A DNA stretch of 64,000 nucleotides from Candidatus Azotimanducaceae bacterium (lineage in GTDB: Bacteria; Pseudomonadota; Gammaproteobacteria; Pseudomonadales; Azotimanducaceae). The translations under genes and the position numbers were made by a program. The stretch is taken from the NCBI GenBank assembly GCA_047629195.1, contig JBLHWY010000011.1, positions 3,061 to 67,060 on the forward strand, read 5' to 3'. Below the pieces are notes generated by a model. The model did not search any database and was not told the origin of the DNA. It worked only from the letters and a program-made list of their open reading frames with translations. This document shows, piece after piece, positions 1 through 64,000 of the stretch. The stretch's first letter is position 1; the number at the start of each line of letters is the position of its first letter.

Positions 1-1
1 C

Positions 2-1297
2 AACGCTAAGAAGGCTAACTCTCCGGTACTGAACTTGATTGGCGATCATGCTGTTTACCATAAAAAGTATGATGCCCCCCTAACCTCTGACATTATTACT
101 CTAGCGCAGAGCGTTTCTGACTGGGTTCATACGACAAAGACTGCAGAAAAATTACCATCAGATGCAGCAGAAGCTATTGCTATCGCTAATCAGGGAGCGG
201 GAAATATAGCCACCTTAATTGTGCCAGCGGATTGTGCGTGGAATGAGTCTGTAGAACCAGCGCAATTTAAACAGGCCCCACCCGTATCGTTGGTAGAAGA
301 TGCCGCTGTTAGTCGTGCTGCTGAGCTTTTGCAGAATGGCAAACAATCTATGATCCTGCTCGGCAATATGGGCTTAACCGAAGAAGCTTTAGCACTAGCA
401 GACAAGCTCGCACAGGCCACGGGTGTCAGAATTTTCACAGACACCTTTTTCACTAGAATGCCGAGAGGTGAGGGTCGATGTCAGATTGAAAGGCTGGCTT
501 ACTTTGCAGAGATGGGTGTCGAACAGATAAAAGATATGGAACAACTCATCATGGTTGGCACCAAAGCCCCGGTCGCTTTTTTTGCTTATCCTGGCAAGCC
601 GAGTGAATTCTATGCGCCGGGTAGCGAGTTACATACGCTAGCAGACGTTGATGAAAATGCGGAAGATGCTCTCGCCAGATTAGTCGCCGCGGTGGACGCT
701 ACCTCACAAACGCCAAGGTTAGCCAAACTTGTTAAAGCAGGACCAGGTAAGGGTGAATTGTCCCCTAGAACAATAGCTCAGACCTTCGCTGAATATTTAC
801 CTGTAGATGCTATTGTTGTTGACGAGGGAGCAACCGCAGGCGGTGCATGCTACCCAAGTAGCGCTAATGCTGAGCCACATGATTGGCTGACTCTCACGGG
901 TGGCTCAATCGGTTTTGGACTACCGACAGCAATAGGTGCCGCTGTTGCATGTCCTGATAGAAAAGTTGTTTGTAACCACGGTGATGGTGGTGCGATGTAC
1001 ACAATCCAATCACTGTGGACTATGGCGCGTGAAAATCTAGATATTTGTGTGCTGATTTTTGCCAATCGTAAATATCAGATTCTGCAAATTGAGCTTGCAC
1101 GGGTTGGTGCACAGACAATGAATAAGAAAACAATGGATATGCTTGATATCAGTAACCCGGATCTTGATTTCGTGAAGTTGTCTGAAGGCATGGGAGTCCC
1201 CGCAACACGGGCGAATACCATCGAAGAATTTAACGAGCAATATATTGAGGCTATGAATACTCGGGGTCCTCGCTTGATCGAAATTATGCTGGTTTAG
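2..1297 (+). CDS. Thiamine-diphosphate-dependent enzyme, acetolactate-synthase-large-subunit-like (N-terminus outside window)
   Basis: The frame is open from the window edge (NAKKANSPVLNLIGDHA...). C-terminal TPP-binding motif GDGGAMYTIQSLWTMARENL...FANRKY. There is no stop upstream of the listed Met, so the gene is truncated by the window. Confidence 0.8.
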   Translation, partial: NAKKANSPVLNLIGDHAVYHKKYDAPLTSDIITLAQSVSDWVHTTKTAEKLPSDAAEAIAIANQGAGNIATLIVPADCAWNESVEPAQFKQAPPVSLVEDAAVSRAAELLQNGKQSMILLGNMGLTEEALALADKLAQATGVRIFTDTFFTRMPRGEGRCQIERLAYFAEMGVEQIKDMEQLIMVGTKAPVAFFAYPGKPSEFYAPGSELHTLADVDENAEDALARLVAAVDATSQTPRLAKLVKAGPGKGELSPRTIAQTFAEYLPVDAIVVDEGATAGGACYPSSANAEPHDWLTLTGGSIGFGLPTAIGAAVACPDRKVVCNHGDGGAMYTIQSLWTMARENLDICVLIFANRKYQILQIELARVGAQTMNKKTMDMLDISNPDLDFVKLSEGMGVPATRANTIEEFNEQYIEAMNTRGPRLIEIMLV

Positions 1298-1349
1298 CCG
1301 ATGGCGGGCTACATGTTAGTAATCACAATTATTATGTGGGGGTAGACGG

Positions 1350-2573
1350 ATGCGTGAATCATTTGAAGTGGTCATAGTGGGTGGTGGTGCCGCGGGCATC
1401 ACCGTAGCAGCAAGCCTAATTCGTAAAAATCCCTACGCCAGAATCTGCGTGATTGAACCTAGCGAGGTACACTACTATCAGCCAGCGCTAACCCTTGTTG
1501 GTGCTGGCATTCAAACGGTGGCGCAGAATTCGAAACTTGAAGCTCACGTGATGCCAAAGGGTGTGACATGGGTGAAAGCTAAAGTTGTTAGTTTTGAACC
1601 TGAAGAAAATTCAGTTACGACTTCCGATGGTCATCAGATCAATTACGGTTACTTGGTAATTTGTGCAGGCCTCACTTGCGATTGGGGAAAGATCGAAGGA
1701 TTGAACGAGACGCTAGGTAAAAACGGTGTCAGTTCCAATTATAGTCCGGACTATGCTGCTTATACATGGGAATGTATTAAAGGGTTGCAGGCAAGCGATG
1801 GACCCGCTGTTTTTTCACAGCCTCCTATGCCAATTAAATGCCCCGGTGCACCACAAAAGATTGTTTATCTTGCAGCAGACTATTTTCAAACACTCAGCAA
1901 AATAGATATTCCTGTCATTTTCAATACTGCGACGCCGGGTATTTTTGGCGTGCCCTATTTTGCTCGAGCTTTAATGGGTGTGGTTGAACAATATGGTGTG
2001 CACTTTACTCCCTCGTCAAATCTCACCGCGGTCGACGGAGAGAAAAAGATAGCGACATTCACGGATTCAGAAGGAGTCTCAACTGAGACTCGCTTCGGTA
2101 TGTTGCATGTCACGCCACCACAATGCGCCCCCAAATTTATCAGTGAAAGCGTTTTGTCAGACGACGCTGGCTGGCTTGATGTTGACAAAAACACCCTGCA
2201 AAGCACTAAGTATCCCAATATTTTCGGATTAGGTGATGCGACAAACACACCCAATTCGAAAACGGCTGCTGCGATTAGAAAGCAAGCGCCGGTAGTAGTG
2301 AAAAATTTGGCCGCTTTAAAAAGAGGAGCAGCGTTGCTTCCCGGTTACGATGGCTATGCTTCATGCCCGCTAACTACATCATACGGGAAAATGATTTTAG
2401 CTGAGTTTCGCTATGGCGGCGAAGTAACGCCAACAATTCCTCTGTCTCCTAAAGTGCCACGAACAAGCTATTGGTATTTAAAGAAATGGGGATTAGCCAT
2501 CATGTACTGGGATTATATGCTCAAGGGTTATGAATGGGACGTGCCTCATAACGTTAACTTTATAGAGGATTAA
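1350..2573 (+). CDS. sqr: Sulfide:quinone oxidoreductase, type II (SQRDL-like flavoprotein)
   Basis: N-terminal FAD fold VIVGGGAAGITVA. Cys motifs IKCPGAPQKIVY and YASCPLTTSYGKMILAEF match, from memory, the redox cysteine contexts of mitochondrial-type SQR. FGLGDATNTPNSKTAAA is also present. Confidence 0.8.
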   Translation: MRESFEVVIVGGGAAGITVAASLIRKNPYARICVIEPSEVHYYQPALTLVGAGIQTVAQNSKLEAHVMPKGVTWVKAKVVSFEPEENSVTTSDGHQINYGYLVICAGLTCDWGKIEGLNETLGKNGVSSNYSPDYAAYTWECIKGLQASDGPAVFSQPPMPIKCPGAPQKIVYLAADYFQTLSKIDIPVIFNTATPGIFGVPYFARALMGVVEQYGVHFTPSSNLTAVDGEKKIATFTDSEGVSTETRFGMLHVTPPQCAPKFISESVLSDDAGWLDVDKNTLQSTKYPNIFGLGDATNTPNSKTAAAIRKQAPVVVKNLAALKRGAALLPGYDGYASCPLTTSYGKMILAEFRYGGEVTPTIPLSPKVPRTSYWYLKKWGLAIMYWDYMLKGYEWDVPHNVNFIED

Positions 2574-2603
2574 CTTACTAGAAAAAATGAGAACAGCTTG
2601 ATC

Positions 2604-2676
2604 TGGACATCCACTAAGTTTCGGAGATGGATATTTTGCTGTGGATGTCCAATTCCTTTAAGTTGCTGGATGTCCA
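2604..2676. promoter_or_regulatory. Three copies of the 10-bp palindromic motif TGGAYRTCCA in the sqr-MFS intergenic region (candidate operator array)
   Basis: TGGACATCCA at 2604-2613, TGGATGTCCA at 2642-2651 and TGGATGTCCA at 2667-2676. The first is the exact reverse complement of the other two. All lie upstream of the transporter gene. Confidence 0.5.
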
Positions 2677-2786
2677 GAAATCAGTTTTAATCGAGAACAA
2701 GAATGTTCTTTATGGAGTGAACTGAAATTAGTGATCAAGGCTTAACAAAGCGTACGCTCATAGCATATTCAGGCATTACTATCCCT

Positions 2787-4067
2787 ATGGCTGCTATGGG
2801 GATGCCGATAGCCGTTTATTTGCCTCGTTTCTACACGGAAGGCATGGGGTTGTCGCTCGTTACCGTAGGCACAATATTCACGCTAGCACGAATCTGGGAT
2901 GTGATCACCGATCCAGTGATGGGGATTGTCATAGATAAATATGACACTCGTTGGGGAAGGCGAAAACATTGGATCGCTATTTCTATACCCATATTAATGC
3001 TCTCGGTTTGGATGGTGTTTATGCCGAATCCTGAGAGTGTTTCTGCCAGCTACTTACTGTTCTGGCTAATAGCATTATATGTTGGCTACACCATGCTGGC
3101 TATTGCACATCAGTCCTGGGGAGCAGAGCTTGCTTTAACCTATGATGCTCGTTCTCGCCTTTTTGGCTGGCGAGAGATTTTTGTTATAGCCGGGATGACC
3201 ATGGTGCTTGGGCTACCTGCAACACTTGAACTCACCGGGGTGAACGGTCAGTCGGCGAAAGTTGCCAGTATGGGTTGGTTCTGTCTTATTTTATTTCCTT
3301 TGTTAATGATTCCTACGCTTACAATGGTGCCGGATAATCACGCTAAGCCTCAATCTAGTGTGCCCTGGAGTGAAGCGATGAAGGTTCTCGCTGCAAATAA
3401 ATTGATGTGGCGCCTGCTCGCGGCGGATCTTGCTTCTGGATTCGGAACAGCTGTTTCCGGAGCACTGTACATTTTTGTTGCAGCTTCTTATTTTAAGCTG
3501 CCGGAACATGCGAGTATTGCGCTACTGTTTTATTTCTTGGCGAGTTTTCTCGCAATGCCTCTGTGGTTGAAGCTTGCCTATAAGGTTGGCAAAGATGTTG
3601 CACTAAGGATAGCGTTGCTCTATGCAGCAATCGTTAATGTTGGCCTAATCCCAATAGCGCAGGAAGGGAGTGTCGTTGGATTGTGGGGCTTCACTATTGC
3701 CTTTGGGGTTGCATTTGGTGCTGCGCCGACCTTGCTGCGATCTATGATGGCGGATCTAACCGACGACGATGAGCTGCGCACAGGACAGAAAAGGCCTGGG
3801 CTGTTCTTTGCATTGCTGACAACGACGAATAAGCTCGGCGCAGCATTTGCAGTTGGCGCCAGCTTCGCTATTCTGGAAGTCGTTTTTGGTTTTGTTCCCG
3901 GAGGTGACAATTCTCAGGAAGCCTTGGATGGTCTATTGATTACTTATTCGCTGGGTACTGCATTCGGATTATTCCTGGCATTTATTGCAATGTTGAAATA
4001 TCCCCTGAACAGAGCTGCTCATGATGAGATTCGCGCAGAGCTTGAGCGCCGAGCAATCGCGACCTGA
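2787..4067 (+). CDS. MFS transporter of the GPH (glycoside-pentoside-hexuronide:cation symporter) type
   Basis: About 12 hydrophobic segments. N-terminal motif LPRFYTEGMGLSLVTVGTIFTLARIWDVITDPVMGIVIDKYDTRWGRRKHW is typical of MelB/GPH-like carriers. The family-like sequence continues upstream of the ATG (see findings). Confidence 0.75.
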   Translation: MAAMGMPIAVYLPRFYTEGMGLSLVTVGTIFTLARIWDVITDPVMGIVIDKYDTRWGRRKHWIAISIPILMLSVWMVFMPNPESVSASYLLFWLIALYVGYTMLAIAHQSWGAELALTYDARSRLFGWREIFVIAGMTMVLGLPATLELTGVNGQSAKVASMGWFCLILFPLLMIPTLTMVPDNHAKPQSSVPWSEAMKVLAANKLMWRLLAADLASGFGTAVSGALYIFVAASYFKLPEHASIALLFYFLASFLAMPLWLKLAYKVGKDVALRIALLYAAIVNVGLIPIAQEGSVVGLWGFTIAFGVAFGAAPTLLRSMMADLTDDDELRTGQKRPGLFFALLTTTNKLGAAFAVGASFAILEVVFGFVPGGDNSQEALDGLLITYSLGTAFGLFLAFIAMLKYPLNRAAHDEIRAELERRAIAT

Positions 4068-4101
4068 GACTCACCAATGTGGTTCCATTCATTGGTGAGT
4101 C
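4068..4101 (+). terminator. Strong hairpin directly after the MFS stop codon (terminator or attenuator-like)
   Basis: GACTCACCAATG (4068-4079) pairs perfectly with CATTGGTGAGTC (4090-4101), giving a 12-bp stem and 10-nt loop. No clear T-run follows. Confidence 0.45.
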
Positions 4102-4171
4102 ATAGTAAATTCTCATCTGTTTAGAACAATCACCTCTGATTCATTATTAAATTCAAAAATGGAAGGAAACC

Positions 4172-5446
4172 ATGAAAGACGAAACAAAACTAATCCACTC
4201 AGGCTACACCACGGATCCGACAACACATGCTGTAGCAGTGCCGATTTATCAGACAGTTGCCTATGAATTTGATAATGCACAGCACGGTGCAGATCTTTTT
4301 GATCTTGCGGTCCCCGGAAATATCTATACGCGTATCATGAACCCAACTACTGATGTGTTGGAGCAACGTGTCGCTGATCTAGAGGGTGGTGTTGGTGCTT
4401 TAGTTGTCAGCTCGGGAGCTGCTGCAATTACTTATGCAATTCAGAACATTACAGAAGTAGGCACTAATATTGTTACAACGCCACAGCTATATGGTGGCAC
4501 TTATACCCTATTTGCACATATGTTCCCTAAGCAGGGTGTTGAAGTAAGGTTTGCCGCAGACGATCAGCCGGAAAGTATTGCGGCTCTGATTGATGAAAAT
4601 ACTCGTGCGGTTTTTAGTGAGACGATTGGAAATCCGGCTGGAAATATTGTCGATATTGAAGCGCTGGCAAAAGTTGCGCATGAACATGGTGTACCGCTTA
4701 TCGTTGATAATACGGTTGCAACCCCAATGCTAATCAAGCCGATAGCTTACGGAGCCGACATTGTTGTTCATTCGTTAACAAAATATATGGGCGGTCACGG
4801 TACCTCGTTAGGTGGCGTGATAGTCGATTCTGGCAATTTCCCCTGGGCAGAGCATGCTGAGAGGTTTCCGATGATGACAACGCCTGAGCCCTCTTATCAT
4901 GGGGTCGTCTATACAGATGCAATGGGACCTGCAGCATTTATCGGTAGAGCACGCACTGTGCCCTTAAGAAATACCGGTTCTACTATTTCCCCGTTTAACG
5001 CTTTCCTTATTCTGCAAGGGTTAGAGACGCTTGCGCTACGCATGGAAAGGCATTGTAGTAATGCGATGACTGTCGCTAATTACCTCAACGACCATGCAGC
5101 TGTCGCCACTGTGAGTTTTGCCGGTTTGCCTGATAGCCAGTACTACGGTCTAGCGCAAAAGTACTGTAATGGTACGCCTGCCAGCTTACTAACATTTGAG
5201 GTTAATGGTGGTTATGAAGCTGCGGTTAAATTCTATGATCAACTGGGCTTGTTCAAACGTCTGGTAAATATTGGGGATGCAAAGTCTTTAGCATGTCACC
5301 CTGCCTCGACAACGCATCGTCAGATGTCATCAGAAGAGCAAGGTAAAGCAGGCGTTACCTCGGGGATGATTCGTTTATGTGTTGGTATCGAGCATATTGA
5401 CGATATTATCGCAGACCTCGAACAGGCTTTGGCAGCGGCTCAATAG
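4172..5446 (+). CDS. metY: O-acetylhomoserine sulfhydrylase (PLP-dependent, Cys/Met metabolism family)
   Basis: N-terminus TKLIHSGYTTDPTTHAVAVPIYQTVAYEF. PLP-lysine context HSLTKYMGGHGTSLGGVIVD. C-terminus IRLCVGIEHIDDIIADLEQAL. RBS GGAAGGAAA lies before the ATG. Confidence 0.85.
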   Translation: MKDETKLIHSGYTTDPTTHAVAVPIYQTVAYEFDNAQHGADLFDLAVPGNIYTRIMNPTTDVLEQRVADLEGGVGALVVSSGAAAITYAIQNITEVGTNIVTTPQLYGGTYTLFAHMFPKQGVEVRFAADDQPESIAALIDENTRAVFSETIGNPAGNIVDIEALAKVAHEHGVPLIVDNTVATPMLIKPIAYGADIVVHSLTKYMGGHGTSLGGVIVDSGNFPWAEHAERFPMMTTPEPSYHGVVYTDAMGPAAFIGRARTVPLRNTGSTISPFNAFLILQGLETLALRMERHCSNAMTVANYLNDHAAVATVSFAGLPDSQYYGLAQKYCNGTPASLLTFEVNGGYEAAVKFYDQLGLFKRLVNIGDAKSLACHPASTTHRQMSSEEQGKAGVTSGMIRLCVGIEHIDDIIADLEQALAAAQ

Positions 5447-5482
5447 CAGGCATCAAGCTGCCACAACGATTACGTTAATAAA

Positions 5483-5511
5483 GCGCCTTCAAGATGAAAT
5501 ATCGAAGGCGC
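5483..5511. terminator. Hairpin between convergent metY and the MBL-cNMP gene
   Basis: GCGCCTTC (5483-5490) pairs with GAAGGCGC (5504-5511). The minus-strand side is followed by TTTATTAA. Confidence 0.4.
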
Positions 5512-5541
5512 GATTAGCGTCGATTGGGTTTATCTCTGAGC

Positions 5542-7719
5542 CTAATTAGTCGACACGGTACCCAGTATCCAGTCAACATCTGTGCTTTCCTCGCTGACCC
5601 TGAATTTTCTTAATAAGTAGTTCAGTTGAGGCGCGGCGAGTCTTAATTCTTCGAATGCTGTGCGATCAAATTTCAATATGCTAGATTCAGTTTCGAATCG
5701 GACTGTCCCACAAACTAATTTTGCCACCGGTCGCCAGCCAAATTCAGATGACGGTGTGAGAGTCATTTCACCTTGTACGGCCGTTCCCTTTACAAGAATG
5801 TACCAGGTGTCGCTGTTGGGTGTCAGGGATTCGCCGGCTTCCATTTCCAGATGCATACCAATTCTGCCTACCTTCTCGATGACGGTTGAACTGAGTCCAT
5901 TGAATTGGGGAAGTGCTCCAATGAGTGGTCGAATACTCCATCGACCTAGTAGGTCTTCTCTGAAGCCTTCCGCTTCAATAAATGCAGAGAAGGTTTCTTC
6001 AGCGAACACGCAAACTGTAACCGGTGTTGTCGCAACTACGGAAGCATTGCGCATTGTAGCGCCGGTAATCACCGCCATTTCTCCGATAATGTCACCTGCT
6101 TGCAGGTTTGCTACCGTGGAGAAGTTTTTGCCGTCGTGATACACGACATTACAGTACCCAGTGAGGAGGAGATAAACATACCCTCTGGTTTCAGTATCCT
6201 GAACAATAATGACGTCTTCTGCGTTGTAGCGTCTAATTTCCTCTTCTGCTAGCAAACTACGCATCCAACGATTTGGAAATGGTTTGCCTAACCAAACAGT
6301 CAAGTAATGGTTAACTTGCGAAGTATAAATACTAGGGTCACCGTCTATGATTGAATATCGTTTGCCTGAACTTGCCAATGAGAAGGTGGTATTGAAATCG
6401 TTCGGTAATTCTTCGACATGGACAAATACAACGCGGTCAGATTGAGAGCTTAGTGCATCAGCAGGGTCACCGTGTATCGCGCCTGCACCCCCGTCTGCCA
6501 CCAGCATGTTGAATCTCTGAGAATAAAGGCGTTCCAGACCTTGCAATGTTTCATCGCGAACCTTGCCTTCTTTGTTCATCTCCTGGATTACGCCCATTGA
6601 ATGATTGTCGCCGACAACACAGAGTTGTCTGGTGTACCCTTTGTGAATTGTTGAGAAGGTAGCGCCAATTGTTGGAATACTATGGACAGTGACATGCGGT
6701 TCAATGTTTAAACCGAAGTAGTTCACTGGCTTGCCAGGCGCTACTTCAACCAACTTAAAATGCTCGTGGATCACGGCTTCATCCCAGCCCAAGCTACAAC
6801 CTAGCTTGTCCATCGCCATGTTATAAATTTCTTTAGTTGTGATGACCTCGACTCGGTGTGGCATCATCATCAGTGGAAACATGGTGCAGTGGTCATCGTG
6901 AAGATGAGTTAGAAAAACTGCAGAAACTTGATTTTTCGATATACCACGAGCAAATAAATGCTGATCAAGGAATGGAATCGAATCAATTAGAATGTAATCA
7001 CCGTTGTAGCATAAGGCCAGACCCGTGCATGCTTCGTCGATAGTAAAGCCAGATGCACCGCCAAGAACTTCAAGTCCCATTTTTGCTAGACCGCCAGGAA
7101 CATAGTCAGGCTGTACTTGGTAGGAGGGCCCGACCACTTGGTCTTCATTAAGATCGACTTTTACTTCGCCTTCATTATTTCGAATGAGATATTCATCGGT
7201 TCCGCTATGTTCGATGATCATAGAGCTTGTTTGGGCTCTACCGTTCTTAAAGGGCGTTAGATTAAAAAAGTCTTCTATTGGAATTCTTTCGCCTGCCGCA
7301 TCTGACAATGCCAATGCCTCTGACACTGCCAACCATTCTTCTTTCAAGCCTTCATCGGTCTGCCAAGCGTCTAGTTCAGCTCGATTCGGGCCATTCAATG
7401 TGAGCCGTAATAATCTCAGCGCATGAGATATATCTTGTTCACTACCAACCAGATTTATCTTGCGGCCCTCGGTCAATCCGTTAGCAACGAAAAGGAAAAA
7501 GTAGAAGGGGAATTCGAGACTGTTAAGCACCGATCCATCTTTTTCTTTTACGTCTGTGAGTACGAGGGTGTCAAAAGATTTAATATTATTACGTAACAAT
7601 CCTTTGAGTACTTCTGGCGGTTGACCAAATAATATCGTGCTAGCTTCGTCGCGAACGATACGACTGCCTTGCACTGGCGCCATTACTGTAGGTTTTGACA
7701 TAACAGGGTACAACATCAC
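5542..7719 (-). CDS. Metallo-beta-lactamase-fold protein fused to two C-terminal cyclic-nucleotide-binding domains
   Basis: HxHxDH motif FLTHLHDDH is encoded at 6889-6915 (minus strand). The cNMP-binding signature GDIIGEMAVITGATMRNASVVATTPVTVCVF is followed by a second, degenerate cNMP-like domain. The roughly 200-aa N-terminal region is unassigned. Confidence 0.75.
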   Translation of the reverse strand: MMLYPVMSKPTVMAPVQGSRIVRDEASTILFGQPPEVLKGLLRNNIKSFDTLVLTDVKEKDGSVLNSLEFPFYFFLFVANGLTEGRKINLVGSEQDISHALRLLRLTLNGPNRAELDAWQTDEGLKEEWLAVSEALALSDAAGERIPIEDFFNLTPFKNGRAQTSSMIIEHSGTDEYLIRNNEGEVKVDLNEDQVVGPSYQVQPDYVPGGLAKMGLEVLGGASGFTIDEACTGLALCYNGDYILIDSIPFLDQHLFARGISKNQVSAVFLTHLHDDHCTMFPLMMMPHRVEVITTKEIYNMAMDKLGCSLGWDEAVIHEHFKLVEVAPGKPVNYFGLNIEPHVTVHSIPTIGATFSTIHKGYTRQLCVVGDNHSMGVIQEMNKEGKVRDETLQGLERLYSQRFNMLVADGGAGAIHGDPADALSSQSDRVVFVHVEELPNDFNTTFSLASSGKRYSIIDGDPSIYTSQVNHYLTVWLGKPFPNRWMRSLLAEEEIRRYNAEDVIIVQDTETRGYVYLLLTGYCNVVYHDGKNFSTVANLQAGDIIGEMAVITGATMRNASVVATTPVTVCVFAEETFSAFIEAEGFREDLLGRWSIRPLIGALPQFNGLSSTVIEKVGRIGMHLEMEAGESLTPNSDTWYILVKGTAVQGEMTLTPSSEFGWRPVAKLVCGTVRFETESSILKFDRTAFEELRLAAPQLNYLLRKFRVSEESTDVDWILGTVSTN

Positions 7720-7927
7720 TTAATTTGTTACTGGAGTGTAACTAAAGGAATAGACCGGGAACAGGCCGAAATTCCTTCATGTCGAAAATACCTTAAACTA
7801 TTTGTAGGCAGTGTGCAGTGATCGCGAAATTTCTATTTAAGAGGATTTGTCGAAAACTTGAGCATAAACGATTAGAATTCTGTATCTATGCTGTTAATAA
7901 ATAACCACAAGAATTTAGGGGAAATTA

Positions 7928-9082
7928 ATGAGTGAAGCTGTGCAACTTGATGAAGCCGAAGAGATGCTATTTCGAGAAAGTGTTAAAAAATTTCTAGAGG
8001 CGGAAGTCGAACCCTTTTATGAAGCCTGGGAAACTAATGAAATTTGGCCTCGTAATCTGTGGAGCAAGCTAGGGGAAAATGGCTTTCTCTGTGTTGATAT
8101 GCCCTCCGAGTATGGCGGCTTTGATGCGTCTTTTGAATTGAGTTGCGTCGTTGTTGAAGAGGTCTCGAGAGCGGGTTATGGCGCGCTGGCAGCCGGAATA
8201 TCGGTTCATTCTGATATCGTCGCCCCTTATATCTTGCACCTAGGGACTGAAGAGCAGCGACAACAATGGCTTCCAGGCATGGTAAGCGGCGAGATTGTTG
8301 GCGCCATTGGAATGACAGAACCCGGCGCTGGAAGTGATCTTCAGGGTATGAAGACTTCAGCGGTAAAAGATGGGGATGATTACATTATTAATGGACAAAA
8401 AACGTTCATAACTAACGGCCAGCACGCCGATGTAATTGTTCTGGCGGCGAAAACAGATCCTAAGCTGGGCGCGAAAGGCGTGACCTTGTTCACCGTTGAC
8501 TGTCACCTTGATGGTTATCAAAAAGGTCGTAACCTTGACAAAATGGGGCTCCACTCGGGTGATACCTCTGAAATCTTTTTTCAGGATGTGAGAGTGTCCT
8601 CAAAGGAGGTCCTAGGCGGTGAAGGCCAAGGTTTTGCTAACCTGATGAATGAGCTACCGAGGGAACGCCTTATTCTGGGTGTCGGATGTGTTGCTGCCGC
8701 TGAAGGGATGTTGGAGATGACCCTCGCCTATACCCTTGAGAGACAAGCATTTGGCGAACCCATTGCGAAACTACAGAATACGAAGTTTGTGCTGGCTGAC
8801 ATCAAGACAGAGATTGAATTGAACAAGGCAATGGCAGAAAAGTACGTTGTCCGTTATGTAAATGGTGAATTAACACCCGTAGAAGCTTCAATGTGTAAGC
8901 TTGCGGCAAGCGAGATGCAGGGACGAGTCGCTGACCGATGTGTTCAATTATTCGGTGGCTACGGCTATATGCGCGAGTACCCAATTTCACGTGCTTATGT
9001 TGATGCGCGTATACAAAGAATTTACGGCGGCACTTCAGAAATCATGAGAGAATTGATTTCGAGAAGCCTAGTAGGGCGTTAG
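7928..9082 (+). CDS. Acyl-CoA dehydrogenase
   Basis: Motifs GAIGMTEPGAGSDLQGMKT, QKTFITNG and QRIYGGTSEIMRELISR. Confidence 0.9.
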   Translation: MSEAVQLDEAEEMLFRESVKKFLEAEVEPFYEAWETNEIWPRNLWSKLGENGFLCVDMPSEYGGFDASFELSCVVVEEVSRAGYGALAAGISVHSDIVAPYILHLGTEEQRQQWLPGMVSGEIVGAIGMTEPGAGSDLQGMKTSAVKDGDDYIINGQKTFITNGQHADVIVLAAKTDPKLGAKGVTLFTVDCHLDGYQKGRNLDKMGLHSGDTSEIFFQDVRVSSKEVLGGEGQGFANLMNELPRERLILGVGCVAAAEGMLEMTLAYTLERQAFGEPIAKLQNTKFVLADIKTEIELNKAMAEKYVVRYVNGELTPVEASMCKLAASEMQGRVADRCVQLFGGYGYMREYPISRAYVDARIQRIYGGTSEIMRELISRSLVGR

Positions 9083-9163
9083 GCGTATACAGCCTTGTTG
9101 CGTGCCATATGAGCAGTTATGGACTCAACGTCGAAGTCATCGGTGCTCGCCGGATCAGGTGTT

Positions 9164-11002
9164 ATGAACATAATTGGTATATCCGCGTATTACCATGATA
9201 GCGCTGCGGCTTTAATACAGGATGGAAAAATATCCGCTGCCGCGCAGGAAGAGAGATTTACCCGCAAGAAGCATGATCCTGCCTTTCCCGTGCAGGCGAT
9301 TCAATATTGCCTGCAGCAAAGTGGTTTAGTGCTTAGTGAAGTAGATTACGTCATTTTTTATGACAAGCCTTTGATCAAATTTGAACGACTGCTAGAGACT
9401 TACCTCGCATACGCGCCAAAAGGTTTTCGATCTTTTCTTGCGTCAATGCCTGTCTGGTTGCAAGAAAAGCTGTTTCTGAAACAGGAACTACGTAGAGAAC
9501 TTTCTGAGCTATCTGGCCTTAGTAAACAAGAATTGCCGAAACTGCTTTTCAATGAGCATCACCAATCGCATGCTGCTTCAGCATTTTTTCCAAGTCCTTA
9601 CAAAAAAGCAGCTGTTTTATGTTTGGATGGTGTTGGTGAGTGGGCGACGAGTTCTGTCTGGTTGGGTGAAGACAATAAACTAACCCCCCTTTGGGAAATT
9701 GATTTTCCACACAGCCTAGGGCTACTTTATTCGGCGTTTACCTATTACACGGGCTTTAAGGTGAATTCTGGAGAGTACAAACTGATGGGGCTCGCGCCTT
9801 ATGGCGAACCGAAGTACGTGCCCAAAATTATGGACAATCTGATTGATGTTAAAGAGGACGGGACGTTTCGGTTAGACATGCAGTATTTTGATTATGCTGC
9901 AGGGTTGACCATGACGAATCAGCGGTTTGACGACCTATTTGATGGTCCACGGCGAGAGCCAGAGTCCGAGGTAAGCCAAAAAGAAATGGATTTGGCTCGG
10001 TCAATTCAGGTGGTCACAGAAGAAATTATACTAAAGCTAACAGCAACTATTTACGGTGAGCTTAATGTAGAACACCTTTGTTTAGCTGGCGGCGTTGCCT
10101 TAAATTGCGTCGCTAATGGCAGAATTTTGAGAGAGAGCCCGTTTAAAGATATTTGGATTCAACCCGCTGCTGGTGATGCAGGTGGTGCGCTAGGTGCTGC
10201 GTTGAGTGTTTGGTATGAGTACCTTGATAACCCAAGAGAAGCCAGAACCCATGATGATATGTCTGGATCATATTTGGGCGGCTCTTTTAGTAACAGTCAG
10301 ATCATCTCTAGCCTTGATGCGCTAGAAGCAAGTTATAAACAATTAGACGATGGTGATTTGTTCCATCAGCTTGCTGACATACTTTGTGGTGACAATGTCG
10401 TGGGATGGTTCAGCGGTCGAATGGAATTTGGTCCCCGCGCATTGGGTGGTAGATCGATACTAGGAGATCCACGCAGCAAAAAAATGCAATCAATCATGAA
10501 CCTGCGCATAAAATATAGAGAATCTTTTCGTCCGTTTGCGCCAGCGATTAAGGCTGAAAGTGTTTTTGAGTGGTTTGAAATTGATCGGCCTAGCCCTTAC
10601 ATGTTGCTTGTCGCAGATGTTAAAGAAGAAAAGCGTATTCAGATGTCGGAAGCTGAGCAGGCACTCTTCGGTATTGAAAAACTAAATATAGCGCGTTCTA
10701 AAATTCCTGCGGTCACCCACGTCGATTACTCGGCACGTATACAAACCGTTCATGCTGAAACGAACCCTAGATTTCACCGTTTGATTAGCGAATTTGAAAA
10801 ACAGAGTCAGTGCCCCATTCTTATAAACACCTCTTTTAATGTTCGAGGTGAGCCCATTGTTTACTCCCCAGAAGATGCTTATCGTTGTTTTATGCGAACA
10901 GATATGGATTATCTTGTCCTAGAGAATGTTTTTTTAAAGAAATCTGATCAACCAATCCTTGATGAAGATGAGTCATGGAAACAGACTTTCGAGTTGGATT
11001 AA
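9164..11002 (+). CDS. Carbamoyltransferase (NodU/CmcH family)
   Basis: MNIIGISAYYHDSAAALIQDGKISAAAQEERFTRKKHDPAFP is the typical family N-terminus. The ORF is open from 9119, but the family-like start with AGG upstream is at 9164. C-terminal YSARIQTVH...LINTSFNVRGEPIV. Confidence 0.85.
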   Translation: MNIIGISAYYHDSAAALIQDGKISAAAQEERFTRKKHDPAFPVQAIQYCLQQSGLVLSEVDYVIFYDKPLIKFERLLETYLAYAPKGFRSFLASMPVWLQEKLFLKQELRRELSELSGLSKQELPKLLFNEHHQSHAASAFFPSPYKKAAVLCLDGVGEWATSSVWLGEDNKLTPLWEIDFPHSLGLLYSAFTYYTGFKVNSGEYKLMGLAPYGEPKYVPKIMDNLIDVKEDGTFRLDMQYFDYAAGLTMTNQRFDDLFDGPRREPESEVSQKEMDLARSIQVVTEEIILKLTATIYGELNVEHLCLAGGVALNCVANGRILRESPFKDIWIQPAAGDAGGALGAALSVWYEYLDNPREARTHDDMSGSYLGGSFSNSQIISSLDALEASYKQLDDGDLFHQLADILCGDNVVGWFSGRMEFGPRALGGRSILGDPRSKKMQSIMNLRIKYRESFRPFAPAIKAESVFEWFEIDRPSPYMLLVADVKEEKRIQMSEAEQALFGIEKLNIARSKIPAVTHVDYSARIQTVHAETNPRFHRLISEFEKQSQCPILINTSFNVRGEPIVYSPEDAYRCFMRTDMDYLVLENVFLKKSDQPILDEDESWKQTFELD

Positions 11003-11006
11003 TACG

Positions 11007-11423
11007 ATGAATTCACTGAAGGTAATGTCAGACAAGGACTTGCAAAAATTTGGATTCACCACTGGCATAGTTCTGGTGTTAGTTTTTGCGCTGTTTCTGC
11101 CATGGTTACTAGATGTTACATTACCTATTTGGCCTTGGCTGTTGGCGGCTATTCTCATTCTCGTTGCTGCTGTAGCGCCGGGTAGATTGCAGGTCGTCTA
11201 TAAGTATTGGATGCTTATAGGCGAAAAATTGGGATGGTTTAACTCTCGGGTCATACTGGGTCTGATCTTTTTTGTGATGTTTGTGCCAACCGGCTTTGTC
11301 ATTCGACTGTTCGGCTACGATCCATTGGCAAAAAAAGTAGATAGAGATGCGGACACATACCGTGTTCCTAGGAATCATGATGAAGTTGATAACATCAAAA
11401 AGCGGATGGAGAATCCCTACTAA
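11007..11423 (+). CDS. SxtJ-like small membrane protein
   Basis: It lies immediately after the carbamoyltransferase stop. Three or four hydrophobic helices (FGFTTGIVLVLVFALFLPWL..., ILGLIFFVMFVPTGFVIRLF). Family assignment is from memory of sxtI-sxtJ-sxtK-like gene order. Confidence 0.6.
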   Translation: MNSLKVMSDKDLQKFGFTTGIVLVLVFALFLPWLLDVTLPIWPWLLAAILILVAAVAPGRLQVVYKYWMLIGEKLGWFNSRVILGLIFFVMFVPTGFVIRLFGYDPLAKKVDRDADTYRVPRNHDEVDNIKKRMENPY

Positions 11424-11575
11424 TGCTTGAGTTGATTGTAGATTTATGGGGTTTTATGCGCGAGCGTAAAAAGTTTTGGCTTGCGCCAATTATCATTATG
11501 ATGTTGTTGCTAGGCAGTCTAATTGTTTTTTCTCAGGGCTCAGCGGTAGCGCCTTTCATCTACACGCTTTTCTAG
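11423..11575 (+). CDS. DUF5989/SxtK-like 50-aa membrane peptide (not in the supplied ORF track)
   Basis: The ATG overlaps the preceding stop (TAATG at 11421-11425). It translates to MLELIVDLWGFMRERKKFWLAPIIIMMLLLGSLIVFSQGSAVAPFIYTLF with stop TAG at 11573-11575. Confidence 0.6.
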   Translation: MLELIVDLWGFMRERKKFWLAPIIIMMLLLGSLIVFSQGSAVAPFIYTLF

Positions 11576-11673
11576 CGCCTCCCCGTATATGCTGTCTACT
11601 GCATTTCTAAAGTGTGTTATGTAGTAACATAGAGGTTAAGTGGGTAGATAAGTTTACTTTGAGGAATGTCATT

Positions 11674-12015
11674 GTGCCGCGATATGATTATTACTGTGAT
11701 GAGAATGACAAAACGGTTGAGGTTGTTCACCGCATGGCTGAGCGGTTGACAAGTTGGGGAGAACTTTGTGAAAAAGCGAATATCGAAGTTGGTACCACTG
11801 ATCCGGATTCTCCAATAAGAAAAGTGATTACGGTTGCGCCAATGGCAAACACTCCAACCGGTGATGTTGGCCTGAAGGAGATGGGTTTTACCAAATTGGT
11901 GAAGCGGTCCGACGGGGTTTATGAAAATGTAACCCGGTCAGGTACAGAAAAGCGATTTATGAAATCTGATGATCCATCTTCAATGCCTCACTTTCACAAA
12001 AAGATGAGTGACTGA
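11674..12015 (+). CDS. Hypothetical protein with degenerate FmdB-like N-terminus
   Basis: GTG at 11674 is preceded by GAGGAA with 7-nt spacing. (M)PRYDYYCDENDKTVEVVHRM resembles the MPxYEYxC zinc-ribbon N-terminus but lacks the CxxC pairs. Confidence 0.4.
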   Translation: MPRYDYYCDENDKTVEVVHRMAERLTSWGELCEKANIEVGTTDPDSPIRKVITVAPMANTPTGDVGLKEMGFTKLVKRSDGVYENVTRSGTEKRFMKSDDPSSMPHFHKKMSD

Positions 12016-12031
12016 TGAGTGACTGATGAGC
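12004..12031 (+). repeat. 11-bp tandem duplication (ATGAGTGACTG x2 plus a partial copy) across a stop/start junction
   Basis: Units at 12004-12014 and 12015-12025, and a partial unit ATGAGC at 12026-12031. The repeat spans the TGA of the upstream ORF and the ATG of the downstream ORF. Confidence 0.9.
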
Positions 12032-12349
12032 CTGTTGGGTCGGTCCAGCCTAACTAGTGGTTTAGGAACGCGGTTTGTTAGTTGCAGTTGGATAGTGTTG
12101 TTCTTGGTTTTAACAGTAGGTTTCTCAGTGCCCGCGAGCGCTGAAGAGAAAGTCGGTCACGTTTATTTGGTGAATTACACCAAAGGCGAAGACAGGCAAG
12201 ATGGCGAGGGCCTTATTAAGCAGCCTGGTTTTGAAGCGTACACGTACTATCTTGACCAGTTGTTTCACCAAGATTTTCTTGTCGCAGAAGGCGGGTTCGT
12301 AGACTATGAGCAAGCAGACAATATACTGCTACTCGTCAGAGCTAGCTAA
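12026..12349 (+). CDS. Secreted YciI-like protein, apparently interrupted by an in-frame TAA at 12347-12349
   Basis: Signal-peptide-like N-terminus ending VPASA. The family-like sequence continues in the same frame after the stop (IETARNLALENPAVKSGVLTARVRHWQL). Confidence 0.5.
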   Translation: MSLLGRSSLTSGLGTRFVSCSWIVLFLVLTVGFSVPASAEEKVGHVYLVNYTKGEDRQDGEGLIKQPGFEAYTYYLDQLFHQDFLVAEGGFVDYEQADNILLLVRAS

Positions 12350-12606
12350 ATCGAAACTGCGCGTAACCTGGCGCTCGAAAATCCGGCTGTAAAAAGTGGT
12401 GTATTGACGGCAAGGGTGCGGCATTGGCAACTAGGTCTTTCGTCCCTTCGTAGCAAGGTAAGGTTAGTTAGGACCAGAGTTCGCAGAGGCACATTCTGGG
12501 TCGAGAGTCTCGACCCGTCAGCGCCCATTGTTTTGAAAGCTTCTGAGCTTTAGTTTGAACCAGCCCCGTTGCTATTTGTGGTCGTTGATCAGGTTATGTT
12601 AGTTGA

Positions 12607-13293
12607 TCAAGTTTCTTTGACAGGCATGTCTTCCTGCAACAGGTGTTCGGTCACTTCAAGCAATCGAGCGGTACCGACATCGCTGTTGATACCGATATGA
12701 TATTTCCCATTAACCACAATGCTAGGAACGCTTGAGATTTTGTAAGCCCTCGTAATGGCATCAGCAGAGGCCATTCTTCTTTTTACGTTTTCCGATTCGA
12801 AGGCCAGTCTGAATTCTGCCTCTGTGGTTCCCCTACCTTCAAACCATGCCGCGACGGTATCCAATGTAGCGAGATTTCTCCGAGCGGTGTGTATATCGGT
12901 GAAGAACTTGACGTGGTGCTCCTCGAGAATCCCAATCTCTTGCATCGTGTAGTAGGTCTGACCATACAATCGCCACAGTTTGCTGCCGAGTACAGGCGTT
13001 CGTACAAAATTGACTGTATCCGAGTTTTCCTCGACCCAGCCCTCTATTTCAGGATCAAAATTAAAGCAGTGAATGCAACCGTAGGAGAAAAACTCCATAA
13101 CTACATCCTTTTTACCTCTGACTTTGCCAGGTTCCTCCAGCTTCATGTAGTGGCGGCCTTCCGCAAATTCACCGTCAGGGACATCGGTCACTACCAACGT
13201 GCTGAAGTAAATGACGACAGCGACAGCTATGGCAACGATCGCACCTATTGCCAGTTTCTGTTGCTGTAAAAACTTGTTTTTCTTATTTGCCAT
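12607..13293 (-). CDS. Thiol:disulfide interchange protein, DsbA family, membrane-anchored
   Basis: N-terminal TM segment AIGAIVAIAVAVVIYF. Thioredoxin-fold active site FFSYGCIHCFNFDPEI (CxxC). C-terminal ISSVPSIVVNGKY. Confidence 0.8.
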   Translation of the reverse strand: MANKKNKFLQQQKLAIGAIVAIAVAVVIYFSTLVVTDVPDGEFAEGRHYMKLEEPGKVRGKKDVVMEFFSYGCIHCFNFDPEIEGWVEENSDTVNFVRTPVLGSKLWRLYGQTYYTMQEIGILEEHHVKFFTDIHTARRNLATLDTVAAWFEGRGTTEAEFRLAFESENVKRRMASADAITRAYKISSVPSIVVNGKYHIGINSDVGTARLLEVTEHLLQEDMPVKET

Positions 13294-13363
13294 GGTTTAA
13301 ATCTCTAAATGTTGCTTCCTTGATGATTGATTATAACCAGAAGTTGCGGACTTGGTGACTCTT

Positions 13364-13377
13364 TACACAATTGTGTA
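13364..13377. promoter_or_regulatory. Perfect 14-bp palindrome TACACAATTGTGTA upstream of the LLM oxidoreductase gene
   Basis: Read directly from the sequence. It lies about 110 bp upstream of the ATG at 13485, in the divergent dsbA-like/LLM intergenic region. Confidence 0.4.
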
Positions 13378-13484
13378 CCATGGGCGCTCTTGATTACGAA
13401 GTTGCCGACGCGCTATTTGTTAGAGTTGCATCATTTTGAGCGCGGACAGCTTGGCAAGAAAACAAACCAATTAGGGAGATAGTT

Positions 13485-14387
13485 ATGACACAAATGCCTG
13501 CATTAAGTCTTGCCGCTGTACCGGGTCGAAGAAAAGCAACCATAGAACTCGCTCAGGAAATTGAGAAGCGAGGCTTTAGTGGTATTTACGGTCCTAGTCT
13601 TGGAGATTCAATGGCGCTCTGTGAAGCGCTAGCGCTGGCGACTAATGAGATAACATTCGGTACTACTATTATGCCGATCTATTTTCGCCAAGTCTCTGAC
13701 TTTGCCCAAACAGCATCTTTTATTCACGAAGTGTCTGATGGTAGGTTCCGCTTTGGCATAGGTGTAAGTCATGCTCCGGCACTCAAGTCACGGGGGCTGT
13801 CCGGTGGTAAGCCGCTCACTGATACTCGTAATTTTGTCGAGGAGCTTCGCGCTGTACCCAGAGCGGGTGAACTGCCACCAATAGTGCTCGCCACCTTGAG
13901 AAAAAAGATGATCGCTTTATCGGAAGAGATAGCGAGCGGCATGGTGTTTGCGAATGGTGCGCGATCCCACATGAAAGAATCTCTTTCAACATTGAGCGCA
14001 GCCGCTCGTGATAGCGATGACTTTTTTATAGGTGACATGATCCCTACCTGTATTAACGATGATATTGAGGCTGCGAAGGCGGTGAATCGTAAAACGTTAA
14101 CTTCCTATGCGATGTTGCCCAATTACCGAAACTACTGGAAAGAAGCGGGGTATGAAGAAGAAATGACTGCGATTGAACAAGCTGTCGAAGCGAAGGATTA
14201 TGCGAAGGTACCGACCTTGCTTAGTGATAGGTGGTTAGCAGATACGACATTGTTTGGTACCGCGTCTGACGTCAGGGAAGGCCTCGAAGCCTGGTTTGAT
14301 GCCGGCGTTAAAACACCAATCCTGGTACCTTCTTCTGCTAATGGCGGTCAGATGAAGGCTTTTGAAGAAATGTTAGCTATCTTTTAG
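13485..14387 (+). CDS. Luciferase-like (LLM class) flavin/F420-dependent oxidoreductase
   Basis: TIM-barrel LLM pattern ELAQEIEKRGFSGIYGPSLGDSMALCEALALATNEITFGTTIMPIY...GRFRFGIGVSH. RBS AGGGAGA lies before the ATG. Confidence 0.75.
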   Translation: MTQMPALSLAAVPGRRKATIELAQEIEKRGFSGIYGPSLGDSMALCEALALATNEITFGTTIMPIYFRQVSDFAQTASFIHEVSDGRFRFGIGVSHAPALKSRGLSGGKPLTDTRNFVEELRAVPRAGELPPIVLATLRKKMIALSEEIASGMVFANGARSHMKESLSTLSAAARDSDDFFIGDMIPTCINDDIEAAKAVNRKTLTSYAMLPNYRNYWKEAGYEEEMTAIEQAVEAKDYAKVPTLLSDRWLADTTLFGTASDVREGLEAWFDAGVKTPILVPSSANGGQMKAFEEMLAIF

Positions 14388-14462
14388 GGTCGCTTAGCTT
14401 TCCAAAAAACACAATTGTTCATGTACGGTATCAATTTCGAGTTCACTGAGTTGTACAAACAC

Positions 14463-15284
14463 TTATGTGAATTCGAAATTAATCGAGCCAAAGTCGCCGT
14501 AATCTGCGCAATATCTACCCAGGGTTGCGGGATAAGGTCTGCCTATTGAACCTGTCATTAGGTATGTGCCAGCATCGATCGTATAGCCTTGTTTGATCAC
14601 CTGGTTGGCCAGCCAAGTCACAGCTATAATTTGTCCGTTCATCGCATCATTTGCTGATCCGGTACCCAAAGGTTCGTTGTTTCTCGATAAGGTTACTGAG
14701 ACGTCTGCCAGTGCCTCAACAGCTTGATCATTGATACTGGTCAGAGTTTCACCTGGAATGTAGTTCGCAGCAGCGTTATTGATTGCTATCAAATCAACCG
14801 CGCCGGCTAACTTGCCATCAACACCCACATCTACTATTTCGATCATGGGGAGCGCATGCCCTATGTGCGCTAACAATTCGCTCGTGGAAAGAGATTCTGC
14901 GCTGTGTGGAATATCTTTGTTTACCAGAAAGCCTATCTCTGTTTCGATGAGGGGAGATAGATAATCCGAGGTAGAAATAGTTGTGTTTGGCGAGAGCTGA
15001 CTGCTTTCAAACAACACGCCCATGGCGCTAGAATTCGTGCTAAACATTTTCTGGGCACCGGCGTTTGTGAGAGCTCCTTTAAACCCCGAAATATTGTTGC
15101 TTGCGCTTCTTTGTTCAACCTTCCTTTTTTGAACAAGTCTCTTCTCAACATAGAGTTTGAGTGCTTGATACGACGTAGCCTCTGTCGCATCTGGCAAAAA
15201 TGTTCGTAGTAAAGGCTTCGGACGTCCTGAGTTACTTTCTGCAAGTAGCAGTCGCACATAATCGTCAATCGTGGTTTGAGCCAT
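14463..15284 (-). CDS. 2-oxopent-4-enoate hydratase-like (hydratase/decarboxylase family)
   Basis: SYQALKLYVEKRL...ISGFKGALTNAGAQKMF...PLIETEIGFLVNKDI resembles the MhpD/HpcG-type G-x-K-x-G and E-x-E-hydrophobic-x-F motifs. Confidence 0.55.
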   Translation of the reverse strand: MAQTTIDDYVRLLLAESNSGRPKPLLRTFLPDATEATSYQALKLYVEKRLVQKRKVEQRSASNNISGFKGALTNAGAQKMFSTNSSAMGVLFESSQLSPNTTISTSDYLSPLIETEIGFLVNKDIPHSAESLSTSELLAHIGHALPMIEIVDVGVDGKLAGAVDLIAINNAAANYIPGETLTSINDQAVEALADVSVTLSRNNEPLGTGSANDAMNGQIIAVTWLANQVIKQGYTIDAGTYLMTGSIGRPYPATLGRYCADYGDFGSINFEFT

Positions 15285-15326
15285 TTCTCTATGTTTCCCA
15301 TGTTGTCTAAATGCTTCGTCTGTTCC

Positions 15327-16091
15327 CTAAGTGGCGCTGATGTTTTCTAAATGTTGATTTAGGAAGTTGGTGCACTTCTCCCAGGCGTCTTCGCTTTGAT
15401 GTTCCCTATATTGATCCGGGCTGGAGAAATTTTGAAAGGCATGCCCGGCAGCGTCATAGCGATGGAACGTAAATTCTACATTATGTTCGGTGAGTGCTCT
15501 CTCGTATTCGTTTACTAATTCTGGCGTAGGATTCTGGTCTTCATTTCCGAAAAATCCAGCGACTGGACAGGTGATATTCTTAGCGTGTTGTAGGGGAGAT
15601 AGCATCTGCTCGGTCACTACGCTTGGACCGAGTTTCTTATCAATTCTTCCACCGTAGAATATAGCGCAGGCTTTGATTTCAGGTATCTTGCAGGCACCCA
15701 ACCAGCTTACTCTGCCTCCCCAGCAATGACCAATGATGCCTATTCTTGACTCATTAACATTGGGTCGAGTTTTGAGTATCTCGTGAGTTGCTTTTAAGTC
15801 ATTTACGACCCAGTCGTCACGAAATTCAGCAGCTTTAACCTTCATGTCTTGGCCTTTTGGCCACCAGTGGAAAATAAAGGGAACTGCGACAACATATCCT
15901 GCATCTGCTAGCCGCTGCGCGCTAGTTAGTGTAAATGTATCGTGTTCGAGTCCAGCATGACCAACAGGAATGTGCTGGCAGAGAATGACAGCGGGGTGGG
16001 TTCCTTCAGAACGAGGCGAGAATAGGAATACGTCCATCGAGTTCCCATCCACGAATGTTGTTTTAATTTGATAATTCAAGTTAGTTTGCAT
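15327..16091 (-). CDS. Dienelactone hydrolase family protein
   Basis: Nucleophile elbow with Cys, IGIIGHCWGG, and a C-terminal AGHAF histidine context. Confidence 0.8.
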   Translation of the reverse strand: MQTNLNYQIKTTFVDGNSMDVFLFSPRSEGTHPAVILCQHIPVGHAGLEHDTFTLTSAQRLADAGYVVAVPFIFHWWPKGQDMKVKAAEFRDDWVVNDLKATHEILKTRPNVNESRIGIIGHCWGGRVSWLGACKIPEIKACAIFYGGRIDKKLGPSVVTEQMLSPLQHAKNITCPVAGFFGNEDQNPTPELVNEYERALTEHNVEFTFHRYDAAGHAFQNFSSPDQYREHQSEDAWEKCTNFLNQHLENISAT

Positions 16092-16512
16092 CCTTGTGAA
16101 TGAGGTTCGTTGGTCGTTTCGGGTTTTCGTTTAACGATAAAGATGAAATAGATCCTTAGCTAACCGTGGTACTTACATCTAGTATACTAGCCTATCAGGC
16201 ATATGACTGGTAATTCAAACGAACCAATGTGATTGATCTTCATTTTACTAATTGAAATATGTTTGAAGTCGTGCGAGGTACCCAGCATCCTGCGGATGCA
16301 GTCGCCGTCGAAGGGGGTTAGATTAGGCCAGTTTATTCCCGCACAAAATAACGGGCCTTTACGCACAGCAGTAAGACATAACCTGAAGCAAACTGGCTTC
16401 CCATTTAAGCCAGACCAATTTTGTTAGCCGTTAGGAGAGTAGCAGTGCGATGAGTGTTTTTACACCTGCTCCGTGTTTTCAATCTGATAGGATTGCAGCA
16501 TGAACGATTAGT

Positions 16513-18384
16513 TTAGAAGGCGACGGTGCGTTGAATTATCTGATCGTAAAAATCGCTGTCTAGTCTTACGTAACAATCTTCGCCGGGCTTCTTGACCAAC
16601 ACATAGTCGTCTAACTTGTCGAGATGAAAAGCTTCTTCCCGCAGACTGTTCTTCTGTAGTTTGTGAGTTGAGGTAGTAGGGAGTTCTGTCAGTATTCGGA
16701 TAAAAATTGGTCGAGCGTAGCTGGGTAGGCTTTCGTTGATGTGGTCGCTAAGGGATTTTAGATCGACATTACCCATAGATATACCTTCTTTAAATACAAT
16801 CGCAGCCATACCAGCACGACCATCTGTACCGGGTATTTGAACACCGTAGGCATTGCTGAAGATGACGTCTGGGTGTTGATTGATAATTTCGGCTAATTCA
16901 TTGGTTGAAACATTTTCACTTTTCCAACGGAAGGTATCACCAATTCTATCAACAAATTGATAGTGTTTTTGGCCGAAAGAAAAACCAACATCCACGATCT
17001 TCATCAAATCGCCACTGTTAAAATAGAGGTTCCCTTCTTCGACGACATTGCGGACTAACTTTTTTTCGGTAGCTTCGCCATTTGTATAGCCTTCAAATTT
17101 TGTCTTATTGGTGATTTCTATTAACAGCAGACCAGCGTCACCCTCTTTGACTTCAACGCAACAACCTTGTTCATCACGTATTATTTCGTCTTCGGCTACG
17201 TCGTATTTTACTAACTTGACTGGTGCTACGCCTAGGCCGACAGTACATGGTTTATTCAGAATGTTACCGAAACCTCCATTGCCTTCGCTGGCCGCGTAAA
17301 ACTCTCCGATTCTATCTATCTCAAATCTGGCCTTGAATTGATGCCAAATGTCAGGCCTGAGTCCATTCCCAATAATGGTTCTGATTGGATTGTCGGCATC
17401 GTTGACTTGCTCGGGGCGACTCATCAAATATCTAATCAGTTCGCCGATATAAATAAAACTAGTGCAGTTGTTTTTTCTTATATCCTCCCAGAATGCGCTA
17501 ATAGACAAACGTCTGCGAATGACGGTGGAAGCGCCAACATGAAAAGCGGCGAGCAAGCCCATGATGAGGCCAGTGCCGTGATAGAGCGGCAAGCAGTTGT
17601 ACATTCTGTCCGTATGATTTATCCGCAGCAGACTAACGCCTGCCATATGTGATCCTGAAATTGCTCTTTTGTTGGATACAATCGCAGCTTTGGGTAATCC
17701 GGTGGTTCCTGATGTGAAAATATAGAAGGCTGTTGCGCCAATAGTAATCGAATTTGTGATGGGTAGATTGTCAATGTTACCCGCGTCATCCTCTGGGTTT
17801 AGGGTAACAGCCCAGTTAGGCAGGTTGCTATTTTCGCCATCAGCAACCATGAGGAAGTCAGCTCCGTCCTTCATCTCAAGTTGATCCTTAACGTCGTTAA
17901 GGCTGTCGGTCATCTCTGACCCAAAAATACACTTCCGAGAATCAATGAGGTTTATACAATGTGTTAGCGGTTGCTTTGTTAGGTTGGTGTTAATGAGTCC
18001 CGCAGTGGCACCAGTCTTATTAATCCCTAATAGACAGGCAACAAAGGCGATGCGGTTCTGCATAAAGAGGCTGACGCAATCGCCGGGTTTGATACCCTGT
18101 GCCACAAGGGAGTTAGCAATAACGTTGGCCTGGTCATTTAATTCTTTCCAGCTGACTTGCGAGCCTTCACATATGAGCGCAACAGCATTTGGTCGCGTTA
18201 TTGCGTGTTTTTCAGCCAATTTTGCCATGCAGTCGAAGCTGTCATCTGGCGGAGATTTTAGGCGTGCTGCACTTAGCATCACCTTTAAATCTGCGAAGAA
18301 GTTACCAACCTTTCCCATCGAAACACCTATATAGTCTAATTTTTGTACAAATCTAACAAATGCTGCTTTCAGGAACCACCGCAT
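16513..18384 (-). CDS. Long-chain acyl-CoA synthetase / fatty-acid transport protein (FATP)-like
   Basis: AMP-binding motif YIFTSGTTGLPKAA, plus YHGTGL, FNSGDL and VDRIGDTFRWKSENVST. The real start may be Met23 (18318), because the longest ORF abuts the divergent neighbour by 1 bp. Confidence 0.8.
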   Translation of the reverse strand: MRWFLKAAFVRFVQKLDYIGVSMGKVGNFFADLKVMLSAARLKSPPDDSFDCMAKLAEKHAITRPNAVALICEGSQVSWKELNDQANVIANSLVAQGIKPGDCVSLFMQNRIAFVACLLGINKTGATAGLINTNLTKQPLTHCINLIDSRKCIFGSEMTDSLNDVKDQLEMKDGADFLMVADGENSNLPNWAVTLNPEDDAGNIDNLPITNSITIGATAFYIFTSGTTGLPKAAIVSNKRAISGSHMAGVSLLRINHTDRMYNCLPLYHGTGLIMGLLAAFHVGASTVIRRRLSISAFWEDIRKNNCTSFIYIGELIRYLMSRPEQVNDADNPIRTIIGNGLRPDIWHQFKARFEIDRIGEFYAASEGNGGFGNILNKPCTVGLGVAPVKLVKYDVAEDEIIRDEQGCCVEVKEGDAGLLLIEITNKTKFEGYTNGEATEKKLVRNVVEEGNLYFNSGDLMKIVDVGFSFGQKHYQFVDRIGDTFRWKSENVSTNELAEIINQHPDVIFSNAYGVQIPGTDGRAGMAAIVFKEGISMGNVDLKSLSDHINESLPSYARPIFIRILTELPTTSTHKLQKNSLREEAFHLDKLDDYVLVKKPGEDCYVRLDSDFYDQIIQRTVAF

Positions 18385-18385
18385 T

Positions 18386-19051
18386 ATGAATAAACTTCAG
18401 TTACCCGAACAACAATTCCTTCCATCGGGTGGGCTTACTAAAACGAGGATCAAGACAGTGAACTATATAGGAACTGGTTTCGTGCCGGTATTCATGCTGG
18501 TGTTTTTTTCAATGTTTGCCACTTCAGTCATGGCAGAGAGTGAAAAAGTTCTTTTTTCCACCGACGATATACCCAATTTTGTAGAATATTCAGAATCCCT
18601 CTCAAGTTCTGGCCAACCTTTAAAGGAACACATGCCTTTGTTGGCAGAGATGGGTTTTGATCAGATTATTTATCTTGCATTGACGACCAATAGAACAGCA
18701 TTGGACAAAGAAGATGAGTTAGTGCTGAAAAATGACATGAATTACTTGCACGTCGCAGTGGATTTCTCGAAACCGAGCCTAAAGAATTTTGAAACTGTTG
18801 CGCTAATTCTTCAGAACTCCAAGGATCAAAAAAGTCTGTTGCATTGCCAGGTAAACTATCGAGCATCAACTTTTTCCTTTCTCTATCGCGTTATTTATCT
18901 TGGTGTCCCTATCGGCGCGGCCAAGGAGGATCTTGATAAAGTTTGGACTCCGGACTCTGTTTGGTACCAGTTTCTCGTCAATACGCTGGCTGCACATGGC
19001 ATGACTCACGAATGTGATTCCTGTGACTGGCAAGAGAGGGATTTTGATTAG
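18386..19051 (+). CDS. Secreted DUF442-type (PTP-fold, sulfur-metabolism-associated) phosphatase-like protein
   Basis: Signal-peptide-like FMLVFFSMFATSVMA. SSSGQPLKEHMPLLAEMGFDQIIYL and LHCQVNYRAS (HC-x4-R-[AS]) resemble the DUF442 pattern. Confidence 0.5.
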   Translation: MNKLQLPEQQFLPSGGLTKTRIKTVNYIGTGFVPVFMLVFFSMFATSVMAESEKVLFSTDDIPNFVEYSESLSSSGQPLKEHMPLLAEMGFDQIIYLALTTNRTALDKEDELVLKNDMNYLHVAVDFSKPSLKNFETVALILQNSKDQKSLLHCQVNYRASTFSFLYRVIYLGVPIGAAKEDLDKVWTPDSVWYQFLVNTLAAHGMTHECDSCDWQERDFD

Positions 19052-19666
19052 GTTTTTGTGAATTTGGAGTGTCAAAGGTTGAAGATACCGGTAGAAAGAA
19101 TTTTGGGGTCAATACAAAGATGAGTTGAAGCGTTAGGGCTGCTGCCCGTTAGAGTCATAGTCAGTGGTTGTAAAAAGGGGTTTTTGAGATGGGAATTGGT
19201 TTTAGTTTTGATTTGAGCTTGAAAAGGCTGGTTGAATTACAACGGTTAACGAGGTGTGGCCTGTAGGAAGTTGACCATAGAGTCAGTCGTCAAATTCGTA
19301 CATTTTACAAAGTTTGCTTGGAATTTGGATTGCCTTTCGGCGAAGCAAATATACCGAATAACTCTTGTAGAGCAGTGTTTTCCAGCGGTGAATATAGGGT
19401 CAGATGTCGATATTTCGACACCAATTGTGCTGTTTCCATCTGATTTAATAGCCTTAATCACATTTCGGCGCTTAAGTTACTAACAATTTATAGCGGTTTC
19501 TCAATTGCAAGCCTAAATCTTACTGTTTTGAGTTGTGCTAATTCTAGTGATCCTCTGAGCCCTTGCTTTATGTGGCCTACAGGGTGGTTGTACAAAAATT
19601 AACCAGTGCCCTCAATGCGACGGTTTTTGGGGATCTCAAGGGTGTCGGGCAAAGTTATCACCAGAC

Positions 19667-19701
19667 TTATCCACAGGAAATGTGGAAAACTTTTATCCTA
19701 T
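19667..19701. promoter_or_regulatory. Cluster of DnaA-box-like 9-mers
   Basis: TTATCCACA (19667-19675) is a perfect consensus. TGTGGAAAA (19681-19689) is an inverted 8/9 match. TTATCCTAT (19693-19701) is a 7/9 match. Confidence 0.35.
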
Positions 19702-19892
19702 ACCTAGTTTCAGTTAGTGGGCGCACACTTTTTCATCCACGCCCGCGGCGGCTTAGTGCTTCAAGCTGAGATAAGATCATCAATATGGTTGATAGTCGTG
19801 GGCCATGATGGTGTCATAGCCGCGGAATATTTATCGAGTTGAATTGACGAAAGAAGATTTCTTCTCGATTGGGGAGCAAATATTGAGGTGGA

Positions 19893-21044
19893 ATGTTTAT
19901 GAGCGTTGAAGTACACGGTTATTGTGATGAAAAATTTTCTGGACTGAAAGATGTTTTGGCCACTAGCGTTGAGGCTGGCTCCGATCTTGGCGCCTCGTTC
20001 GCCGCCACAGTAGACGGTGAAATGGTTGTCGATATATGGGCTGGCTCACTAGATGAGGCTCAAGAGCAATCATGGCAAAAAGATACACTTGTCAACGTCT
20101 ACAGTACGACAAAAACAATGTCATTTCTGTGTGCATTGGTGCTGGCGGATCGAGGTCAGTTAGATTTCGACGCCAAAGTCGCGAAATACTGGCCTGAATT
20201 TGCACAAAATGGCAAGGGTGATGTGAAGGTTTGGCACTTGATGAATCATGCTGCAGGGCTTTCTGGATTGGAAGAGCCTGTCACCCCTGCTGATATGTAT
20301 GACTGGGACAAGATTACTGGGTTATTAGCTGCGCAGGCGCCCTGGTGGGAACCAGGTTCAGCAACAGGCTACCATGCAATCACTCAAGGTTACTTGATTG
20401 GCGAAATTGTAAGGAGAATATCGGGACGGTCACTGGGCCAGTTTTTTGCAGAAGAAATAGCCCGACCTCTGGGCGCTGACTTCTACATTGGTGTTCCAGA
20501 GCAGGAATTTCCTCGAATTGGCCACTTGATACCGCCGGGTGGTGGTGATGCGGAACCCAGCGCTGGCGGAGATGAAAATTCTATCGCTGCAAGAACTTTT
20601 CGGAATCCAGCAATTGGTGCACTTGAATCTCGCACGCCTGAGTGGCGCAAGGCTGAGATACCCGCGGCAAATGGTCATGGCAATGCACGATCGGTTGCGC
20701 GGATACAATCAATTTTGGCCTGTATGGGGGAGGTGGATGGCATCAGATTGCTCTCGGAAGAAACCGCTAAATCAGTGATGGTTGAGCGAATTTCCGGAAA
20801 AGATTTGGTGCTTAATGTGCCCTTGAGATTCGGTCTTGGTTATGGACTCAATCAACCAGCAGCACCCTTGTCGCCAAATCAAAATGTTTGTTATTGGGGT
20901 GGTTGGGGTGGTTCAGTGATTGTGGTTGATCAGGATGCCCGTGCTTCAATTAGCTATGTAATGAATAAAATGAACGTTGGCCTGACAGGAGACATGCGCT
21001 CGGCCAATCTGGTCGGCGGCTTCTACCAGTCTTTGTTGAGTTAA
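19893..21044 (+). CDS. Serine hydrolase of the class-C beta-lactamase/esterase family
   Basis: S-x-x-K motif in VYSTTKTMSFLCALVL. Family-typical YHAITQGYLIGEIVRRISG and NGHGNARSVAR. Confidence 0.8.
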   Translation: MFMSVEVHGYCDEKFSGLKDVLATSVEAGSDLGASFAATVDGEMVVDIWAGSLDEAQEQSWQKDTLVNVYSTTKTMSFLCALVLADRGQLDFDAKVAKYWPEFAQNGKGDVKVWHLMNHAAGLSGLEEPVTPADMYDWDKITGLLAAQAPWWEPGSATGYHAITQGYLIGEIVRRISGRSLGQFFAEEIARPLGADFYIGVPEQEFPRIGHLIPPGGGDAEPSAGGDENSIAARTFRNPAIGALESRTPEWRKAEIPAANGHGNARSVARIQSILACMGEVDGIRLLSEETAKSVMVERISGKDLVLNVPLRFGLGYGLNQPAAPLSPNQNVCYWGGWGGSVIVVDQDARASISYVMNKMNVGLTGDMRSANLVGGFYQSLLS

Positions 21045-21072
21045 GTTAGATTTTCGCTGAGGGGTTTAGATC

Positions 21073-21678
21073 GTGCCTGAATTTGTAGTCAGATGTCGAA
21101 AAACCAGCACTGATCCTGACAAGCTTCTGGGCGGTATTGGCACGGGAGCGCACGTAGAATATCTGCCTCACATGATTGTGAGTGCGCTCTTTTTATCCAA
21201 AGCACATCGTCCCAACGTTAAGCTCTCGCTTATTTTCGAGGAAACGAGTGACTATTCGCGCAGATTGGTCTTGGAGGGGGGGACGCTAGGGACGGTCGGT
21301 GGTCATGATGAAAAGTCCTTACTTATGTTTCTCGCCAATGCGTTAAAAGAGGCGGGCTCCTTACCCAAGGAAACCTCGGTAACGACAGCTTCTGGTGTCT
21401 TGATCGAGACCATCAGCTTTGAGCATTTTGTTAAGCGAGAAGCCGAACGAAGTCCGGTATACGTGCTGGATAAGAAGGGGCCTGATATAAGGGAGCTTGA
21501 ATTGGCTCCCGACGCCATATTCGTGTTGACCGATCACATTCCCATGCCAAAAAAGACATTTAAATCCATGCTGCGACAAGGGGTAAAGAAGATTTCTTTA
21601 GGTCCCCAGATGTTGCATGCGTCTCAATGTATGACGTTGATAAATAACGAATATGATAGGTATTATTACCGCGGATAG
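21073..21678 (+). CDS. SPOUT-class methyltransferase homologous to archaeal TrmY (UPF0217/DUF358)
   Basis: (M)PEFVVRCRKTSTD...SALFLSKAHRPNVKLSLIF and IFVLTDHIPMPKK...KISLGPQMLHASQCMTLINNEYDR align by eye with M. jannaschii TrmY (MREFIFKA...; FIIGDHIG...[23 protein letters not shown]). Confidence 0.7.
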   Translation: MPEFVVRCRKTSTDPDKLLGGIGTGAHVEYLPHMIVSALFLSKAHRPNVKLSLIFEETSDYSRRLVLEGGTLGTVGGHDEKSLLMFLANALKEAGSLPKETSVTTASGVLIETISFEHFVKREAERSPVYVLDKKGPDIRELELAPDAIFVLTDHIPMPKKTFKSMLRQGVKKISLGPQMLHASQCMTLINNEYDRYYYRG

Positions 21679-21855
21679 CTGACTGCGACTCCGTTGCCCA
21701 TGTGAGTTTGCTATCTAGGTCATTTTTGCGACTGATGCGTTGGCATAAATTGCTTGGGGTGAGTTGTTTGACCTAGTGTATTCGGCAATAATCAGCTTGA
21801 TTAACATAACGCATTAACTTTCTAGTTCGATAACAAATGGTATAACGGCAAAAAT

Positions 21856-22539
21856 ATGACAACAGAAGATACGGCAAGCACAATCAAGTCAATCGCTATC
21901 CTTGGCGGCACCGGTGATCTCGGCGGCGGTTTAGCCAGGCAGTGGTCTCGAGCAGGCTATCAAATACTGATCGGATCGCGTACAGAAGAAAAAGGCAAAG
22001 CTGCGGCAGATGAATTGTTGGCGGAGTTCCCAGATTTGAATGTCACAGGGCATGAGAATCTAGCTGCAGCCACAGCAGCGGATCTCGTTGTGTTGACAGT
22101 ACCGTTTGCCCATCAAATCAGCACCCTAGAATCCGTCAAGGCAGGTTTGTCTGGCAAAGTGCTCATTGATGTTACTGTGCCACTTATGCCACCCAAGGTC
22201 GGTACGGTGCAGTTGCCCGAGGCGGGCTGTGCTGCCGTTATGGCGCAGGAATGTGTTGGTGATGAAGTATTCGTGGTATCAGCGTTTCAGAATGTTGGGG
22301 CTATGCACCTGCAAGAAGATCATGCGATTGAGTGTGACGTGCTGGTGACCGGGAATAAGAAGGCAGCTAGAGACACTGTCATCACACTAGTTGAGGCGCT
22401 CGGTTTGAGAGGTTGGCATGCGGGTCCGCTGGCCAATGCTGCTGCTGCTGAAGCACTGACTTCCGTTCTCATCTCTATTAATCGTCATCATAAAATTAAT
22501 GGTGCAGGGATTGTGATTACCGGGGCACCTAGCAGCTAG
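21856..22539 (+). CDS. npdG: NADPH-dependent F420 reductase
   Basis: Rossmann motif IAILGGTGDLGGGLARQWSRAGYQILIGSRTEEKGKAAADEL. About 227 aa, and it sits directly upstream of cofE/cofD/cofC. Confidence 0.85.
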   Translation: MTTEDTASTIKSIAILGGTGDLGGGLARQWSRAGYQILIGSRTEEKGKAAADELLAEFPDLNVTGHENLAAATAADLVVLTVPFAHQISTLESVKAGLSGKVLIDVTVPLMPPKVGTVQLPEAGCAAVMAQECVGDEVFVVSAFQNVGAMHLQEDHAIECDVLVTGNKKAARDTVITLVEALGLRGWHAGPLANAAAAEALTSVLISINRHHKINGAGIVITGAPSS

Positions 22540-22615
22540 TGTTTTGGGTTCGCTCTTGGCTCCAATCAGCTCCTAGTACCAATAATTTAAACCAGTATTG
22601 TGGAAGTTTTACGCT

Positions 22616-23395
22616 ATGAAGCTTGAGTTTATCGGCATTGAAAATATCCCTATGATCGAGCCTGGCGATGACCTGGCTACCTTAATTGAACAAGGGCTAG
22701 CGTCTATGGGAGAGCAATTACGAGATGATGACGTGCTTGTACTTGCTCAAAAAATTATTTCTAAAGTCGAAGATAGATATCTTGATTTAAGAACGGTTGT
22801 GCCTAGTGCCGAGGCTATTGCATTGGCTCAGGAAGTCGATAAACCGCCGAACAAAGTCCAAGCGATTTTAGATGAATCTAATGAAGTTGTTAGGAAGCGA
22901 AAGGGCGTTCTCATTGTTGAACATAAGCTTGGTTTTGTGCAGGCAAATGCGGGCATAGACCAATCAAATATTTCCCATGAAAATGATGCGGACGATAACA
23001 TGTGCCTGTTGTTGCCCGTTGATCCCGATGCAAGTGCTGCCAAATTGCGAAGTGAAGTTGAACGCCGACATGCTGTTAGTGTTGGTGTGATTATCAATGA
23101 CTCTATTGGCCGAGCCTGGCGTAATGGTTCGATGGGGCTTGCTATTGGTGTCTCGGGTTTTACCGCCATTGAAGACTATATTGGCATGACGGATATTTAT
23201 GGTCGTGAACTGATGGTGACGGAAGTTGCCGCGGCCGATGAGATGGCGGCTGGTGCTTCTCTCGTGATGGGCCAGACGAGCGAGAAAACGCCTGTTGTTT
23301 TGGTGCGCGGTTATAAGCCTAAAGAACCTATCGATAACTCTCGTGTTGGTGTTCGGCCGCTGATCCGAGAAAAACAAATGGATTTATTTCGCTAG
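22616..23395 (+). CDS. cofE: Coenzyme F420-0:L-glutamate ligase (single-domain CofE)
   Basis: MKLEFIGIENIPMIEPGDDLATLI...VLAQKIISKVEDRY...QANAGIDQSN...INDSIGRAWRNG. About 260 aa, so there is no FbiB-type C-terminal nitroreductase domain. Confidence 0.85.
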   Translation: MKLEFIGIENIPMIEPGDDLATLIEQGLASMGEQLRDDDVLVLAQKIISKVEDRYLDLRTVVPSAEAIALAQEVDKPPNKVQAILDESNEVVRKRKGVLIVEHKLGFVQANAGIDQSNISHENDADDNMCLLLPVDPDASAAKLRSEVERRHAVSVGVIINDSIGRAWRNGSMGLAIGVSGFTAIEDYIGMTDIYGRELMVTEVAAADEMAAGASLVMGQTSEKTPVVLVRGYKPKEPIDNSRVGVRPLIREKQMDLFR

Positions 23396-23396
23396 T

Positions 23397-24389
23397 ATGA
23401 ATGAGCCTACAGCAAAGAACTGTTTAGCAATCTCTGGAGGTGTCGGTGGGGCGAAACTTGCGCTCGGCTTGTCACATTGTTTGCCTTCCGAAAAACTCTG
23501 TGTTGTGGCAAACACAGGTGATGATTTTACCCACTTAGGGTTTAAAATTTGCCCAGACCTGGATACAGTTTTGTACACGCTGGCGGATCTGAATAACAAA
23601 GAACTTGGTTGGGGCCAACAAGGTGAATCGTGGAATTTTCTCAGTGCACTTGAGTCATTGGGCGGAGAAAGCTGGTTTCAGCTGGGCGATAGAGATCTCG
23701 CAACACATTGCGTGCGGTCCCAATTGCTCGCTGCCGGCGCTAGTCTCTCAGACGCAACAAAGCATTTATGTAAAGCAATGGGTGTTGAATTAAACCTTTG
23801 CCCCATGACCGACGATGAAGTTGCAACCATCGTGCATTGTGAAGTTGAGGATTCTGAAAGCGGGGAAAAACGAATTGTGCCGATGGCATTTCAACATTAT
23901 TTCGTCAGAGATCGCTGCCAGCCCAGCGTGACCGGATTTTCCTTCGATGGCATGTCCTCAGCAAAACCAAGTGACGATTTTGTTGCTGCACTCACAAGCG
24001 AGGATCTTGGTTCCATTATTATTTGTCCGTCTAATCCCTTTGTCAGTGTTGATCCTGTGCTTAAATTGCCAGGCGTCTTAGAAGCGATAAAGAATGCCAG
24101 AGTGCCAGTAATAGCCATCTCGCCTATTGTTGGCGGACAGGCAATCAAGGGTCCCGCAGCAAAAATGATGGCTGAACTCGGTATGCCGGCCAGCGCACTA
24201 GCAGTTGCAGAGCATTACAAGGGCAAAATTGATGGATTTGTCATTGATGAGGCAGATGCCGACCTAAAAGAAGATATTGAAGGTTTAGGTATACCTACTA
24301 TCGTGACCAAATCTGTCATGGTAACGTTAGAAGATCGAATAGGATTAGCGAAAGAAGTGCTTCAGTTTGCCAGCAAATTAGCTTCCTGA
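23397..24389 (+). CDS. cofD: 2-phospho-L-lactate (LPPG:FO) transferase
   Basis: ISGGVGGAKLALGL...VANTGDDFTHLGFKICPDLDTVLYTLA...WFQLGDRDLATH. The start lies 1 nt after the cofE stop. Confidence 0.9.
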   Translation: MNEPTAKNCLAISGGVGGAKLALGLSHCLPSEKLCVVANTGDDFTHLGFKICPDLDTVLYTLADLNNKELGWGQQGESWNFLSALESLGGESWFQLGDRDLATHCVRSQLLAAGASLSDATKHLCKAMGVELNLCPMTDDEVATIVHCEVEDSESGEKRIVPMAFQHYFVRDRCQPSVTGFSFDGMSSAKPSDDFVAALTSEDLGSIIICPSNPFVSVDPVLKLPGVLEAIKNARVPVIAISPIVGGQAIKGPAAKMMAELGMPASALAVAEHYKGKIDGFVIDEADADLKEDIEGLGIPTIVTKSVMVTLEDRIGLAKEVLQFASKLAS

Positions 24390-24432
24390 GCCATTACTTG
24401 ATCTATTTTAGTGACATTAACTACTTGGCAAA

Positions 24433-25170
24433 ATGATACCTGAAATGAATACGACTGCGGTTATCCCAATTAAGCAGCTTAATGACGCCAAGAAGCGTCT
24501 GGCAAATTATCTGTCTGTGAGCCAGCGCCGTGCTTTATGCCAGGTAATGTTTGAGGATGTGCTGGAAGCGGTGACCACTTGTGATCGTATTGATGATGTT
24601 GTCGTCGTCACAAATGACGAATCTGTCGCATCAATCGCATTTTCATATTCCGCACGAGTCATTCCTGAACCCGAACAGCCTGGTTTAATTGCGGCAGTAA
24701 CACATGCGGCTGATTTGCTTGCCTCTGAGGGTACTGTGAATATGGTCTTTCTGCCTGGCGATGTACCGCTTGTGAGCGTTGAAGAACTTGAGGTTGTGCT
24801 AGATGGGTTTGGATTGAGTGGTGTGCCTGAATTTTTGATTGTGCCAGCCGAGGATCTCGGTGGCTCAAATTGTGTTGTTTGTTCGCCGCCCAATTGCATC
24901 GAATTCCTATTTGGCCTCGATAGCTTTAGAAAGCATCTGAAGGAGTCTAAGGATCGTGGAATTGAACCATCAATAGCTAAACTTCCTGGACTGGGATTGG
25001 ATGTAGACACGCCGGATGATCTGGCCGTGTTAGGTGAAATACTGCTTCGGCAGGAAGTAACAACTAGGACCCATCGATTTTTGCTTCAGGCCGGCTTAAT
25101 GATGCACCCGAGCGATCAGAATGAAAACCAGAGTAAAAACCAGAGTGAGAATAGATTAGCGCGAAGTTAA
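24433..25170 (+). CDS. cofC: Phospho-lactate/enolpyruvate guanylyltransferase (CofC/FbiD)
   Basis: AVIPIKQLNDAKKRLANYLSVSQRRALCQVMFEDVLEAV...VVVVTNDESV...FLPGDVPLVS. Low-complexity C-terminal tail NENQSKNQSENR. Confidence 0.8.
   Translation: MIPEMNTTAVIPIKQLNDAKKRLANYLSVSQRRALCQVMFEDVLEAVTTCDRIDDVVVVTNDESVASIAFSYSARVIPEPEQPGLIAAVTHAADLLASEGTVNMVFLPGDVPLVSVEELEVVLDGFGLSGVPEFLIVPAEDLGGSNCVVCSPPNCIEFLFGLDSFRKHLKESKDRGIEPSIAKLPGLGLDVDTPDDLAVLGEILLRQEVTTRTHRFLLQAGLMMHPSDQNENQSKNQSENRLARS
25124..25146 (+). repeat. 12-bp-period tandem repeat (AAAACCAGAGT twice) inside the cofC 3' end
   Basis: AAAACCAGAGT at 25124-25134 and again at 25136-25146. It encodes the NQSKNQS tail. Confidence 0.7.
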
Positions 25171-25204
25171 ATTGCCTGATCAAAAACCTACCGGATAAAT
25201 AGTT

Positions 25205-27757
25205 ATGACCACCATTAGTGAACAACGAATTTCTGAGCTGCTGGATACCGCAGTTGCAGGACCTCTTTCAGATGCAGATATTCTCCAGTTGTCGGAAACC
25301 AATAATACTGCAGCCTTGATGAATGTTGCCGCAGTGATACGCGATAGGGGACATCAAAATGTTGTGTCGTATTCGCGAAAAGTTTTTATTCCGCTAACGC
25401 ACCTCTGTCGTGATGTTTGTCACTACTGTACCTTTGCACAAGTGCCTAGAAAGCTGAAGGCGCCGTATCTGACGCCTGAAGAAGTATTGAAAATTGCCAC
25501 TGATGGGTCGAAAGCAGGTTGTAAGGAAGCGTTGTTTACGCTCGGCGATAGACCCGAAATGCGATACAAAGCCGCTCGGGACGGGCTGAAGGAGCTTAAA
25601 CAGGACTCCACGCTATCATATCTGCATGATATGGCGGAGTTGGTGTTCGCAGAAACGGGGATGCAGCCTCACCTAAACCCAGGGTTGATGAGCGCGACAG
25701 AATTGGCAGAGCTCAGAAAAGTATCTGTTTCGATGGGAATTATGTTGGAAAGCGCCTCGCCTCGGTTGTTGGAAAAGGGCATGCCGCATTATGGTTCTCC
25801 TGATAAAGATCCTGCCCTAAGGTTAGAGACGATTAGACTAGCAGGGGAAGCGAAGATACCTTTCACCTCTGGCATCCTAATTGGCATTGGCGAGACAAGG
25901 CGTGAGCGAATCGAGTCTTTGATCGCTTTACGTGCAGCTAATGTCGATCACGGTCATATTCAAGAAATTATCATTCAGAACTTCAGGGCGAAAGCTGACA
26001 CATTGATGGTAAATGCGCCTGAGCCTGACCTGAATGAGCTGTTATGGACGTTGGCCTTGGCAAGGATTACCTTTGGGCCGAAAATGAACATTCAAGCGCC
26101 ACCGAATTTGAGCCCAGGTGTGCTGGAACAAATCGTCGGTGCGGGGATCAATGACTGGGGCGGAGTGTCTCCGGTAACGCCTGACTTTGTTAACCCTGAA
26201 GCGCCATGGCCTCATTTGTCCCACCTTACAGACGAAACCGCTAAGGCGGGAAAGCTGCTGATTGAACGTCTGGCGATCTATCCTGACTATGCTCTTGATG
26301 TTGAAACCTGGCTCGACCCAGCGATGCAACCTATCGTACGAAGAGCGATTGATGGTGATGGTTTTGCCAGAACTGAAACCTGGTCTGCTGGAGCAGTGGG
26401 CGATCCTCCTGAGGCTGATCTCGCAAGGGTCACAAAAATTCCTCAGCGACGAGTAAGTGAAGATCTTGGTGGCATCCTAGAAAAAGCAAAATCAGGCACA
26501 GAGCTGTCTGAAAGTGAAATTGTTCGCTTGTTCAAAGCTAGAGGAGATGACTTAACCTACGTCTGTCAGGCTGCAAATGACGTCCGCAAAGATCTGGCCG
26601 GTGATGAAGTCACGTATTGTGTAAATAGAAACATTAATTACACCAATGTATGTTATTTCAAGTGTCAGTTCTGTGCTTTCTCGAAAGGAAAGATGAGTGA
26701 GAACTTGCGAGGGCGACCTTACGATCTTGATCCGGAAGAGATCATGCGTCGAACCAAAGAAGCTTATGAGCGCGGTGCAACGGAAGTCTGCCTGCAAGGT
26801 GGTATTCATCCAGAATACGACGGTAATACTTACATCGATATTTGCCATAGCATCAAGCAAGTTATTCCGGAAATGCATATTCATGCTTTCTCTCCTTTGG
26901 AAGTTTGGCAGGGAGCGCACACGCTTGGTATTAGTCTTGAGGAATACCTAGGGAAATTGAAGGAAGCTGGGCTTGGAACATTACCGGGTACCGCGGCAGA
27001 AATTTTGGATGATGAAGTTCGAGCAACACTCTGCCCAGATAAGCTCAATTCTGAGCAATGGCTTGAAGTGATGGAAACAGCGCATGGTCAGGGGTTTAAT
27101 ACGACTGCCACGATCATGTACGGTCATATCGAAAAATATGAACATATCGCTCGGCACCTGTTGAAGATTCGGCGCTTGCAAGCAAAGACCCATGGGTTTA
27201 CCGAATTTGTCATTCTTCCCTTCATACATATGGAAGCCCCGATGTATTTGAAGGGTAATGCGAGGCAAGGCCCAACTTTTAGAGAAGCGTTGCTTATTCA
27301 TGCAATATCCCGATTGGTGTTAAACCCCTTGTTCAGAAACATTCAGGCTTCTTGGACCAAATTAGGGCATGCCGGTGTTGTAGCATGTTTGAATGCTGGC
27401 GTTAATGACATCGGCGGCACCTTGATGAATGAGACGATCACGCGTGCAGCTGGTGCCAGTCATGGGCAGGAAACAAGTCCGGAGGAAATGGAGCGCATGA
27501 TCCTTTCAGCGGGTCGTCGGCCAAGACAGCGGGCAACAGACTACGGTGAAGTTAGTGAACTTCAGCAGCAGCGTGGTCGTGGTGCGAAAACATTACTTGA
27601 GCCAGAATATACCTCAGCGAAGAAATACGAACGAAAAAAGCCGGGAACGAAAAAGAAAGATCTTTATCGTCCAGGTCTAGAGTCGACGGACAAAATGCCA
27701 GACTCATCTAACGATGACCATGATGAGGACAAAATATCGAGTGCGGATATTATTTAG
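25205..27757 (+). CDS. fbiC: FO synthase, fused CofG+CofH radical-SAM enzyme (FbiC)
   Basis: Two radical-SAM CxxxCxxC motifs (CRDVCHYCTF and CYFKCQFCAF) in one 850-aa ORF. A charged C-terminal extension of about 70 aa is present. Confidence 0.9.
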   Translation: MTTISEQRISELLDTAVAGPLSDADILQLSETNNTAALMNVAAVIRDRGHQNVVSYSRKVFIPLTHLCRDVCHYCTFAQVPRKLKAPYLTPEEVLKIATDGSKAGCKEALFTLGDRPEMRYKAARDGLKELKQDSTLSYLHDMAELVFAETGMQPHLNPGLMSATELAELRKVSVSMGIMLESASPRLLEKGMPHYGSPDKDPALRLETIRLAGEAKIPFTSGILIGIGETRRERIESLIALRAANVDHGHIQEIIIQNFRAKADTLMVNAPEPDLNELLWTLALARITFGPKMNIQAPPNLSPGVLEQIVGAGINDWGGVSPVTPDFVNPEAPWPHLSHLTDETAKAGKLLIERLAIYPDYALDVETWLDPAMQPIVRRAIDGDGFARTETWSAGAVGDPPEADLARVTKIPQRRVSEDLGGILEKAKSGTELSESEIVRLFKARGDDLTYVCQAANDVRKDLAGDEVTYCVNRNINYTNVCYFKCQFCAFSKGKMSENLRGRPYDLDPEEIMRRTKEAYERGATEVCLQGGIHPEYDGNTYIDICHSIKQVIPEMHIHAFSPLEVWQGAHTLGISLEEYLGKLKEAGLGTLPGTAAEILDDEVRATLCPDKLNSEQWLEVMETAHGQGFNTTATIMYGHIEKYEHIARHLLKIRRLQAKTHGFTEFVILPFIHMEAPMYLKGNARQGPTFREALLIHAISRLVLNPLFRNIQASWTKLGHAGVVACLNAGVNDIGGTLMNETITRAAGASHGQETSPEEMERMILSAGRRPRQRATDYGEVSELQQQRGRGAKTLLEPEYTSAKKYERKKPGTKKKDLYRPGLESTDKMPDSSNDDHDEDKISSADII

Positions 27758-27810
27758 CACCGACAATAAAGTATACGCAGATTTGGATATCTAAAATAAA
27801 ACATACGAGG

Positions 27811-28815
27811 ATGATAACGATGCCAGTGCCACAAAGAACCGCACTAACACTACCTGACCCGCGAGGGGTTTTTGAGACCATAGAACTAGCTAAATGGGCC
27901 GAAGCTGAAGGTTATGATGATCTGTGGTTTGCGGATAGTTCCGGTGTTGATGCGCTCACAACTGCTGCGGCAGTGGCACTGAATACTAGTCGCTGTCGGA
28001 TTGGAACCGCCATTATACCCGTGTTTTCTCGAACGCCAGCCGTTTTGGCCTCCACGGCCCATGTACTACACCAACTCTCGGGCGGAAGATTTATTCTCGG
28101 TTTGGGTTCTTCTAGTCAAACGATGATGGAAAATTGGCACGGGCTACAATTTGAAAAGCCACTGTCACGTGTGAAAGAAACGACTCAGTTGATTAAAAGT
28201 ATGCTGAGGGGCGAGAAGAGTGATTTTGATGGCACCACGGTAAAGAGTAAAGGCTATCGGCAGCTGCCTCTGGAAGACGGTGCTCAGCCTGTCTATATGG
28301 CCGCTCTTAGAAGCAAAATGCTTGAAGCGGCGGCGGAGTTTAGTGACGGAGTCATTCTGAACTTGTTTCCGAAAGACGCATTGCCAAAAATGATGGAGCA
28401 CATCAAAATTGGTGCGGAAAGGGCAGGTAAGAAATTAGAAGACATTGAAATAGTTTGCCGACATCAAGTAATTGTTAGTGATGATAAAGAAAATGCGAGA
28501 AACTTCATTCGTCGTGGCTTTGCTCCCTATTATGCGACTCCTGTATACAATTCGTTTCTTGCGTGGGCTGGATATGAAGACGTTGCGAAAGAAATTTCAG
28601 AAGGTTGGGCGGCCAAGGATAGAGATCGCACGACGGGCGCATTAAGTGACCAATTGGTTGATGACATTGCAATTCTAGGTTCGATGGGCGAATGCCATGA
28701 CCGTATTCGAGAATATGGTGAAATGGGTATTACAACGCATATCATTTCATGCGTATCTCCTAAAGAATCGCAGGCAACTTACGAAGCATTTACGGGTAAG
28801 AACTTTAGCTTCTAA
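27811..28815 (+). CDS. LLM-class F420-dependent oxidoreductase
   Basis: Luciferase-like pattern ELAKWAEAEGYDDLWFADS...IGTAIIPVFSRTPAVLA...GGRFILGLGSS. It is adjacent to fbiC. Confidence 0.8.
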   Translation: MITMPVPQRTALTLPDPRGVFETIELAKWAEAEGYDDLWFADSSGVDALTTAAAVALNTSRCRIGTAIIPVFSRTPAVLASTAHVLHQLSGGRFILGLGSSSQTMMENWHGLQFEKPLSRVKETTQLIKSMLRGEKSDFDGTTVKSKGYRQLPLEDGAQPVYMAALRSKMLEAAAEFSDGVILNLFPKDALPKMMEHIKIGAERAGKKLEDIEIVCRHQVIVSDDKENARNFIRRGFAPYYATPVYNSFLAWAGYEDVAKEISEGWAAKDRDRTTGALSDQLVDDIAILGSMGECHDRIREYGEMGITTHIISCVSPKESQATYEAFTGKNFSF

Positions 28816-28886
28816 CCAGCTATTGAGTGTTTTCTACCTGTGAAGTTTTGCCAAATTAGCTTTAAAAATTCATAAAGGACTAAAAA

Positions 28887-29921
28887 ATGAAATTAGGAAT
28901 ACTCAGCGGCTACTCTGGCCGAAATATGGATCTTGGTATCGAGCGGATTCAAGCGGCTGAAAGCATGGGCTATGAGTCGGTTTGGACAGCAGAAGCCTAT
29001 GGTTCTGATGCTGTAACCCCAGCAGCATGGATTCTTGCTAATACTCAGAAGATGAAAGTTGGTACTGCGATCATGCAAATGCCCGCAAGAACACCGGCAT
29101 GTACCGCAATGACTGCGATGACGTTGAATCAGCTATCAAATGGCAGATTCATTTGTGGTCTTGGGGCTTCTGGACCACAAGTTGTCGAGGGATGGCACGG
29201 AGTTGCGTATGGCCGGCCGATCACACGAACACGAGAATATATTGAAATTCTTCGAATGATAATGGCCCGCGAAGGTAAGGCTGAATACGAAGGTTATCAC
29301 TATAATTTGCCATACAACGGTGAGGATGGAACCGGACTTGGAAAGCCTTTAAAGAGTATCCTTCAAGCTGACACAAGCATTCCGATCTACACTGCATCAA
29401 TTACTGAAACTGGTCTTGCGACTAGCGCAGAACTTGCGGATGGCGTGTTCCCAGTATGGATGAACCCGGACCGATACGACGTATTTGAACCTAGTATCAC
29501 TAAGGGGCTGAAGAAAGCTGACAAAACATTAATGGATTTTGATATAGCACCATTTGTGACCTGCATACTTGGTGATGATGTAGAGGCTTGTCGAGCACCA
29601 ATTAAGGGAAGTATGGCTCTGTACATCGGTGGTATGGGAGCAAGAGATAAGAATTTCTATAATGATTACGCTAAGGCGCTTGGCTTTGAAGATGCTGCTA
29701 TCAAAATCCAAGACCTGTTTCTTGCTGGCAAAAAAGATGAAGCGGCCGCCGCGGTTCCTGACGAATTAGTTGACGCAACTCATCTTGTTGGACCGAAAGA
29801 GAAAATTGTCGAGCGTCTGCAAGCTTGGAAAGCTGCAGGTGAAAAAGGACATGTTGGTAATATGTTGATTGGCGCCGGTCAAACAGAAGCGTTAGAGCTC
29901 ATTGCCAGCGAAATGTTATAA
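28887..29921 (+). CDS. LLM-class F420-dependent oxidoreductase
   Basis: AAESMGYESVWTAEAYGSDAVTPAAWILANTQKMKVGTAIMQMPARTPA...NGRFICGLGASGPQVVEGWHG. Confidence 0.8.
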   Translation: MKLGILSGYSGRNMDLGIERIQAAESMGYESVWTAEAYGSDAVTPAAWILANTQKMKVGTAIMQMPARTPACTAMTAMTLNQLSNGRFICGLGASGPQVVEGWHGVAYGRPITRTREYIEILRMIMAREGKAEYEGYHYNLPYNGEDGTGLGKPLKSILQADTSIPIYTASITETGLATSAELADGVFPVWMNPDRYDVFEPSITKGLKKADKTLMDFDIAPFVTCILGDDVEACRAPIKGSMALYIGGMGARDKNFYNDYAKALGFEDAAIKIQDLFLAGKKDEAAAAVPDELVDATHLVGPKEKIVERLQAWKAAGEKGHVGNMLIGAGQTEALELIASEML

Positions 29922-30036
29922 GTTTGTATTTTCGAGCTTTAACTACACTCGCGCCGGTGAACTTCTTCATTGGCGTGAGTTATGAACTTATCCGCAGGAT
30001 TGGTTTTGCAAAGATAGGGTCGGATTTCAACTTCAT

Positions 30037-31218
30037 ATGAGTTATACATTAAGAGCCTGTAGCGACATCACAGAAATTGGGCGCGATGCATGGGAATCCT
30101 GTGCAAACCCAGTGTCATCAGATTTTCTACCTCTGCAAGTCCCATTTGATCCTTTTGTTTCGTATCCTTTTCTCCATGCTTTGGAGAAAAGTCGCTCTGC
30201 GATCGCTGAAACCGGATGGGCACCCTATCATCTGGTGCTAGAAGACGAGGTGGGTCAAGCTTCAGGCATTGTGCCTATGTACCTAAAAAGCCATTCGCAA
30301 GGAGAGTATGTATTTGATTATTCGTGGGCTGATGCTTTTGAGCGGGCTGGTGGTGAATACTATCCGAAGTTACAGATCGCGGTCCCGTTCACGCCAGCGA
30401 CCGGTAGACGTCTACTGGTACCTGATCACAAGGATGTCGCTTCAATTCAAGATCATTTGTTAGGTGGTGTAACCCAAGTGGCAGAAAAGCTGGGCGTCTC
30501 CTCTGTGCACATCACTTACGCAGAAGAAGCACAGTGGGAAAAGATGGGTTCGTTTGGTTTCCTCCAACGTACTCACCAACAGTTTCACTGGCAGAATCAG
30601 GATTTCTCACACTTTGATGACTTTCTTGCTGCGCTTTCCTCAAAGAAAAGAAAGAATATCCGGCGAGAAAGAAAAGCAGCACTCGCTGGTGGCGTCGAGA
30701 TTGAAAGATTGACGGGTGAGCAGATAACGGAAGAGCACTGGGACGCTTTTTACAGATTTTATGTTGATACGGGTGGCCGAAAATGGGGTACTCCATATCT
30801 TACCCGAGAATTTTTCTCTCTGATCGGCGAGTCGATGGCTGAGAGTATTTTGCTCGTGATGTGTCGACGTGAAGGTCGTTATGTTGCTGGCGCAATCAAT
30901 TTCATTGGCGGCGAATGCCTTTTCGGTCGGAACTGGGGGTGTATCGAAGATCATCCCTTTCTACACTTTGAAGTTTGTTATTATCAAGCCATCGAATATG
31001 CGATCGAGCATGGACTAAAGCGAGTCGAAGCTGGCGCGCAGGGGCAGCACAAATTGGCGCGTGGGTATCTGCCCACACATACCTACAGTGCTCACTGGAT
31101 CGTGAATGCTTCTTTTCGGGAGGCGATTTCGAATTTTCTTGAGCAGGAAAATAAATATATTGACGAAGAAATCGAATATCTGGACGAACACTCCCCGTTC
31201 AGAGCGTCTGACTCATAG
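30037..31218 (+). CDS. DUF482 / FemAB-like GNAT-fold acyltransferase family protein
   Basis: N-terminus ITEIGRDAWESCANP...DPFVSYPFLHALEKS...GWAPYHLVL and ...ALSSKKRKNIRRERK...FEVCYYQAIEYAIEHGLKRVEAGAQGQHKLARGY match my memory of DUF482. Confidence 0.65.
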   Translation: MSYTLRACSDITEIGRDAWESCANPVSSDFLPLQVPFDPFVSYPFLHALEKSRSAIAETGWAPYHLVLEDEVGQASGIVPMYLKSHSQGEYVFDYSWADAFERAGGEYYPKLQIAVPFTPATGRRLLVPDHKDVASIQDHLLGGVTQVAEKLGVSSVHITYAEEAQWEKMGSFGFLQRTHQQFHWQNQDFSHFDDFLAALSSKKRKNIRRERKAALAGGVEIERLTGEQITEEHWDAFYRFYVDTGGRKWGTPYLTREFFSLIGESMAESILLVMCRREGRYVAGAINFIGGECLFGRNWGCIEDHPFLHFEVCYYQAIEYAIEHGLKRVEAGAQGQHKLARGYLPTHTYSAHWIVNASFREAISNFLEQENKYIDEEIEYLDEHSPFRASDS

Positions 31219-31520
31219 AGTTCGATTCAAGCTGGGCTATCTCGAATTTTACGGATAGCACAATTGCTTTGCCCTTGTTCATTATTACGGGTCTATATTG
31301 GCTTGGCATCCACCGTGTTGTGTCGGTACGCCTTAGCAAGATCTACTCTCTTCTATTTCTGACGAAGACTGCTTACAATTTAGAATATGCTGAAGTTAAG
31401 CGGGTAAATCATAAGCGTTTGTGCAGGTAACTTTTAGCGGTCAAAGTCGAATCCAGAGATGTACAATAGCGCGAAGTATACGGCTTGGTTAGTTGAAGCG
31501 AAGTGCGATTAGGGAGAGAT

Positions 31521-32375
31521 ATGTCAGAGCGAGAATACTATTTAACAGATGTGTTTGCTGAAGGTCCTTATGCCGGCAATAGATTAGCCACGGTCACCGA
31601 TGCTGCTGATTTGAGCACGACGGAAATGCAGAATATCGCGTTAGCCTTCAATTTTGCCGAGACGACTTTTATTTGCGGCGGGTCAGCAGAAAGTGGCTTT
31701 GATGTTCGGATTTTTACCCCAGCCGCAGAAATACCGTTTGCCGGGCACCCGACGCTCGGCACAGCATTTCTTCTTCGTCATGTTTTGCATCGAAGTGATG
31801 AAGCTACTGTCGATTTAAATCTTGCCGCAGGAAAAATCCCAGTGACCTTTTCGGATGATGGCATTGTGTGGATGCGTCAGAATCAGCCGATATTTGGTAA
31901 ACAGTTGGACCATGTTTATGTATCTGAACAACTAGGTATTGATGAATCTATGTTGGATGTAAGCGTTCCCTGCCAGTATGTTTCCACTGGCTTGGAATTT
32001 TTATTAATACCTCTGAGTTCACCTCAAGCACTGAATGAAATATCCATCGGCATCAACGATTTAGCGCCGTCCGTATTTTTTTTCTGTAAGGGAGGGTATA
32101 GCGATGAACAGCAAATTTCCGCGCGAATGTTCGCCGAGGAGTTTGGTATAAGCGAGGACCCGGCAACAGGGAGTGCTAATGGATGTTTGGCTGCCTATTT
32201 GGTCGAGCATGAGTATTTTGAATCTGCGGAGTTAGACATTAAGGTTGGGCAGGGTTACGAGATCCAACGACCTTCCCAGCTTTATCTTCGAGCTAAGAAG
32301 GTTGCAGATAACCATTTCGAGCTGAACGTAGGTGGTCGAGTGAACCTAGTGGCAAGCGGTCAATGGTTATTGTGA
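31521..32375 (+). CDS. PhzF-family isomerase
   Basis: YYLTDVFAEGPYAGNRLATV, FNFAETTF, FAGHPTLGTAF and EDPATGSANGCLAAYL. ATG at 31521 is preceded by AGGGAGAG. Confidence 0.8.
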   Translation: MSEREYYLTDVFAEGPYAGNRLATVTDAADLSTTEMQNIALAFNFAETTFICGGSAESGFDVRIFTPAAEIPFAGHPTLGTAFLLRHVLHRSDEATVDLNLAAGKIPVTFSDDGIVWMRQNQPIFGKQLDHVYVSEQLGIDESMLDVSVPCQYVSTGLEFLLIPLSSPQALNEISIGINDLAPSVFFFCKGGYSDEQQISARMFAEEFGISEDPATGSANGCLAAYLVEHEYFESAELDIKVGQGYEIQRPSQLYLRAKKVADNHFELNVGGRVNLVASGQWLL

Positions 32376-32405
32376 AGTTGGTTGATAAACTGATGGGTAT
32401 CTTGT

Positions 32406-33359
32406 GTGACTCTCGCCGGACACGGATACAGTATGTTGCCTAATGTAATTCTTGATGAGGCAGCGTTAAGCTATAGTAAAATGCTCCAGGCGCTCGGCAG
32501 TATTGAGAAATTTGAAACACATGACTGCGTTACTGCAAACCTGACCGATTGCAATATATTACTTGCCAATGCGCCGATGGCGGAGGCGTTTCTCCGAGCT
32601 GGTCATCGCGCCAATTGGATTCAGTCTACCTGGGCGGGGAACGCAGCGCTTATTCCACTCTTGCAGCAGACAGAGACCTGTCTCACCGGTGTGAAAGGTG
32701 TTTTTGGGCCACTCGTCGCAGAATACGTTTTTTCTTATATTCTTCCAGAGATCCGCGACAGGAGTCGATTAGAAAATGCCCAAAAGGAACATCGATGGGA
32801 CCTTTTTGAGCCCGGCTCGTTGCAGGATAAGGTGTTTGTCTTTATTGGCACGGGCTCTATAGGCTCGCACGTTGCTAGAGTTGCAAAGCTGTTCGGTATG
32901 AGCACTATTGGAGTATCGCGAAGTGGCTTAACCAAAGAGGGTTATGATCAAGTTTATCCAGTAACTCGTCTTCGACAAGCAGTGGCAACAGCAGACTATA
33001 TTTTGTTATCAGTGCCTGAAACCCCTGAAACATTTCGGTTGGTCAACAAAGCGGTGTTAGATGAGGTGAGGCAGGGTGCTACGCTCATTAATGTTGGCCG
33101 CGGTAGCACACTTGATATTGGCTCGATGTCCAACGCAATACATGAGGGGAGGTTAGGCGCTGCTATTTTAGACGTATTTGACGAAGAGCCACTAGCGGCG
33201 AGTCACCCGCTTTGGGACAGTCCTCGGGTCACTATTACGCCTCACCTGGCAGCGATAAGTAATCCTGAGGTAATCGTTAAGAAATTTATGAATAATCTGA
33301 AACACTATCGTCAAGGCGAAGAACTTGAAGATAGGATAGATCTCACGAAAGGATATTAA
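32406..33359 (+). CDS. D-isomer-specific 2-hydroxyacid dehydrogenase family protein
   Basis: NAD fold VFVFIGTGSIGSHVARVAKLFGM. Catalytic region LINVGRGSTLD...ILDVFDEEPL...ITPHLAA. An alternative start is at 32433. Confidence 0.8.
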   Translation: MTLAGHGYSMLPNVILDEAALSYSKMLQALGSIEKFETHDCVTANLTDCNILLANAPMAEAFLRAGHRANWIQSTWAGNAALIPLLQQTETCLTGVKGVFGPLVAEYVFSYILPEIRDRSRLENAQKEHRWDLFEPGSLQDKVFVFIGTGSIGSHVARVAKLFGMSTIGVSRSGLTKEGYDQVYPVTRLRQAVATADYILLSVPETPETFRLVNKAVLDEVRQGATLINVGRGSTLDIGSMSNAIHEGRLGAAILDVFDEEPLAASHPLWDSPRVTITPHLAAISNPEVIVKKFMNNLKHYRQGEELEDRIDLTKGY

Positions 33360-33384
33360 TCGCAATTCGCAATTCGCAATTCGC
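33358..33384. repeat. 7-bp microsatellite (AATTCGC)x3 plus a partial copy, starting in the stop codon of the dehydrogenase gene
   Basis: AATCGC AATTCGC AATTCGC AATTCGC, read at 33358-33384. Confidence 0.85.
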
Positions 33385-33439
33385 CGGTCGTCAAGCAGGC
33401 GGAAAATCAATTTTTAATTAGAATTATAGAGATGAAATT

Positions 33440-33889
33440 ATGAATGACCTGGAGGAATTCCATGATCAGCCGCCTCATTCTGCAGCTATTGGCTTTGAGT
33501 TAACGGGCACAGATGGAGCAGCATGCCTATTTAGATTGCCCTATGCGGAGCACTTGATTGGCGACCCAGATACCGGGGTGATACATGGTGGTGCTATCAC
33601 TGCAATACTCGACAATGCCTGTGGCTGGGCGGTACGAAACCATCCGAAATGGGACGTTGAATCTAGTATGGCAACGCTAGATCTCAGAATAGACTACATG
33701 GAACCAGCGGAACCCCATATCGATGTGTTGGTGCGCTCAGAATGTTTTAAGTTAACTCATAATATCGCTTTTGTTCGAGGGGTCGCCTATCAAAAAGATG
33801 TGAATGATCCAATCGCAACTTCGATGGCGACATTCATGTTAGGAACTCCAAATACACCAAGAAAGCCCGAGGCAGGAAACAATTCGTGA
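33440..33889 (+). CDS. PaaI-family (hotdog-fold) thioesterase
   Basis: GVIHGGAITAILDNACG motif. About 149 aa. Confidence 0.75.
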   Translation: MNDLEEFHDQPPHSAAIGFELTGTDGAACLFRLPYAEHLIGDPDTGVIHGGAITAILDNACGWAVRNHPKWDVESSMATLDLRIDYMEPAEPHIDVLVRSECFKLTHNIAFVRGVAYQKDVNDPIATSMATFMLGTPNTPRKPEAGNNS

Positions 33890-34323
33890 AAATTTTGCAG
33901 CAACTAAGAGAAGAGGGGCGAGCAGATGACATGCAAGCCCTCGTTGAACATATTCCATATGCACGTTTTCTTGGTGTAAATGTTGATCAAACTCGTGGTG
34001 AAATGATAACCGTCATGCCATTTAAAGACACACTTGTTGGCAATATCAATCTGCCTGCAATTCATGGTGGGGCGATTGGCGCCCTATTGGAGTTAACCGC
34101 AGTGATTCAGTTACTGCTTGATACTTCATGTGAAAAATTTCCAAAGACGGTCGATTTTTCCATTGACTACTTACGTCCCGGTAAGCCTATTGAAACCTAT
34201 GGGCGTGCAATTGTTACCCGTCAGGGACGAAGAGTTGCTAACGTTCGTACTGAACTGTGGCAGGATGACCCTTCAAAGTTGATTGCAATAGGGCATGGAC
34301 ACTTTTTGTTGGCACCGGTTTAG
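33886..34323 (+). CDS. PaaI-family (hotdog-fold) thioesterase, paralogue
   Basis: PAIHGGAIGALLELTAV motif. The start overlaps the upstream stop (GTGA). Confidence 0.75.
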   Translation: MKILQQLREEGRADDMQALVEHIPYARFLGVNVDQTRGEMITVMPFKDTLVGNINLPAIHGGAIGALLELTAVIQLLLDTSCEKFPKTVDFSIDYLRPGKPIETYGRAIVTRQGRRVANVRTELWQDDPSKLIAIGHGHFLLAPV

Positions 34324-34367
34324 GTGCAGGCGTGCTTGCCTGATATTTTCTTAGAAACATTGGGGTA

Positions 34368-35000
34368 TTGTCCGTGATTGATCTAAATGTGCTGCAGTGG
34401 CTGGATCTTGCTGGTGTCTTTGTCTTCGCAAGTAGTGGTGCGCTTGTTGCGGCCAGAAACAGGCTGGATATTGTTGGTTTTGTCGTCATTGGATTTATCA
34501 CCTCGGTTGGTGGGGGCACGCTGCGTGATCTCTTGGTTGATGTTCCTGTTTTCTGGATTCAGCAATCCATCTACATATGGATAGCGCTAGTTGCAGCGGT
34601 GATCACCTTTGGTTTTTCGGGTTTTATTGACAAAAGAAGGCGTTGGATTGTTTGGTTTGATGCTGTTGGCTTATCAGTGTTTTGTGTACTTGGTGCGGCC
34701 AAGGGATTGGAGATTACAGGAGATCCTGTAATTTCTGTCATGATGGGAGTCGTATCTGCGGTATTTGGTGGTGTATTGCGAGATATAATATGTAACGAAG
34801 TTCCACTCATTTTTCGCGGAGAGATATATGCGACTGCAGCGTTTTTTGGTTCAGCCCTCTTCGTTACAGCTATGACTTTTGACATATCAAAGAATCTTGC
34901 ACTTTGGCTGGGTATAGGTGGAGCATTGGCCCTACGCGCAGGCGCTATTTTATGGGGGTGGTCTCTACCTAAGTCGAGAGGGCTGCATGATCCCGCCTAA
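34368..35000 (+). CDS. UPF0126 (YicG/TRIC-like) membrane protein
   Basis: Two repeats containing GGGTLRDLL and FGGVLRDII. Six or seven TM segments. Confidence 0.75.
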   Translation: MSVIDLNVLQWLDLAGVFVFASSGALVAARNRLDIVGFVVIGFITSVGGGTLRDLLVDVPVFWIQQSIYIWIALVAAVITFGFSGFIDKRRRWIVWFDAVGLSVFCVLGAAKGLEITGDPVISVMMGVVSAVFGGVLRDIICNEVPLIFRGEIYATAAFFGSALFVTAMTFDISKNLALWLGIGGALALRAGAILWGWSLPKSRGLHDPA

Positions 35001-35155
35001 CACGTTTGTGTGCTGTTGCTTCTCTAACCCTTCGCGCATATTCTTCTGTTTTCAAATAATTATCATGTGACCGGTATCGGAAGATCAAATTGCCTAGATA
35101 TAGATATCACCGGCTGCGAATAACCAACAATTAAAATCAAACTCCAGGAGTTGAA

Positions 35156-36325
35156 ATGTCAGATGTATATATAGTTGAAGCTTGTAGAAGCCCGAATGGT
35201 AAACGAGGTAAAGGTCTAGCCGGCATGAAGCCAGCAGACTTGCTTGGTGCTATACAAAAAGCTGCACTGGAGAGGAGTGGCGTCGCTCCTGAAAAGGTAG
35301 ATCAAGTCATTGGTGGCTGTGTGTCACAGGTTGGAGAGCAGACTTTCAATATCGCTCGAATAGCTTGGCTCTCCCAAGGACTCCCGCTTGAAGTGGCAGC
35401 GACAACCGTTGATTCTCAATGCGGTTCTAGTCAGCAAGCGACATCGATGGGGGCATCTATGATTGGCGCCGGGGTGGAAGATATTGTGATGGCTTGTGGT
35501 GTTGAAATGATGAGCCGTGTTCCGCTGGGGTCTGCGATGAAAGACGGATCTCCGATGGGAGAAAAGTACGCCGACTATTACCAGCCTACTAGCCAGTTTA
35601 TGGGTGCGGCAATGATTGCTGAGGAGTATCAAATTACACGTGCGGACACGGATCAATTTGGTCTTGAAAGCCAGCAGAAAGCGATCGCGGCTTGGGCAGA
35701 AGGTAGATTTGATCGAGAAGTTGTTCCAATCGAAGCGCCAGTACTCGGTGAAGATTTTAAACCGACTGGGGAAACTAAAATTGTTTCTAAAGATGAAGGT
35801 TTAAGAGCGACGGATATTGAGTCGCTAAAATCACTGAAAGCGGTTCCAGGTCAGGAAATTCATACGGCTGGTAGTAGTTCTCAAATATCAGATGGTGCAG
35901 CCGCTATTATCATGGCGTCAGCAAAAGCCGTTAAAGAGCTTAATCTGAAGCCGCGCGCAAAAATTATTGCCCACACAATGGTGGGTGTCGATCCAGTGAC
36001 AATGTTAAAAGGCCCAATTCCGGCTACTCGAAAGGTGCTTGAACGAGCCGGACTGCAGTTAGAAGATATTGATATTTTTGAGGTTAACGAAGCTTTTGCC
36101 TCAGTTGTGCTTGGATGGGAGAAAGATCTCGGTGTCGATCGCGCTCGCGTAAACGTTAACGGTGGCGCGATTGCGCTAGGTCATCCGACGGGTAGTACCG
36201 GTGCTCGTTTGATTACGACTGCACTCCATGAACTTGAAAGAATTGGTGGGCGCTATGCATTGATCGCAATGTGTTGTGGTGGTGGTCTGGGTACGGGCAC
36301 CATAATCGAGCGTATCGCTGACTAG
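35156..36325 (+). CDS. Acetyl-CoA C-acyltransferase (thiolase)
   Basis: Active-site Cys context VDSQCGSSQQA. NEAFASV, NGGAIALGHPTGSTGARL and CCGGGLGTGTIIER. Confidence 0.9.
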   Translation: MSDVYIVEACRSPNGKRGKGLAGMKPADLLGAIQKAALERSGVAPEKVDQVIGGCVSQVGEQTFNIARIAWLSQGLPLEVAATTVDSQCGSSQQATSMGASMIGAGVEDIVMACGVEMMSRVPLGSAMKDGSPMGEKYADYYQPTSQFMGAAMIAEEYQITRADTDQFGLESQQKAIAAWAEGRFDREVVPIEAPVLGEDFKPTGETKIVSKDEGLRATDIESLKSLKAVPGQEIHTAGSSSQISDGAAAIIMASAKAVKELNLKPRAKIIAHTMVGVDPVTMLKGPIPATRKVLERAGLQLEDIDIFEVNEAFASVVLGWEKDLGVDRARVNVNGGAIALGHPTGSTGARLITTALHELERIGGRYALIAMCCGGGLGTGTIIERIAD

Positions 36326-36603
36326 TTAGTTCCCGTCCGTAAATACTCCTTCCTGGGTGAGTTTCGGAGACTTTTCAGATCTGTTGGTTTAAAAATCAAT
36401 AGGTTGTCGGGAAGTAACCATGGAGATGTTAAGTTTTCGGATAAGGACTAGCTATCGCCTTACTCTAAGTTCCTATCCTAGATAGGGAGGTGATAACTGG
36501 CCGATCAGCTTTAACTTAATTTGTTAAAGCTGGTCCTAAATTTGCTAAAAAGTGGTAAATTTCTTCTACAATTAAATTCAAGTTCTTTTCCTAAATTAAT
36601 GTG

Positions 36604-36652
36604 AATTGTTAGCCGCCAACGAGACGTGGCGGCTAACAATTCTATTTCTTTG
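36604..36652 (+). terminator. Orphan rho-independent-terminator-like hairpin, about 280 nt downstream of the thiolase stop
   Basis: AATTGTTAGCCGCCA (36604-36618) pairs with TGGCGGCTAACAATT (36627-36641), a 15-bp perfect stem followed by CTATTTCTTTG. Confidence 0.55.
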
Positions 36653-37100
36653 TGCCGCTTGTGATTTTTTCGACGAACGGTCAGTCTTTGGATGACAAGT
36701 TTCGTCGGTATAGTGGTGCTTTTAAGCCCTTTATAATTGCCTGAATGCTGATTTACAGTGGTTACTATTCAATAATATTTCAGCTTTCACAGGCTACCAA
36801 AATTGTAAGAAATGCTGCACACTCCTTATGTTAGTTCTCGGCTTGATTGAGATGCACCATTACGGTGCATTGTTGCGCAATGGTAGCTTTTCTAAGAAAC
36901 AGCTTCTGTTTCTAAAGAAGCTACTATGCTTTTTGTATATGGTTGTCATAGGCAGTGATCTATTTGAAGATCACGGGCGTATTCAGTAAAGGGATAGTTG
37001 ACTATTCCAGGCAGGCGAGTATTTCGCCATTTAGTATGTTGAATATGATTTTTCAATACGTCAGTGTTTTGAAATCAAAGAGGTTAATTGGGAGTTCTAA

Positions 37101-39056
37101 ATGTCGGTTTGTACAACAAAAAGTTTATGTGACACTGCGATAAACTGGTTCGGGCTGAGATCGTTGACAAAAGTTGCTTTGCTATTCTTTTCCGTCATGA
37201 GCGTTTCATTAGTATCGGTTGCGAGCGCCGAGGAAATGAGCAATGATGAAATTGATGCCGCACACGCTGAGTCCTTCTTAGGTGACGGTTATCCTTCCGC
37301 GACTGAATGTGGCGAATGCCATCCTAAACAATATAAACAGTGGTCAGTATCGCAACACGCTTATGCTCAAATGAGCCCGATCTTTAATGCGATGCAAGCA
37401 ACTGTGCTTAAGTTTACCGCCGGTACCAATGGTGATTTTTGTATTCGTTGTCATACGCCCGTTGGGATGAATCTCAATGAAGATGTCTTCATGAGTAATA
37501 TTGATCGCCATCCAACATCAAGGGAAGGCGTCACATGTATAGTATGTCATCGATTAAACCAGTCATATGGCAAGGTTAGTGGCCGACTGGCGATTGAGAC
37601 CGGGCCTGTTACTTCTGCAATCTACGGGCCTCTGGGTGAGCCAGCTGAGCTAGACAACGCCATTGATAAAGGCGGTTTAGTTGTCGATAACGACAAAGCA
37701 GGTCGTAAAGTTCATGGTGAAGTTAAAGGCCTATTCCAATTAAATACCTCGGGGTTCTGTGCAACTTGTCATGATGTCAACCTGGTGAATGGTTTTCGCT
37801 TAGAGGAAGCTTTTAGCGAGTTTAAGAACAGCCCTGCCAACGCAAAAGGCGTCACTTGCCAGGATTGTCATATGGGTAAGGAGCCTGGAAAGATCCTTGC
37901 TGAAAAATCAGACCCAGATTTTTATCACAAAAATTATGATTTTGGTCCCGCCGCGAAAGTTGGAAGCCTTGACACGAAAGATCGGAAGCTAACCAATCAC
38001 ATGTTTGTCGGGCCTGACTATTCGGTATTGCCTCCTTCCTTATTCCCACTCGATATTCGGGCAATTAAGGAGGAAAGCGAGAAAGATGACGTTCGAGCAC
38101 GCGGTATGGCAACAATCCGCCAGTGGTTAGAGTTTGACTGGAAAGCAGGTTGGGGTAGCGACGACTTTGAAGACGAAGTTGATGACGATTATGAGTTCCC
38201 TGAACGATGGGCTTCGATTGATGATCGTTACGATGCACGCGAGATCATTGTTGATAATCTGAGGTTGCTCAAAGAAATTGAAATTCAACGGTTGAAGTTG
38301 CTGCAAAACGGCTACTTGATTGGAGATATCGATGTCGTCAAATCAAATTCAGACGGAATCGAATTCGCAGTTCAAGTGAAGAACGGAACCGATGGCCACA
38401 ACGTACCGACTGGTTTTGACGCCGAGAGACTCGTTTGGCTCTATGTCACAGTCACAGACGCTGATGGCAAGGTTGTAAAGACATCTGGAGACCTTGATCC
38501 GAATGGTGACTTATTAGACCTTCACTCAAGCTATGTCCACAATCACGAGCTGCCGCTAGATAAAGAGCTGTTCAGCCTGCAGTCGAAGTTTTTAACCAGA
38601 AATATCGTCGGTGGAGAAAGAGAGCAAGTGCTGCCTGTCAATTACTCCGCAAGCCCATTGATCTTCTTGCGACCTTCGCGTAGCCCAACAGTATTGGTGG
38701 GACGGCCGGGTGGTGCTCGAAAGCACAAGATGGGTATTGAGCCGCTGGGCGAACGCTGGGCGAACTATACCGTCTCATCAGAACAGCTTATTTCAGGTAA
38801 GCCGCCGTTTAAAGCAGTTGTTCAGCTGAAGGCTGCAATGGTGCCGGTTAACCTCGTAAATATTATTAAAGATGTAGGCTTCGACTACAACTTAAGTGCA
38901 AGGGAAGTTGCAGATGTGCTTGCTAATGGGCACGTTGATGAAAACGGCGATGTCGTAATATGGGATGAAGATTCCGATGATCCCGTTGATAATCAAGTGG
39001 CAGGACATCAAGTAATTTGGGAAAAAGAAGTTGATCTGTCCGCGGGTGGACGGTAG
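37101..39056 (+). CDS. Periplasmic pentahaem c-type cytochrome (651 aa)
   Basis: Signal-peptide-like ALLFFSVMSVSLVSVASA. Five CxxCH motifs (CGECH, CIRCH, CIVCH, CATCH, CQDCH). C-terminal domain contains GHNVPTGFDAERL. Confidence 0.85.
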   Translation: MSVCTTKSLCDTAINWFGLRSLTKVALLFFSVMSVSLVSVASAEEMSNDEIDAAHAESFLGDGYPSATECGECHPKQYKQWSVSQHAYAQMSPIFNAMQATVLKFTAGTNGDFCIRCHTPVGMNLNEDVFMSNIDRHPTSREGVTCIVCHRLNQSYGKVSGRLAIETGPVTSAIYGPLGEPAELDNAIDKGGLVVDNDKAGRKVHGEVKGLFQLNTSGFCATCHDVNLVNGFRLEEAFSEFKNSPANAKGVTCQDCHMGKEPGKILAEKSDPDFYHKNYDFGPAAKVGSLDTKDRKLTNHMFVGPDYSVLPPSLFPLDIRAIKEESEKDDVRARGMATIRQWLEFDWKAGWGSDDFEDEVDDDYEFPERWASIDDRYDAREIIVDNLRLLKEIEIQRLKLLQNGYLIGDIDVVKSNSDGIEFAVQVKNGTDGHNVPTGFDAERLVWLYVTVTDADGKVVKTSGDLDPNGDLLDLHSSYVHNHELPLDKELFSLQSKFLTRNIVGGEREQVLPVNYSASPLIFLRPSRSPTVLVGRPGGARKHKMGIEPLGERWANYTVSSEQLISGKPPFKAVVQLKAAMVPVNLVNIIKDVGFDYNLSAREVADVLANGHVDENGDVVIWDEDSDDPVDNQVAGHQVIWEKEVDLSAGGR

Positions 39057-39129
39057 CTATTTACTAGGCAACTTCTTCTAGGCGACTTAGAGCTATACTG
39101 GGTAGTTTGAGTCATATTTGTGTTGAATT

Positions 39130-39181
39130 TAGGCAGTATCGCCAGATTGGTTCGAGGAATTTGCTCATAACCAATCTGGCG
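39130..39181 (+). terminator. Rho-independent terminator after the pentahaem cytochrome gene
   Basis: CGCCAGATTGGTT (39130-39142) pairs with AACCAATCTGGCG (39159-39171), a 13-bp stem followed by TTTGTTGTTT. Confidence 0.65.
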
Positions 39182-39216
39182 TTTGTTGTTTAAAAAGAAT
39201 AATAGGAAAGTGGACG

Positions 39217-40671
39217 ATGGTAATGCGGAAGGATCAGCAGGTGCAAATAGGCAAGGGAAATGTGACGAGGTTCTTGAATCTACTCCCCTGTTTTATTCTT
39301 GGTGCGGGATTGGCGATTTCAAACATTGCACAGGGTGCGGGTTATAGTATTGGACCAGATGGTAAAAGAAGCAGCCGTATTTCTGACGAAGCCGTCGCGG
39401 TGCTCGATCTCGAAAGTATGCCGAGTCGACCCAATCCAATATTGGAGTTAGGTGGCGATTTTCTTGGGCCCGGTAATATTCGCAGAGGTTACGAGTTGCC
39501 CACGGGGGCCGTCTGGCAGCCCACGTTGTTGGTTTTTGGTACTCACCGAAGCGCTCTGCAGACGTTTCATTCCGACGATGAGACAACTGCTGAATTTGCG
39601 AATCGGTTGGATCTTTTTGCAAATTTGCAGCTGACCGCGTCTGAGAGGTTTGTCTTAGGGTTACGCCCGCTAGATGATGAAGGAGAATTTACTTCTTACC
39701 AGTTTGAACCAGACAATGGCTTGCCCGACGATACTGGGTGGCAAGACGAGACAAACGTCAGGGTCAATACTTTCTTTTTTGAAGGAGACTTTGGTGAAAT
39801 TTTTCCTAATTTGTCGAAAGATGACCGAAAAGCGACGGATTATGGCTTTGTGGTTGGACGTCAACCAGTTAACTATCAAGCCGGTTTACTGATTAATGAC
39901 AACATTGATGCAATCGGCGTTACTCGAAACACTTTATTACCGAAAGGCGGATCCGATCTACAGATTACCTTTATGTATGGTTGGAATGAAATTCATCGTG
40001 GTGACAGAATAGAAAGAGAAAACCAAAACCTATATGGTTTGTTCGTCAGCACCGATACGCCCAAAGCAACACAAAATTTCGACTTCCTTTACATGCAAGA
40101 TCGTAATGGTGATACAGACGGTTTCTTCTGGGGTGTCAGTGATGTTCGGAGAATCGGTCACTTTAATCTCTCTAGTCGAATTGTTGGTTCGCAGGCGCTG
40201 GATAAAGAGTCCTCGGCAATTCAAGATGGTACGCTGGTGTTTGCCGAACTATCGTGGACACCTGCTTGGACAGACGACAACATATACATTAACGGGTTCG
40301 CTGGTATCGACAATTTCAGGTCTGCTGCTCGTGATCCGGCGACCGGTGGTCCACTTGGCAGGACTGGCATTCTGTTCGCGGCAATTGGCATGGGGAGATA
40401 TGGTGCCCCTTTGAGCAATGGTGCAGACGGTTCAGTTGGTGGTGCAATTGGGTATCAGATGTTTATTAATCCGATTGTTAATCAATTCATTTTCGAATTA
40501 GGCGCTAGAAAAGGAACCAGAGCAGGGGACGATACATCAATCGCTGCAGGGGCGCGTTACCGGCATGTATTTGGGCAGCATATTGTCGCTCAGGTTGATG
40601 TGTTTGGTGCTCTAAACGAATCCCGGCCCGATTCTTACGGTGGTAGATTTGAATTACGGGTGGAGTTTTGA
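39217..40671 (+). CDS. Putative outer-membrane beta-barrel protein
   Basis: N-terminal signal-like LLPCFILGAGLAISNIAQGA. Alternating Gly/aromatic-rich segments. C-terminus ...GGRFELRVEF with a terminal Phe, typical of OMPs. Confidence 0.55.
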   Translation: MVMRKDQQVQIGKGNVTRFLNLLPCFILGAGLAISNIAQGAGYSIGPDGKRSSRISDEAVAVLDLESMPSRPNPILELGGDFLGPGNIRRGYELPTGAVWQPTLLVFGTHRSALQTFHSDDETTAEFANRLDLFANLQLTASERFVLGLRPLDDEGEFTSYQFEPDNGLPDDTGWQDETNVRVNTFFFEGDFGEIFPNLSKDDRKATDYGFVVGRQPVNYQAGLLINDNIDAIGVTRNTLLPKGGSDLQITFMYGWNEIHRGDRIERENQNLYGLFVSTDTPKATQNFDFLYMQDRNGDTDGFFWGVSDVRRIGHFNLSSRIVGSQALDKESSAIQDGTLVFAELSWTPAWTDDNIYINGFAGIDNFRSAARDPATGGPLGRTGILFAAIGMGRYGAPLSNGADGSVGGAIGYQMFINPIVNQFIFELGARKGTRAGDDTSIAAGARYRHVFGQHIVAQVDVFGALNESRPDSYGGRFELRVEF

Positions 40672-40856
40672 TCCAACAACCTGTAGCTTTACGTACTTGT
40701 AATTTTACGTATTACTAGTAGTCTTAAACAGTAATAACAGACAGCAGATAATGTGACCGGAACGGCGAGTTCCAGAGGCAATCATTTCTAGTTTGTCGAA
40801 GAAATAATAATAAAAATACATTTGATGAATTTTAGAGACAAAAGGCCTAAGCATTT

Positions 40857-42140
40857 ATGATGGCAGCACTGTTGGACAATTTGTGGGTCGGTGGGGCTAT
40901 TATAGTGATAGCCGTTACCGCATATGTACTTGTAGGCGTCACTGGCGCGTTAGCGCGGTTGGCTAACGAGAGACGCGCCAGAGAACAACAGGCAGAACAG
41001 TTTGCTTTGCAGATCAGCGGGGCAAGAAAGCAACAGCAAAAAGAAACGGGTAAATCACTTTCCTGGACCGGTACCCGAAAGTTTACAGTCGCTACCAAAC
41101 ACGTTGAAAGCACTGATGGTCAAGTGTGTTCTTTCTACCTCAAGCCCCATGACGAGAAAGCAATCCCATCATTTGACCCCGGGCAGTTTTTAACTTTTGA
41201 ACTAGACATTCCTGGAGATGAAAAAGACAGTAAGGTTAAACGCTGTTACTCGTTATCTGATGCGCCAAAAGATGGCGTATATCGTGTTTCTATTAAGCGT
41301 GTTCCCGGTCCTCGAGATCAACCGGAAATTCCAGCCGGCCTATCATCTAATTTCTTTCATGACTCGGTCAGCGAAGGCGATATATTGGATGTTCGAGCAC
41401 CGTCAGGAAAGTTCTTCCTGGATATGAACAGTGATCGTCCTATCGTCTTGATTGGCGGTGGAGTTGGACTCACCCCTGTGATGAGCATGCTCAATGCGGT
41501 GATAGCATCGGGTGGCGATAGGGAAGTTTGGTTTTTCTACGGCGTGAGGAATAGTGCTGAACATGCCATGAAAGAGCACCTCGAGCAGGTGGCTGCAGAA
41601 CATTCAAATGTCCGTATGAAAATTTGTTACAGCGCACCTTCTGACGATGATGTAATCGACGAAGACTACCATCATAAATCTCGTGTAGGTGTGCCGCTTT
41701 TTAAAGAGGTCTTACCTTCTAACAATTATCAATATTTAATGTGCGGTCCACCACCAATGATGGAATCATTGGTTTCCGATCTAGAGGAATGGGGTGTACC
41801 TAAACCTGACATAATGAGAGAAAGCTTCGGTCCTGCGTCCGGTCGTAAAGCGCCCGCGATTAAAGCCAATCCAGAGGCGGACGGTCCTGCCGTTTCCTTC
41901 AAAAAGTCAGGAAAATCAGCCCCTTGGGATCCTGCTTTTGATAGTCTCGTGAAATTTGCGGAAGCAAATGGTTGTGATATACCTTATGCCTGTTTGGCGG
42001 GCAATTGCGGTACTTGTGAAACGACCATAATTAGTGGTGAAGTCGACTATCAGGGCAACGACACTGATTTTGAACCAGAGAAAGGGACTTGCCTCGCTTG
42101 CTCCTGCGTTCCTAAGGGACCGATTGAGCTCGATGCATAA
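40857..42140 (+). CDS. Membrane-anchored FAD/NAD(P)H oxidoreductase with a C-terminal plant-type 2Fe-2S ferredoxin domain
   Basis: N-terminal TM segment GGAIIVIAVTAYVLVGVTGAL. FAD motif RCYSLSD. NAD(P) motif LIGGGVGLTPVMSM. CGPPPMM. 2Fe-2S ligands CLAGNCGTCE...CLACSC. Confidence 0.8.
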   Translation: MMAALLDNLWVGGAIIVIAVTAYVLVGVTGALARLANERRAREQQAEQFALQISGARKQQQKETGKSLSWTGTRKFTVATKHVESTDGQVCSFYLKPHDEKAIPSFDPGQFLTFELDIPGDEKDSKVKRCYSLSDAPKDGVYRVSIKRVPGPRDQPEIPAGLSSNFFHDSVSEGDILDVRAPSGKFFLDMNSDRPIVLIGGGVGLTPVMSMLNAVIASGGDREVWFFYGVRNSAEHAMKEHLEQVAAEHSNVRMKICYSAPSDDDVIDEDYHHKSRVGVPLFKEVLPSNNYQYLMCGPPPMMESLVSDLEEWGVPKPDIMRESFGPASGRKAPAIKANPEADGPAVSFKKSGKSAPWDPAFDSLVKFAEANGCDIPYACLAGNCGTCETTIISGEVDYQGNDTDFEPEKGTCLACSCVPKGPIELDA

Positions 42141-42291
42141 GTTCAAGTGATCTATTACCAAATGTAGTAATGAATAGATTGAACCGATCGAATTAAACTG
42201 AGATCGGTAATATAATGAGATTTTTAAAACTAGGTCTGCAAATATAACCCTGCAGACAACGATTACGACAAACCCAGAGAGGTGTTTCACA

Positions 42292-43407
42292 ATGACAGCC
42301 ACGTTACTTCCAAAAAATATTCCTGCAAATGGAATAGGAAAAGCATTCAAGGTGTTGATAGCATCCTGCGTACTTATGGCTTTTAGTGCGTCCGTTTTTT
42401 CAGCAACAGCCGGAACATGGTTGACTGAAGATGAAGAAAAAGCGATGGCCGCGAACATTGTTGGTCCTACCAAGAATGATGACAATTGTTCTTCGTGTCA
42501 TGCTTTAGAAACTGAAGCCTGGGAAAACACGCGTCATTTCGCCACTTTTAAAGATCGTCATCGAACTGACCGAGCAAAAGAAATTCTTGAAAACATGGGC
42601 GAGAGGAGCATGAAACGTGCCGCAGATTGTCGCCAATGTCACTATACTTCTGAATTGAAGAATGACAAATTACGAGCATCTTTTGGTGTGAGTTGTGAAT
42701 CATGTCATGGTGCGGCAAAAGAATGGCTGCCAATCCACTCTAAAGGCGGCGGCGATCTTAGCGCCTCTGATCTTAAATGGGGTACAGGTAAATCTCAGGA
42801 TCCAGCGAGCAGGTTGAAACGACTAGCGGCAGCTGAGGCCAAGGGCATGATCAATTCTGAAATGATTTATGATATCGCTAAAAACTGTTTTGGCTGTCAT
42901 ACCGTTCCGAATGAAAATATTGTCAATACGGGCGCTCACAAAGCCGGAAGCGATTTTGATCTTGTTGCTTGGTCTCAGGGCGAGATTCTCCACAACTTCT
43001 CCAGTTCCGCCGGTGCACCAGATACCCCCAACAACAGACCTTCGACTGCAGAGCAAAAACGACGCCTCTATGTCACAGGCTTAATGGTTGACCTTGAAAC
43101 TTCTCTAGCCAATATCGGTAATGTTAAAGAGAAGGGTGGCAATTTCCACGTGGCAATGGTTGAGAGAGCTAATAAGGTTCGAGGCCAATTAGATGCTGTG
43201 TTAGGTGCTGTTGCGATAAGCGAAATCGCTGCTAGTCTTGGCGCAGTACCTTCACCGATTCAGGAATCTACGATGGTTGGCGCAGACCTCCCGATGAACT
43301 TGGGCATGGCGGCTAAGGCTTTTCTTAATTCACATGACGGGACAGCGCTATCTGCTCTTGATGGCCTGATGCCTACTGAGTATAAAGGTTCACCACACAA
43401 ACAGTAA
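42292..43407 (+). CDS. Periplasmic tetrahaem c-type cytochrome
   Basis: Signal-peptide-like LIASCVLMAFSASVFSA. Four CxxCH motifs (CSSCH, CRQCH, CESCH, CFGCH). Confidence 0.8.
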   Translation: MTATLLPKNIPANGIGKAFKVLIASCVLMAFSASVFSATAGTWLTEDEEKAMAANIVGPTKNDDNCSSCHALETEAWENTRHFATFKDRHRTDRAKEILENMGERSMKRAADCRQCHYTSELKNDKLRASFGVSCESCHGAAKEWLPIHSKGGGDLSASDLKWGTGKSQDPASRLKRLAAAEAKGMINSEMIYDIAKNCFGCHTVPNENIVNTGAHKAGSDFDLVAWSQGEILHNFSSSAGAPDTPNNRPSTAEQKRRLYVTGLMVDLETSLANIGNVKEKGGNFHVAMVERANKVRGQLDAVLGAVAISEIAASLGAVPSPIQESTMVGADLPMNLGMAAKAFLNSHDGTALSALDGLMPTEYKGSPHKQ

Positions 43408-43474
43408 TATGAGCTGAGCGTGTTGTGTTACACAAGAATATAAGCAGCATTATTAATAGCTGTAATTAAAAAGG

Positions 43475-45352
43475 TTGGACGCATTGGCAGAAGTGCAGGC
43501 TCAGTTACAGACTCAAATGAGAGACAAGCCCAAGCGTTGGGATTTGCCATTCAGTAGAGATTTACCGAATGAGATCGAGTGCAGGGATCTAACGGAAAAA
43601 GAGCTTGATGATCTACTTGAAATCGAGCCGTTTTCTAAAATGGATGCCTCCAAATTTCCGAAGTCTTTACCGCTTCGAGAAATTCTACGCAACGATACAC
43701 GGACACGGGTCTATCACAACGGTGATGCTGTTGTTCGTGTAGGTGATTACGGCAATTCTGCTTTCATGATTCTAGAAGGTGATTGCAGAGCCGTTATTGA
43801 AGGTCTTGATCCAAGTGCTTTGGGTCGTGGTAAAAAACAACAACGAAGCGCACTCGACTCTTTAATGAGTCTTTTCTCCAATCCAAAATCTCCCGAAGTC
43901 AGGGATCCGAGCTTGTATCCGCAGTTTGCCGAAGCGCAAACTGCTAAACCTTCTTCAAGTTCAGGTAGAGTTTTTGCACAGGATGTGCCCAACGTACTTG
44001 AGCTTTTCCCTGACACCTATGAAAAAACCCAAAACAATGTCATGCCTCAAGGTAGCCTGTTTGGCGAACTAGGAGCACTTGGCCGGGTTCAGCGAGCAGT
44101 CACTGTGCTTGCTTCCGATCCGACCCGTACGAAACTGTTAGAGATTCGTTGGCAGGGACTAAGAGACTTAATGAAGTTTGATGGCGCGCTAAGAGCGCAC
44201 GTCAACCAATTGTTTCGTTCAAGAGGATTGTTAGGTGCACTTCAAAGCTCACCTTTACTGCAATCTGCGAATCTCACGGCAGAACAGTGGGAACAAGTTG
44301 TTGCGGAGGCTGAGTTCGAGACCTTCGGTTCCTATGACTGGTATGGTAGTTATCAACAGCTACGTCAAAAAGACGTAGATCCTTTGTCTCAAGAACCCAT
44401 TGTTTCGGAAAAAGGCCAGTATCCTAACGGTCTTGTACTCGTCCGCGCAGGCTTTGGTCGACTGAGCCGACAGCACGGTTATGGTGAACATACATTTGGG
44501 TACTTGGGTAAGGGCGATGTCTATGGTCTGTCTGAGCTCATGCACAATGCTGAGTCAGACACTCAGATGGAGCTACAAGCGACCTTGAGGGCTGCTGGTT
44601 ACATGGACGTTGTTCGAATACCGACTCGAACATTTGAGAAGTTGATTTACCCATCGCTTAAGAATGCCCAGTCGCGAGGCGATCTTCCAAACTCAGTTGG
44701 GGGAGAAACCCTAGATAATCGAAGGGATGAGACGATATCTTTACTCGATGTAGATACGAGCAAAGCTGATGTAAAAAAGGCCGAGGCGAAAAAGGCCGAC
44801 GCTGAAAAGAATAATCTCGATCCATCCATGATGGAGTTTTTAGTAGAAAACCGAGTGATCAACGGCACCCAGACGATGCTCATTGATCTGGATCGATGTA
44901 CACGTTGCGATGAGTGTGTCAAAGCATGCGCCAGTGGTCACAGTAACAATCCACGTTTTGTACGCCATGGACGAATTCATAGCCATTATATGGTTGCCAA
45001 CGCCTGCATGCATTGTGAAGATCCTGTTTGCATGATTGGTTGCCCTACCGGCGCTATTCACCGAACAGAAGGTGGTGGTGAAGTTGTAATAAACGATCTG
45101 ACTTGTATTGGCTGCAGCACGTGTGCCAATAGTTGTCCCTACGAAAATATTAGAATGGTCAATGTTAGAGATCAGTCGAATGAGGTCATGCTAGATCCGC
45201 AAAAAGGTCGACCCATTGTAAAGGCTACGAAATGTGATTTATGCGTTAGTCACCATGGTGGTCCGGCGTGTGAGCGAGCATGCCCGCACGATGCCCTAAA
45301 GCGAGTGGACATGAATGATTTGGACTTGCTGTCAGATTGGTTTAATCGATGA
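43475..45352 (+). CDS. Cyclic-nucleotide-binding-domain protein fused to a DmsB/NrfC-like 4x[4Fe-4S] ferredoxin module
   Basis: cNMP signature GSLFGELGALGRVQRAVTVLA, plus a second degenerate domain. Four Cys clusters: CTRCDECVKAC, CMHCEDPVCMIGCP, CIGCSTCANSCP and CDLCVSHHGGPACERACP. No twin-arginine or other signal sequence at the N-terminus. Confidence 0.8.
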   Translation: MDALAEVQAQLQTQMRDKPKRWDLPFSRDLPNEIECRDLTEKELDDLLEIEPFSKMDASKFPKSLPLREILRNDTRTRVYHNGDAVVRVGDYGNSAFMILEGDCRAVIEGLDPSALGRGKKQQRSALDSLMSLFSNPKSPEVRDPSLYPQFAEAQTAKPSSSSGRVFAQDVPNVLELFPDTYEKTQNNVMPQGSLFGELGALGRVQRAVTVLASDPTRTKLLEIRWQGLRDLMKFDGALRAHVNQLFRSRGLLGALQSSPLLQSANLTAEQWEQVVAEAEFETFGSYDWYGSYQQLRQKDVDPLSQEPIVSEKGQYPNGLVLVRAGFGRLSRQHGYGEHTFGYLGKGDVYGLSELMHNAESDTQMELQATLRAAGYMDVVRIPTRTFEKLIYPSLKNAQSRGDLPNSVGGETLDNRRDETISLLDVDTSKADVKKAEAKKADAEKNNLDPSMMEFLVENRVINGTQTMLIDLDRCTRCDECVKACASGHSNNPRFVRHGRIHSHYMVANACMHCEDPVCMIGCPTGAIHRTEGGGEVVINDLTCIGCSTCANSCPYENIRMVNVRDQSNEVMLDPQKGRPIVKATKCDLCVSHHGGPACERACPHDALKRVDMNDLDLLSDWFNR

Positions 45353-46173
45353 TTACGTTTAAGAAGAGACGAACGTGGGGTCTAACGATATCAGTCATTC
45401 TAGGCTCACTGTTTGCCATCGTGATGCTTGCCTATTCGGTGATGCTAAATAACACAGCCTTTTTCTCTGGGTGGGTTTTATTCACCTTGATGATTTTCCT
45501 AACACTTTACAATGCCCGAAAAAAACTGACTTACCCGCCTTTATTTAAATCTGCTAGCTGGATGCAATTTCACATATACGCAGGACTTTTGTCTTTTCTA
45601 GTATTCTTTTTTCATACGGGATGGCGATTGCCTACCGGGATGTTTGAGTCGACCTTGTACTTGATGTTTATTGTCTTAGCGGGTTCCGGATTTATAGGTT
45701 TGTATCTCACTAGAACCGTGCCTAAAAGCCTGGCGCACAGAGGCAACGAGGTTATCTATGAAAGAATCCCTCGTTTCGTAAAAGAATTGAGAGAGCAGGC
45801 CGAGGCATTAGTGATTGAGTCAGTTGGTTTTAACGATTCAACAATCTTATCTGACTACTACAGTGAAAATTTAGCAGAATATATGTCGCGCCCGAGAAGA
45901 TTTGGGTTGCACGTTTTTATGGTAGATAGAATGCGTAATGAGTTCCAACGCGAGTTAGGTGCGCTACACCGCTACATGAACGAAGAAGAACGACGGGTCG
46001 CAACACAACTTTCAGACGTACTTGTGCTCAAAGACGATTTGGATTTTCATTACAGCCGACAAGGTATGTTGAAAGGCTGGTTGTTTCTTCATGTACCACT
46101 AACCTACGGCCTACTAATCTTTGCTGCTGCCCACATGGTGCTTGTGCACGCGTTTTATGGGGGATTGTCGTGA
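45349..46173 (+). CDS. Five-TM membrane protein with two His-x13-His pairs (candidate dihaem b-type transmembrane electron carrier)
   Basis: The start overlaps the upstream stop (ATGA). TM3 is FHIYAGLLSFLVFFFH. TM5 is LHVPLTYGLLIFAAAHMVLVH. A soluble loop of about 120 aa separates TM4 and TM5. Confidence 0.7.
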   Translation: MITFKKRRTWGLTISVILGSLFAIVMLAYSVMLNNTAFFSGWVLFTLMIFLTLYNARKKLTYPPLFKSASWMQFHIYAGLLSFLVFFFHTGWRLPTGMFESTLYLMFIVLAGSGFIGLYLTRTVPKSLAHRGNEVIYERIPRFVKELREQAEALVIESVGFNDSTILSDYYSENLAEYMSRPRRFGLHVFMVDRMRNEFQRELGALHRYMNEEERRVATQLSDVLVLKDDLDFHYSRQGMLKGWLFLHVPLTYGLLIFAAAHMVLVHAFYGGLS

Positions 46174-48260
46174 GAATCCCATTACAGGAAATTGGTTTCA
46201 GAGATAGTGTTTATGAACGACCCAATCAGGATTGGGTTTGTGGTTGGTCTGCTGATGGTAATCCGTGTTTGCACGGTCCCGACGGAGATGGGCTTTGCTC
46301 TACCCAAGCTCAAGCTAACTGTAGTCCTGTAAAGGAAGCAGACAGGTGGGTTTGTACCCGAGCTGAAGCTTTTGGCGGTCCTTGTACCGACGGTCCGCAA
46401 CCGGATGGCAGTTGTGCCTGTCCCACCCCCGAACACCTCGTATGTCAACCGCAGAGAAATATCCGAGCAAAGCGTGGTCTACTCACGAAACTTGTGACGA
46501 TACTGTCATTAGGATTCTTAGTCCTGATGTTCAGCGGCTCATGGAGCCAAAGTTTTGTCTCCCCGGGTACACTCAGCCCATCGCATTTGGCGATTGAGGG
46601 AGTTGATGGAGGTGACAATTGTTCGTCGTGCCATCAGGCTGGCAATACCAATTGGAGCACATGGCTGAGCCTCGCGCTAAAAAGCTCTGATGCCGAAAAT
46701 ATGCATGATACTAGCGCAACGTTGTGTCTAGATTGCCACTTTAAAGATGATGAAGAGGGGCTTGCTCAGTCTCATTTTGTACACGGTGTGGCACCTTCAC
46801 TGCTTGAAAAAATCACGCTTGAGAAGACGTTAGTAGATTCTGATGGTGCTGCCAGTAGTGCCACTGAAGGTCGACTCATGGTTGCTAAGCTAGTGCATGG
46901 ACCTAAGGAAAATTCGACCGGTGAAATTGCCTGTGCAACCTGTCACCAAGAGCATCGTGGGTTGGAACATGATCTCCGTCAAATGGGTGATTCTCAATGC
47001 CAGTCTTGCCACAAGTCTTCTTTTAACAGCTTCAACGACGGCCACCCTCAGTTTACGCCCGTCGAGCGGTTAAATTCTGGTATCTCGTTTGACCACTCAA
47101 AGCACCAAGAGCGATTTGATGGTGGCGAGCTTGTCTGCGGAAATTGTCACGAGGCAGATTCATTAGGCAGGACCATGAATGTTAAAGCCTTTGAAAGCAC
47201 CTGTGAGGGCTGTCATGAGCAAGGTTCTGATGATCATCACGGTGATGCGCTTAAAAAGAATCCATTGTTATTACTGCAACTACCAGAAGTTGAATTTGAA
47301 GGTGATGTTTATTGGCCCAGTGAAAATGCTTTCGGCGAAGCACTAACGCCAATGATGGCAATGCTCTTAGCTGGAGACGATGAAGCGCTGCCAATAATCG
47401 AATCTATCTATGACGAAGACGGGGCCGCTGGCGATTTATATGAGTGGTTGATAGAAACTGACGACAATGATGAACCGGAACTGAGAGAAGAGTTTGCCGG
47501 TGCGCTGAAGCGATTGGTCGCAGATCTTGCTGATTATACTGATGACGGAGATAAGGCCCGAGTTACGCGGCTAGCTAAAGCGTTAGGTGCAATCGAAAGC
47601 GATCCAAATGTTAGAAGCATGGCTGATGAGCTCGCATCCGCAAATTTTGTGATGCAAAGCTTCAAGCAGCGATATCTTCCGCAATTATCAGAGGATCTTG
47701 CCGGTGAAGAGGTTTCTGCAGATGATGACGAGCAACCTGAAACACAATGGATGACCTCGTCAACGATGAGTGGTTGGCGCGTAGATTCTGATGAAGGCAC
47801 CATTAGCTACCGTCCGGTTTCTCATGCCGATAGCCTGATGAAAAATTGGATTGATGCACTAAAGGTTCATAGTACTAAAACAGTGCCGGAAGGAACTGAT
47901 GATGCGACTTTAGCGAGAGCTAACTTGAGGCAGACGCTCTATAGCGAGCTAAAAAACGACTTCAATGCATGTACCAAGTGCCATACTGAGCAGGATAACG
48001 CGATAAATTGGAAAGCAGCAGGTAGAGCGACGGGCTGGTCTGGTTTTGCTAAATTTGATCACAGTCCTCATATTGCTATGCTGCCTGGTCAGGAAAGCTG
48101 TACAACCTGCCACATGCTTAATACAGAAAGTGGTCAAGAAGAGAGTTTGCCCAGGGGCTTTATGCCGCATGAAAATGAACGTTGTGAGTCTTGTCATGCA
48201 CCTGGACGCGCGAATAATACGTGCCTAAACTGTCACCAGTATCACGAGCATCGGCCTTAA
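46170..48260 (+). CDS. Membrane-anchored decahaem c-type cytochrome with an N-terminal Cys-rich domain
   Basis: The start overlaps the upstream stop (GTGA). Ten CxxCH motifs (CSSCH, CLDCH, CATCH, CQSCH, CGNCH, CEGCH, CTKCH, CTTCH, CESCH, CLNCH). TM anchor LVTILSLGFLVLMF follows RNIRAKRG. Confidence 0.85.
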   Translation: MRIPLQEIGFRDSVYERPNQDWVCGWSADGNPCLHGPDGDGLCSTQAQANCSPVKEADRWVCTRAEAFGGPCTDGPQPDGSCACPTPEHLVCQPQRNIRAKRGLLTKLVTILSLGFLVLMFSGSWSQSFVSPGTLSPSHLAIEGVDGGDNCSSCHQAGNTNWSTWLSLALKSSDAENMHDTSATLCLDCHFKDDEEGLAQSHFVHGVAPSLLEKITLEKTLVDSDGAASSATEGRLMVAKLVHGPKENSTGEIACATCHQEHRGLEHDLRQMGDSQCQSCHKSSFNSFNDGHPQFTPVERLNSGISFDHSKHQERFDGGELVCGNCHEADSLGRTMNVKAFESTCEGCHEQGSDDHHGDALKKNPLLLLQLPEVEFEGDVYWPSENAFGEALTPMMAMLLAGDDEALPIIESIYDEDGAAGDLYEWLIETDDNDEPELREEFAGALKRLVADLADYTDDGDKARVTRLAKALGAIESDPNVRSMADELASANFVMQSFKQRYLPQLSEDLAGEEVSADDDEQPETQWMTSSTMSGWRVDSDEGTISYRPVSHADSLMKNWIDALKVHSTKTVPEGTDDATLARANLRQTLYSELKNDFNACTKCHTEQDNAINWKAAGRATGWSGFAKFDHSPHIAMLPGQESCTTCHMLNTESGQEESLPRGFMPHENERCESCHAPGRANNTCLNCHQYHEHRP

Positions 48261-48339
48261 AGGCAGCTGAGAGCGCCTCTGCTGGCGCAATTCGGCATTG
48301 AAACTCGCGCGTGCGCGAGTCCGATCGATGTAAAGCGGC

Positions 48340-48789
48340 CTAGTTGGAGATGAGCTTGTCCAATTGATTGGCAAATGCTTGTCTATCTGACTGCGACAAG
48401 GCTGGTGGTCCACCGGTATTTATACCACTCCCTCTTAATGTATCCATAAAATCACGCATGTTGAGCCTCTGCTTGATATTTTCTTTGCTGTACAACTCGC
48501 CTCTAGGATTTAGCGCGACGCATCCCAAGGTCAGTATTTCGTCGGCTAACGGAATATCAGCAGTGATAACCAACTCGCCGGTGCCTGCGTGCGCAACAAT
48601 ATAGTTGTCCGCGACATCGAACCCAGAGGGCACTTGAACAGCCCTAATAAATGGGGACTTAGGAATTGGAATTAATTGATTTGCGACTAAAATAGTGTGG
48701 ATTTCTTTTCGGTTAGCCGCTCGAAACAGTATTTCCTTAACTACTTTTGGGCATGCGTCTGCATCTACCCAGATTCGTTTAATTGCCAT
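48340..48789 (-). CDS. YaiI/YqxD family protein (UPF0178/DUF188)
   Basis: N-terminus [20 protein letters not shown]...ILVAN is typical of the family. Confidence 0.8.
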
Positions 48790-48842
48790 GTTTCCTGCTG
48801 ACTCCGAAGATCATTCGATACTGATTCTGATGAGCCCGACAT

Positions 48843-49904
48843 CTAAGAAAGGTGTTTGAGAACGGCCGTGCAAAAATCAGAGGTAGACCCTTGGCCGCCT
48901 TGGTCAGGCGTTAATGCTGTTCCTTCTTCATAGACTCGTCTTACGGACTCAACCAAGCTGGCTGCCTCGTTTTCAAAGGATAAATGTTCCAGCAACATGG
49001 CGGCAGATAGCAAGGTGGCAGTTGGGTTAATCACATTTTTGCCAACTATGTCAGGTGCCGATCCATGAGCGGACTCAAAGTACGCGTAGTCCTTACCGTA
49101 GCATCCGGAGGGTGCGAGACCTAAGCCTCCAATAAGTCCAGCCGCGCCGTCGGACATGATATCGCCGTATAGGTTGGGCATAACAATGACGTCAAAATAT
49201 TGAGGGTTGGTAATCATTCTGCATAGGAAATCATCGATTATATAATGGTCGTACTCGATGTCTGGATATTCCTTCGCGATTCTATTGGCGATTTCAAGAA
49301 ACAATCCGTCCGAAGTGCTCAACATATTGTACTTACAGGTGACGGTTAACTTTTTCTTACTGTTTCGTTTTCTAGCAAGCTCAAATGCAAAACGAATAAC
49401 CCGCTCTGAACCCGCTTCAGTAATTGCTTTGATTGCATATTTGCCGGGCGATAATTCAGAAAGCGGTGTTCTTGCATGTTTTGAATAGAAATTAAGCGCT
49501 TGCAAGTCTTCGATGTCACCTTCCAGCCCTAGATAAAGGTCTTCAAGATTTTCGCGAATTATCGTGAAATCGATATCTGCCGGATTTGCTAAGGGAGATT
49601 TATATCCCGGTATCCAATGACATGGTCTGACATTGGCATAGGTTTGTTTACCCCATCGAAGATAAAATAGCGCAGCTGTACTTGCGCCGCTGGTTGACCC
49701 AAAAAAAGTCGCATCGGAGTTATCGATTGCTACCTTTGCTTCATCAGGAAATCCTGTGCCAACTGTATCTATTGCTTCTTGGCCAATAAGAGGGCGCTCG
49801 AACGTGATAGGAAGGCCCATAGATTCGAGAATGTTAATGGCGGGTATCATGACTTCAGGTGAGGCATCGTCACCATCAACAACAATAACTTTTTTATTTT
49901 CCAT
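48843..49904 (-). CDS. Isocitrate/isopropylmalate/tartrate dehydrogenase family oxidative decarboxylase
   Basis: NLYGDIMSDGAAGLIGGLGLAPSG signature. N-terminus KKVIVVDGDDASPEVM. Confidence 0.85.
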   Translation of the reverse strand: MENKKVIVVDGDDASPEVMIPAINILESMGLPITFERPLIGQEAIDTVGTGFPDEAKVAIDNSDATFFGSTSGASTAALFYLRWGKQTYANVRPCHWIPGYKSPLANPADIDFTIIRENLEDLYLGLEGDIEDLQALNFYSKHARTPLSELSPGKYAIKAITEAGSERVIRFAFELARKRNSKKKLTVTCKYNMLSTSDGLFLEIANRIAKEYPDIEYDHYIIDDFLCRMITNPQYFDVIVMPNLYGDIMSDGAAGLIGGLGLAPSGCYGKDYAYFESAHGSAPDIVGKNVINPTATLLSAAMLLEHLSFENEAASLVESVRRVYEEGTALTPDQGGQGSTSDFCTAVLKHLS

Positions 49905-49966
49905 AGGATTGTTTTCGTTTTTTGTTTGATCTGGCGTAGTATTTACTAAAAGAGGGGTACTTAGCT

Positions 49967-50827
49967 ATGGCTTACGAAATAATTAATGTGGATACAAGTG
50001 TCGGACCGGTGGGTGCCGTCATTACGGGTGTAGATTTATCAAAACCGCTTTCAGCGCAGGCGCTTGCGGAAATAACTGCGGCTTGGCATAAACACCATGT
50101 GGTGTTTTTTCATGATCAGGAGCTAACACCTACGGAGCAGGCTGAGTTCGCCGCAAATTTCGGCGAACTGGATGTTTACCCGTTTATGAATGCCGTTGAA
50201 TCCAACCCTCACGTAATTCCCATCATCAAAGAACCTGATGCGGAAATGAATTTTGGGGGTGCTTGGCATACCGATACCTCATATGTGGAAAAACCTCCGA
50301 AAGCAACGTTGCTCTATGCGGTTGAAGTACCCGACGTCGGCGGCGATACACTATTTGCAGATGCGACTCAGGCTTTCCATGATCTGAGTGATGGCTTAAA
50401 GGCGACACTGGAAAGAGAGTCGGGCATCTATACTCCCAAGCTCGTGCACGGCAGTGAGGGTAGCTACAAACAAGCCGCTGCCCGAAACGAAATGGCGCAA
50501 GATTATGGTGGTGCCGCTGAGATTGCAGAACAGGAATTTGAACATCCGCTGATTCGAACCCATGCTGAAACAGGTGAGAAAAGTGTCTACTGCTCACTTC
50601 CTCATACGCACAGGATCAAAGGTTGGACTCGAGAAGAAAGCGTTCCCTTATTCAAGCACCTGACCAGCATATGTACCCAGGCTAAGTATGTCACGCGCTT
50701 TAAATGGAAAAAGGGTTCACTGGCCATGTGGGATAACCGTTGTCTCTTTCACAATGCGCTCAATGACTATCAAGGTAAACGTCGCCACATGCACAGAGTC
50801 ATTGTTCAGGGTGAAAAACCGCGATGA
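49967..50827 (+). CDS. TauD/TfdA-family Fe(II)/2-oxoglutarate dioxygenase
   Basis: GGAWHTDTSY (HxD facial triad), GGDTLFAD and WDNRCLFHNALNDY...RHMHRV. Confidence 0.85.
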   Translation: MAYEIINVDTSVGPVGAVITGVDLSKPLSAQALAEITAAWHKHHVVFFHDQELTPTEQAEFAANFGELDVYPFMNAVESNPHVIPIIKEPDAEMNFGGAWHTDTSYVEKPPKATLLYAVEVPDVGGDTLFADATQAFHDLSDGLKATLERESGIYTPKLVHGSEGSYKQAAARNEMAQDYGGAAEIAEQEFEHPLIRTHAETGEKSVYCSLPHTHRIKGWTREESVPLFKHLTSICTQAKYVTRFKWKKGSLAMWDNRCLFHNALNDYQGKRRHMHRVIVQGEKPR

Positions 50828-51368
50828 GTGATCCGTTCGTCGCAAACAGTCAATGCGCCGTTCTAGTCATTGTGAGCAGCAAGCACTCGTGCCTGCTGCT
50901 CACAATGAAAAGCAAGTCGTTGCTGCGATAAATAACATCGTTCAACGTGCCCGAGCAGCAAATAAGCCTGTTATCTATATTCAACATTGTCATCAACAGT
51001 ACGAACCGATGATGAAAGGCGAAGATGGTTGGCAAATATACAGGGAGATGGACTATCAAACGTCCGATGAGCTAGTTGAGAAAACCGCCAGTGACGCATT
51101 CTATGGAACCAATCTAGCCGAAAGGTTGCAGCTTTTGTGCGTCTTACAACTGGTGATCACAGGGATGCAAACAGAGTACTGCGTTGATGCAACTTGTCGA
51201 GCAGCGATGAGTCATGACCTTAATGTATTGCTTGTGGCGGACGGTCACACAACAGGCGATGCTGGGATGTCTGCAAAAGATATAGTCAGGCATCACAATG
51301 AGATACTGCCCAATTTGGCGAATCCTCATTATCGCAGGGTTGTTGAGGGTGTTTATATTCGCGCATAA
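50824..51368 (+). pseudogene. Isochorismatase-family cysteine hydrolase with an apparent 1-nt frameshift near 50872-50876
   Basis: ATG at 50824 overlaps the tauD-like stop (ATGA) and encodes MSDPFVANSQCAVLVIV. The family sequence then continues in the -1 frame (EQQALVPAAHNEKQVVAAINNIVQRARAANKPVIYIQH...K...TEYCVDAT). Confidence 0.6.
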
Positions 51369-51401
51369 AAAAGCCAGTCATCCGACTGGCTTTTATTTTT
51401 T
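51367..51401. terminator. Bidirectional rho-independent terminator between the isochorismatase-like gene and pckG
   Basis: AAAAAA-GCCAGTC-ATCC-GACTGGC-TTTTATTTTTT. The stem is 51373-51379/51384-51390, with an A-run before it and a T-run after it. Confidence 0.75.
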
Positions 51402-51438
51402 CTCTGGCCATGCGCTTTTTAAAAGCTGCTAGTGTCGA

Positions 51439-53241
51439 CTATGCGACGTTCTGTTTAGAAGCCTCTAATCGTGACTGCAAGTTCTTCAACTCTTCGCGGA
51501 AAGCTGGGGGAACCCTGTCACCATACTCATCAAAGTAGTCACTAATCAGTGGTATTTCCGCCAGCCAGCCGTCAACTTCTACCCTTAATAATTCAGCGAT
51601 CGCCTCTTCACTAAGATCGAGGCCGCTGAAGTCCATGGCATCAAGTGTTGGCAGGTTACCAATAGGTGTTTCGATAGCATCGGCTGTTCCGCTACAGCGC
51701 TCGAATACCCATTTAAGTACGCGACTATTCTCGCCAAAACCTGGCCACATGAACTTACCGTTGTCGTCTTTTCTGAACCAGTTGACGTAGAAGATTTTCG
51801 GTAATTTCGCGCCGCTTTGTTCTCCGGTCTTCAACCAATGGCTCCAGTAGTCAGCCATGTTGTAACCACAGAATGGCAACATCGCCATTGGGTCGCGTCT
51901 AAGCTCGCCAATTTTACCTGCGGCAGCAGCAGTCTTTTCCGATGACACGATCGCGCCAAAGAATGTGCCTTGGGTCCAATCACGTGCTTCGTTGACTAGC
52001 GGTACAACCGTTGCTCGCCTGCCACCGAAAAGAATGGCGCTGATTGGTACCCCTTTCAAATCTTCCCATTCATCTGCGATAACCGGACATTGTGCGGCTG
52101 AAACTGTGAATCTAGCATTTGGATGTGCTGCGGGAGTTTTGGAGTCTGGCGTCCAGGCGTTACCTTTCCAATCGATTAGATTTGCAGGGGCTTCCTTGGT
52201 CATCCCTTCCCACCAAACATCGCCTTCTTCTGTGAGTGCGACATTAGTAAATATGCAGTTCTCGGTTAGGCTCAGCATTGCGTTCGCGTTTGAGTCCATT
52301 CCTGTGCCTGGCGCAACCCCAAAGAATCCTGCTTCAGGATTAATTGCGTATAGTTGGCCATCGTCTCCAAATTTCATCCAGCAAATATCATCACCGACCG
52401 TTTCAACGGTCCAGCCTGGAATTGTCGGCACCAGCATCGCAAGATTTGTTTTACCACATGCGCTTGGGAATGCCCCGGCGATATAGTGCGAAGCGCCTTC
52501 AGGATTGGTCAGCTTCAAAATAAGCATATGCTCGGCGAGCCAGCCTTCATCTCGCGCCATTGCTGAGGCGATTCTAAGCGCGAAACATTTCTTGCCAAGC
52601 AAAGCATTGCCGCCATACCCAGAGCCGAATGACCAAATCTCACGGCTGTTAGGGAAATGTGCAATGTACAGATTTTCAGGATTACAGGGCCAAGTGACAT
52701 CAGCCTTGCCATCAACGAGAGGTTGCCCAACAGAATGAACGCAAGGTACAAAATCCCCGTCTTCACCCAATTGCTCAAGCACTGCGCTACCGACCCGAGT
52801 CATGATGTGCATGTTGGTGACAACATAGGGTGAGTCAGATACTTCAACGCCAATATGCGCGATAGGAGAGCCAACTGGGCCCATGCTGAACGGGACGACG
52901 TACATTGTTCGGCCACGCATACATCCGTCAAATAATCCGTTTAGCTTGGTCCGCATCTCCGCGGGTTCTTGCCAATTGTTGTTTGGACCGGCGTCGACTT
53001 CTTCATCAGAGCAAATAAAGGTTCGGCTCTCAACCCGCGCAACATCTGCTGGGTCTGAGCGAACAAGGTATGAATTGGGTCTGATATCAGAATTGAGAGG
53101 CGTCGCTGCGCCAGCATCAACGAGTAATCGCCACATCTCGTTATATTCTTCAGCGCTACCGTCACAAATGACCATTTGGTCAGGTTTGCAAAGCGCTTGC
53201 ATTTCGTCCAGCCAGGACTTTAACTTATTGTTTTTTATCAT
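51439..53241 (-). CDS. pckG: Phosphoenolpyruvate carboxykinase (GTP)
   Basis: Kinase-1a context [13 protein letters not shown], plus [26 protein letters not shown] and [27 protein letters not shown]. Confidence 0.95.
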
Positions 53242-53284
53242 AAATTGTAACCTTTTGGCAGTTGCTACTTCGAGCAGTTGCTAT

Positions 53285-53320
53285 GTTTTGTCTGGAAAGT
53301 TTTGTCTGGAAAGTTTTGTT
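53285..53320. repeat. 14-bp tandem repeat GTTTTGTCTGGAAA x2.5 in the pckG 5' region
   Basis: Units at 53285-53298 and 53299-53312, with a partial unit at 53313-53320. The repeat lies 44-79 nt upstream of the pckG start on the minus strand. Confidence 0.85.
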
Positions 53321-53624
53321 TTGAATTAGTGTACGGTGTCAGGCGGGTGTTTCACGGCCTGAAAAGTTAATTTTGGCGAACCTGATTGATACAAGCAAAT
53401 GAAAATATGGAATATATTGATGTCTTCGTTTGCGTCGTACTTGAGCTGTACCAAGTGTTTTGCCAGCCAATACCAACTGCACCTTCAAAATAAGGCCGAT
53501 AGAATAGCATCAAGCTCTGTTTTTGTCTCTAATTTGAACTTAACTCTGCGCGCTTTTCAGTTAAGATAGCGATCTGCTGCATCCCATTCTGGACAGCGAT
53601 CCTATTTCTTAGAAGTAATCCCTG

Positions 53625-55826
53625 ATGTCGAAGTCTCAACAAATTAGCTCATTTCAGCCAGTCTCTGCAAAGCCACCACATCTTTTTGGGTACAGACCCT
53701 ATTGGGCTGAGTGCTTTGGTGTGGCAACCTTTCTGCCAACCACCCGCGCCGAAATGGAACAATTGGGGTGGGATAGCTGTGACATCATCTTGGTAACCGG
53801 CGACGCTTATGTCGACCATCCAAGCTTTGGTATGGCAGTGATTGGACGTGTGCTTGAAGCGCAAGGCTTTAGGGTGGGTATTCTCGCGCAGCCCGATTGG
53901 ACTAGTGCCACAGATTTCAAAAAGCTAGGACGCCCCAATCTTTATTACGGTGTTGCAGCGGGCAATATGGATTCAATGATCAACCGCTACACCGCAGATA
54001 GAAAAATACGCCATGACGATGCGTATACCGCAGGTAATATTGGTGGTAAGCGGCCTGACAGGGCAGTCATTGTATATTCCCAGCGTTGCCGCGAAGCTTA
54101 TGCCGATGTACCCATCGTCATTGGTAGTATTGAGGCTAGTTTAAGGCGGCTTGCGCACTTCGATTATTGGAGTGAAAAAGTGAGACGTTCAATCATTATG
54201 GACGCGAAAGCTGATATTTTGCTTTACGGGAATGCAGAGCGAGCCATTGTTGAATTGTCCCACAGGATTGCAACGGGTGAACCGATTGCGGAAATCAAAG
54301 ATATTCGTGGTACTGCTTACGTTGTCTCTGAGTTGCCAAAAAACCTGAAAGAAGTGAATGAATCAACTTTTGAGCTTACTGTTCCAGCGCAAGGCAACAT
54401 CAATGTGGTGACGCTGGATACGGCCGTTGCCACAGCAAGCCCTTACGAGATGATTCCTGATGACGGTGTTGATTGCGCCAAAGAAACTGCTGAAACCACA
54501 GAGACGATTTACGATTCAGCGGCAACGGAAATTCCAGAAGATCTGTCAGGGCTTGAAATTGACACCTACATCAAGCTGCCGAGCTATGAATCAGTAAAGA
54601 ACGAAAAGGTGATGTATGCGCATACCTCTCGGATTTTTCACAGGGAGACTAACCCATATAATGCCAAGCCGCTTGCGCAGTCTCATGGCGATAAGTATGT
54701 CTGGCTGAATCCACCGCCAATTCCGCTGACGACCGATGAGATTGACCGAGTCTTTGGTTTGCCGTATCAGCGTGTGCCACACCCAACTTATGGCGATGAG
54801 AAAATACCTGCATACGATATGATCAGGTTTTCTGTCAACATTATGCGTGGTTGTTTTGGTGGTTGCACTTTTTGCTCAATAACAGAGCATGAAGGTCGCA
54901 TTATTCAAAGCCGTTCTAAAGAATCCATTCTTGCAGAAGTCGAGAACATTCGAGACAAAACACCAGGATTTACGGGTGTTATTTCTGACCTTGGCGGCCC
55001 AACAGCAAATATGTGGCGCCTAGGTTGCAAGTCAGCTGAAATTGAGGCGAGTTGTAAACGACCCTCATGTGTTTATCCTGGTATTTGCAAAAATTTGAAT
55101 ACCGATCAGACTCCTCTCATCGATCTTTACCGTGGGGCCAGAGGTGTTGAGGGCGTTAAAAAGGTCTTGATCGCTTCAGGGCTTCGATATGATATTGCGG
55201 TCAGAACACCGGAATATGTGAAAGAGCTCGTCACGGAACATGTTGGCGGCTATCTTAAGATTGCACCGGAGCATACAGAGACCGGTCCATTGTCGAAAAT
55301 GATGAAACCAGGCATGGGCACCTACGACGAGTTCAAGGAAATGTTTGAGCGCTTCTCGAAAGAAGCGGGTAAAAAGCAGTACCTGATACCTTATTTTATC
55401 GCGGGACATCCAGGCACAAAGCTTGAAGATATGTTGAATCTTGCAATCTGGCTAAAACAAAATGGATTCAAGGCTGACCAGGTTCAAAATTTCTATCCAT
55501 CGCCGATGGCAACAGCAACTGCGATGTATCACTCTGGCAAAAACCCGTTGCGTAGAGTCAGAGAGAATTCTGAAGATGTCACTACTGCTATTGGGGGTCG
55601 ACAGCGTCGTTTGTACAAGGCATTTCTACGCTATCATGACCCGGATAACTGGCCTATGTTGCGAGAAGCTCTGAAGAAGATGGGGCGCAAAGATTTGATA
55701 GGCAACGGTAAAATGCATCTGATTCCATTGACGCGCGCACGAACATTTGGCAAGCCCGGTAGAGAGCAGACTTTTAAAACTCAACATACCGGGTTACCTA
55801 AAAACCCACGTAAATCCAAACGTTAA
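53625..55826 (+). CDS. ygiQ: YgiQ-family radical SAM protein (UPF0313)
   Basis: [57 protein letters not shown]. Radical-SAM site [13 protein letters not shown]. Basic C-terminal tail. Confidence 0.9.
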
Positions 55827-55857
55827 GTAATAGCGTTAACAAATGTTAGCGCTAGTG

Positions 55858-57051
55858 TTAGAGCTTGCTCTGCGACCTGTTATTTAGGGCCGTCTGATTG
55901 GCTTTGATGTATTTTTCAGACTGCATTTCCATCAATCGACTTCTGGTACGATTAAACTCTTCTGAAAGTATGCCATTGAGATACAAATCAGTGAGTGGCA
56001 CTTCTGCGCTGACATATAGCAACGTACCTTGATCATAAAACTCGTCCACCAGACTGATAAAACGCCTGGCGGCGTTATCGTGATTAGCAGCAAGCACTGT
56101 TCTTTCTCCTGTGCTTAAGCCTATCTCTGAATCTTCCGTGCCTCGGGCCTTAATGCGATTGGTAACTTCTCCGGAGAAGGCGGGAACCCCGGTGATGATG
56201 ATGGTGTTAAATCTGTCAGCAAGTTCCATGTAATCCAAATGCGACCGTGGTCCTTCGCAAATTGCAGAGAAATTAAACCAAACTAATTGTTTGCTCGCGC
56301 TTACTATTTCGATATCGCGATGGCAGATCTGTATGGTGGTTTCGCCCTGCTGTTTACCGCTCTGTTCGCCGATAAGGGACTCAAAGAGCGTACTGAAGTC
56401 TTCCTCGCCTGAGATGAAATAAGTTGGTAGAAATATTTCGTGACTGAACCGATAATCAACAGGGCCGTCAAGGTGCATCTGCTGTAGGTGATTTTGTAGT
56501 AATTCGATAGCAGGTTCGAAGCGTTTTCGGTGCAAGCCGTCTTGATAAAGGTTTTTAATGCTGATGTTGGAGGTTGCGACTAAAGTGACACCGCGATTGA
56601 ACAGGGCGTTAAACAATCGATAGAGAATCATCGCATCGCCGATATCAGATACAAAAAATTCATCGAAGCAGAGCACCTTGGATTCCTGTGCCAGGCTGTC
56701 TGCGACAAATTCAAGCGGCTCCTTCATACCAGATGCTTCTCGTAAATCACGATGTACTCGCGCCATAAAGCGATGGAAATGCAATCTCAGCTTGAGATGA
56801 TCCGGTAGGCACTCAAAAAAGATGTTCAGCAGCAGAGATTTGCCTCTACCGACAGGACCATGAAGGTAGATGCCTTTTAACGGGGTAATGCTAGGGGAGT
56901 TAATCTCAGCAGACAAAGAAAGCGATTGTTCTTTTACTTTCAATTCGTGGTGGAGTGCATCTAACTTTGCTATCGCATCTAATTGCGCGCTATCAGGCGC
57001 TAATTGTTGCTCGGCGATTATTTCTTTGTAGCGGGATTGTGGTGAAATCAT
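55858..57051 (-). CDS. zapE: AFG1-like ATPase / cell division protein ZapE
   Basis: Walker A in IYLHGPVGRGKSLLLNIFF. Walker B in VLCFDEFFVSDIGDAMIL. LVATSN. Confidence 0.85.
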   Translation of the reverse strand: MISPQSRYKEIIAEQQLAPDSAQLDAIAKLDALHHELKVKEQSLSLSAEINSPSITPLKGIYLHGPVGRGKSLLLNIFFECLPDHLKLRLHFHRFMARVHRDLREASGMKEPLEFVADSLAQESKVLCFDEFFVSDIGDAMILYRLFNALFNRGVTLVATSNISIKNLYQDGLHRKRFEPAIELLQNHLQQMHLDGPVDYRFSHEIFLPTYFISGEEDFSTLFESLIGEQSGKQQGETTIQICHRDIEIVSASKQLVWFNFSAICEGPRSHLDYMELADRFNTIIITGVPAFSGEVTNRIKARGTEDSEIGLSTGERTVLAANHDNAARRFISLVDEFYDQGTLLYVSAEVPLTDLYLNGILSEEFNRTRSRLMEMQSEKYIKANQTALNNRSQSKL

Positions 57052-57506
57052 GCGCGAAAAACCGTGAGTGCCAAGATAACTTCTCCTAATATTGTCCCGC
57101 TAAGAGTTTGTTGAACAAACTGGTTCAGAGCTGAAATCAATGCGTGCAAAACAATCGATCCTGTTTCTGTGTGCAGCCAAAATAGTAAACCGCAGTTAAA
57201 TAGAACGGTAGTCCAAAATAATCTGCGAAAGCTTTTCTTCTGAGTTTTATGTCTTAGCCATTGTTGCGCCAGGATTGCACCGGGCCAACCGCTGAGAATT
57301 GAGAATATATGTAGTGTATTTTCAGCGACCCTTTGTTTCTGTTTTCTAGCAGCTCTTTTATCAATGGCATAAATTAAACAGCTAGACAGGCTAAAGAATA
57401 GATAGATATATGTGATGAGCAAAGGCGTGTAGCCAAGGTAAAAAGATACTGGTAGAAATACCATGATGACGACTAAAGGCAGAAGCTGTAATTTGTGTTG
57501 GAACAT
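57048..57506 (-). CDS. DUF1294 membrane protein
   Basis: YAIDKRAARKQKQRVAENTLHIFSILSGWPGAILAQQWLRHKTQKKSFR. Its stop overlaps the zapE start by 4 nt. Confidence 0.75.
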   Translation of the reverse strand: MFQHKLQLLPLVVIMVFLPVSFYLGYTPLLITYIYLFFSLSSCLIYAIDKRAARKQKQRVAENTLHIFSILSGWPGAILAQQWLRHKTQKKSFRRLFWTTVLFNCGLLFWLHTETGSIVLHALISALNQFVQQTLSGTILGEVILALTVFRA

Positions 57507-57650
57507 AACTGATGAATCCGTTTTACAACCGAGATCAATTTGAAACGGCTAGTTTGTAAATGCTCAGCATGTCCCCATTCATAAGATCTTTTTACCTAGG
57601 CATCGTCCGGGTTCCTTAACACCTTTTTAGAGCCGAATACCGATCTATGA

Positions 57651-57670
57651 TTTTAGCACTGGTGCTAAAA
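57651..57670. promoter_or_regulatory. Perfect 9+9 inverted repeat TTTTAGCAC-TG-GTGCTAAAA in a divergent intergenic region
   Basis: Read directly from the sequence. It lies between the DUF1294 start (57506, minus strand) and the hypothetical gene start (57844, plus strand). Confidence 0.4.
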
Positions 57671-57843
57671 CCAGTGGTTTACATCTGCGAATTTCTTGAA
57701 GCTTGCCTAATTATAACCTGTTTAGTGCTGATGCAACTTCGGTTACGTTTGTGGGTATTGCCTCACTTGAACGACATCCTAATGGCGCAGAGAGCAAATT
57801 TGTCGCCACCAGGTTTGCTCAGATATGCTATTGTGACTGTATT

Positions 57844-58248
57844 ATGTTGTCCTATAAACTCGATAAAGAAAATATGATTCTTATCACAACCTGGGTCGGG
57901 GAAGTGAGGGATGCTGTGTTAATCGAATTTTATGAAAAAATACGAGCTGATCCAAGCTTTGACCACAAATTTCGCGAAATTGTGGACCTAAGGCAAGCCG
58001 ACCTCTCTGGGGTGACAGCAGAGGGGCTGCAGCGGTTAAATGAATTGCACACTGATCATATGAGCAAGTTCAAAGAAGTAAAGCCTACCAAGGCCGCAAT
58101 CATAGCCTCAGAGGCGCTCAGTTATGGGCTTAGTCGAATGTATTCAGGCAAGTCCGATGAAATGATAGAAACAAACGTGTTTAAAATTTCTGGTGAAGCA
58201 CTGGCATGGCTCGAATTGCCGGACGATTATCAATATATTTCAGACTAA
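57844..58248 (+). CDS. Hypothetical protein (about 134 aa)
   Basis: The ORF is open from 57703, but the coding-like part starts at MLSYKLDKENMILITTWVGEV. No family is recognised with confidence. Confidence 0.35.
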   Translation: MLSYKLDKENMILITTWVGEVRDAVLIEFYEKIRADPSFDHKFREIVDLRQADLSGVTAEGLQRLNELHTDHMSKFKEVKPTKAAIIASEALSYGLSRMYSGKSDEMIETNVFKISGEALAWLELPDDYQYISD

Positions 58249-58255
58249 CCCTGTG

Positions 58256-58299
58256 ACCTCAACACTGTTATACCTCAACACTGTTACACCTCAACATTG
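58256..58299. repeat. 16-bp tandem repeat ACCTCAACACTGTTAY x2.7
   Basis: Units at 58256-58271 and 58272-58287, with a partial unit at 58288-58299. The repeat lies between convergent genes. Confidence 0.85.
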
Positions 58300-58369
58300 C
58301 CATTTAGATTGCTAGAGCTCTGATGAAGCGAACACGCTGAAAGTACCTCTAGGGATTGAATCGACTGCT

Positions 58370-59779
58370 TCATTCGTCAGCCGAAGAACTCTGACTATCT
58401 AGCTCATCGAATTTGGCTGCCATAGTGGGGTTGCGTCGAGTTAGTTTCTTGATCGTAACATCCTGTGATTTGTCATTCGCGAGACGAAGATTCCTATCTG
58501 TACTCAGCAGTGCGTCCTTCGTTTTCTGCAGATGGTCGATTGACTTGTCAATCTCATCGATTGCTGTTTGAAATTTTTTAGAGGCGAGGTCATAGTTCTT
58601 TGCGAATGCGTTCTTGAATTTATCAAGGTCGTTTTCGAAGTTTGTTATGTCGACACTCTGGGCCTTAACAAGCGCAAGTTCCTTCTTGTATTCGAGCGAC
58701 TTCATTGCCGCGTTACGCAGCAGCGTAATGATTGGAAGAAAGAACTGTGGCCTAACGATGTACATCTTGGGGAAGCGGTGAAACATGTCGACGATCCCCG
58801 AGTTATAGAGTTCGCTGTCAGGTTCTAGCAGTGACACTAGTATCGCGTATTCACAGCCCTTCTCTGTGCGATCCTTGTCTAGCTCCTTTAAAAAGTCCTC
58901 GTTCTTTTTCTTCGTTGTAGTGGTATCGATTTCGTTTTTCATTTCAAACATGATTGAAACAATCTCAGTGCCAGCCTCGTCCGAGTCGCGGAAAATGTAG
59001 TCGCCCTTACTACCGGTTCTCGCATCATTATCTTTTTCGAAATAGGCCCTAGGAAATGCCGTTGCTCGAATGCGATTGAACTCTGTATCACAATGTTGCT
59101 CGAGGGTTTCGCCAACCATCTTGGTCGACAGACGAGCCTTCATATCCCGAAGACGCTCAATAGACTCATCACGATCCTTGATTTGTGTTTCGTATTTATC
59201 CTTGAGGGACTTCTCAGCAAGTTGTTTTTCAAGCTCCGACTGCTTAAGGTTGCTCTTCAACTCGTCGCGTTCCTTCTCGACCGCGCCTACTGCGCCAGTG
59301 ATTGCGATCTTCTGCTCAAGCTGGGTGGCGTCGAGCTTGGATTTTAAATTCTGGATTTCTTTATCTTTAGTGGCGGTAGTTTCCTGTAGCTCCCGCGCCA
59401 GCTTCGCATCTGCAAGTTCTAAAGCCGTTTGCTTATCGCGCTTAGTTTGCTCAAGCTCGCTGGCCAAGATGTCCCTCTCTTTCTCGAGTTCGCCCCGTGC
59501 CTCGGTAACAGCGAGTTTTTGCGTGACTTCTCCTGTGTCCAATTTTGCTTTTAACGCTTGAATCTCGGCATCCTTTGTTGCGGCGGCTTTTTGCATCTCG
59601 TTACCGACTTCGCTCTTGGCGAGTTTTACAGCGTTCAGCTTGTCCTTCTCGGCCAGTTCAAGCCGCTCGTGTAACTGTTGTTCAAACTCGTTATCGCGAA
59701 CCTGCTTTATAATGTCTGCATACCCAGCTTCGTCGATTTTGAATGCTTTATCGCAGTGCGGGCAAATGATTTCGTGCAT
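58370..59779 (-). CDS. DUF2130-like protein: N-terminal zinc-ribbon-like CPHC, long coiled coil, C-terminal nuclease-fold-like domain
   Basis: [32 protein letters not shown]. About 200 aa of heptad-like E/K/L-rich sequence. C-terminal GDYIFRD...[11 protein letters not shown] (D...ExK-like). Confidence 0.65.
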
Positions 59780-59838
59780 ATCTATTCTCTCCTATTTAGC
59801 GAAAATTCGCATTTGGATGCTTTGCGACATGTCGACAA

Positions 59839-60021
59839 TTAAAGGGCTGCTGGAGTATCTGCGCTACCAATCAAGCCTAGTTTTGCTTCATGGCCAAGCA
59901 AAATTAGTCTACCGCTATCTCCTTCTAGCCCGGCAAGAAGCTTATCTGGCGTTAACCCTGGCCACTTATCGTAGTCCACTACATCAGGATGCCAGCCAAT
60001 CAGTAGTATGTTCTTTTTCAT
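59839..60021 (-). CDS. Small hypothetical protein (60 aa)
   Basis: GGAGA lies just upstream of the ATG on the minus strand. The composition is protein-like (MKKNILLIGWHPDVVDYDKWPGLTPDKLLAGLEGD...). No function is assignable. Confidence 0.3.
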   Translation of the reverse strand: MKKNILLIGWHPDVVDYDKWPGLTPDKLLAGLEGDSGRLILLGHEAKLGLIGSADTPAAL

Positions 60022-60267
60022 GCTCTCCGTTACGAAACAGCCGCCCTTCGAATCGTCCCGCTGAAAGCCGAAGAAATATAAAAACTCGCATTCTCAGCAT
60101 GAGGTGTTCGGCATAAGGGGCGCCTGAGGGGGTTGTTCGATGCCATTATGTTTTTTGTTAATGAAAACATCAAAGCGCCAATTGATTTTCCTGCAGTTTT
60201 GTTAAAATCTAAGTTCGCAAAACACGCATTGCTAAAATAAACATAATTTTTGGTTTGATGTACTTTG

Positions 60268-60516
60268 CTAGAGGCTGGTGTCGTTAGCATCACTTCTCTT
60301 GCTTCGCTTATATATTAAAAATGCAATATAGATGAGGTTGAAAGGCGGGATTAAGGAAAGAATGGCACCAGTTTGGGCACTGGTCATCCTGCTTGTCTTT
60401 GTATATTTTGCCAAGCGATAGCAGATAAAGGCAGATCCAGCCACCCAAAAGAATAGCCCGATTGCGAGCTGAACTAGCATAATGTTGTTCGTCATGATCT
60501 TGTTCCTTTTGAACAT
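60268..60516 (-). CDS. Small hypothetical two-TM membrane protein
   Basis: Hydrophobic segments LVQLAIGLFFWVAGSAFICY and GAILSLIPPFNLIYIAFLIY. The start is uncertain (alternative Met at 60495). Confidence 0.3.
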   Translation of the reverse strand: MFKRNKIMTNNIMLVQLAIGLFFWVAGSAFICYRLAKYTKTSRMTSAQTGAILSLIPPFNLIYIAFLIYKRSKRSDANDTSL

Positions 60517-60646
60517 TTAGCCTTTGTTTCCAAGACACCTTGAAACAAGCTACGGTCCGCCGAGTGCCAGAAATAGCATTCATTTTGACGTCAATTTTGG
60601 CCTCGGTTTTGTACTGGTTAGACGGTTATATTTGAATTAGCCAAAG

Positions 60647-61837
60647 CTAAGTAACGCTGGCAATTGCCTCACACAGAGCATCGCAATTCGTTGGTGTGAT
60701 CGCTGCAACATTTATCCTGCCGTTACCGACGATGTAGACTGCGTGTTCATTTTTTAATTTATCGACTTGTTCGGGGGTTAATCCAGAAAAGCTGAACATG
60801 CCACGTTGTTTGGTGATGAAAGAATGGTTGCCGGGTACGCCTTTAGCTGTGAGTGTGTCTGCGAGTAACTGCCGCATGGCTTGGATGCGATCTCGCATTT
60901 CTTTAAGTTCGCCTTCCCATTGTGTACGCAGTTCAGGGTCATTAAGAATTGTGCTGACGATGATGCCACCGTGGGCTGGCGGGCTGGAGTAGATTGATCT
61001 TATGACAGATTTGATTTGGCTGGTGGCAATATCTACAGCTGTCGGGTCTGCCGCAACGGCGGTTAAACTGCCTGTGCGTTCATTATAGAGGGCAAAGTTT
61101 TTTGAGAAACTACCGCAGATGAAGGTTTCTTTACCTGGTCGCACGAGCTTTAGTGGTCCTTCGCCGTCCTCGCGAATGCCTTCGGCAAAACCTTGGTACG
61201 CGAAGTCGAGTACTGGCATTAAGCCATTATCATGCACAAGGTCAGCTATTTTTTGCCATTGCTCGTTGCTTGGGTCAACGCCTGTTGGGTTGTGGCAGCA
61301 GCCATGCAGTAAGACGGCATCTCCTGCGGGGATGTCAGCCAATGCGGCCATCATTGCGTCGAATGCGAGTCCATTGCTGGCTTTGTCAAAGTAGGGGTAA
61401 CGTTTTACTTCGAGCCCGGCTGTTTCAAAGATGTTGATGTGATTGACCCAGGTAGGGTCGCTTACCCATATCCTTTTGCTGTGTGAGAGTTTATTTAAAA
61501 AGTCACCTACTATTCTTAAAGCGCCAGATCCGCCCGGTGTATGTATTGTTGCGGCTCGACCGCTTGTTACTGCTTCATGCTCAACGCCGAAAATGAGTGG
61601 TAACACGGCTTCGTTAAACGCGGCAAAGCCTTCAATAGCGCTATAGGCTTTTGTGTCTTCATTGGCATATATTTTGGCTTCTGCTTTTTTCACACAATCT
61701 AACAAAGGGGTGTTGCCGTGTTCGTCTTTGAAAACGCCCATTGATAGGTTGATTTTGTTTGCGCTGGTATCTTTGTTGTAAAGTTCAGTAATCCCCATGA
61801 TTGGATCGGCGGGGGCTTTGTCCATTGATTCAAACAA
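60647..61837 (-). CDS. Aspartate/aromatic-amino-acid aminotransferase (AspC/TyrB class I)
   Basis: MFESMDKAPADPIMGI...INLSMGVFKDEHGNTP closely parallels the E. coli AspC N-terminus. PLP-lysine context SFSKNFALYNERTG. Confidence 0.9.
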   Translation of the reverse strand: MFESMDKAPADPIMGITELYNKDTSANKINLSMGVFKDEHGNTPLLDCVKKAEAKIYANEDTKAYSAIEGFAAFNEAVLPLIFGVEHEAVTSGRAATIHTPGGSGALRIVGDFLNKLSHSKRIWVSDPTWVNHINIFETAGLEVKRYPYFDKASNGLAFDAMMAALADIPAGDAVLLHGCCHNPTGVDPSNEQWQKIADLVHDNGLMPVLDFAYQGFAEGIREDGEGPLKLVRPGKETFICGSFSKNFALYNERTGSLTAVAADPTAVDIATSQIKSVIRSIYSSPPAHGGIIVSTILNDPELRTQWEGELKEMRDRIQAMRQLLADTLTAKGVPGNHSFITKQRGMFSFSGLTPEQVDKLKNEHAVYIVGNGRINVAAITPTNCDALCEAIASVT

Positions 61838-61904
61838 TTTTGTGTCCTCGTATTCTTTCGAACTTTCGATTGCGTGTTGTGTATTGTGTGCTTTTCAAAA
61901 ACGC

Positions 61905-62690
61905 TTAGTCGTTAAATGTAAATCCTAAAGGCGCGGCATCGTCTTTCAATTTCTGCAACAGACCCTTCAGGCCCATGAGGTCAGAACCTTGAAAAATAAG
62001 CCTTGCGCCCATGTCCATATATTCCTGTGTCTTCTCAAAGGAAGAACTGGTTCGCCCCCAGTGTTTGCCCGTGTTTGCCGCAGCTTTGGCTATCGTTTCG
62101 CTCGCAGCAGTGACAATTTCATGGTCCACTTGTCCTGGTATGCCGCTCAAAATACTGAAGTCCGCTGGACCTAGCATTAGCCCGTCTATACCTTCGACGG
62201 CGCAGATCTCTTCTGCCTGGTCAATGGCGCTTTGTTCTTCCAATTGAGCGATGATGAAGGTTTCTCTGTTGGCTGTTTCTATGTACTCACCTGCTTTCAT
62301 AAAGCGATAAGGGTTGTCACCGCTGGAGCCGTCAAATCCTCGTTTGCCCTGGGGCGCAAACTTTGCCCATTTGACGATTTCACGTGCTTCTTCGGCATCT
62401 GAACATCGAGGATATAGAATCCCGGTTGCCCCTGCTTCTAGTAGTCGTCCCATGCGCATAAATTCACCTTTTGCAGGTCGGGCAACAATATCCGATGTAC
62501 CGACTCTGGCAGCTCGCATTAGGTTTGCGGCAGTTTCGTCGCTGTAAGAGTGATGTTCCAGGTCCATCCACAGACAATCGAAGCCCATCAGACTGGCCAT
62601 TTCAAACAGAGAGCCATCGGTTAAATGTAGTTGGGTTATAAGAACGGGTTCGTTCTTGGCCAATTTTGCTTTTACGATGCTTTTTCTCAC
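61905..62690 (-). CDS. HpcH/HpaI-family 2-keto-3-deoxy-acid aldolase
   Basis: GFDCLWMDLEHHSY, VARPAKGE, IAQLEEQSAI and GIDGLMLGPADFS. Confidence 0.85.
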   Translation of the reverse strand: MRKSIVKAKLAKNEPVLITQLHLTDGSLFEMASLMGFDCLWMDLEHHSYSDETAANLMRAARVGTSDIVARPAKGEFMRMGRLLEAGATGILYPRCSDAEEAREIVKWAKFAPQGKRGFDGSSGDNPYRFMKAGEYIETANRETFIIAQLEEQSAIDQAEEICAVEGIDGLMLGPADFSILSGIPGQVDHEIVTAASETIAKAAANTGKHWGRTSSSFEKTQEYMDMGARLIFQGSDLMGLKGLLQKLKDDAAPLGFTFND

Positions 62691-62894
62691 TTCAATGCCC
62701 CAGAATGATGCTCACAGCACAGTGTGTGGCTAGAGCACGATATTAGCAAATTATCGGCAATGGCAGTGTGATATTTAAAAGGGAATCGTACGTTAGATCA
62801 AAGCTTGGATGATCTTTGGGAGGATTCCTTCTGGCGGTCAATCGTTTGAAAGTCGCCAGAAGAAATTTGATACTAGATGTTTTGCGGGAACTGA

Positions 62895-64000
62895 CTAGAT
62901 TGCCTCTTCTACAGCCAAAAGCTCTCGTAACTCACGTTTTAAAAACTTACCGCTCGCATTTCTGGGTAGTGATTCGCTCATCAACCAGATATATCTCGGT
63001 ATTTTGAACTTTGCCATGTGTGCAACACAGTGAGCGCGGATGCCGTCAGCAGTGAGTGTTACTCCGTCTTCTGCGAATATTGCAATACCAACTTCTTCAC
63101 CCAGTCGATCATCTTCTACGCCAAACACCGAGCATTCGGCAACGCCTGAGTATTTGAAGATGACTGATTCAACTTCGGCACAATAAATATTCTCACCACC
63201 ACGCAAAACCATATCCTTAACGCGGTCGACGATGAAGATAAACCCGTCTTCGTCTAGGCGAGCAACGTCACCTGTGTGCAACCAGCCGTCGGTGATCGAT
63301 TCAGCCGTTGCGTCTGGTCGATTTAAATAACCTTTGATGACCGGTCCGCCTTTTACCCACAATTCGCCGACTTCACCCTGGGCGACTTCATTGCCATTTG
63401 CGTCGACGCATTTAGTTTCGAGAGTTGGTACAGCGGGACCACAACTATCAGGTCTGTCGACGAAGAAATCGCCGCTAATATTGGTGATGATGCCGCAGGT
63501 TTCTGTCATCCCGTAGCCTGTGCCGGGTCTTGCAGTTTTAACCTTGGTGTCGATTTTAGCGACAAGGTCGGGTTGCAATTGTGCACCACCGCCACCGAGA
63601 GAGGTGAGGGTTGATGTGTCGTACCTATCAAAATCTGGATGTGATATCAGTTCGCGGGACATGACTGGCACGCCAGTTAAATTCGTAATACCTTCTGCCT
63701 CGATGATCTTCAGCGCTTCACCCGCTTCCCAGCGATACATATGTACCAGTTTGCCACCGGCAATGGTGGCAGCCTGCGCGAGACAGTTATTTGCGGTCAC
63801 ATGGAATAATGGCGTTGTCACCAGGCCAGAGAGAATAGGGACATCTTCTGGATTTGGCATTGGCACGTTATTGACCTTAGCCATGGTGGCACCGAATGCG
63901 CTGCCAAAAAAGGCGATATTCATAATGTTGCTGACACATCCAAGGTGCGTGAGTTGTGCACCTTTAGGTTTGCCCGTCGTACCTGAAGTATAAAAAATGC
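62895..64000 (-). CDS. AMP-dependent acyl-CoA synthetase/ligase (N-terminus outside window)
   Basis: The frame is open to the window end. The reverse complement of 63960-63995 encodes YTSGTTGKPKGA. TGYGMTE, GWLHTGD, VDRVKDMVLRGGENIY and NASGKFLKREL are also present. Confidence 0.85.
   Translation of the reverse strand, partial: IFYTSGTTGKPKGAQLTHLGCVSNIMNIAFFGSAFGATMAKVNNVPMPNPEDVPILSGLVTTPLFHVTANNCLAQAATIAGGKLVHMYRWEAGEALKIIEAEGITNLTGVPVMSRELISHPDFDRYDTSTLTSLGGGGAQLQPDLVAKIDTKVKTARPGTGYGMTETCGIITNISGDFFVDRPDSCGPAVPTLETKCVDANGNEVAQGEVGELWVKGGPVIKGYLNRPDATAESITDGWLHTGDVARLDEDGFIFIVDRVKDMVLRGGENIYCAEVESVIFKYSGVAECSVFGVEDDRLGEEVGIAIFAEDGVTLTADGIRAHCVAHMAKFKIPRYIWLMSESLPRNASGKFLKRELRELLAVEEAI

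Follow-up and report, generated by a model that had tools for sequence, protein, structure and literature searches.

A Gram-negative-type F420 operon with a single-domain CofE and a probably lactyl side chain in a marine gammaproteobacterium

The 64,000 nucleotides analysed here (hereafter the window; contig JBLHWY010000011.1 of the Candidatus Azotimanducaceae assembly GCA_047629195.1) carry what is probably a working copy of the Gram-negative-type operon for coenzyme F420, whose side chain is most likely lactyl and not glyceryl. Families were assigned by profile matches against the curated NCBIfam cut-offs, complemented by Pfam (Table 1). Seven F420 genes on one strand had been described in an earlier note made from the sequence, and all were found on the forward strand, head to tail, from 21856 to 29921. 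Their junctions had been called short or overlapping: short they are, with intergenic gaps of 58, 1, 43, 34, 53, and 71 nt, and none of the genes overlap. The module is complete, as had also been proposed, with all five biosynthetic genes scoring above the curated NCBIfam equivalog cut-offs. The fbiC gene is indeed a CofG/CofH fusion, its two radical-SAM CxxxCxxC motifs lying at residue 68 and residue 483, and Fno additionally matches the T. fusca enzyme (PDB 5N2I, 129 bits). The third luciferase-like oxidoreductase (LLM) gene of the earlier description is real as well; among NCBIfam families it comes closest to F420-class LLMs, with no more than 99 bits and below every cut-off. A promoter and terminator scan was uninformative, giving fewer sites than shuffled sequence.

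Table 1. F420-related genes of the window, with positions counted from its first nucleotide.
Gene	Position	Strand	Assignment	Length (aa)	Profile match (bits; cut-off)	Remark
npdG/fno	21856..22539	+	NADPH-dependent F420 reductase	227	TIGR01915 (183.8; 149.8)	operon's first gene
cofE	22598..23395	+	single-domain F420-0:L-glutamate ligase	265	TIGR01916 (262.8; 180.65)	
cofD	23397..24389	+	phospho-lactyl/enolpyruvyl transferase	330	TIGR01819 (295.5; 257.45)	
cofC	24433..25170	+	guanylyltransferase	245	TIGR03552 (150; 105)	predicted 2-PL/PEP-type pocket
fbiC	25205..27757	+	fused CofG/CofH FO synthase	850	NF006687 (1118; 1018)	
LLM1	27811..28815	+	putative F420-dependent luciferase-like oxidoreductase	334	TIGR03841 (231.7; 213.65)	
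LLM2	28887..29921	+	putative F420-dependent luciferase-like oxidoreductase	344	TIGR03559 (382.8; 335)	
LLM3	13485..14387	+	luciferase-like oxidoreductase	300	PF00296 (116)	accessory gene outside operon

The activities of the operon products and the substrate choice are predicted as follows. FbiC would make the deazaflavin FO; CofC, using GTP, would produce an activated three-carbon phospho-acid, which CofD would move onto FO, and the stand-alone CofE would append the gamma-glutamyl tail. Fno would then convert the finished cofactor to its reduced form at the expense of NADPH, and the resulting F420H2 would be consumed by the two downstream LLMs and by ~40 other F420-class LLMs encoded in the genome, acting on organic substrates.

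CofE had been described as a protein of about 260 aa devoid of a nitroreductase domain, and this holds: PF01996 (residues 17-238) is its sole Pfam domain, and it matches the archaeal CofE structures 7ULD and 2PHN with ~165 bits. Because the TIGR01916 profile spans residues 10-265 and cofD begins 1 base past the cofE stop, the nitroreductase domain is absent from CofE. A canonical FbiB C-terminal domain encoded elsewhere, which the earlier note had named as a possible refutation, was not found in the genome: TIGR03553, whose cut-off is 249.55 bits, scored 47.6 bits at best. The assembly is a bin of 292 contigs with 90% completeness and 5% contamination, so that it could lack some gene. Across 301 sampled genomes of the order (Pseudomonadales), TIGR03553 exceeded its cut-off in none, and the open frames containing cofE in the 109 genomes that have it are all at most 380 aa, too short for an FbiB-type fusion (~450 aa).

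The CofC pocket bears on the identity of the side chain. When aligned to PDB 7P97 and 6BWG, its residues are L85, G143, G161, and S164, and K14, L85, D110, S145/N146, G161, and S164 align with substrate- or metal-ion-binding residues of these structures. Three of them, L85, G143, and G161, replace M91, H145, and S162 of the enzymes that use 3-phosphoglycerate (3-PG) (PMC8764529), and at the last of these columns, that of S162 in Mrhiz, where 3-PG enzymes have Ser or Thr, the 52 operon CofCs compared have Gly (41) or Asp (11) and never Ser or Thr. Judged by this alignment, the pocket should be of the 2-phospho-L-lactate (2-PL)/PEP type. The glyceryl option of the earlier note, i.e., 3PG-F420 as in Mycetohabitans, would dispense with the reduction step and would fit a single-domain CofE in a proteobacterial host (PMC8498797). 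However, the diagnostic residues all differ, and the preference for 3-PG was lost when S162 was exchanged for other residues (PMC8764529), which makes a glyceryl product highly improbable.

The choice between 2-PL and PEP is less clear-cut. The Gram-negative CofCs assayed so far favoured 2-PL in vitro, a preference that varies with the CofD partner, and in Ca. Entotheonella cognate CofC/D pairing moved it towards PEP (PMC8764529). Pyruvate kinase forms 2-PL as a by-product (PMC6904873). The metabolite is considered scarce in most bacteria, while PEP is abundant (PMC7253369); no organism has so far yielded CofB, the source of 2-PL (PMC6450877, PMC8498797). CofD similarity as a pointer to LPPG or EPPG use was uninformative, since the protein scores about equally against CofD of M. 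mazei (199 bits) and FbiA of M. smegmatis (188 bits). We know of no dedicated kinase for 2-PL. We give roughly even chances to a lactyl group drawn from the 2-PL of the metabolite pool.

Neither a reductase nor a kinase emerged from the searches for the remaining step. As for the stand-alone nitroreductase-like dehydro-F420-0 reductase that the earlier note had suggested looking for, none of the 14 nitroreductases encoded in the genome reaches any NCBIfam cut-off, and clustering at 35% identity gave no nitroreductase orthogroup that all 7 of the F420-positive genomes compared share. In one complete F420-positive genome, the single nitroreductase is YdjA-like and also present in its F420-negative relatives. 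In the neighbourhood survey, which clustered 1341 ORFs across 80 loci, the genes that recurred beside the operon were an SDR, LLMs, a UDG-family protein, an enoyl-CoA hydratase, a CoA-transferase, and an MFS transporter; none was universal or plausible as a reductase or kinase, and no nitroreductase-fold gene was seen among the recurrent clusters. Since no FbiB domain was found in the 301 genomes and the 7 F420-positive genomes compared have no nitroreductase orthogroup in common, the missing reductase or 2-PL source is a known gap of single-domain-CofE producers generally, and not a peculiarity of this locus.

These results bear differently on the other readings of the pathway. In one, CofC and CofD would use PEP to make dehydro-F420-0 as in mycobacteria, and an enzyme outside the nitroreductase fold would saturate the product; the lack of such a reductase is itself recognized as a general gap, under the name CofX (PMC6450877). 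The abundance of PEP and the behaviour of the Ca. Entotheonella pair argue for this route, and the absence of both an FbiB domain and a shared nitroreductase implies that any reductase would come from another family. It nonetheless finds no conserved candidate gene beside the operon in the 80 loci, and the obvious analogue for enolpyruvyl reduction, a MurB paralogue, is lacking, the only MurB of the genome being the housekeeping copy. With the 2-PL preference of Gram-negative CofCs also counting against it, we consider PEP as the origin of the lactyl group, followed by such a reduction, somewhat unlikely. Alternatively, a lineage-specific reductase could belong to a nitroreductase subfamily with eight paralogues in this genome, most of which match TIGR03553 at ~42-49 bits over the greater part of the model. 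Outside this genome the subfamily occurs in 7 of 300 genomes, all seven of them F420-positive, and one copy lies immediately upstream of an F420-class LLM gene. However, 101 of the 109 F420-positive genomes lack it, the complete genome of the same genus among them; the number of paralogues suggests varied substrates and not one biosynthetic step; and the scores are far below 249.55, with F420-free genomes, including E. coli, matching similarly weakly at a lax threshold. A role for this subfamily as the dehydro-F420-0 reductase is thus improbable.

It could also be that unsaturated dehydro-F420 is never reduced and serves as the working cofactor, as no reductase was found by the FbiB-domain searches of the genome and the order sample or by the nitroreductase comparison of the 7 F420-positive genomes, and the two forms reportedly have identical redox properties (PMC7253369). 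Against this, dehydro-F420 is less stable than its saturated counterparts (PMC8764529), the reported product of the Alphaproteobacteria tested is F420 itself (PMC8498797), and from no organism has the unsaturated form been reported as the final cofactor, all of which makes this reading very improbable. Returning to a lactyl side chain, we tentatively propose that F420-producing Pseudomonadales, including this genome, may make saturated F420 without a nitroreductase-fold reductase, a new enzyme family either supplying 2-PL or reducing dehydro-F420-0. The null nitroreductase result narrows the hunt for the missing step in organisms with a single-domain CofE, and as the order contains many F420-positive and F420-negative genomes, including within-genus pairs, whole-proteome phylogenetic profiling could find the enzyme.

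The operon had been noted for its gammaproteobacterial-looking context, for which it is not unusual: cofE passes its cut-off in 109 of the 301 genomes sampled from the order, and likewise in all 7 other genomes of the family to which the window belongs. The order fno-cofE-cofD-cofC-fbiC recurs in ~35 of the 80 related loci, from Gammaproteobacteria, Alphaproteobacteria, and Acidobacteriota, and ~10 more have cofE-cofD-cofC-fbiC without fno ahead. As the same operon is present in about a third of the sampled related genomes, it is a Gram-negative-type F420 gene set that is ordinary for its lineage. Cultured relatives with the operon include Litorivivens, Zhongshania, Seongchinamella, and Haliea. 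In the 12 closest loci, LLM1 likewise follows fbiC, homologues of LLM2 (66-69% identity) adjoin the F420 operon in Acidobacteriota loci, and the upstream position of LLM3 is conserved in relatives. The gammaproteobacterial FbiC sequences lie on one side of a branch in the tree of this protein, and GC content is uniform across the operon region; both fit long residence and not recent transfer.

On the side of F420 use, the genome encodes ~49 LLMs, most of them of the F420 class, together with 3 FDORs that are Ddn-like. A mixed bin inflating the LLM count was ruled out: GC has a single mode and no two of the copies exceed 67% identity, which marks the LLM genes as real paralogues. Together with the operon, this expansion of F420-class enzymes, which resembles that of actinobacteria, indicates a genuine metabolic role, probably the breakdown of organic compounds. 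The flanking genes had tentatively been connected with the module. DUF482 is unrelated: it occurs independently of F420, in 230 of 301 genomes, F420-free families included, and is missing from several F420-positive ones. For PhzF and the 2-hydroxyacid dehydrogenase, synteny is limited to the closest relatives. The locus alone adds little, standard annotation already naming every gene; its value is as context, with cofE occurring in more than a third of the genomes sampled from a large marine order.

Among known systems, the Mycetohabitans 3PG-F420 pathway likewise combines a proteobacterial host, a stand-alone CofE, and Fno as the only known reductant, but the CofC described here lacks the 3-PG-linked S162, H145, and M91. 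In Thermomicrobium roseum, CofE is also separate from any reductase, the latter being the stand-alone nitroreductase FbiE, whereas, judged by co-occurrence, no nitroreductase consistently accompanies the present operon in the F420-positive genomes compared. The mycobacterial FbiABCD system, which proceeds through PEP, dehydro-F420-0, and FbiB, shares the fused FbiC and a large LLM and FDOR repertoire, and CofD is as similar to its FbiA as to archaeal CofD; in contrast to it, the FbiB C-terminal nitroreductase domain is neither fused to CofE nor found elsewhere in the genome, and fno lies within the operon. With the archaeal 2-PL pathway, the present system would share the 2-PL/PEP type of CofC pocket. 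The clusters of Paracoccus denitrificans and Oligotropha carboxidovorans (PMC8498797) have in common with it the fused FbiC, the single-domain CofE, a CofC of apparent 2-PL/PEP type, the reduction of F420 by Fno, and the lack of an FbiB reductase domain. Unlike theirs, the host here is a marine gammaproteobacterium of the Pseudomonadales, the Gammaproteobacteria being a class unmentioned in the review of these systems (PMC8498797), and two LLM genes of the F420 class adjoin its operon; moreover, those Alphaproteobacteria contain F420 only in trace amounts (PMC8498797), whereas the present genome has its ~49 LLM paralogues.

The earlier note placed npdG, cofE, cofD, cofC, fbiC and two luciferase-like oxidoreductase (LLM) genes on one strand, and all seven score above their own curated Pfam or NCBIfam cut-offs. 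The junctions are short as described (1-71 nt) but do not overlap. FbiC is, as had been read, a CofG/CofH fusion; its two CxxxCxxC motifs are at residues 68 and 483. CofE (265 aa) consists of the ligase domain only, cofD beginning one base downstream.

Table. Features in the window, and gene copies on other contigs (C prefix) of the source genome
Feature	Position	Strand	Remark
LLM3, the third LLM of the earlier note	13485-14387	+	F420-class look; below all cut-offs
2-oxopent-4-enoate hydratase-like gene, dienelactone hydrolase, AMP-dependent ligase	14463-18384	opposite to operon	Upstream; catabolic-looking; ligase conserved in relatives
TrmY-like SPOUT methyltransferase	21073-21678		Directly upstream of npdG; NF002560, 162.7 bits (cut-off of 183 not reached)
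F420 operon: npdG/fno, cofE, cofD, cofC, fbiC, LLM1, LLM2	21856-29921	+	Pfam, NCBIfam; LLM1 and LLM2 F420-class
DUF482/FemAB-like	30037-31218	co-directional with operon	After LLM2 in the 12 closest loci
Nitroreductase subfamily, eight paralogues	C191:2135-2752, C40:10193-10828, C48:8175-8825, C3:49038-49748, C39:29600-30250, C39:23709-24374, C1:317-961, C263:630-1226
LLM genes, examples	C2:36131-37174, C48:8764-9876, C31:5539-6543

The order fno-cofE-cofD-cofC-fbiC is found in about 35 of 80 related loci, and without fno ahead in about 10 more; it recurs in Halieaceae, Spongiibacteraceae, Porticoccaceae, Litorivivens, Zhongshania, Alphaproteobacteria and Acidobacteriota. Among 301 sampled species-level genomes of the Pseudomonadales, cofE exceeds its cut-off in 109 (43 of 134 genera), always in open frames of at most 380 aa, and it does so in all seven other sampled genomes of the window's own family. 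The operon is not unusual in this gammaproteobacterial context: it is real, intact and conserved, belongs to a known type, and is common in this lineage.

No sign of recent transfer was seen. The nearest FbiC loci belong to Ca. Azotimanducaceae and other Pseudomonadales MAGs (89% and 77% identity), and in a tree of 78 sequences the gammaproteobacterial rows lie on one side of a branch with support of 93; Alphaproteobacteria, Acidobacteriota and Chloroflexota are the nearest outsiders, and no Actinobacteria occur among the best 80 of 594 FbiC matches. The tree is unrooted and leaves room for an old transfer from one phylum to another. In six of six Acidobacteriota loci (L056, L066, L071, L074, L076, L081), LLM2 homologues (66-69% identity) lie a few kb or less from the F420 operon, as do LLM3 homologues (64-66%) in all but L081. 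FbiC identity there is 60-64%; LLM2 and LLM3, being at least as similar, may have travelled together with the operon, as these identities suggest. L043, a contig under the title of a Klebsiella pneumoniae MAG, has a marine-type F420 operon, groups with uncultured Gammaproteobacteria and is probably mis-binned.

GC is even along the window and unimodal across the 6.6 Mb assembly (292 contigs, 90% complete, 5% contamination), in which the window lies on contig C11. The same-genus genome measures 4.1 Mb and the remaining family 2.5-3.0 Mb; since composition is homogeneous, the assembly represents a much larger genome or else close relatives binned together.

The three downstream genes DUF482, PhzF and 2-hydroxyacid dehydrogenase had been tentatively tied to F420, and no such link was found. 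DUF482 is near-universal and single-copy in the order (230 of 301 genomes), occurs in F420-free families and is missing from several F420-positive genomes; three loci have PhzF after it, and one has the 2-hydroxyacid dehydrogenase. The TrmY-like gene keeps its position before npdG in 10 close relatives.

As to the side chain, Hasan et al. (PMC8764529) showed that 3-PG use is marked by Ser/Thr at the position that is S162 in Mycetohabitans CofC and G163 in M. tuberculosis FbiD, with contributions from H145 and M91, that CofCs of Gram-negative bacteria otherwise favor 2-phospho-L-lactate (2-PL), with some PEP accepted, and that CofD acts as a filter on intermediates. An alignment with PDB 7P97 and 6BWG places G161, G143 and L85 of the window CofC at these three positions, and the diagnostic column holds Gly in 41 and Asp in 11 of 52 operon-locus CofCs, Ser/Thr in none. 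The glyceryl option of the earlier note, 3PG-F420, is therefore unlikely from these residues. The Asp-type loci (L027, L029, L033, L034, L038, L040, L045, L048, L067, L068, L072) are gammaproteobacterial and fall mostly in one FbiC clade.

The CofC sequence does not tell 2-PL and PEP use apart, and the window CofD resembles M. mazei CofD and M. smegmatis FbiA to the same degree. PEP would call for a reductase, and the absence of an FbiB-type domain, noted earlier for CofE, extends to the genome: the best match of the FbiB C-terminal model TIGR03553 among the 14 PF00881 nitroreductases of the genome reaches 47.6 bits (cut-off 249.55), similarly weak matches appear at a lax threshold in F420-free genomes such as E. 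coli, and none of the 301 genomes passes. The proposed search for a stand-alone dehydro-F420-0 reductase yielded no shared nitroreductase in the genomes compared: none of the 14 reaches an NCBIfam cut-off and no orthogroup is common to the F420-positive genomes compared (six further positive and four negative genomes, with two within-genus contrasts). In one complete positive genome the only nitroreductase is YdjA-type, and F420-negative relatives of that genome carry it too. Neither a plausible reductase or kinase among conserved neighbors in the 80 loci nor a MurB paralogue in the genome was found. These data argue against a nitroreductase-fold enzyme filling this step in these bacteria. PEP with an unknown reductase is a tentative second choice. 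We rank 2-PL first, at roughly even odds, because it would need no reductase and pyruvate kinase is documented to form it as a side product (PMC6904873).

Outside the source genome, the eight-paralogue nitroreductase subfamily was found in just 7 of the 300 genomes from the order, each of them F420-positive, and not in the same-genus genome; one copy immediately precedes an F420-class LLM gene, and the subfamily may be F420-linked.

Fno is the only F420-reducing enzyme identified, which makes NADPH the probable electron donor. Intact LLM genes number 49 in the genome and are at most 67% identical to one another; scanned singly, most match F420-dependent classes, and only a handful of the matched families are FMN types. 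F420-positive relatives carry several F420-class LLMs, whereas two F420-negative relatives have none.

Given the lack of an FbiB-type domain, a shared nitroreductase, a neighboring candidate or a MurB paralogue, the 'missing' step here is the CofX/CofB gap acknowledged for single-domain-CofE producers in general (PMC6450877, PMC8498797). With some 49 LLMs and three Ddn-like FDOR genes, the marine gammaproteobacterium has an expansion of F420 enzymes like that of actinobacteria.

Follow-up and report, generated by a model that had tools for sequence, protein, structure and literature searches.

The gene cluster analysed here shares parts with several described electron-transfer systems. In MtrCAB, PioAB and MtoAB, as in this cluster, a gene for an outer-membrane protein (OMP) is paired with genes for multihaem cytochromes, and a periplasmic relay is part of the system; MtrB is a 26-strand sheath of ~700 residues around the decahaem MtrA, and Mtr-type conduits are fed by a CymA-type quinol dehydrogenase. 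In NOX and ferric reductases (NOX/FRD), MsrQ-Fre, and the DUF4405, PepSY and FezC systems, electrons pass from a cytoplasmic NAD(P)H flavoprotein through two stacked b haems to the outer face of the membrane, and DUF4405 has been shown to bind haem b (PMC11334425). MccSep (ExtKL of Geobacter sulfurreducens) is a periplasmic polysulfide/selenite reductase whose substrates are small sulfur and selenium compounds; beside its gene lies that of the porin-like ExtI. In the Tmc and Hmc complexes of sulfate reducers, genes for a multihaem cytochrome c in the periplasm, a b-type cytochrome in the membrane and an Fe-S protein in the cytoplasm lie together, and no quinone step is obligatory; the accepted direction is inward, from periplasmic H2 oxidation.

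Closest of all is ptdABCDEFG, which was named in a 2023-24 preprint based on bioinformatics and metatranscriptomics only (bioRxiv 10.1101/2023.11.21.568154). The available portions of that preprint state that the function of ptd is completely unknown, propose a porin-cytochrome/EET role, and place PtdA in COG3303 along with NrfA. They list the nitrite oxidisers Nitrospina and Nitrospirales among the hosts, together with isolates from seawater, coral and marine microalgae (Table S7), and report ptd expression in nod-transcribing ODZ bacteria, with ptdAB transcripts at ~500-900 FPKM in anoxic ODZ water (bioRxiv 10.1101/2023.11.21.568154).

The ptd cluster and its gene layout

The window, a stretch of 64,000 nucleotides from a 'Ca. 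Azotimanducaceae' MAG, contains seven ORFs whose exact placement at 37101-48260 was confirmed by an ORF check. Judged by gene order and domain content, this region is a gammaproteobacterial copy of ptdABCDEFG:

36603..36642, no strand assigned: terminator-like bidirectional boundary hairpin with a perfect 16-bp stem, upstream of the cluster
37101..39056, + strand: ptdA, secreted pentahaem cytochrome c with a five-haem domain, an insert and a C-terminal beta-sandwich region
39217..40671, + strand: ptdB, outer-membrane beta-barrel (~18 strands) whose N-terminal side bears a conserved periplasmic extension
40857..42140, + strand: ptdC, NAD(P)H:FAD:[2Fe-2S] reductase with an N-terminal membrane anchor and a catalytic part predicted to be cytoplasmic
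42292..43407, + strand: ptdD, soluble periplasmic tetrahaem cytochrome c, c554-like, a candidate PtdG-to-PtdA shuttle
43475..45352, + strand: ptdE, cytoplasmic protein with tandem cNMP-binding (CNB) domains and a HycB/HydN-type 4x[4Fe-4S] ferredoxin domain
45349..46173, + strand: ptdF, 5-TM protein, candidate di-haem b cytochrome with an FRD/NOX/MsrQ/DUF4405-like arrangement
46170..48260, + strand: ptdG, cytoplasmic Cys8 domain (aa 1-100), TM helix (103-121) and periplasmic decahaem domain

An earlier reading of the sequence alone had called the architecture unrecognised, a claim that falls, the same gene order and domain content having already been named ptdABCDEFG (bioRxiv 10.1101/2023.11.21.568154). 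The marine habitat is the same, Gammaproteobacteria are on the host list, and the cluster shows no essential difference from ptd as the available preprint text describes it. The layout given in the sequence-only reading, on the other hand, stands: all seven genes are co-directional, the last three overlap by 4 nt (ATGA at ptdE/ptdF, GTGA at ptdF/ptdG), and there are 19 CxxCH motifs, 5 in ptdA, 4 in ptdD and 10 in ptdG. No CxxCK motif is found in the proteins of the cluster. The remaining gene pairs, from ptdA to ptdE, are separated by 160, 185, 151 and 67 nt, and these four intergenic gaps contain no + strand terminator-like site. With three of the gaps at 151-185 nt, a single transcript for all seven genes is putative.

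The best explanation of the cluster, which we rate at about an even chance, is a two-module chain that exports electrons from the cytoplasm, with a core of PtdC, PtdE, PtdF and PtdG and an output side of PtdD, PtdA and PtdB. The cluster as a whole probably carries electrons from NAD(P)H inside the cell to a haem enzyme situated under the outer membrane.

Distribution and modular synteny

Synteny in relatives, which had been named beforehand as a point on which the reading could be refuted, is strongly conserved: PtdF has relatives in the genomes of 431 species, and the full set of seven is present in 20 of the 80 best loci (at least eight phyla). Two further points of that kind also came out in favour of the sequence-only reading: the 484-aa protein is predicted to be an OM barrel and the Fe-S protein to stay unexported. 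The recurrence of the same order in many phyla puts the gene set far beyond chance. The idea that all seven genes belong to a single conserved functional unit is supported. Among the best 80 loci, core genes are nearly always retained (ptdE in 79, ptdG in 80, ptdC in 69), and output genes are found less often (ptdA in 22, ptdB in 24, ptdD in 52). With ptdE, ptdF and ptdG overlapping or abutting across loci, PtdC-E-F-G is, on this synteny, the invariant unit of the cluster. At one locus (L087) the position of PtdC is filled by a Pyr_redox_2 + FHA + Fer2 protein, and the role of NAD(P)H flavoprotein there appears to have been taken over by this non-homologous protein.

Locus comparison also indicates that ptdA and ptdB travel together, on either side or strand of the core, suggesting that PtdA and PtdB constitute a mobile output module. 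In Verrucomicrobiota the pair is replaced by an unrelated, MtrB-sized OMP of 730-840 aa (x8) and a 10-haem protein with cell-surface-type LVIVD repeats (x9), both in a tight C-E-F-G-x8-x9 operon. The ptdD gene is duplicated in Planctomycetota, and in Verrucomicrobiota a 3-haem relative lies on the opposite strand instead. When conservation is compared protein by protein in the 20 complete clusters, PtdA ranks highest in 17 and PtdG is the least conserved of the seven (mean identity 58.5% for PtdA vs 36.3% for PtdG).

A Saanich Inlet Rhodospirillaceae locus (L054) has C-E-F-G with D, B and A on the opposite strand, an arrangement that agrees with the accession order in the Rhodospirillaceae SI074_bin72 row of Table S7 (bioRxiv 10.1101/2023.11.21.568154). 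Relative to the available text of the preprint, the new elements are the invariant C-E-F-G unit, far more widespread than the seven-gene form, its likeness to a split NOX/ferric-reductase chain, the mobile A-B module and its Verrucomicrobial substitute, the barrel class of PtdB (~18 strands), the conservation of PtdA and the Cys8 domain of PtdG.

The core: PtdC, PtdE, PtdF and PtdG

PtdC combines the Pfam domains FAD_binding_6, NAD_binding_1 and Fer2, and comparison with known structures places it nearest to the reductase domain of flavohaemoglobin (1cqx, E 3e-46), to NqrF and to phthalate dioxygenase reductase; a globin domain is absent. Topology prediction gives a single N-terminal TM helix (14-32) followed by a basic stretch, and Cys379, Cys384, Cys387 and Cys415 are invariant in the homologue alignment. 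The protein is thus the TM-anchored FAD/NAD(P)H/2Fe-2S reductase that had been proposed, and at the membrane it would oxidise NAD(P)H and pass electrons through FAD to its own 2Fe-2S cluster.

PtdE contains a Pfam cNMP_binding domain at residues 309-391 and Fer4 dicluster domains, together with a second, split CNB domain in its N-terminal part. Only two strict CxxCxxCxxxC motifs are present. Nevertheless, four [4Fe-4S] clusters are indicated, because 16 C-terminal Cys in four groups are 98-100% conserved among 63 homologues. The nearest structures to the Fe-S domain are HycB3 of HDCR (7qv7, E 2e-19) and FHL subunit 2, and HycB3 and HycB, the closest relatives, are cytoplasmic electron-wire ferredoxins. 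Neither a TM helix nor a signal peptide nor a Tat motif is predicted in PtdE, in keeping with the earlier description of an unexported cNMP-binding 4x[4Fe-4S] protein. The four clusters would relay electrons onward from PtdC, and the tandem CNB domains may gate that relay. The available preprint text assigns PtdE two clusters rather than four, and the tandem CNB domains are an addition made here (bioRxiv 10.1101/2023.11.21.568154).

PtdF has five hydrophobic segments and two His-x13-His pairs, H75/H89 and H248/H262, as had been noticed from the sequence, and all four His are retained without exception in 22 sequences that span several phyla. The pairs fall on TM3 and TM5, and by the positive-inside rule one His of each lies near either membrane face. 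His pairs ~13 residues apart on two TM helices are common to NOX/FRD-type systems and PtdF, and by analogy with NOX, ferric reductases and MsrQ, electrons would cross the inner membrane through two stacked b haems bound by these pairs. However, PtdF has five predicted TM helices rather than the six of NOX/FRD, and family-model matches, to DUF4405, b561 and Ferric_reduct, are weak: DUF4405 and Ni_hydr_CYTB are matched weakly in 11 of the 22 sequences and Ferric_reduct in 4, the window's own PtdF falls below the threshold of every Pfam model, and a search by sequence detects no relative of solved structure. The Ni_hydr_CYTB members FdnI and HyaC react with quinones. Since half of the PtdF family weakly matches this model, the crossing, which is presumably quinone-independent, is allowed a possible quinone involvement.

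PtdG has ten CxxCH motifs, invariant in the homologue alignment, and a single predicted TM helix preceded by a basic stretch, consistent with the anchored 10-haem cytochrome c originally described. Its N-terminal region contains eight Cys that are 98-100% conserved in 57 homologues; 583 representative clusters contain this Cys8 domain, which lies at the extreme N-terminus in all 150 matches listed. The available preprint text gives PtdG a PSORTb location of 'periplasmic', in contrast to the TM anchor and cytoplasmic Cys8 domain predicted here (bioRxiv 10.1101/2023.11.21.568154). Anchored beside PtdF, the ten periplasmic c haems would accept the electrons.

Together, PtdC-E-F-G resembles a split NOX/ferric-reductase chain that runs from an NAD(P)H flavoprotein over four [4Fe-4S] clusters and a di-haem b protein to a decahaem. 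In ptd, unlike NOX/FRD, the flavoprotein stands alone as a TM-anchored polypeptide carrying a 2Fe-2S cluster of its own, electrons would reach the b haems by way of a four-cluster ferredoxin that has cNMP-binding domains, and a decahaem cytochrome c would accept them. Tmc and Hmc move electrons across the inner membrane with a like set of parts, but their NarI/NrfD-type membrane subunits and CCG-domain Fe-S proteins belong to families unrelated to those of the FRD-like PtdF and HycB-like PtdE.

The proposed output side: PtdD, PtdA and PtdB

The counts of four and five CxxCH motifs bear out the tetrahaem and pentahaem assignments of PtdD and PtdA. PtdD matches Cytochrome_C554 (E 4e-13) and has a predicted signal peptide; as a soluble tetrahaem protein it would shuttle electrons to PtdA.

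PtdA has a signal-peptide-like N-terminus, and its sole solved relative is the pentahaem c552 of T. tepidum (5ze8; HMM E 7e-16, Foldseek E 4.6e-7). A five-haem N-terminal domain and an Ig-like C-terminal domain are common to PtdA, c552 and MccSep, although PtdA is ~200 aa longer than c552, with an insert of ~150 aa, and reaches 43 bits with NF040886, whose cutoff is 250. It has no conserved Cys beyond its CxxCH motifs, and the haem-ligating Cys and Sec/Cys found in MccSep have no counterpart in PtdA. The structural model of PtdA is poor (pLDDT 60.6) and does not demonstrate an open haem coordination site. Because its conservation is the highest of the seven in 17 of the 20 complete clusters, PtdA is read as an enzyme rather than a wire, most likely a candidate terminal reductase of the c552/MccSep fold group that would reduce a small periplasmic or extracellular substrate.

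PtdB belongs to no Pfam or NCBIfam family. Its AF2 model (pLDDT 74.5) is an all-beta barrel of 18 long strands, and this, with a C-terminus ending in RVEF and a signal-peptide-like N-terminus, upholds the assignment of the 484-aa protein as an OM barrel. The top Foldseek matches are all 18-strand channels (MOMP 5ldt, ChiP 7vtz, AlgE 3rbh and OccK/OccD; E 3e-13 to 1e-9), and MtrB-type sheaths are absent from the top 50. The model therefore points to a channel-type barrel resembling MOMP, ChiP, AlgE and OprD/Occ rather than the larger MtrB sheath. Cyc2, a fused monohaem cytochrome-porin, is predicted to have a small barrel, which suggests that electrons may cross the outer membrane even where the barrel is small. 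PtdB may admit or release the substrate of PtdA, or else anchor PtdA at the outer membrane. By gene position, PtdA and PtdB may parallel MccSep and ExtI, a reductase gene beside an OM porin-like gene. Of the chain proposed in the sequence-only reading, the cofactor order as far as the periplasmic cytochromes fits the domains, predicted topology and residue conservation, whereas the outer-membrane step is weakened by the PtdB model.

Alternative explanations and the direction of electron flow

Dissimilatory porin-cytochrome EET, the role put forward in both the sequence-only reading and the preprint, is possible but rather unlikely. Here PtdA (or PtdD with PtdA), in or on PtdB, would pass electrons on to Fe(III)/Mn(IV) minerals outside the cell, to humics or to partner cells. 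It would account for an OMP gene that adjoins and moves with a multihaem gene, and for the ptdAB transcript levels that the preprint text reports from anoxic ODZ water. For the family as a whole it is favoured by the Verrucomicrobiota, where the same core is tied to x8/x9, which looks more like a true porin-cytochrome conduit; peat Verrucomicrobiota have been reported to express porin-multihaem clusters, possibly other than these. In the present cluster, however, the structural neighbours of the PtdB barrel are solute channels. Compared with Mtr-type conduits, the decahaem is anchored in the inner membrane, unlike MtrA, and the DmsE/MtrA family model is matched by PtdA alone, at 33.7 bits against a cutoff of 192. 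PtdA, at ~600 aa and with at least two domains, is the best conserved protein and the PtdG wire the least, and PtdA has neither a lipobox nor a conserved N-terminal Cys. Moreover, a chain fed by an NAD(P)H flavoprotein instead of a quinol dehydrogenase would not conserve energy, and the Table S7 isolates are, we assume, aerobic marine heterotrophs.

An assimilatory or protective periplasmic reductase, acting on Fe(III) chelates for iron uptake, on O2 to form extracellular superoxide as NOX does, or on toxic oxidants, would be one particular acceptor under the two-module explanation, and an improbable one. The NOX/FRE/MsrQ-like core, with its NAD(P)H flavoprotein and di-haem b candidate, agrees with it, as do the listed isolates from seawater, coral and marine microalgae, which we take to be aerobes, and the cNMP and FHA signalling elements, which suggest regulated, non-constitutive use. 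DUF4405, PepSY and FezC relatives are tied to iron redox handling (PMC11334425). Nevertheless, neither the window nor the recurrent neighbour families place a TonB receptor, FeoB or a Fur box next to the cluster, an 18-strand channel offers little room for a siderophore complex, and 19 c haems seem too many for superoxide production.

A nitrogen-oxide enzyme, with PtdA as an NrfA- or HAO-like nitrite, NO or hydroxylamine reductase fed by the other Ptd proteins, is very unlikely. The COG3303 placement, nitrite-oxidiser hosts and nod-transcribing ODZ expression given in the preprint text point that way, as does the resemblance of PtdC to a flavohaemoglobin reductase domain. Against this, the CxxCK motif and the globin domain are missing, as noted above, the only solved relative of PtdA is c552, Cytochrom_C552 (the NrfA Pfam) gives 15.4 bits where the cutoff is 24.1, and NrfB and NrfH models fall far below their cutoffs.

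Reverse operation, which the sequence-only reading had allowed for electron uptake and in which an external or periplasmic donor would reduce NAD(P)+, is highly improbable: each cofactor is reversible in principle and lithotrophic nitrite oxidisers are among the hosts listed, but the membrane potential would oppose any movement of electrons over the stacked b haems from P to N, the cluster has no proton- or sodium-coupling subunit to pay for uphill NAD(P)+ reduction, and most hosts are presumably heterotrophs. For the two-module chain, outward electron flow is favoured, because the membrane potential aids electron movement from the N side (negative) to the P side (positive) and NAD(P)H is a strong reductant.

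The cluster and its gene products

An ORF check found seven co-directional genes, all on the + strand, just where the sequence-only reading had put them. They are listed here under their ptd names, together with a hairpin upstream.

36603-36642: hairpin with a perfect 16-bp stem and T-rich flanks on both strands
37101-39056 (+): ptdA, pentahaem cytochrome c
39217-40671 (+): ptdB, barrel protein
40857-42140 (+): ptdC, reductase
42292-43407 (+): ptdD, tetrahaem cytochrome c
43475-45352 (+): ptdE, cNMP-binding Fe-S protein
45349-46173 (+): ptdF, membrane protein
46170-48260 (+): ptdG, decahaem cytochrome c

The 4-nt overlaps reported for the last three genes are present (ATGA at ptdE/ptdF and GTGA at ptdF/ptdG), and the remaining intergenic gaps are 160, 185, 151, and 67 nt. 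The count of 19 CxxCH motifs was reproduced (5 in PtdA, 4 in PtdD, and 10 in PtdG); a motif scan detected no CxxCK in the cluster proteins. Pfam and NCBIfam assign c554/c7/c3-type haem domains to these three cytochromes and cNMP_binding plus 4Fe-4S dicluster domains to PtdE, as proposed, and give no match for PtdB or PtdF. PtdC carries FAD_binding_6, NAD_binding_1, and Fer2 domains and a single N-terminal TM helix, in keeping with its description as a TM-anchored FAD/NAD(P)H/2Fe-2S reductase. The hydropathy scan that located this helix also agrees with the other proposed topologies: PtdE, which had been said to lack an export signal, has neither a TM helix nor a Tat motif; PtdF, described as a 5-TM protein, has five hydrophobic segments; and PtdG is anchored by one TM helix (residues 103-121). 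The N-termini of PtdA, PtdB, and PtdD are signal-peptide-like.

The GC content of the cluster, 0.43-0.48, is similar to that of its flanks, and composition gives no hint of a recent horizontal acquisition into this genome. Inside the cluster, Rfam, repeat, and terminator scans returned nothing relevant. The upstream hairpin, which resembles a bidirectional terminator, lies in a 775-nt non-coding gap between a thiolase gene and ptdA.

Membership in the ptd family

The cluster had also been proposed to have an unrecognised architecture, and this is not borne out. The cluster in the window is a further ptd family member, of an architecture that has been published: a preprint (bioRxiv 10.1101/2023.11.21.568154) describes a 'ptdABCDEFG operon'. 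There, PtdB is a porin and PtdC an FAD/NAD(P) oxidoreductase; PtdD is a tetrahaem cytochrome of the periplasm; PtdE is an Fe-S protein that binds cNMP; PtdF is a membrane protein resembling ferric reductases; and PtdG is a decahaem cytochrome. The window encodes the same parts in the same order, beginning with the pentahaem protein. According to the preprint, ptd operons occur in Alpha- and Gammaproteobacteria, Nitrospirales, and Planctomycetes of saline habitats; ptdAB is transcribed at ~500-900 FPKM in Alphaproteobacteria of the oxygen-deficient zone; and cultured hosts (its Table S7) include Roseibium aggregatum, Abyssibacter profundi, Tistlia consotensis, and Sulfidibacter corallicola. In our searches, all seven window proteins match co-localised genes in MAGs of Rhodospirillaceae, Planctomycetota, Verrucomicrobiota, and Gammaproteobacteria. 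One such locus, L054 from a Saanich Inlet member of the Rhodospirillaceae, has the same rearranged gene order as the SI074_bin72 row of Table S7.

It is correct to call the system uncharacterised. The preprint proposes a porin-cytochrome or extracellular electron transfer (EET) role and states that function 'remains completely unknown'; a full-text literature search found no further paper with the ptd name or the gene combination. The cytochromes were also compared with NrfA, HAO, OTR, MtrA, DmsE, and MccSep, and all curated models for these families scored far under their cutoffs.

A conserved core and exchangeable neighbours

A profile search recovered PtdF relatives in at least 431 species-representative genomes, of bacteria that come from the sea, sponges, groundwater, soil, and peat. 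The window's own PtdF shows 100% identity to a hypothetical protein of a 'Candidatus Azotimanducaceae' (Pseudomonadales) MAG and also occurs on several marine metagenome contigs. The best 80 of the 431 genomes are all MAGs and span Pseudomonadales, Planctomycetota, Verrucomicrobiota, Myxococcota, SAR324, Poribacteria, Latescibacterota, Lentisphaerales, and Rhodospirillaceae, together with a Flavobacteriaceae MAG. When the loci of these 80 were searched by tblastn with the window proteins, PtdG was found in 80/80, PtdE in 79/80, PtdC in 69/80, PtdD in 52/80, PtdB in 24/80, and PtdA in 22/80, and 20 loci contained all seven genes. The adjacency seen in the window is therefore not a matter of chance, and the gene neighbourhood is conserved. 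The constant unit, or core, is PtdC-E-F-G. PtdD is mostly present as well, with two copies in Planctomycetota. PtdA and PtdB always occur together, on either side or strand of the core.

In Verrucomicrobiota, PtdA and PtdB are absent and two other protein families, x8 and x9, are found instead, encoded directly after the core in a tight operon at the locus L021.

L021:6367-12299: ptdC-E-F-G core followed by x8 and x9

The same module is present at 14-15 other Verrucomicrobiota loci (e.g. L036, L044, L045, L065, and L076). The x8 proteins (730-840 aa) have a signal peptide and the C-terminal ...TFTY signal typical of outer-membrane proteins (OMPs), and the x9 proteins (1,240-1,390 aa) have 10 haems and LVIVD repeats. 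Homology of x8 to PtdB and of x9 to PtdA is ruled out by hhalign probabilities of 0.3 and 5. The x8/x9 pair is an alternative output module of the core. It may equal the 'EET3/EET4' clusters of peat (bioRxiv 10.64898/2026.05.27.727921). An HbpS-like protein (x7) is often encoded nearby.

At L087, a locus on a complete-genome-sized contig, an unrelated flavoprotein with Pyr_redox_2, FHA, and Fer2 domains takes the place of PtdC, which argues that what the position conserves is a role, that of an NAD(P)H flavoprotein with a 2Fe-2S cluster. FHA-domain proteins follow ptdG at L087 and at L089, also on a complete-genome-sized contig, and at L089 the cluster is immediately preceded by genes for a CHASE2 nucleotide cyclase and a Ser/Thr kinase that binds cNMP. 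These features, at L087:19485-21773 and at L089:4220-7901 and 19343-19681, together hint that cNMP and phospho-Thr signalling may control the system.

The core proteins

All four 2Fe-2S cysteines of PtdC are invariant, and structurally it comes closest to the reductase domain of flavohaemoglobin, to NqrF, and to phthalate dioxygenase reductase. In PtdE, 16 C-terminal cysteines in four groups are 98-100% conserved among 63 homologues, indicating four clusters rather than two. The Fe-S domain has its nearest counterparts in two cytoplasmic ferredoxins that act as electron wires, HycB3 of HDCR (7qv7, E 2e-19) and HycB of FHL, and it matches the HydN model with an E value of 8e-19; it is predicted to be a four-cluster ferredoxin of the HycB/HydN/DmsB type. 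N-terminal to the cNMP-binding domain reported by Pfam, PtdE has another one, which is interrupted by an insert. The family consensus of this first domain has the canonical phosphate-binding cassette, FGEiaAL...RtATv; the window protein reads RAVTV there.

The two His-x13-His pairs noted in PtdF are H75/H89 and H248/H262, and all four residues are invariant across phyla. By the positive-inside rule, the N-terminus is cytoplasmic and the pairs lie on TM3 and TM5, each with one His near each membrane face in the predicted topology. Such an arrangement of His pairs is that of the NOX/FRE/MsrQ superfamily. The window PtdF itself matches no family model; among 22 relatives, 11 weakly match DUF4405 (best E 2.3e-6) and Ni_hydr_CYTB (cytochrome b561), and 4 match Ferric_reduct. 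DUF4405 has been demonstrated to bind haem b (PMC11334425). With two His pairs ~13 residues apart on two TM helices, PtdF is a candidate di-haem b cytochrome of the FRD/NOX/MsrQ/DUF4405 type. Sequence searches found no solved relative of PtdF or of PtdG.

PtdG begins with a domain, here called Cys8, on the cytoplasmic side of its TM helix.

46170-46475 (+): Cys8 domain, PtdG aa 1-102

Its eight cysteines, within residues 24-92, are 98-100% conserved. Cys8 has no Pfam family and is unmentioned in the accessible text of the ptd preprint. In a library of 1.84 billion proteins it is represented by 583 clusters; in 150/150 of the matches listed it stands at the extreme N-terminus, and only in PtdG-like proteins, mostly of 550-1,100 aa, the shorter ones being fragment-like. 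The domain could hold a metal or an Fe-S cluster and serve as a docking site for PtdE.

PtdA and PtdB

By sequence and by fold, the only solved relative of PtdA is the T. tepidum pentahaem c552 (5ZE8). The HMM alignment (E 7.4e-16) covers all five motifs, with a second match in the Ig-like region; Foldseek gives E 4.6e-7 and a target-normalised TM-score of 0.55, using a low-confidence model of PtdA. PtdA thus probably belongs to the c552 pentahaem fold group, in which an Ig-like domain comes after the five-haem domain. Haem ligation is unreadable because the AF2 model is poor (pLDDT 60.6).

MccA and MccSep match PtdA marginally. MccSep, which reduces polysulfide and selenite in the periplasm and has its active site at haem 2, is encoded next to the porin-like ExtI. 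The two proteins share the five-haem plus Ig-like plan, but PtdA has neither the conserved distal Cys ligand of haem 2 nor the Sec/Cys of the Ig-like domain. Among 28 homologues, the only invariant cysteines of PtdA are ten, all in CxxCH motifs, which argues that it is not an MccSep-type enzyme; its score against the MccSep (ExtKL) selenoprotein family, NF040886, is 43 bits, versus a cutoff of 250. In a very weak HMM alignment (E 0.01), the haem-2 ligand Cys239 of MccSep falls at PtdA R233-E236 (37797-37808), and a Cys of c552 likewise lies opposite this conserved R-L-E-E segment. Haem 2 of PtdA may have a different, non-thiolate distal pocket. NrfA was rejected as well (no CxxCK; PF02335 15.4 bits versus a cutoff of 24.1). 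Conservation is highest for PtdA in 17/20 complete clusters (mean identity 58.5%), whereas PtdG is the least conserved of the seven, at 36.3%.

The proposal that the 484-aa PtdB is an outer-membrane barrel is upheld by an AF2 model with 18 long strands (pLDDT 74.5). Foldseek places it beside 18-strand channels (E 3e-13 to 1e-9): Campylobacter MOMP, AlgE, E. coli ChiP, and members of the OprD/Occ family. The top 50 matches include no sheath of the MtrB type. Sequence searches of Pfam, NCBIfam, and PDB place PtdB in no known OMP family, leaving the fold alone as informative. In the MtrAB conduit, by contrast, a barrel of about 26 strands sheaths a decahaem cytochrome, and that cytochrome, of the MtrA/DmsE family, is soluble, whereas the decahaem PtdG is TM-anchored. 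The MtrA/DmsE model TIGR03508 is absent from PtdG and scores 33.7 bits on PtdA, versus a cutoff of 192.2. For the window, the small PtdB barrel and the enzyme-like conservation of PtdA weaken the main rival explanation, a true porin-cytochrome EET conduit, although the verrucomicrobial x8/x9 module supports it.

A proposed route for electrons

The best-supported reading is a chain from NAD(P)H to PtdA. Electrons would pass from NAD(P)H to PtdC (FAD, 2Fe-2S), then to the four [4Fe-4S] clusters of PtdE, a step that is possibly cNMP-gated, through two b haems of PtdF that would span the membrane, and on via the ten c haems of PtdG to PtdD and PtdA. PtdB would serve as an outer-membrane channel for a substrate or product of PtdA, or as an anchor for PtdA. 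We infer that flow is outward, since NAD(P)H is a strong reductant and electrons leaving the negative side of the membrane for the positive one are aided by the membrane potential. Inward flow is disfavoured, being opposed by both potential and redox, with no ion-coupling subunit in the cluster to pay for it. Because such a chain dissipates energy and conserves none, it would suit a redox sink or some reductive service better than classical respiration.

A broader proposal is tentative, and we consider it somewhat improbable as a whole: that PtdC-E-F-G represents an uncharacterised class of cNMP-gated, NAD(P)H-driven, quinone-independent inner-membrane exporter (a 'split NOX' with a polyferredoxin and a decahaem cytochrome), that its output modules are interchangeable across phyla (PtdAB in marine bacteria; an OMP plus an LVIVD decahaem protein in Verrucomicrobiota), and that PtdA is a new multihaem enzyme for a small molecule. 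If the core does carry electrons from NAD(P)H over the inner membrane with no quinone involved, abundant, mostly uncultured lineages would have a new route for redox balancing, reductive nutrient acquisition, or extracellular reduction. In the oxygen-deficient zone, ptdAB is well transcribed. The present analysis corrects the claim of novelty and tells the conserved core apart from its swappable output modules; with these refinements, and since cultured hosts exist, the functional question is directly testable.

Other features of the window

At 25205-28815, a gene for a fused radical-SAM protein of 850 aa, whose C-terminal region is of the CofH type (FbiC-like FO/F420 synthase), adjoins one for a luciferase-like monooxygenase. 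The pair suggests that this gammaproteobacterial MAG encodes F420-related chemistry. Besides PtdE, the window encodes another protein that binds cNMP: at 5542-7719 (-), a cNMP-binding domain and a region with the metallo-beta-lactamase fold occur together in 725 aa.

Follow-up and report, generated by a model that had tools for sequence, protein, structure and literature searches.

The window, that is, the whole 64,000-nt stretch of DNA analysed here, contains a seven-gene operon on the forward strand, and the fifth gene is the subject of this work. We confirmed an open reading frame on the plus strand at 43475..45352. The likelier start of the gene is a TTG at 43484 rather than the codon at 43475. 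This TTG lies 9–10 nt downstream of an AAAGG, gives a protein of 622 aa and coincides with the start of the database representative P0001. The choice between the two starts leaves the domain finding unaffected. An in-frame TAA at 43463-65, 12 nt before the first start codon at 43475, blocks any 5' extension of the frame.

On the basis of sequence, we identify 43484..45352 as ptdE, the fifth gene of ptdABCDEFG (37101..48260). The assignment relies on a match to the published description of ptd and on homology to clusters that come from matching phyla and habitats. The operon was named by Elbon et al. (bioRxiv 10.1101/2023.11.21.568154), where its function is given as ‘completely unknown’. Gene order, haem counts (5/4/10) and domain content in the window all agree with that description, in which PtdE occupies the same operon position, next to penta-, tetra- and decahaem cytochromes, an FAD/NAD(P) oxidoreductase and a small membrane protein. 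Our literature search for the fusion or the operon returned no name or characterisation beyond this preprint. The sequence-only reading had called a second-messenger-gated electron wire an unusual way to regulate a respiratory-type module. The fusion of cyclic-nucleotide-binding (CNB) domains with a four-cluster ferredoxin is no one-off: the architecture is not new, but is that of the published PtdE, and it is widespread, being present in hundreds of species.

The features of the locus are collected in Table 1. PtdA matches the Cytochrome_C554 and NapC/NirT-like families of Pfam, and its position and haem count agree with PtdA of Elbon et al. PtdB, which is termed a porin in that preprint (bioRxiv 10.1101/2023.11.21.568154), matches no Pfam family even at E ≤ 1; it is syntenic with PtdB of loci L001–L005, with 46–68% identity. 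PtdC contains the Pfam domains FAD_binding_6, NAD_binding_1 and Fer2, has a flavohaemoprotein reductase module as its top NCBIfam match, and carries a single TM helix at its N-terminus (aa 14–32). PtdD reaches 50.4 bits against Cytochrome_C554 of Pfam. PtdG is laid out as a Cys-rich N-terminal domain, which has no match in Pfam, followed by the TM anchor and a periplasmic haem domain. The stop codon of ptdE overlaps the start of ptdF by 4 nt (ATGA), which implies translational coupling, and the ptdF stop overlaps the ptdG start, also by 4 nt (GTGA).

Table 1. Genes of the ptd operon and features of ptdE, in window coordinates
Feature	Position	Strand	Description
ptdA	37101..39056	+	651 aa, exported pentahaem c-type cytochrome; 5 CxxCH, Sec-like N-terminus
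ptdB	39217..40671	+	484 aa, exported, signal-like N-terminus; putative porin
ptdC	40857..42140	+	427 aa, membrane-anchored FAD/NAD(P)H oxidoreductase with C-terminal [2Fe-2S] ferredoxin domain
ptdD	42292..43407	+	371 aa, exported tetrahaem c-type cytochrome; 4 CxxCH, signal-like N-terminus
ptdE	43484..45352	+	622 aa from TTG 43484; longest ORF from 43475
N-terminal motif (R)PxRWDxPF, conserved	43523..43555	+	P16, R18, W19, D20, P22 and F23 at least 90% conserved, 68 homologues
CNB-A	43631..44239	+	cNMP_binding 31.5 bits alone; 37.1 bits without the ~79-aa insertion
CNB-A insertion, ~79 aa, conserved	43805-44041	+	splits CNB-A
CNB-A phosphate-binding cassette GSLFGELGALGRVQRAVTVLA	44051..44113	+	aa 190-210
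CNB-B	44267..44668	+	cNMP_binding 32.7 bits alone; cassette degenerate (44513-44602)
Variable charged linker	44669..44848	+	poorly conserved; low pLDDT at aa 409-423
4x[4Fe-4S] ferredoxin domain, HycB/HydN/DmsB type	44849..45319	+	Cys motifs, Fer4_11, HycB3 profile match
Cys group 1	44897-44929	+	C472/475/478/482, CxxCxxCxxxC
Cys group 2	45005-45046	+	C508/511/516/520, CxxCx4CxxxCP
Cys group 3	45104-45139	+	C541/544/547/551, CxxCxxCxxxCP
Cys group 4	45233-45286	+	C584/587/596/600, CxxCxnCxxxCP
ptdF	45349..46173	+	274 aa, 5-helix membrane protein, putative dihaem-b cytochrome
ptdG	46170..48260	+	decahaem c-type cytochrome; 10 CxxCH, one TM anchor aa 103-121

In the N-terminal half of PtdE, two CNB folds follow each other. 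Whole PtdE matches the Pfam family cNMP_binding (PF00027) at 57 bits (E 2e-15), most strongly over aa 309–391, and each fold by itself lies above the gathering score of 27.5 bits. The AF2 model of PtdE (pLDDT 80.7, pTM 0.81) finds its top structural matches in the tandem CNB-A/B of PKG Iβ and the PKA R subunits (E 1e-14 to 1e-10). In CNB-A, the residues G194, E195, R201 and R204 of the cassette are kept in 82/82 species, and the family consensus reads FGEIAALSRTPRTATVFA. The spacing of 9 between E195 and R204 is the same as that of E200/R209 in PKA RIα, and the cassette aligns without gaps to the functional cGMP sites of Plasmodium PKG, with Glu and Arg retained. The role of this Arg in PKA is given in PMC6440977. 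The position after the Arg is T in 56, S in 16 and A in 5 of the 82 species, and in at least one family member, P0274, His replaces the Arg itself. The insertion that splits CNB-A contains an invariant E138 as well as R140 and D167, both of which are kept in at least 90% of 68 homologues.

In CNB-B, on the other hand, L349 locates at the canonical Glu position and L364/Q365 at the canonical Arg position, and the cassette is unusually long. Residues G348, E351, L368, R369 and G372 are nevertheless conserved. Judged by the presence, in canonical spacing, of the Gly-Glu that contacts the ribose 2'-OH and the Arg that contacts the cyclic phosphate, CNB-A is thus predicted to form a canonical cNMP site, whereas CNB-B is not. 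One clear and one degenerate fold had been proposed from the sequence, together with the caveat that all ligand residues might prove degenerate; the proposal stands, and the caveat falls with the four invariant residues of CNB-A. In some lineages, FHA domains are inserted in the N-terminal half of PtdE within genuine ptd operons, which suggests that this half is a modular signal-input region.

The ferredoxin Cys groups are confined to the C-terminal 160 aa. Of the 16 cluster Cys, 15 do not vary among the 68 homologues, and the remaining one is kept in at least 90% of them. The Pfam family Fer4_11 matches at 39.2 bits, where the cut-off is 26.2. Both the expected pairing of cNMP_binding with a Fer4-type domain and the four Cys motifs of the 4x[4Fe-4S] type were recovered. 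The best PDB profile match is HycB3 (7qv7_A, E 1.8e-23); the matches to HycB3/HycB4 (7qv7) and E. coli HycB (7z0s_B) range from there to E 2.7e-16, and NarH follows at E 5e-11. Named ferredoxin equivalogs (HydN, AegA, DmsB, DsrO, NrfC, HybA, TtrB and others) were rejected as identities of PtdE, all scoring far under their NCBIfam cut-offs: AegA 68.1 against 1003, HydN 67.8 against 260 and DmsB 61.1 against 214. The four conserved Cys groups point to four clusters in PtdE, whereas two [4Fe-4S] clusters are listed in the preprint of Elbon et al.

We found neither an RR motif nor a hydrophobic segment at the N-terminus of PtdE. An upstream Tat or Sec signal is excluded by the in-frame TAA, by the absent hydrophobic segment and by the short upstream frame throughout the family, in which the stop-to-stop room before the first conserved PtdE residue measures 21.5 aa in the median (82 species). 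RR-like strings occur in the stop-to-stop region of three loci; they are without a proper hydrophobic core, and all locate 5' of the likely start. The operon genes encode no Tat-signal partner. As judged from these sequence features, PtdE is a cytoplasmic protein, in agreement with the sequence-only reading. Its concern that a misplaced start might hide a Tat signal is removed, as the stop codon and the family median leave no space for a signal peptide.

The accompanying statement that such subunits are normally Tat-exported and periplasmic was too strong. The nearest relatives of the ferredoxin domain are HycB3/HycB4 of HDCR, E. coli HycB, HydN and the N-terminus of AegA, all of which we take to be cytoplasmic, and NarH also matches. 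Since the nearest solved or curated relatives are cytoplasmic, a cytoplasmic four-cluster ferredoxin is ordinary. The periplasmic subgroup (NrfC, DmsB, HybA, DsrO, HmcB) was considered for PtdE and rejected, as PtdE has no twin-arginine signal and no Tat partner.

PtdF, encoded directly downstream, contains four invariant histidines (H75, H89, H248, H262), arranged in predicted TM helices as two pairs with 14 residues between the partners. Weak Pfam matches among 51 PtdF homologues are to DUF4405 (22/51, best E 2.3e-6), Ni_hydr_CYTB (12/51) and Ferric_reduct (7/51), and the PtdF of the window matches no Pfam family. Haem b binding has been demonstrated for a DUF4405 protein (PMC11334425). The AF2 model of PtdF is of pLDDT 88, and a Foldseek search of it against the PDB gave no match at E<0.4. 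The N-terminus of PtdF is positively charged ahead of its first TM helix, which, following the positive-inside rule, would place it in the cytoplasm.

Two natural PtdE-PtdF fusions, P0254 and P0294, belong to different clusters at the 50% identity level. Over their C-terminal parts, they match PtdF of the window at E 9e-60 and 4e-53, respectively, and a PtdG-like gene follows each fusion gene. These fusions support the idea that the ferredoxin domain of PtdE docks on PtdF. Meanwhile, no PtdC adjoins the fusion at locus L085, so PtdC may not be the sole electron donor.

Relatives of PtdE are present in at least 571 species genomes from many phyla. The carriers include marine Gamma- and Alphaproteobacteria, Planctomycetota, Verrucomicrobiota, SAR324, Nitrospinota and Methylomirabilota, and ptd extends to nitrite oxidisers as well as to further lithotroph-like lineages. 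Carriers in culture are Hwanghaeella grinnelliae, Ca. Uabimicrobium amorphum and Verrucomicrobia bacterium IMCC26134. The nearest PtdE among the species genomes, at 69% identity, belongs to a marine gammaproteobacterial MAG. Across 81 species loci, we counted PtdE in 81, PtdF in 78, PtdG in 75, PtdC in 73, PtdD in 64, PtdB in 31 and PtdA in 30. PtdC adjoins PtdE in 73/81 loci, and PtdG follows PtdF in 75/81. The conserved core is PtdC-(D)-E-F-G. The identical seven-gene order occurs in L001–L005 and L082, which include a Phycisphaera locus (L001) and gammaproteobacterial loci.

We lean, at slightly better than even confidence, towards the view that PtdE, on the cytoplasmic side, both feeds electrons into the Ptd multihaem cytochrome system and acts as its regulatory subunit. 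In this model, the membrane-anchored PtdC, with its FAD and [2Fe-2S] centre, would take electrons from NAD(P)H and pass them singly to the four [4Fe-4S] clusters predicted in the C-terminal domain of PtdE. This domain would dock at the cytoplasmic face of PtdF, whose two putative bis-His haems b would move the electrons over the inner membrane. Decahaem PtdG and then tetrahaem PtdD would receive them, and pentahaem PtdA and the putative porin PtdB, where encoded, would take them to the cell surface. The CNB-A/CNB-B half would serve as an allosteric input, with cAMP or cGMP occupying the canonical cassette of CNB-A. The resulting conformational change may shift the docking or the distance from cluster to cofactor and thereby tune the electron flux. 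Control of flux is plausible because the export of electrons from NAD(P)H costs reducing power and membrane potential, and the gating idea is strengthened by the cassette conservation, the FHA-bearing variants and the E-F fusions.

What the CNB domains do is where the alternatives differ most. They might be structural relics that bind no nucleotide and merely scaffold PtdE or dock it to PtdC, PtdF or the cytoplasmic domain of PtdG, leaving a constitutive wire. The degenerate yet conserved CNB-B agrees with this, the conserved ~79-aa insertion and the RWDxPF motif fit protein-protein contacts, the cassette Arg is missing in P0274, and no cyclase or phosphodiesterase gene adjoins the operon in the window. 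We nevertheless consider a pure scaffold unlikely. G194, E195 and R204 persist in 82/82 species at an overall PtdE identity of just 44–69%, which is hard to account for without a ligand resembling a cyclic phosphate, and the cassette aligns gap-free with working PKG sites. If a ligand does bind, it need not be cAMP or cGMP; another small molecule (a nucleotide, nucleoside or metabolite) could take their place, and PtdE would still be ligand-regulated. The ligand of a CNB domain is not fixed by sequence alone, and few substitutions can change that of orphan CNB domains (PMC6440977); the variable residue after the cassette Arg leaves the specificity of PtdE unclear. In the kinetoplastid ligand switch, however, the Arg was lost and an Ala was exchanged for Glu (PMC6440977). 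PtdE retains the Arg and has Ala or Gly at the position of the latter change, and a ligand other than these two seems to us distinctly improbable, with 'these two' meaning cAMP and cGMP.

Alternatively, the electrons might flow inward in the manner of NarH-NarI, from periplasmic or extracellular donors through the multihaem cytochromes, PtdF, PtdE and PtdC to a cytoplasmic acceptor, so that Ptd would take electrons up instead of exporting them. NarH is a cytoplasmic four-cluster Fe-S subunit that sits on the dihaem-b membrane subunit NarI, and there electrons run inward from quinol. The pair of PtdE, a four-cluster ferredoxin, and PtdF, a putative dihaem-b membrane protein, resembles this arrangement, as the NarH match indicates, and the presence of ptd in nitrite oxidisers and lithotroph-like lineages fits such a direction. 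PtdC, on the other hand, is an FNR-type NAD(P)H-FAD-[2Fe-2S] reductase, a class that normally oxidises NAD(P)H. In addition, the reduction of NAD(P)+ from haem-c potentials would be uphill, and the operon encodes no catalytic cytoplasmic acceptor subunit; inward flow is therefore, in our judgement, also an unlikely reading. Hardly credible is the idea that PtdE is a CRP/FNR-type redox-sensing transcription factor or a hitch-hiked periplasmic DmsB/NrfC-like subunit. CRP/FNR proteins have a CNB-like fold, and FNR also has an Fe-S cluster, but the Pfam scan finds no HTH or other DNA-binding domain in PtdE, whose C-terminus is a ferredoxin, and a CRP/FNR-type regulator was ruled out on this basis. 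Models of the DmsB/NrfC type do match the C-terminus of PtdE. Against a periplasmic subunit stand the missing Tat-signal partner, the Sec-type N-termini of the c-type cytochromes, and the fusions, which put the ferredoxin right before the probably cytoplasmic N-terminus of PtdF.

As an electron-input subunit, PtdE can be compared with several known systems. HycB, HycB3/HycB4 and HydN share with it the four Cys groups, the fold class and the lack of a signal peptide, and they act as electron wires. They contain no CNB domain, however, and work with modules of hydrogenases or formate dehydrogenases, whereas the predicted partners of PtdE are a dihaem-b protein and multihaem cytochromes. NarH differs in being much larger, in serving a Mo-bisPGD catalytic subunit and in having no regulatory domain. 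The PKA R subunits and PKG resemble PtdE in their two successive CNB folds and in the gap-free alignment of the CNB-A cassette. In PtdE, by contrast, an Fe-S domain in cis takes the place of the kinase as effector, CNB-B is degenerate, and CNB-A contains the family-specific ~79-aa insertion. The mycobacterial cAMP-activated protein acetyltransferase, in which a fused CNB domain allosterically controls a catalytic GNAT domain, follows the same logic of a CNB domain with an attached effector, which is a GNAT domain there and an Fe-S domain in PtdE. To our knowledge, there is no characterised case of a CNB domain controlling an electron-transfer domain. The proposed path from NAD(P)H through a flavin to two stacked bis-His haems b is like that of the NADPH oxidase/ferric reductase (FRD) and DUF4405/MsrQ proteins. 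Weak matches of PtdF homologues point to the families DUF4405, Ferric_reduct and cytochrome b561. Unlike the FRD and DUF4405/MsrQ systems, Ptd would spread its flavin module, haem-b protein and additional four-cluster relay over separate polypeptides, and its output would be a multihaem c-type chain.

The preprint of Elbon et al. holds no analysis of the cassette, the degenerate second CNB domain, the fusions or the FHA variants. New relative to it are the canonical cassette of CNB-A, the degenerate CNB-B, the four predicted clusters, the E-F fusions, the FHA variants and the cytoplasmic relatives. PtdE is the proposed entry of cytoplasmic reducing power and the sole Ptd subunit with sensor domains. 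If nucleotide gating is true, it would provide a physiological handle on Ptd, namely when and why electrons are exported, and it would represent a new mode of respiratory control, in which a second messenger regulates an Fe-S relay allosterically and not through transcription. We also entertain, as a more doubtful possibility, that in PtdE a second messenger directly switches the conductance of an electron-transfer subunit, which would be the first such example. Here, cAMP or cGMP at CNB-A would open or close the Fe-S path from the cytoplasmic NAD(P)H dehydrogenase to the transmembrane haem wire, and phospho-threonine signalling through the FHA domain might be added in some lineages. If so, bacteria of hundreds of species and many phyla could toggle extracellular or periplasmic electron export post-translationally. 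If the CNB domains are inert, PtdE would be one more HycB-like wire of the cytoplasm, and only the Ptd complex as a whole would be of interest.

The flanks of the operon encode unrelated metabolism (thiolase, luciferase-like monooxygenases, DUF188, isocitrate/isopropylmalate dehydrogenase). When the operon was scanned for promoters and terminators, the counts did not clearly exceed the shuffled expectation, and the sole outlier was a 16-bp hairpin at 36603-36642.

The gene under study is ptdE, the fifth gene of an operon in which C, D, E, F and G are closely spaced, with 4-nt overlaps between E and F (ATGA) and between F and G (GTGA). The same seven-gene arrangement has been named ptdABCDEFG, after 'penta/tetra/deca-haem' (Elbon et al., bioRxiv 10.1101/2023.11.21.568154). 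Our full-text literature search found neither the ptd names nor a PtdE-type fusion in any further paper. The window gene is thus PtdE of an already named operon; as an object the fusion is not new, since public databases already annotate it, and the window contributes a further member to a real and conserved family.

Features of the window around ptdE, with the number of 81 loci, each from another species, that carry each gene within ~8 kb
Feature	Window position	Residues	Description	Loci (of 81)
Luciferase-like pair	27811-29921		two tandem monooxygenase genes upstream of ptd (Bac_luciferase, 251 and 237 bits)	
Thiolase gene	35156-36325			
Hairpin	36603-36642		perfect 16-bp stem, T-rich tails on both strands	
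ptd operon	37101-48260		seven co-directional genes	
ptdA			exported cytochrome, 5 CxxCH	30
ptdB			exported 484-aa protein, no Pfam match	31
ptdC			FAD/NAD-binding reductase, N-terminal anchor, C-terminal [2Fe-2S] domain	73
ptdD			exported cytochrome, 4 CxxCH	64
ptdE ORF	43475-45352 (+)		starts TTG	81
(R)PxRWDxPF motif	43523-43555	PtdE 14-24	at least 90% conserved across the family	
CNB-A		PtdE ~50-252	cNMP_binding 31.5 bits; 37.1 bits with insertion excised	
CNB-A insertion	43805-44041	PtdE 108-186	~79 aa, family-specific, splits CNB-A	
CNB-B		PtdE ~262-395	cNMP_binding 32.7 bits	
Four Cys groups	44897-45286	PtdE 472-482, 508-521, 541-552, 584-601	ferredoxin half	
ptdF			274-aa membrane protein	78
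ptdG			cytochrome, 10 CxxCH behind single TM anchor	75
PtdG N-terminal domain	46170-46470	PtdG 1-100	~100 aa ahead of the TM anchor	

The sequence-only reading had described this ORF as two cNMP-binding folds joined to a C-terminal ferredoxin with four Cys groups, and every particular holds. Pfam finds both kinds of domain in the full-length protein: cNMP_binding at 57 bits (E 2e-15) and several Fer4 models, among them Fer4_11, whose 39.2 bits clear the cut-off of 26.2. Because the whole-protein scan gave the second cyclic-nucleotide-binding domain (CNB-B) alone as its best stretch, we scanned the halves one by one, and CNB-A and CNB-B each exceeded the gathering score of 27.5. The database representative P0001 is identical to window PtdE, and its 622 residues correspond to a second TTG at 43484, preceded by AAAGG at a distance of 9-10 nt; residue numbers follow this reading. 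PtdE failed the Tat test, and a hydrophobicity scan of the protein revealed no transmembrane-like segment, in line with the cytoplasmic location claimed earlier. A misplaced start hiding an upstream Tat signal is barred by an in-frame TAA at 43463-65, which blocks extension of the ORF. Near the N-terminus, the (R)PxRWDxPF motif lies in a low-confidence part of the model and may be a docking peptide.

The AlphaFold2 model of PtdE, built from a 68-sequence alignment, is confident, with a mean pLDDT of 80.7 and a pTM of 0.81. Its best fold matches in the PDB are the tandem CNB-A/B domains of PKG I-beta and PKA regulatory subunits (E 8e-15 to 1e-10). With the insertion excised, the phosphate-binding cassette of CNB-A, GSLFGELGALGRVQRAVTVLA, aligns without gaps to working cGMP sites of Plasmodium PKG. 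Across 82 species-level sequences its consensus is FGEIAALSRTPRTATVFA, and G194, E195, R201 and R204 are invariant; the Glu-to-Arg spacing of 9 is the same as that of E200/R209 in bovine RI-alpha. In CNB-B, the same comparison shows a retained fold with conserved G348, E351, L368, R369 and G372. Its cassette, however, has a lengthened loop, Leu in place of the Glu and Leu/Gln in place of the Arg, and binding of a cyclic phosphate by CNB-B is improbable. The proposal of one clear and one degenerate fold is thereby borne out, and the ligand residues are not degenerate throughout. This canonical-plus-degenerate anatomy, conserved family-wide, is new knowledge on PtdE. Within the CNB-A insertion, PEVRD around E138/R140 and D167 in FxQDVPNV are conserved.

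The invariant cassette argues against the view that the CNB domains are an inert scaffold, which we disfavor. Another of the main rivals to cyclic-nucleotide gating is that CNB-A binds some other ligand. In PKA, the cassette Arg neutralises the cyclic phosphate, and loss of the Arg goes along with ligand switching in kinetoplastid PKA (PMC6440977). The residue following the cassette Arg of CNB-A is T in 56, S in 16 and A in 5 of the 82 sequences, the window having Ala, and this variability means that a preference for cAMP or cGMP is not predictable from the CNB-A sequence.

A further line of evidence comes from relatives that carry FHA, a phospho-threonine-binding domain. Among the cluster representatives, P0244 has two FHA domains at its N-terminus, P0246 has one within the CNB-A insertion, and P0268 and P0334 each have one between CNB-A and CNB-B. 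P0268 and P0244 lie in genuine ptd operons, as seen at the two loci inspected (L086 8001-10577, L087 8001-10565). Since FHA occurs at three different places, the N-terminal half of the family is a repeated site of signalling-module addition, as would be expected if this half were a regulatory input, but not if it were a passive scaffold.

In the ferredoxin half, the 68-sequence alignment shows no variation at 15 of the 16 cluster cysteines, and the remaining one, C587, is at least 90% conserved. Sixteen conserved cysteines in four groups imply four [4Fe-4S] clusters, as is typical of four-cluster ferredoxins, and would correct the two stated for PtdE in the preprint (bioRxiv 10.1101/2023.11.21.568154). 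A profile search of all PDB sequences placed HycB3 of the hydrogen-dependent CO2 reductase first (7qv7_A, E 1.8e-23), followed by an ArrB/ArxB-type subunit (6cz7_B), HycB4, HycB of E. coli formate hydrogenlyase (7z0s_B) and an aldehyde-oxidoreductase polyferredoxin (8c0z_C); NarH was also matched (E 5e-11). The best NCBIfam matches were the AegA N-terminus and HydN, and PtdE fell below every NCBIfam equivalog cut-off. Of these, HycB3/HycB4, HycB, HydN and NarH reside in the cytoplasm, as do the AegA N-terminus and the aldehyde-oxidoreductase polyferredoxin. The earlier idea that this fold normally sits in the periplasm behind a Tat signal therefore applies to the NrfC/DmsB/HybA/DsrO subgroup alone, most of the nearest relatives being cytoplasmic, and PtdE is a distinct cytoplasmic member of the superfamily.

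PtdE is widespread. A word-indexed search gave more than 2,400 matches, the best 120 being essentially full-length at 45-88% identity; source annotations read 'cyclic nucleotide-binding domain-containing protein' or 'Fe-S-cluster-containing dehydrogenase component/CRP-like cAMP-binding protein'. Run exhaustively against 1.84 billion cluster representatives, HMMER gave 385 clusters (50% identity) at E<=1e-30, and with one genome taken per GTDB species a relative turned up in at least 571 species. Among the matches listed, carriers belong to Gammaproteobacteria, Planctomycetota, Verrucomicrobiota, Alphaproteobacteria, SAR324, Nitrospinota and Methylomirabilota, cultured ones are Hwanghaeella grinnelliae, Ca. 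Uabimicrobium amorphum and Verrucomicrobia bacterium IMCC26134, and the nearest of the species genomes, at 69% identity, is a MAG from a marine gammaproteobacterium. The window probably comes from an uncultured gammaproteobacterium of marine origin.

We then compared synteny by tblastn of the seven window Ptd proteins against the 81 loci. The order E-F-G is constant, with F and G directly downstream, and C lies directly upstream of E, with or without D between them, so that the conserved core is C-(D)-E-F-G. The flanks vary between genomes, and the operon thus behaves as a discrete module. In some Verrucomicrobiota (Chthoniobacterales/Verrucomicrobiae loci L008, L012, L016, L020, L036 and L059), C-B-A lies on the opposite strand, divergent from D-E-F-G. 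Given this rearrangement and the absence of A and B within 8 kb at many loci, the outer-membrane part is loosely linked to the core; A and B, a putative outer-membrane pair, are either accessory or encoded at other sites. At the Phycisphaera locus L001 (1486-3324), a Ser/Thr kinase gene sits upstream of ptdA in divergent orientation.

In the exhaustive search, a complete PtdE and then PtdF form a single polypeptide in P0254 (843 aa), P0294 (856 aa) and the truncated P0274. The C-terminal parts of P0254 and P0294 match window PtdF at 36% and 34% identity (E 9e-60 and 4e-53), and a PtdG-like multihaem gene follows both full-length fusions (loci L084 693-3263, L085 8001-10532). At L085 PtdC is missing from the neighbourhood, so the module can be as small as E-F-G. 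By Rosetta-stone logic, these natural fusions are evidence for docking of the ferredoxin domain on PtdF at its N-terminal face, which the positive charges before TM1 would place in the cytoplasm. PtdF has invariant H75, H89, H248 and H262, which form two pairs, each with a spacing of 14 residues, within long predicted helices. Its homologues weakly match DUF4405 (22/51), prokaryotic cytochrome b561 (12/51) and Ferric_reduct (7/51), and haem b binding has been demonstrated for a DUF4405 protein (PMC11334425). Window PtdF gave no family match in Pfam and no solved homologue by Foldseek against the PDB, for which reason we grade it a likely, not proven, dihaem-b cytochrome.

On this basis, PtdC would oxidise NAD(P)H, and its [2Fe-2S] cluster would hand the electrons to the four PtdE clusters, and these to the PtdF haem on the cytoplasmic side; from there they would cross to the second PtdF haem and reach decahaem PtdG, then PtdD and, in carriers that have them, PtdA/PtdB in the outer membrane. 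Such a path resembles a split version of the NADPH-oxidase/ferric-reductase path, from which it differs by the added Fe-S relay and the multihaem output. Inward flow of the NarH-NarI type is disfavored, as PtdC is of FNR type and there is no cytoplasmic catalytic acceptor. Export from NAD(P)H would cost reducing power and be electrogenic, giving a rationale for fast post-translational control, in which a cyclic nucleotide on CNB-A, or phospho-Thr via FHA, could act as the switch. The domains, their conservation, the synteny, the fusions and the lack of an export signal are shown by the sequences, while cofactor loading, ligand identity, gating and the direction of flow are inferred. The gating hypothesis is now more specific; that PtdE is a second-messenger-gated Fe-S relay, as first proposed, we nevertheless hold to be a tentative and rather doubtful possibility. 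To the ptd system itself, the analysis adds the four-cluster count, the conserved core, the E-F fusions and the FHA variants.

The N-terminal domain of PtdG, presumably on the cytoplasmic side, contains C24, C33, C43, C51, C62, C72, C82 and C92, at least 95% conserved in 44 homologues, spaced every 8-11 residues and often within G-P/G-x-C. It has no Pfam match, and could bind metal or Fe-S clusters or dock PtdE. Upstream of the operon, the luciferase-like pair is followed by FemAB-like, PhzF-like and 2-hydroxyacid dehydrogenase genes, all of which appear unrelated to ptd. The hairpin between the thiolase gene and ptdA looks like a bidirectional terminator insulating the operon from upstream transcription.
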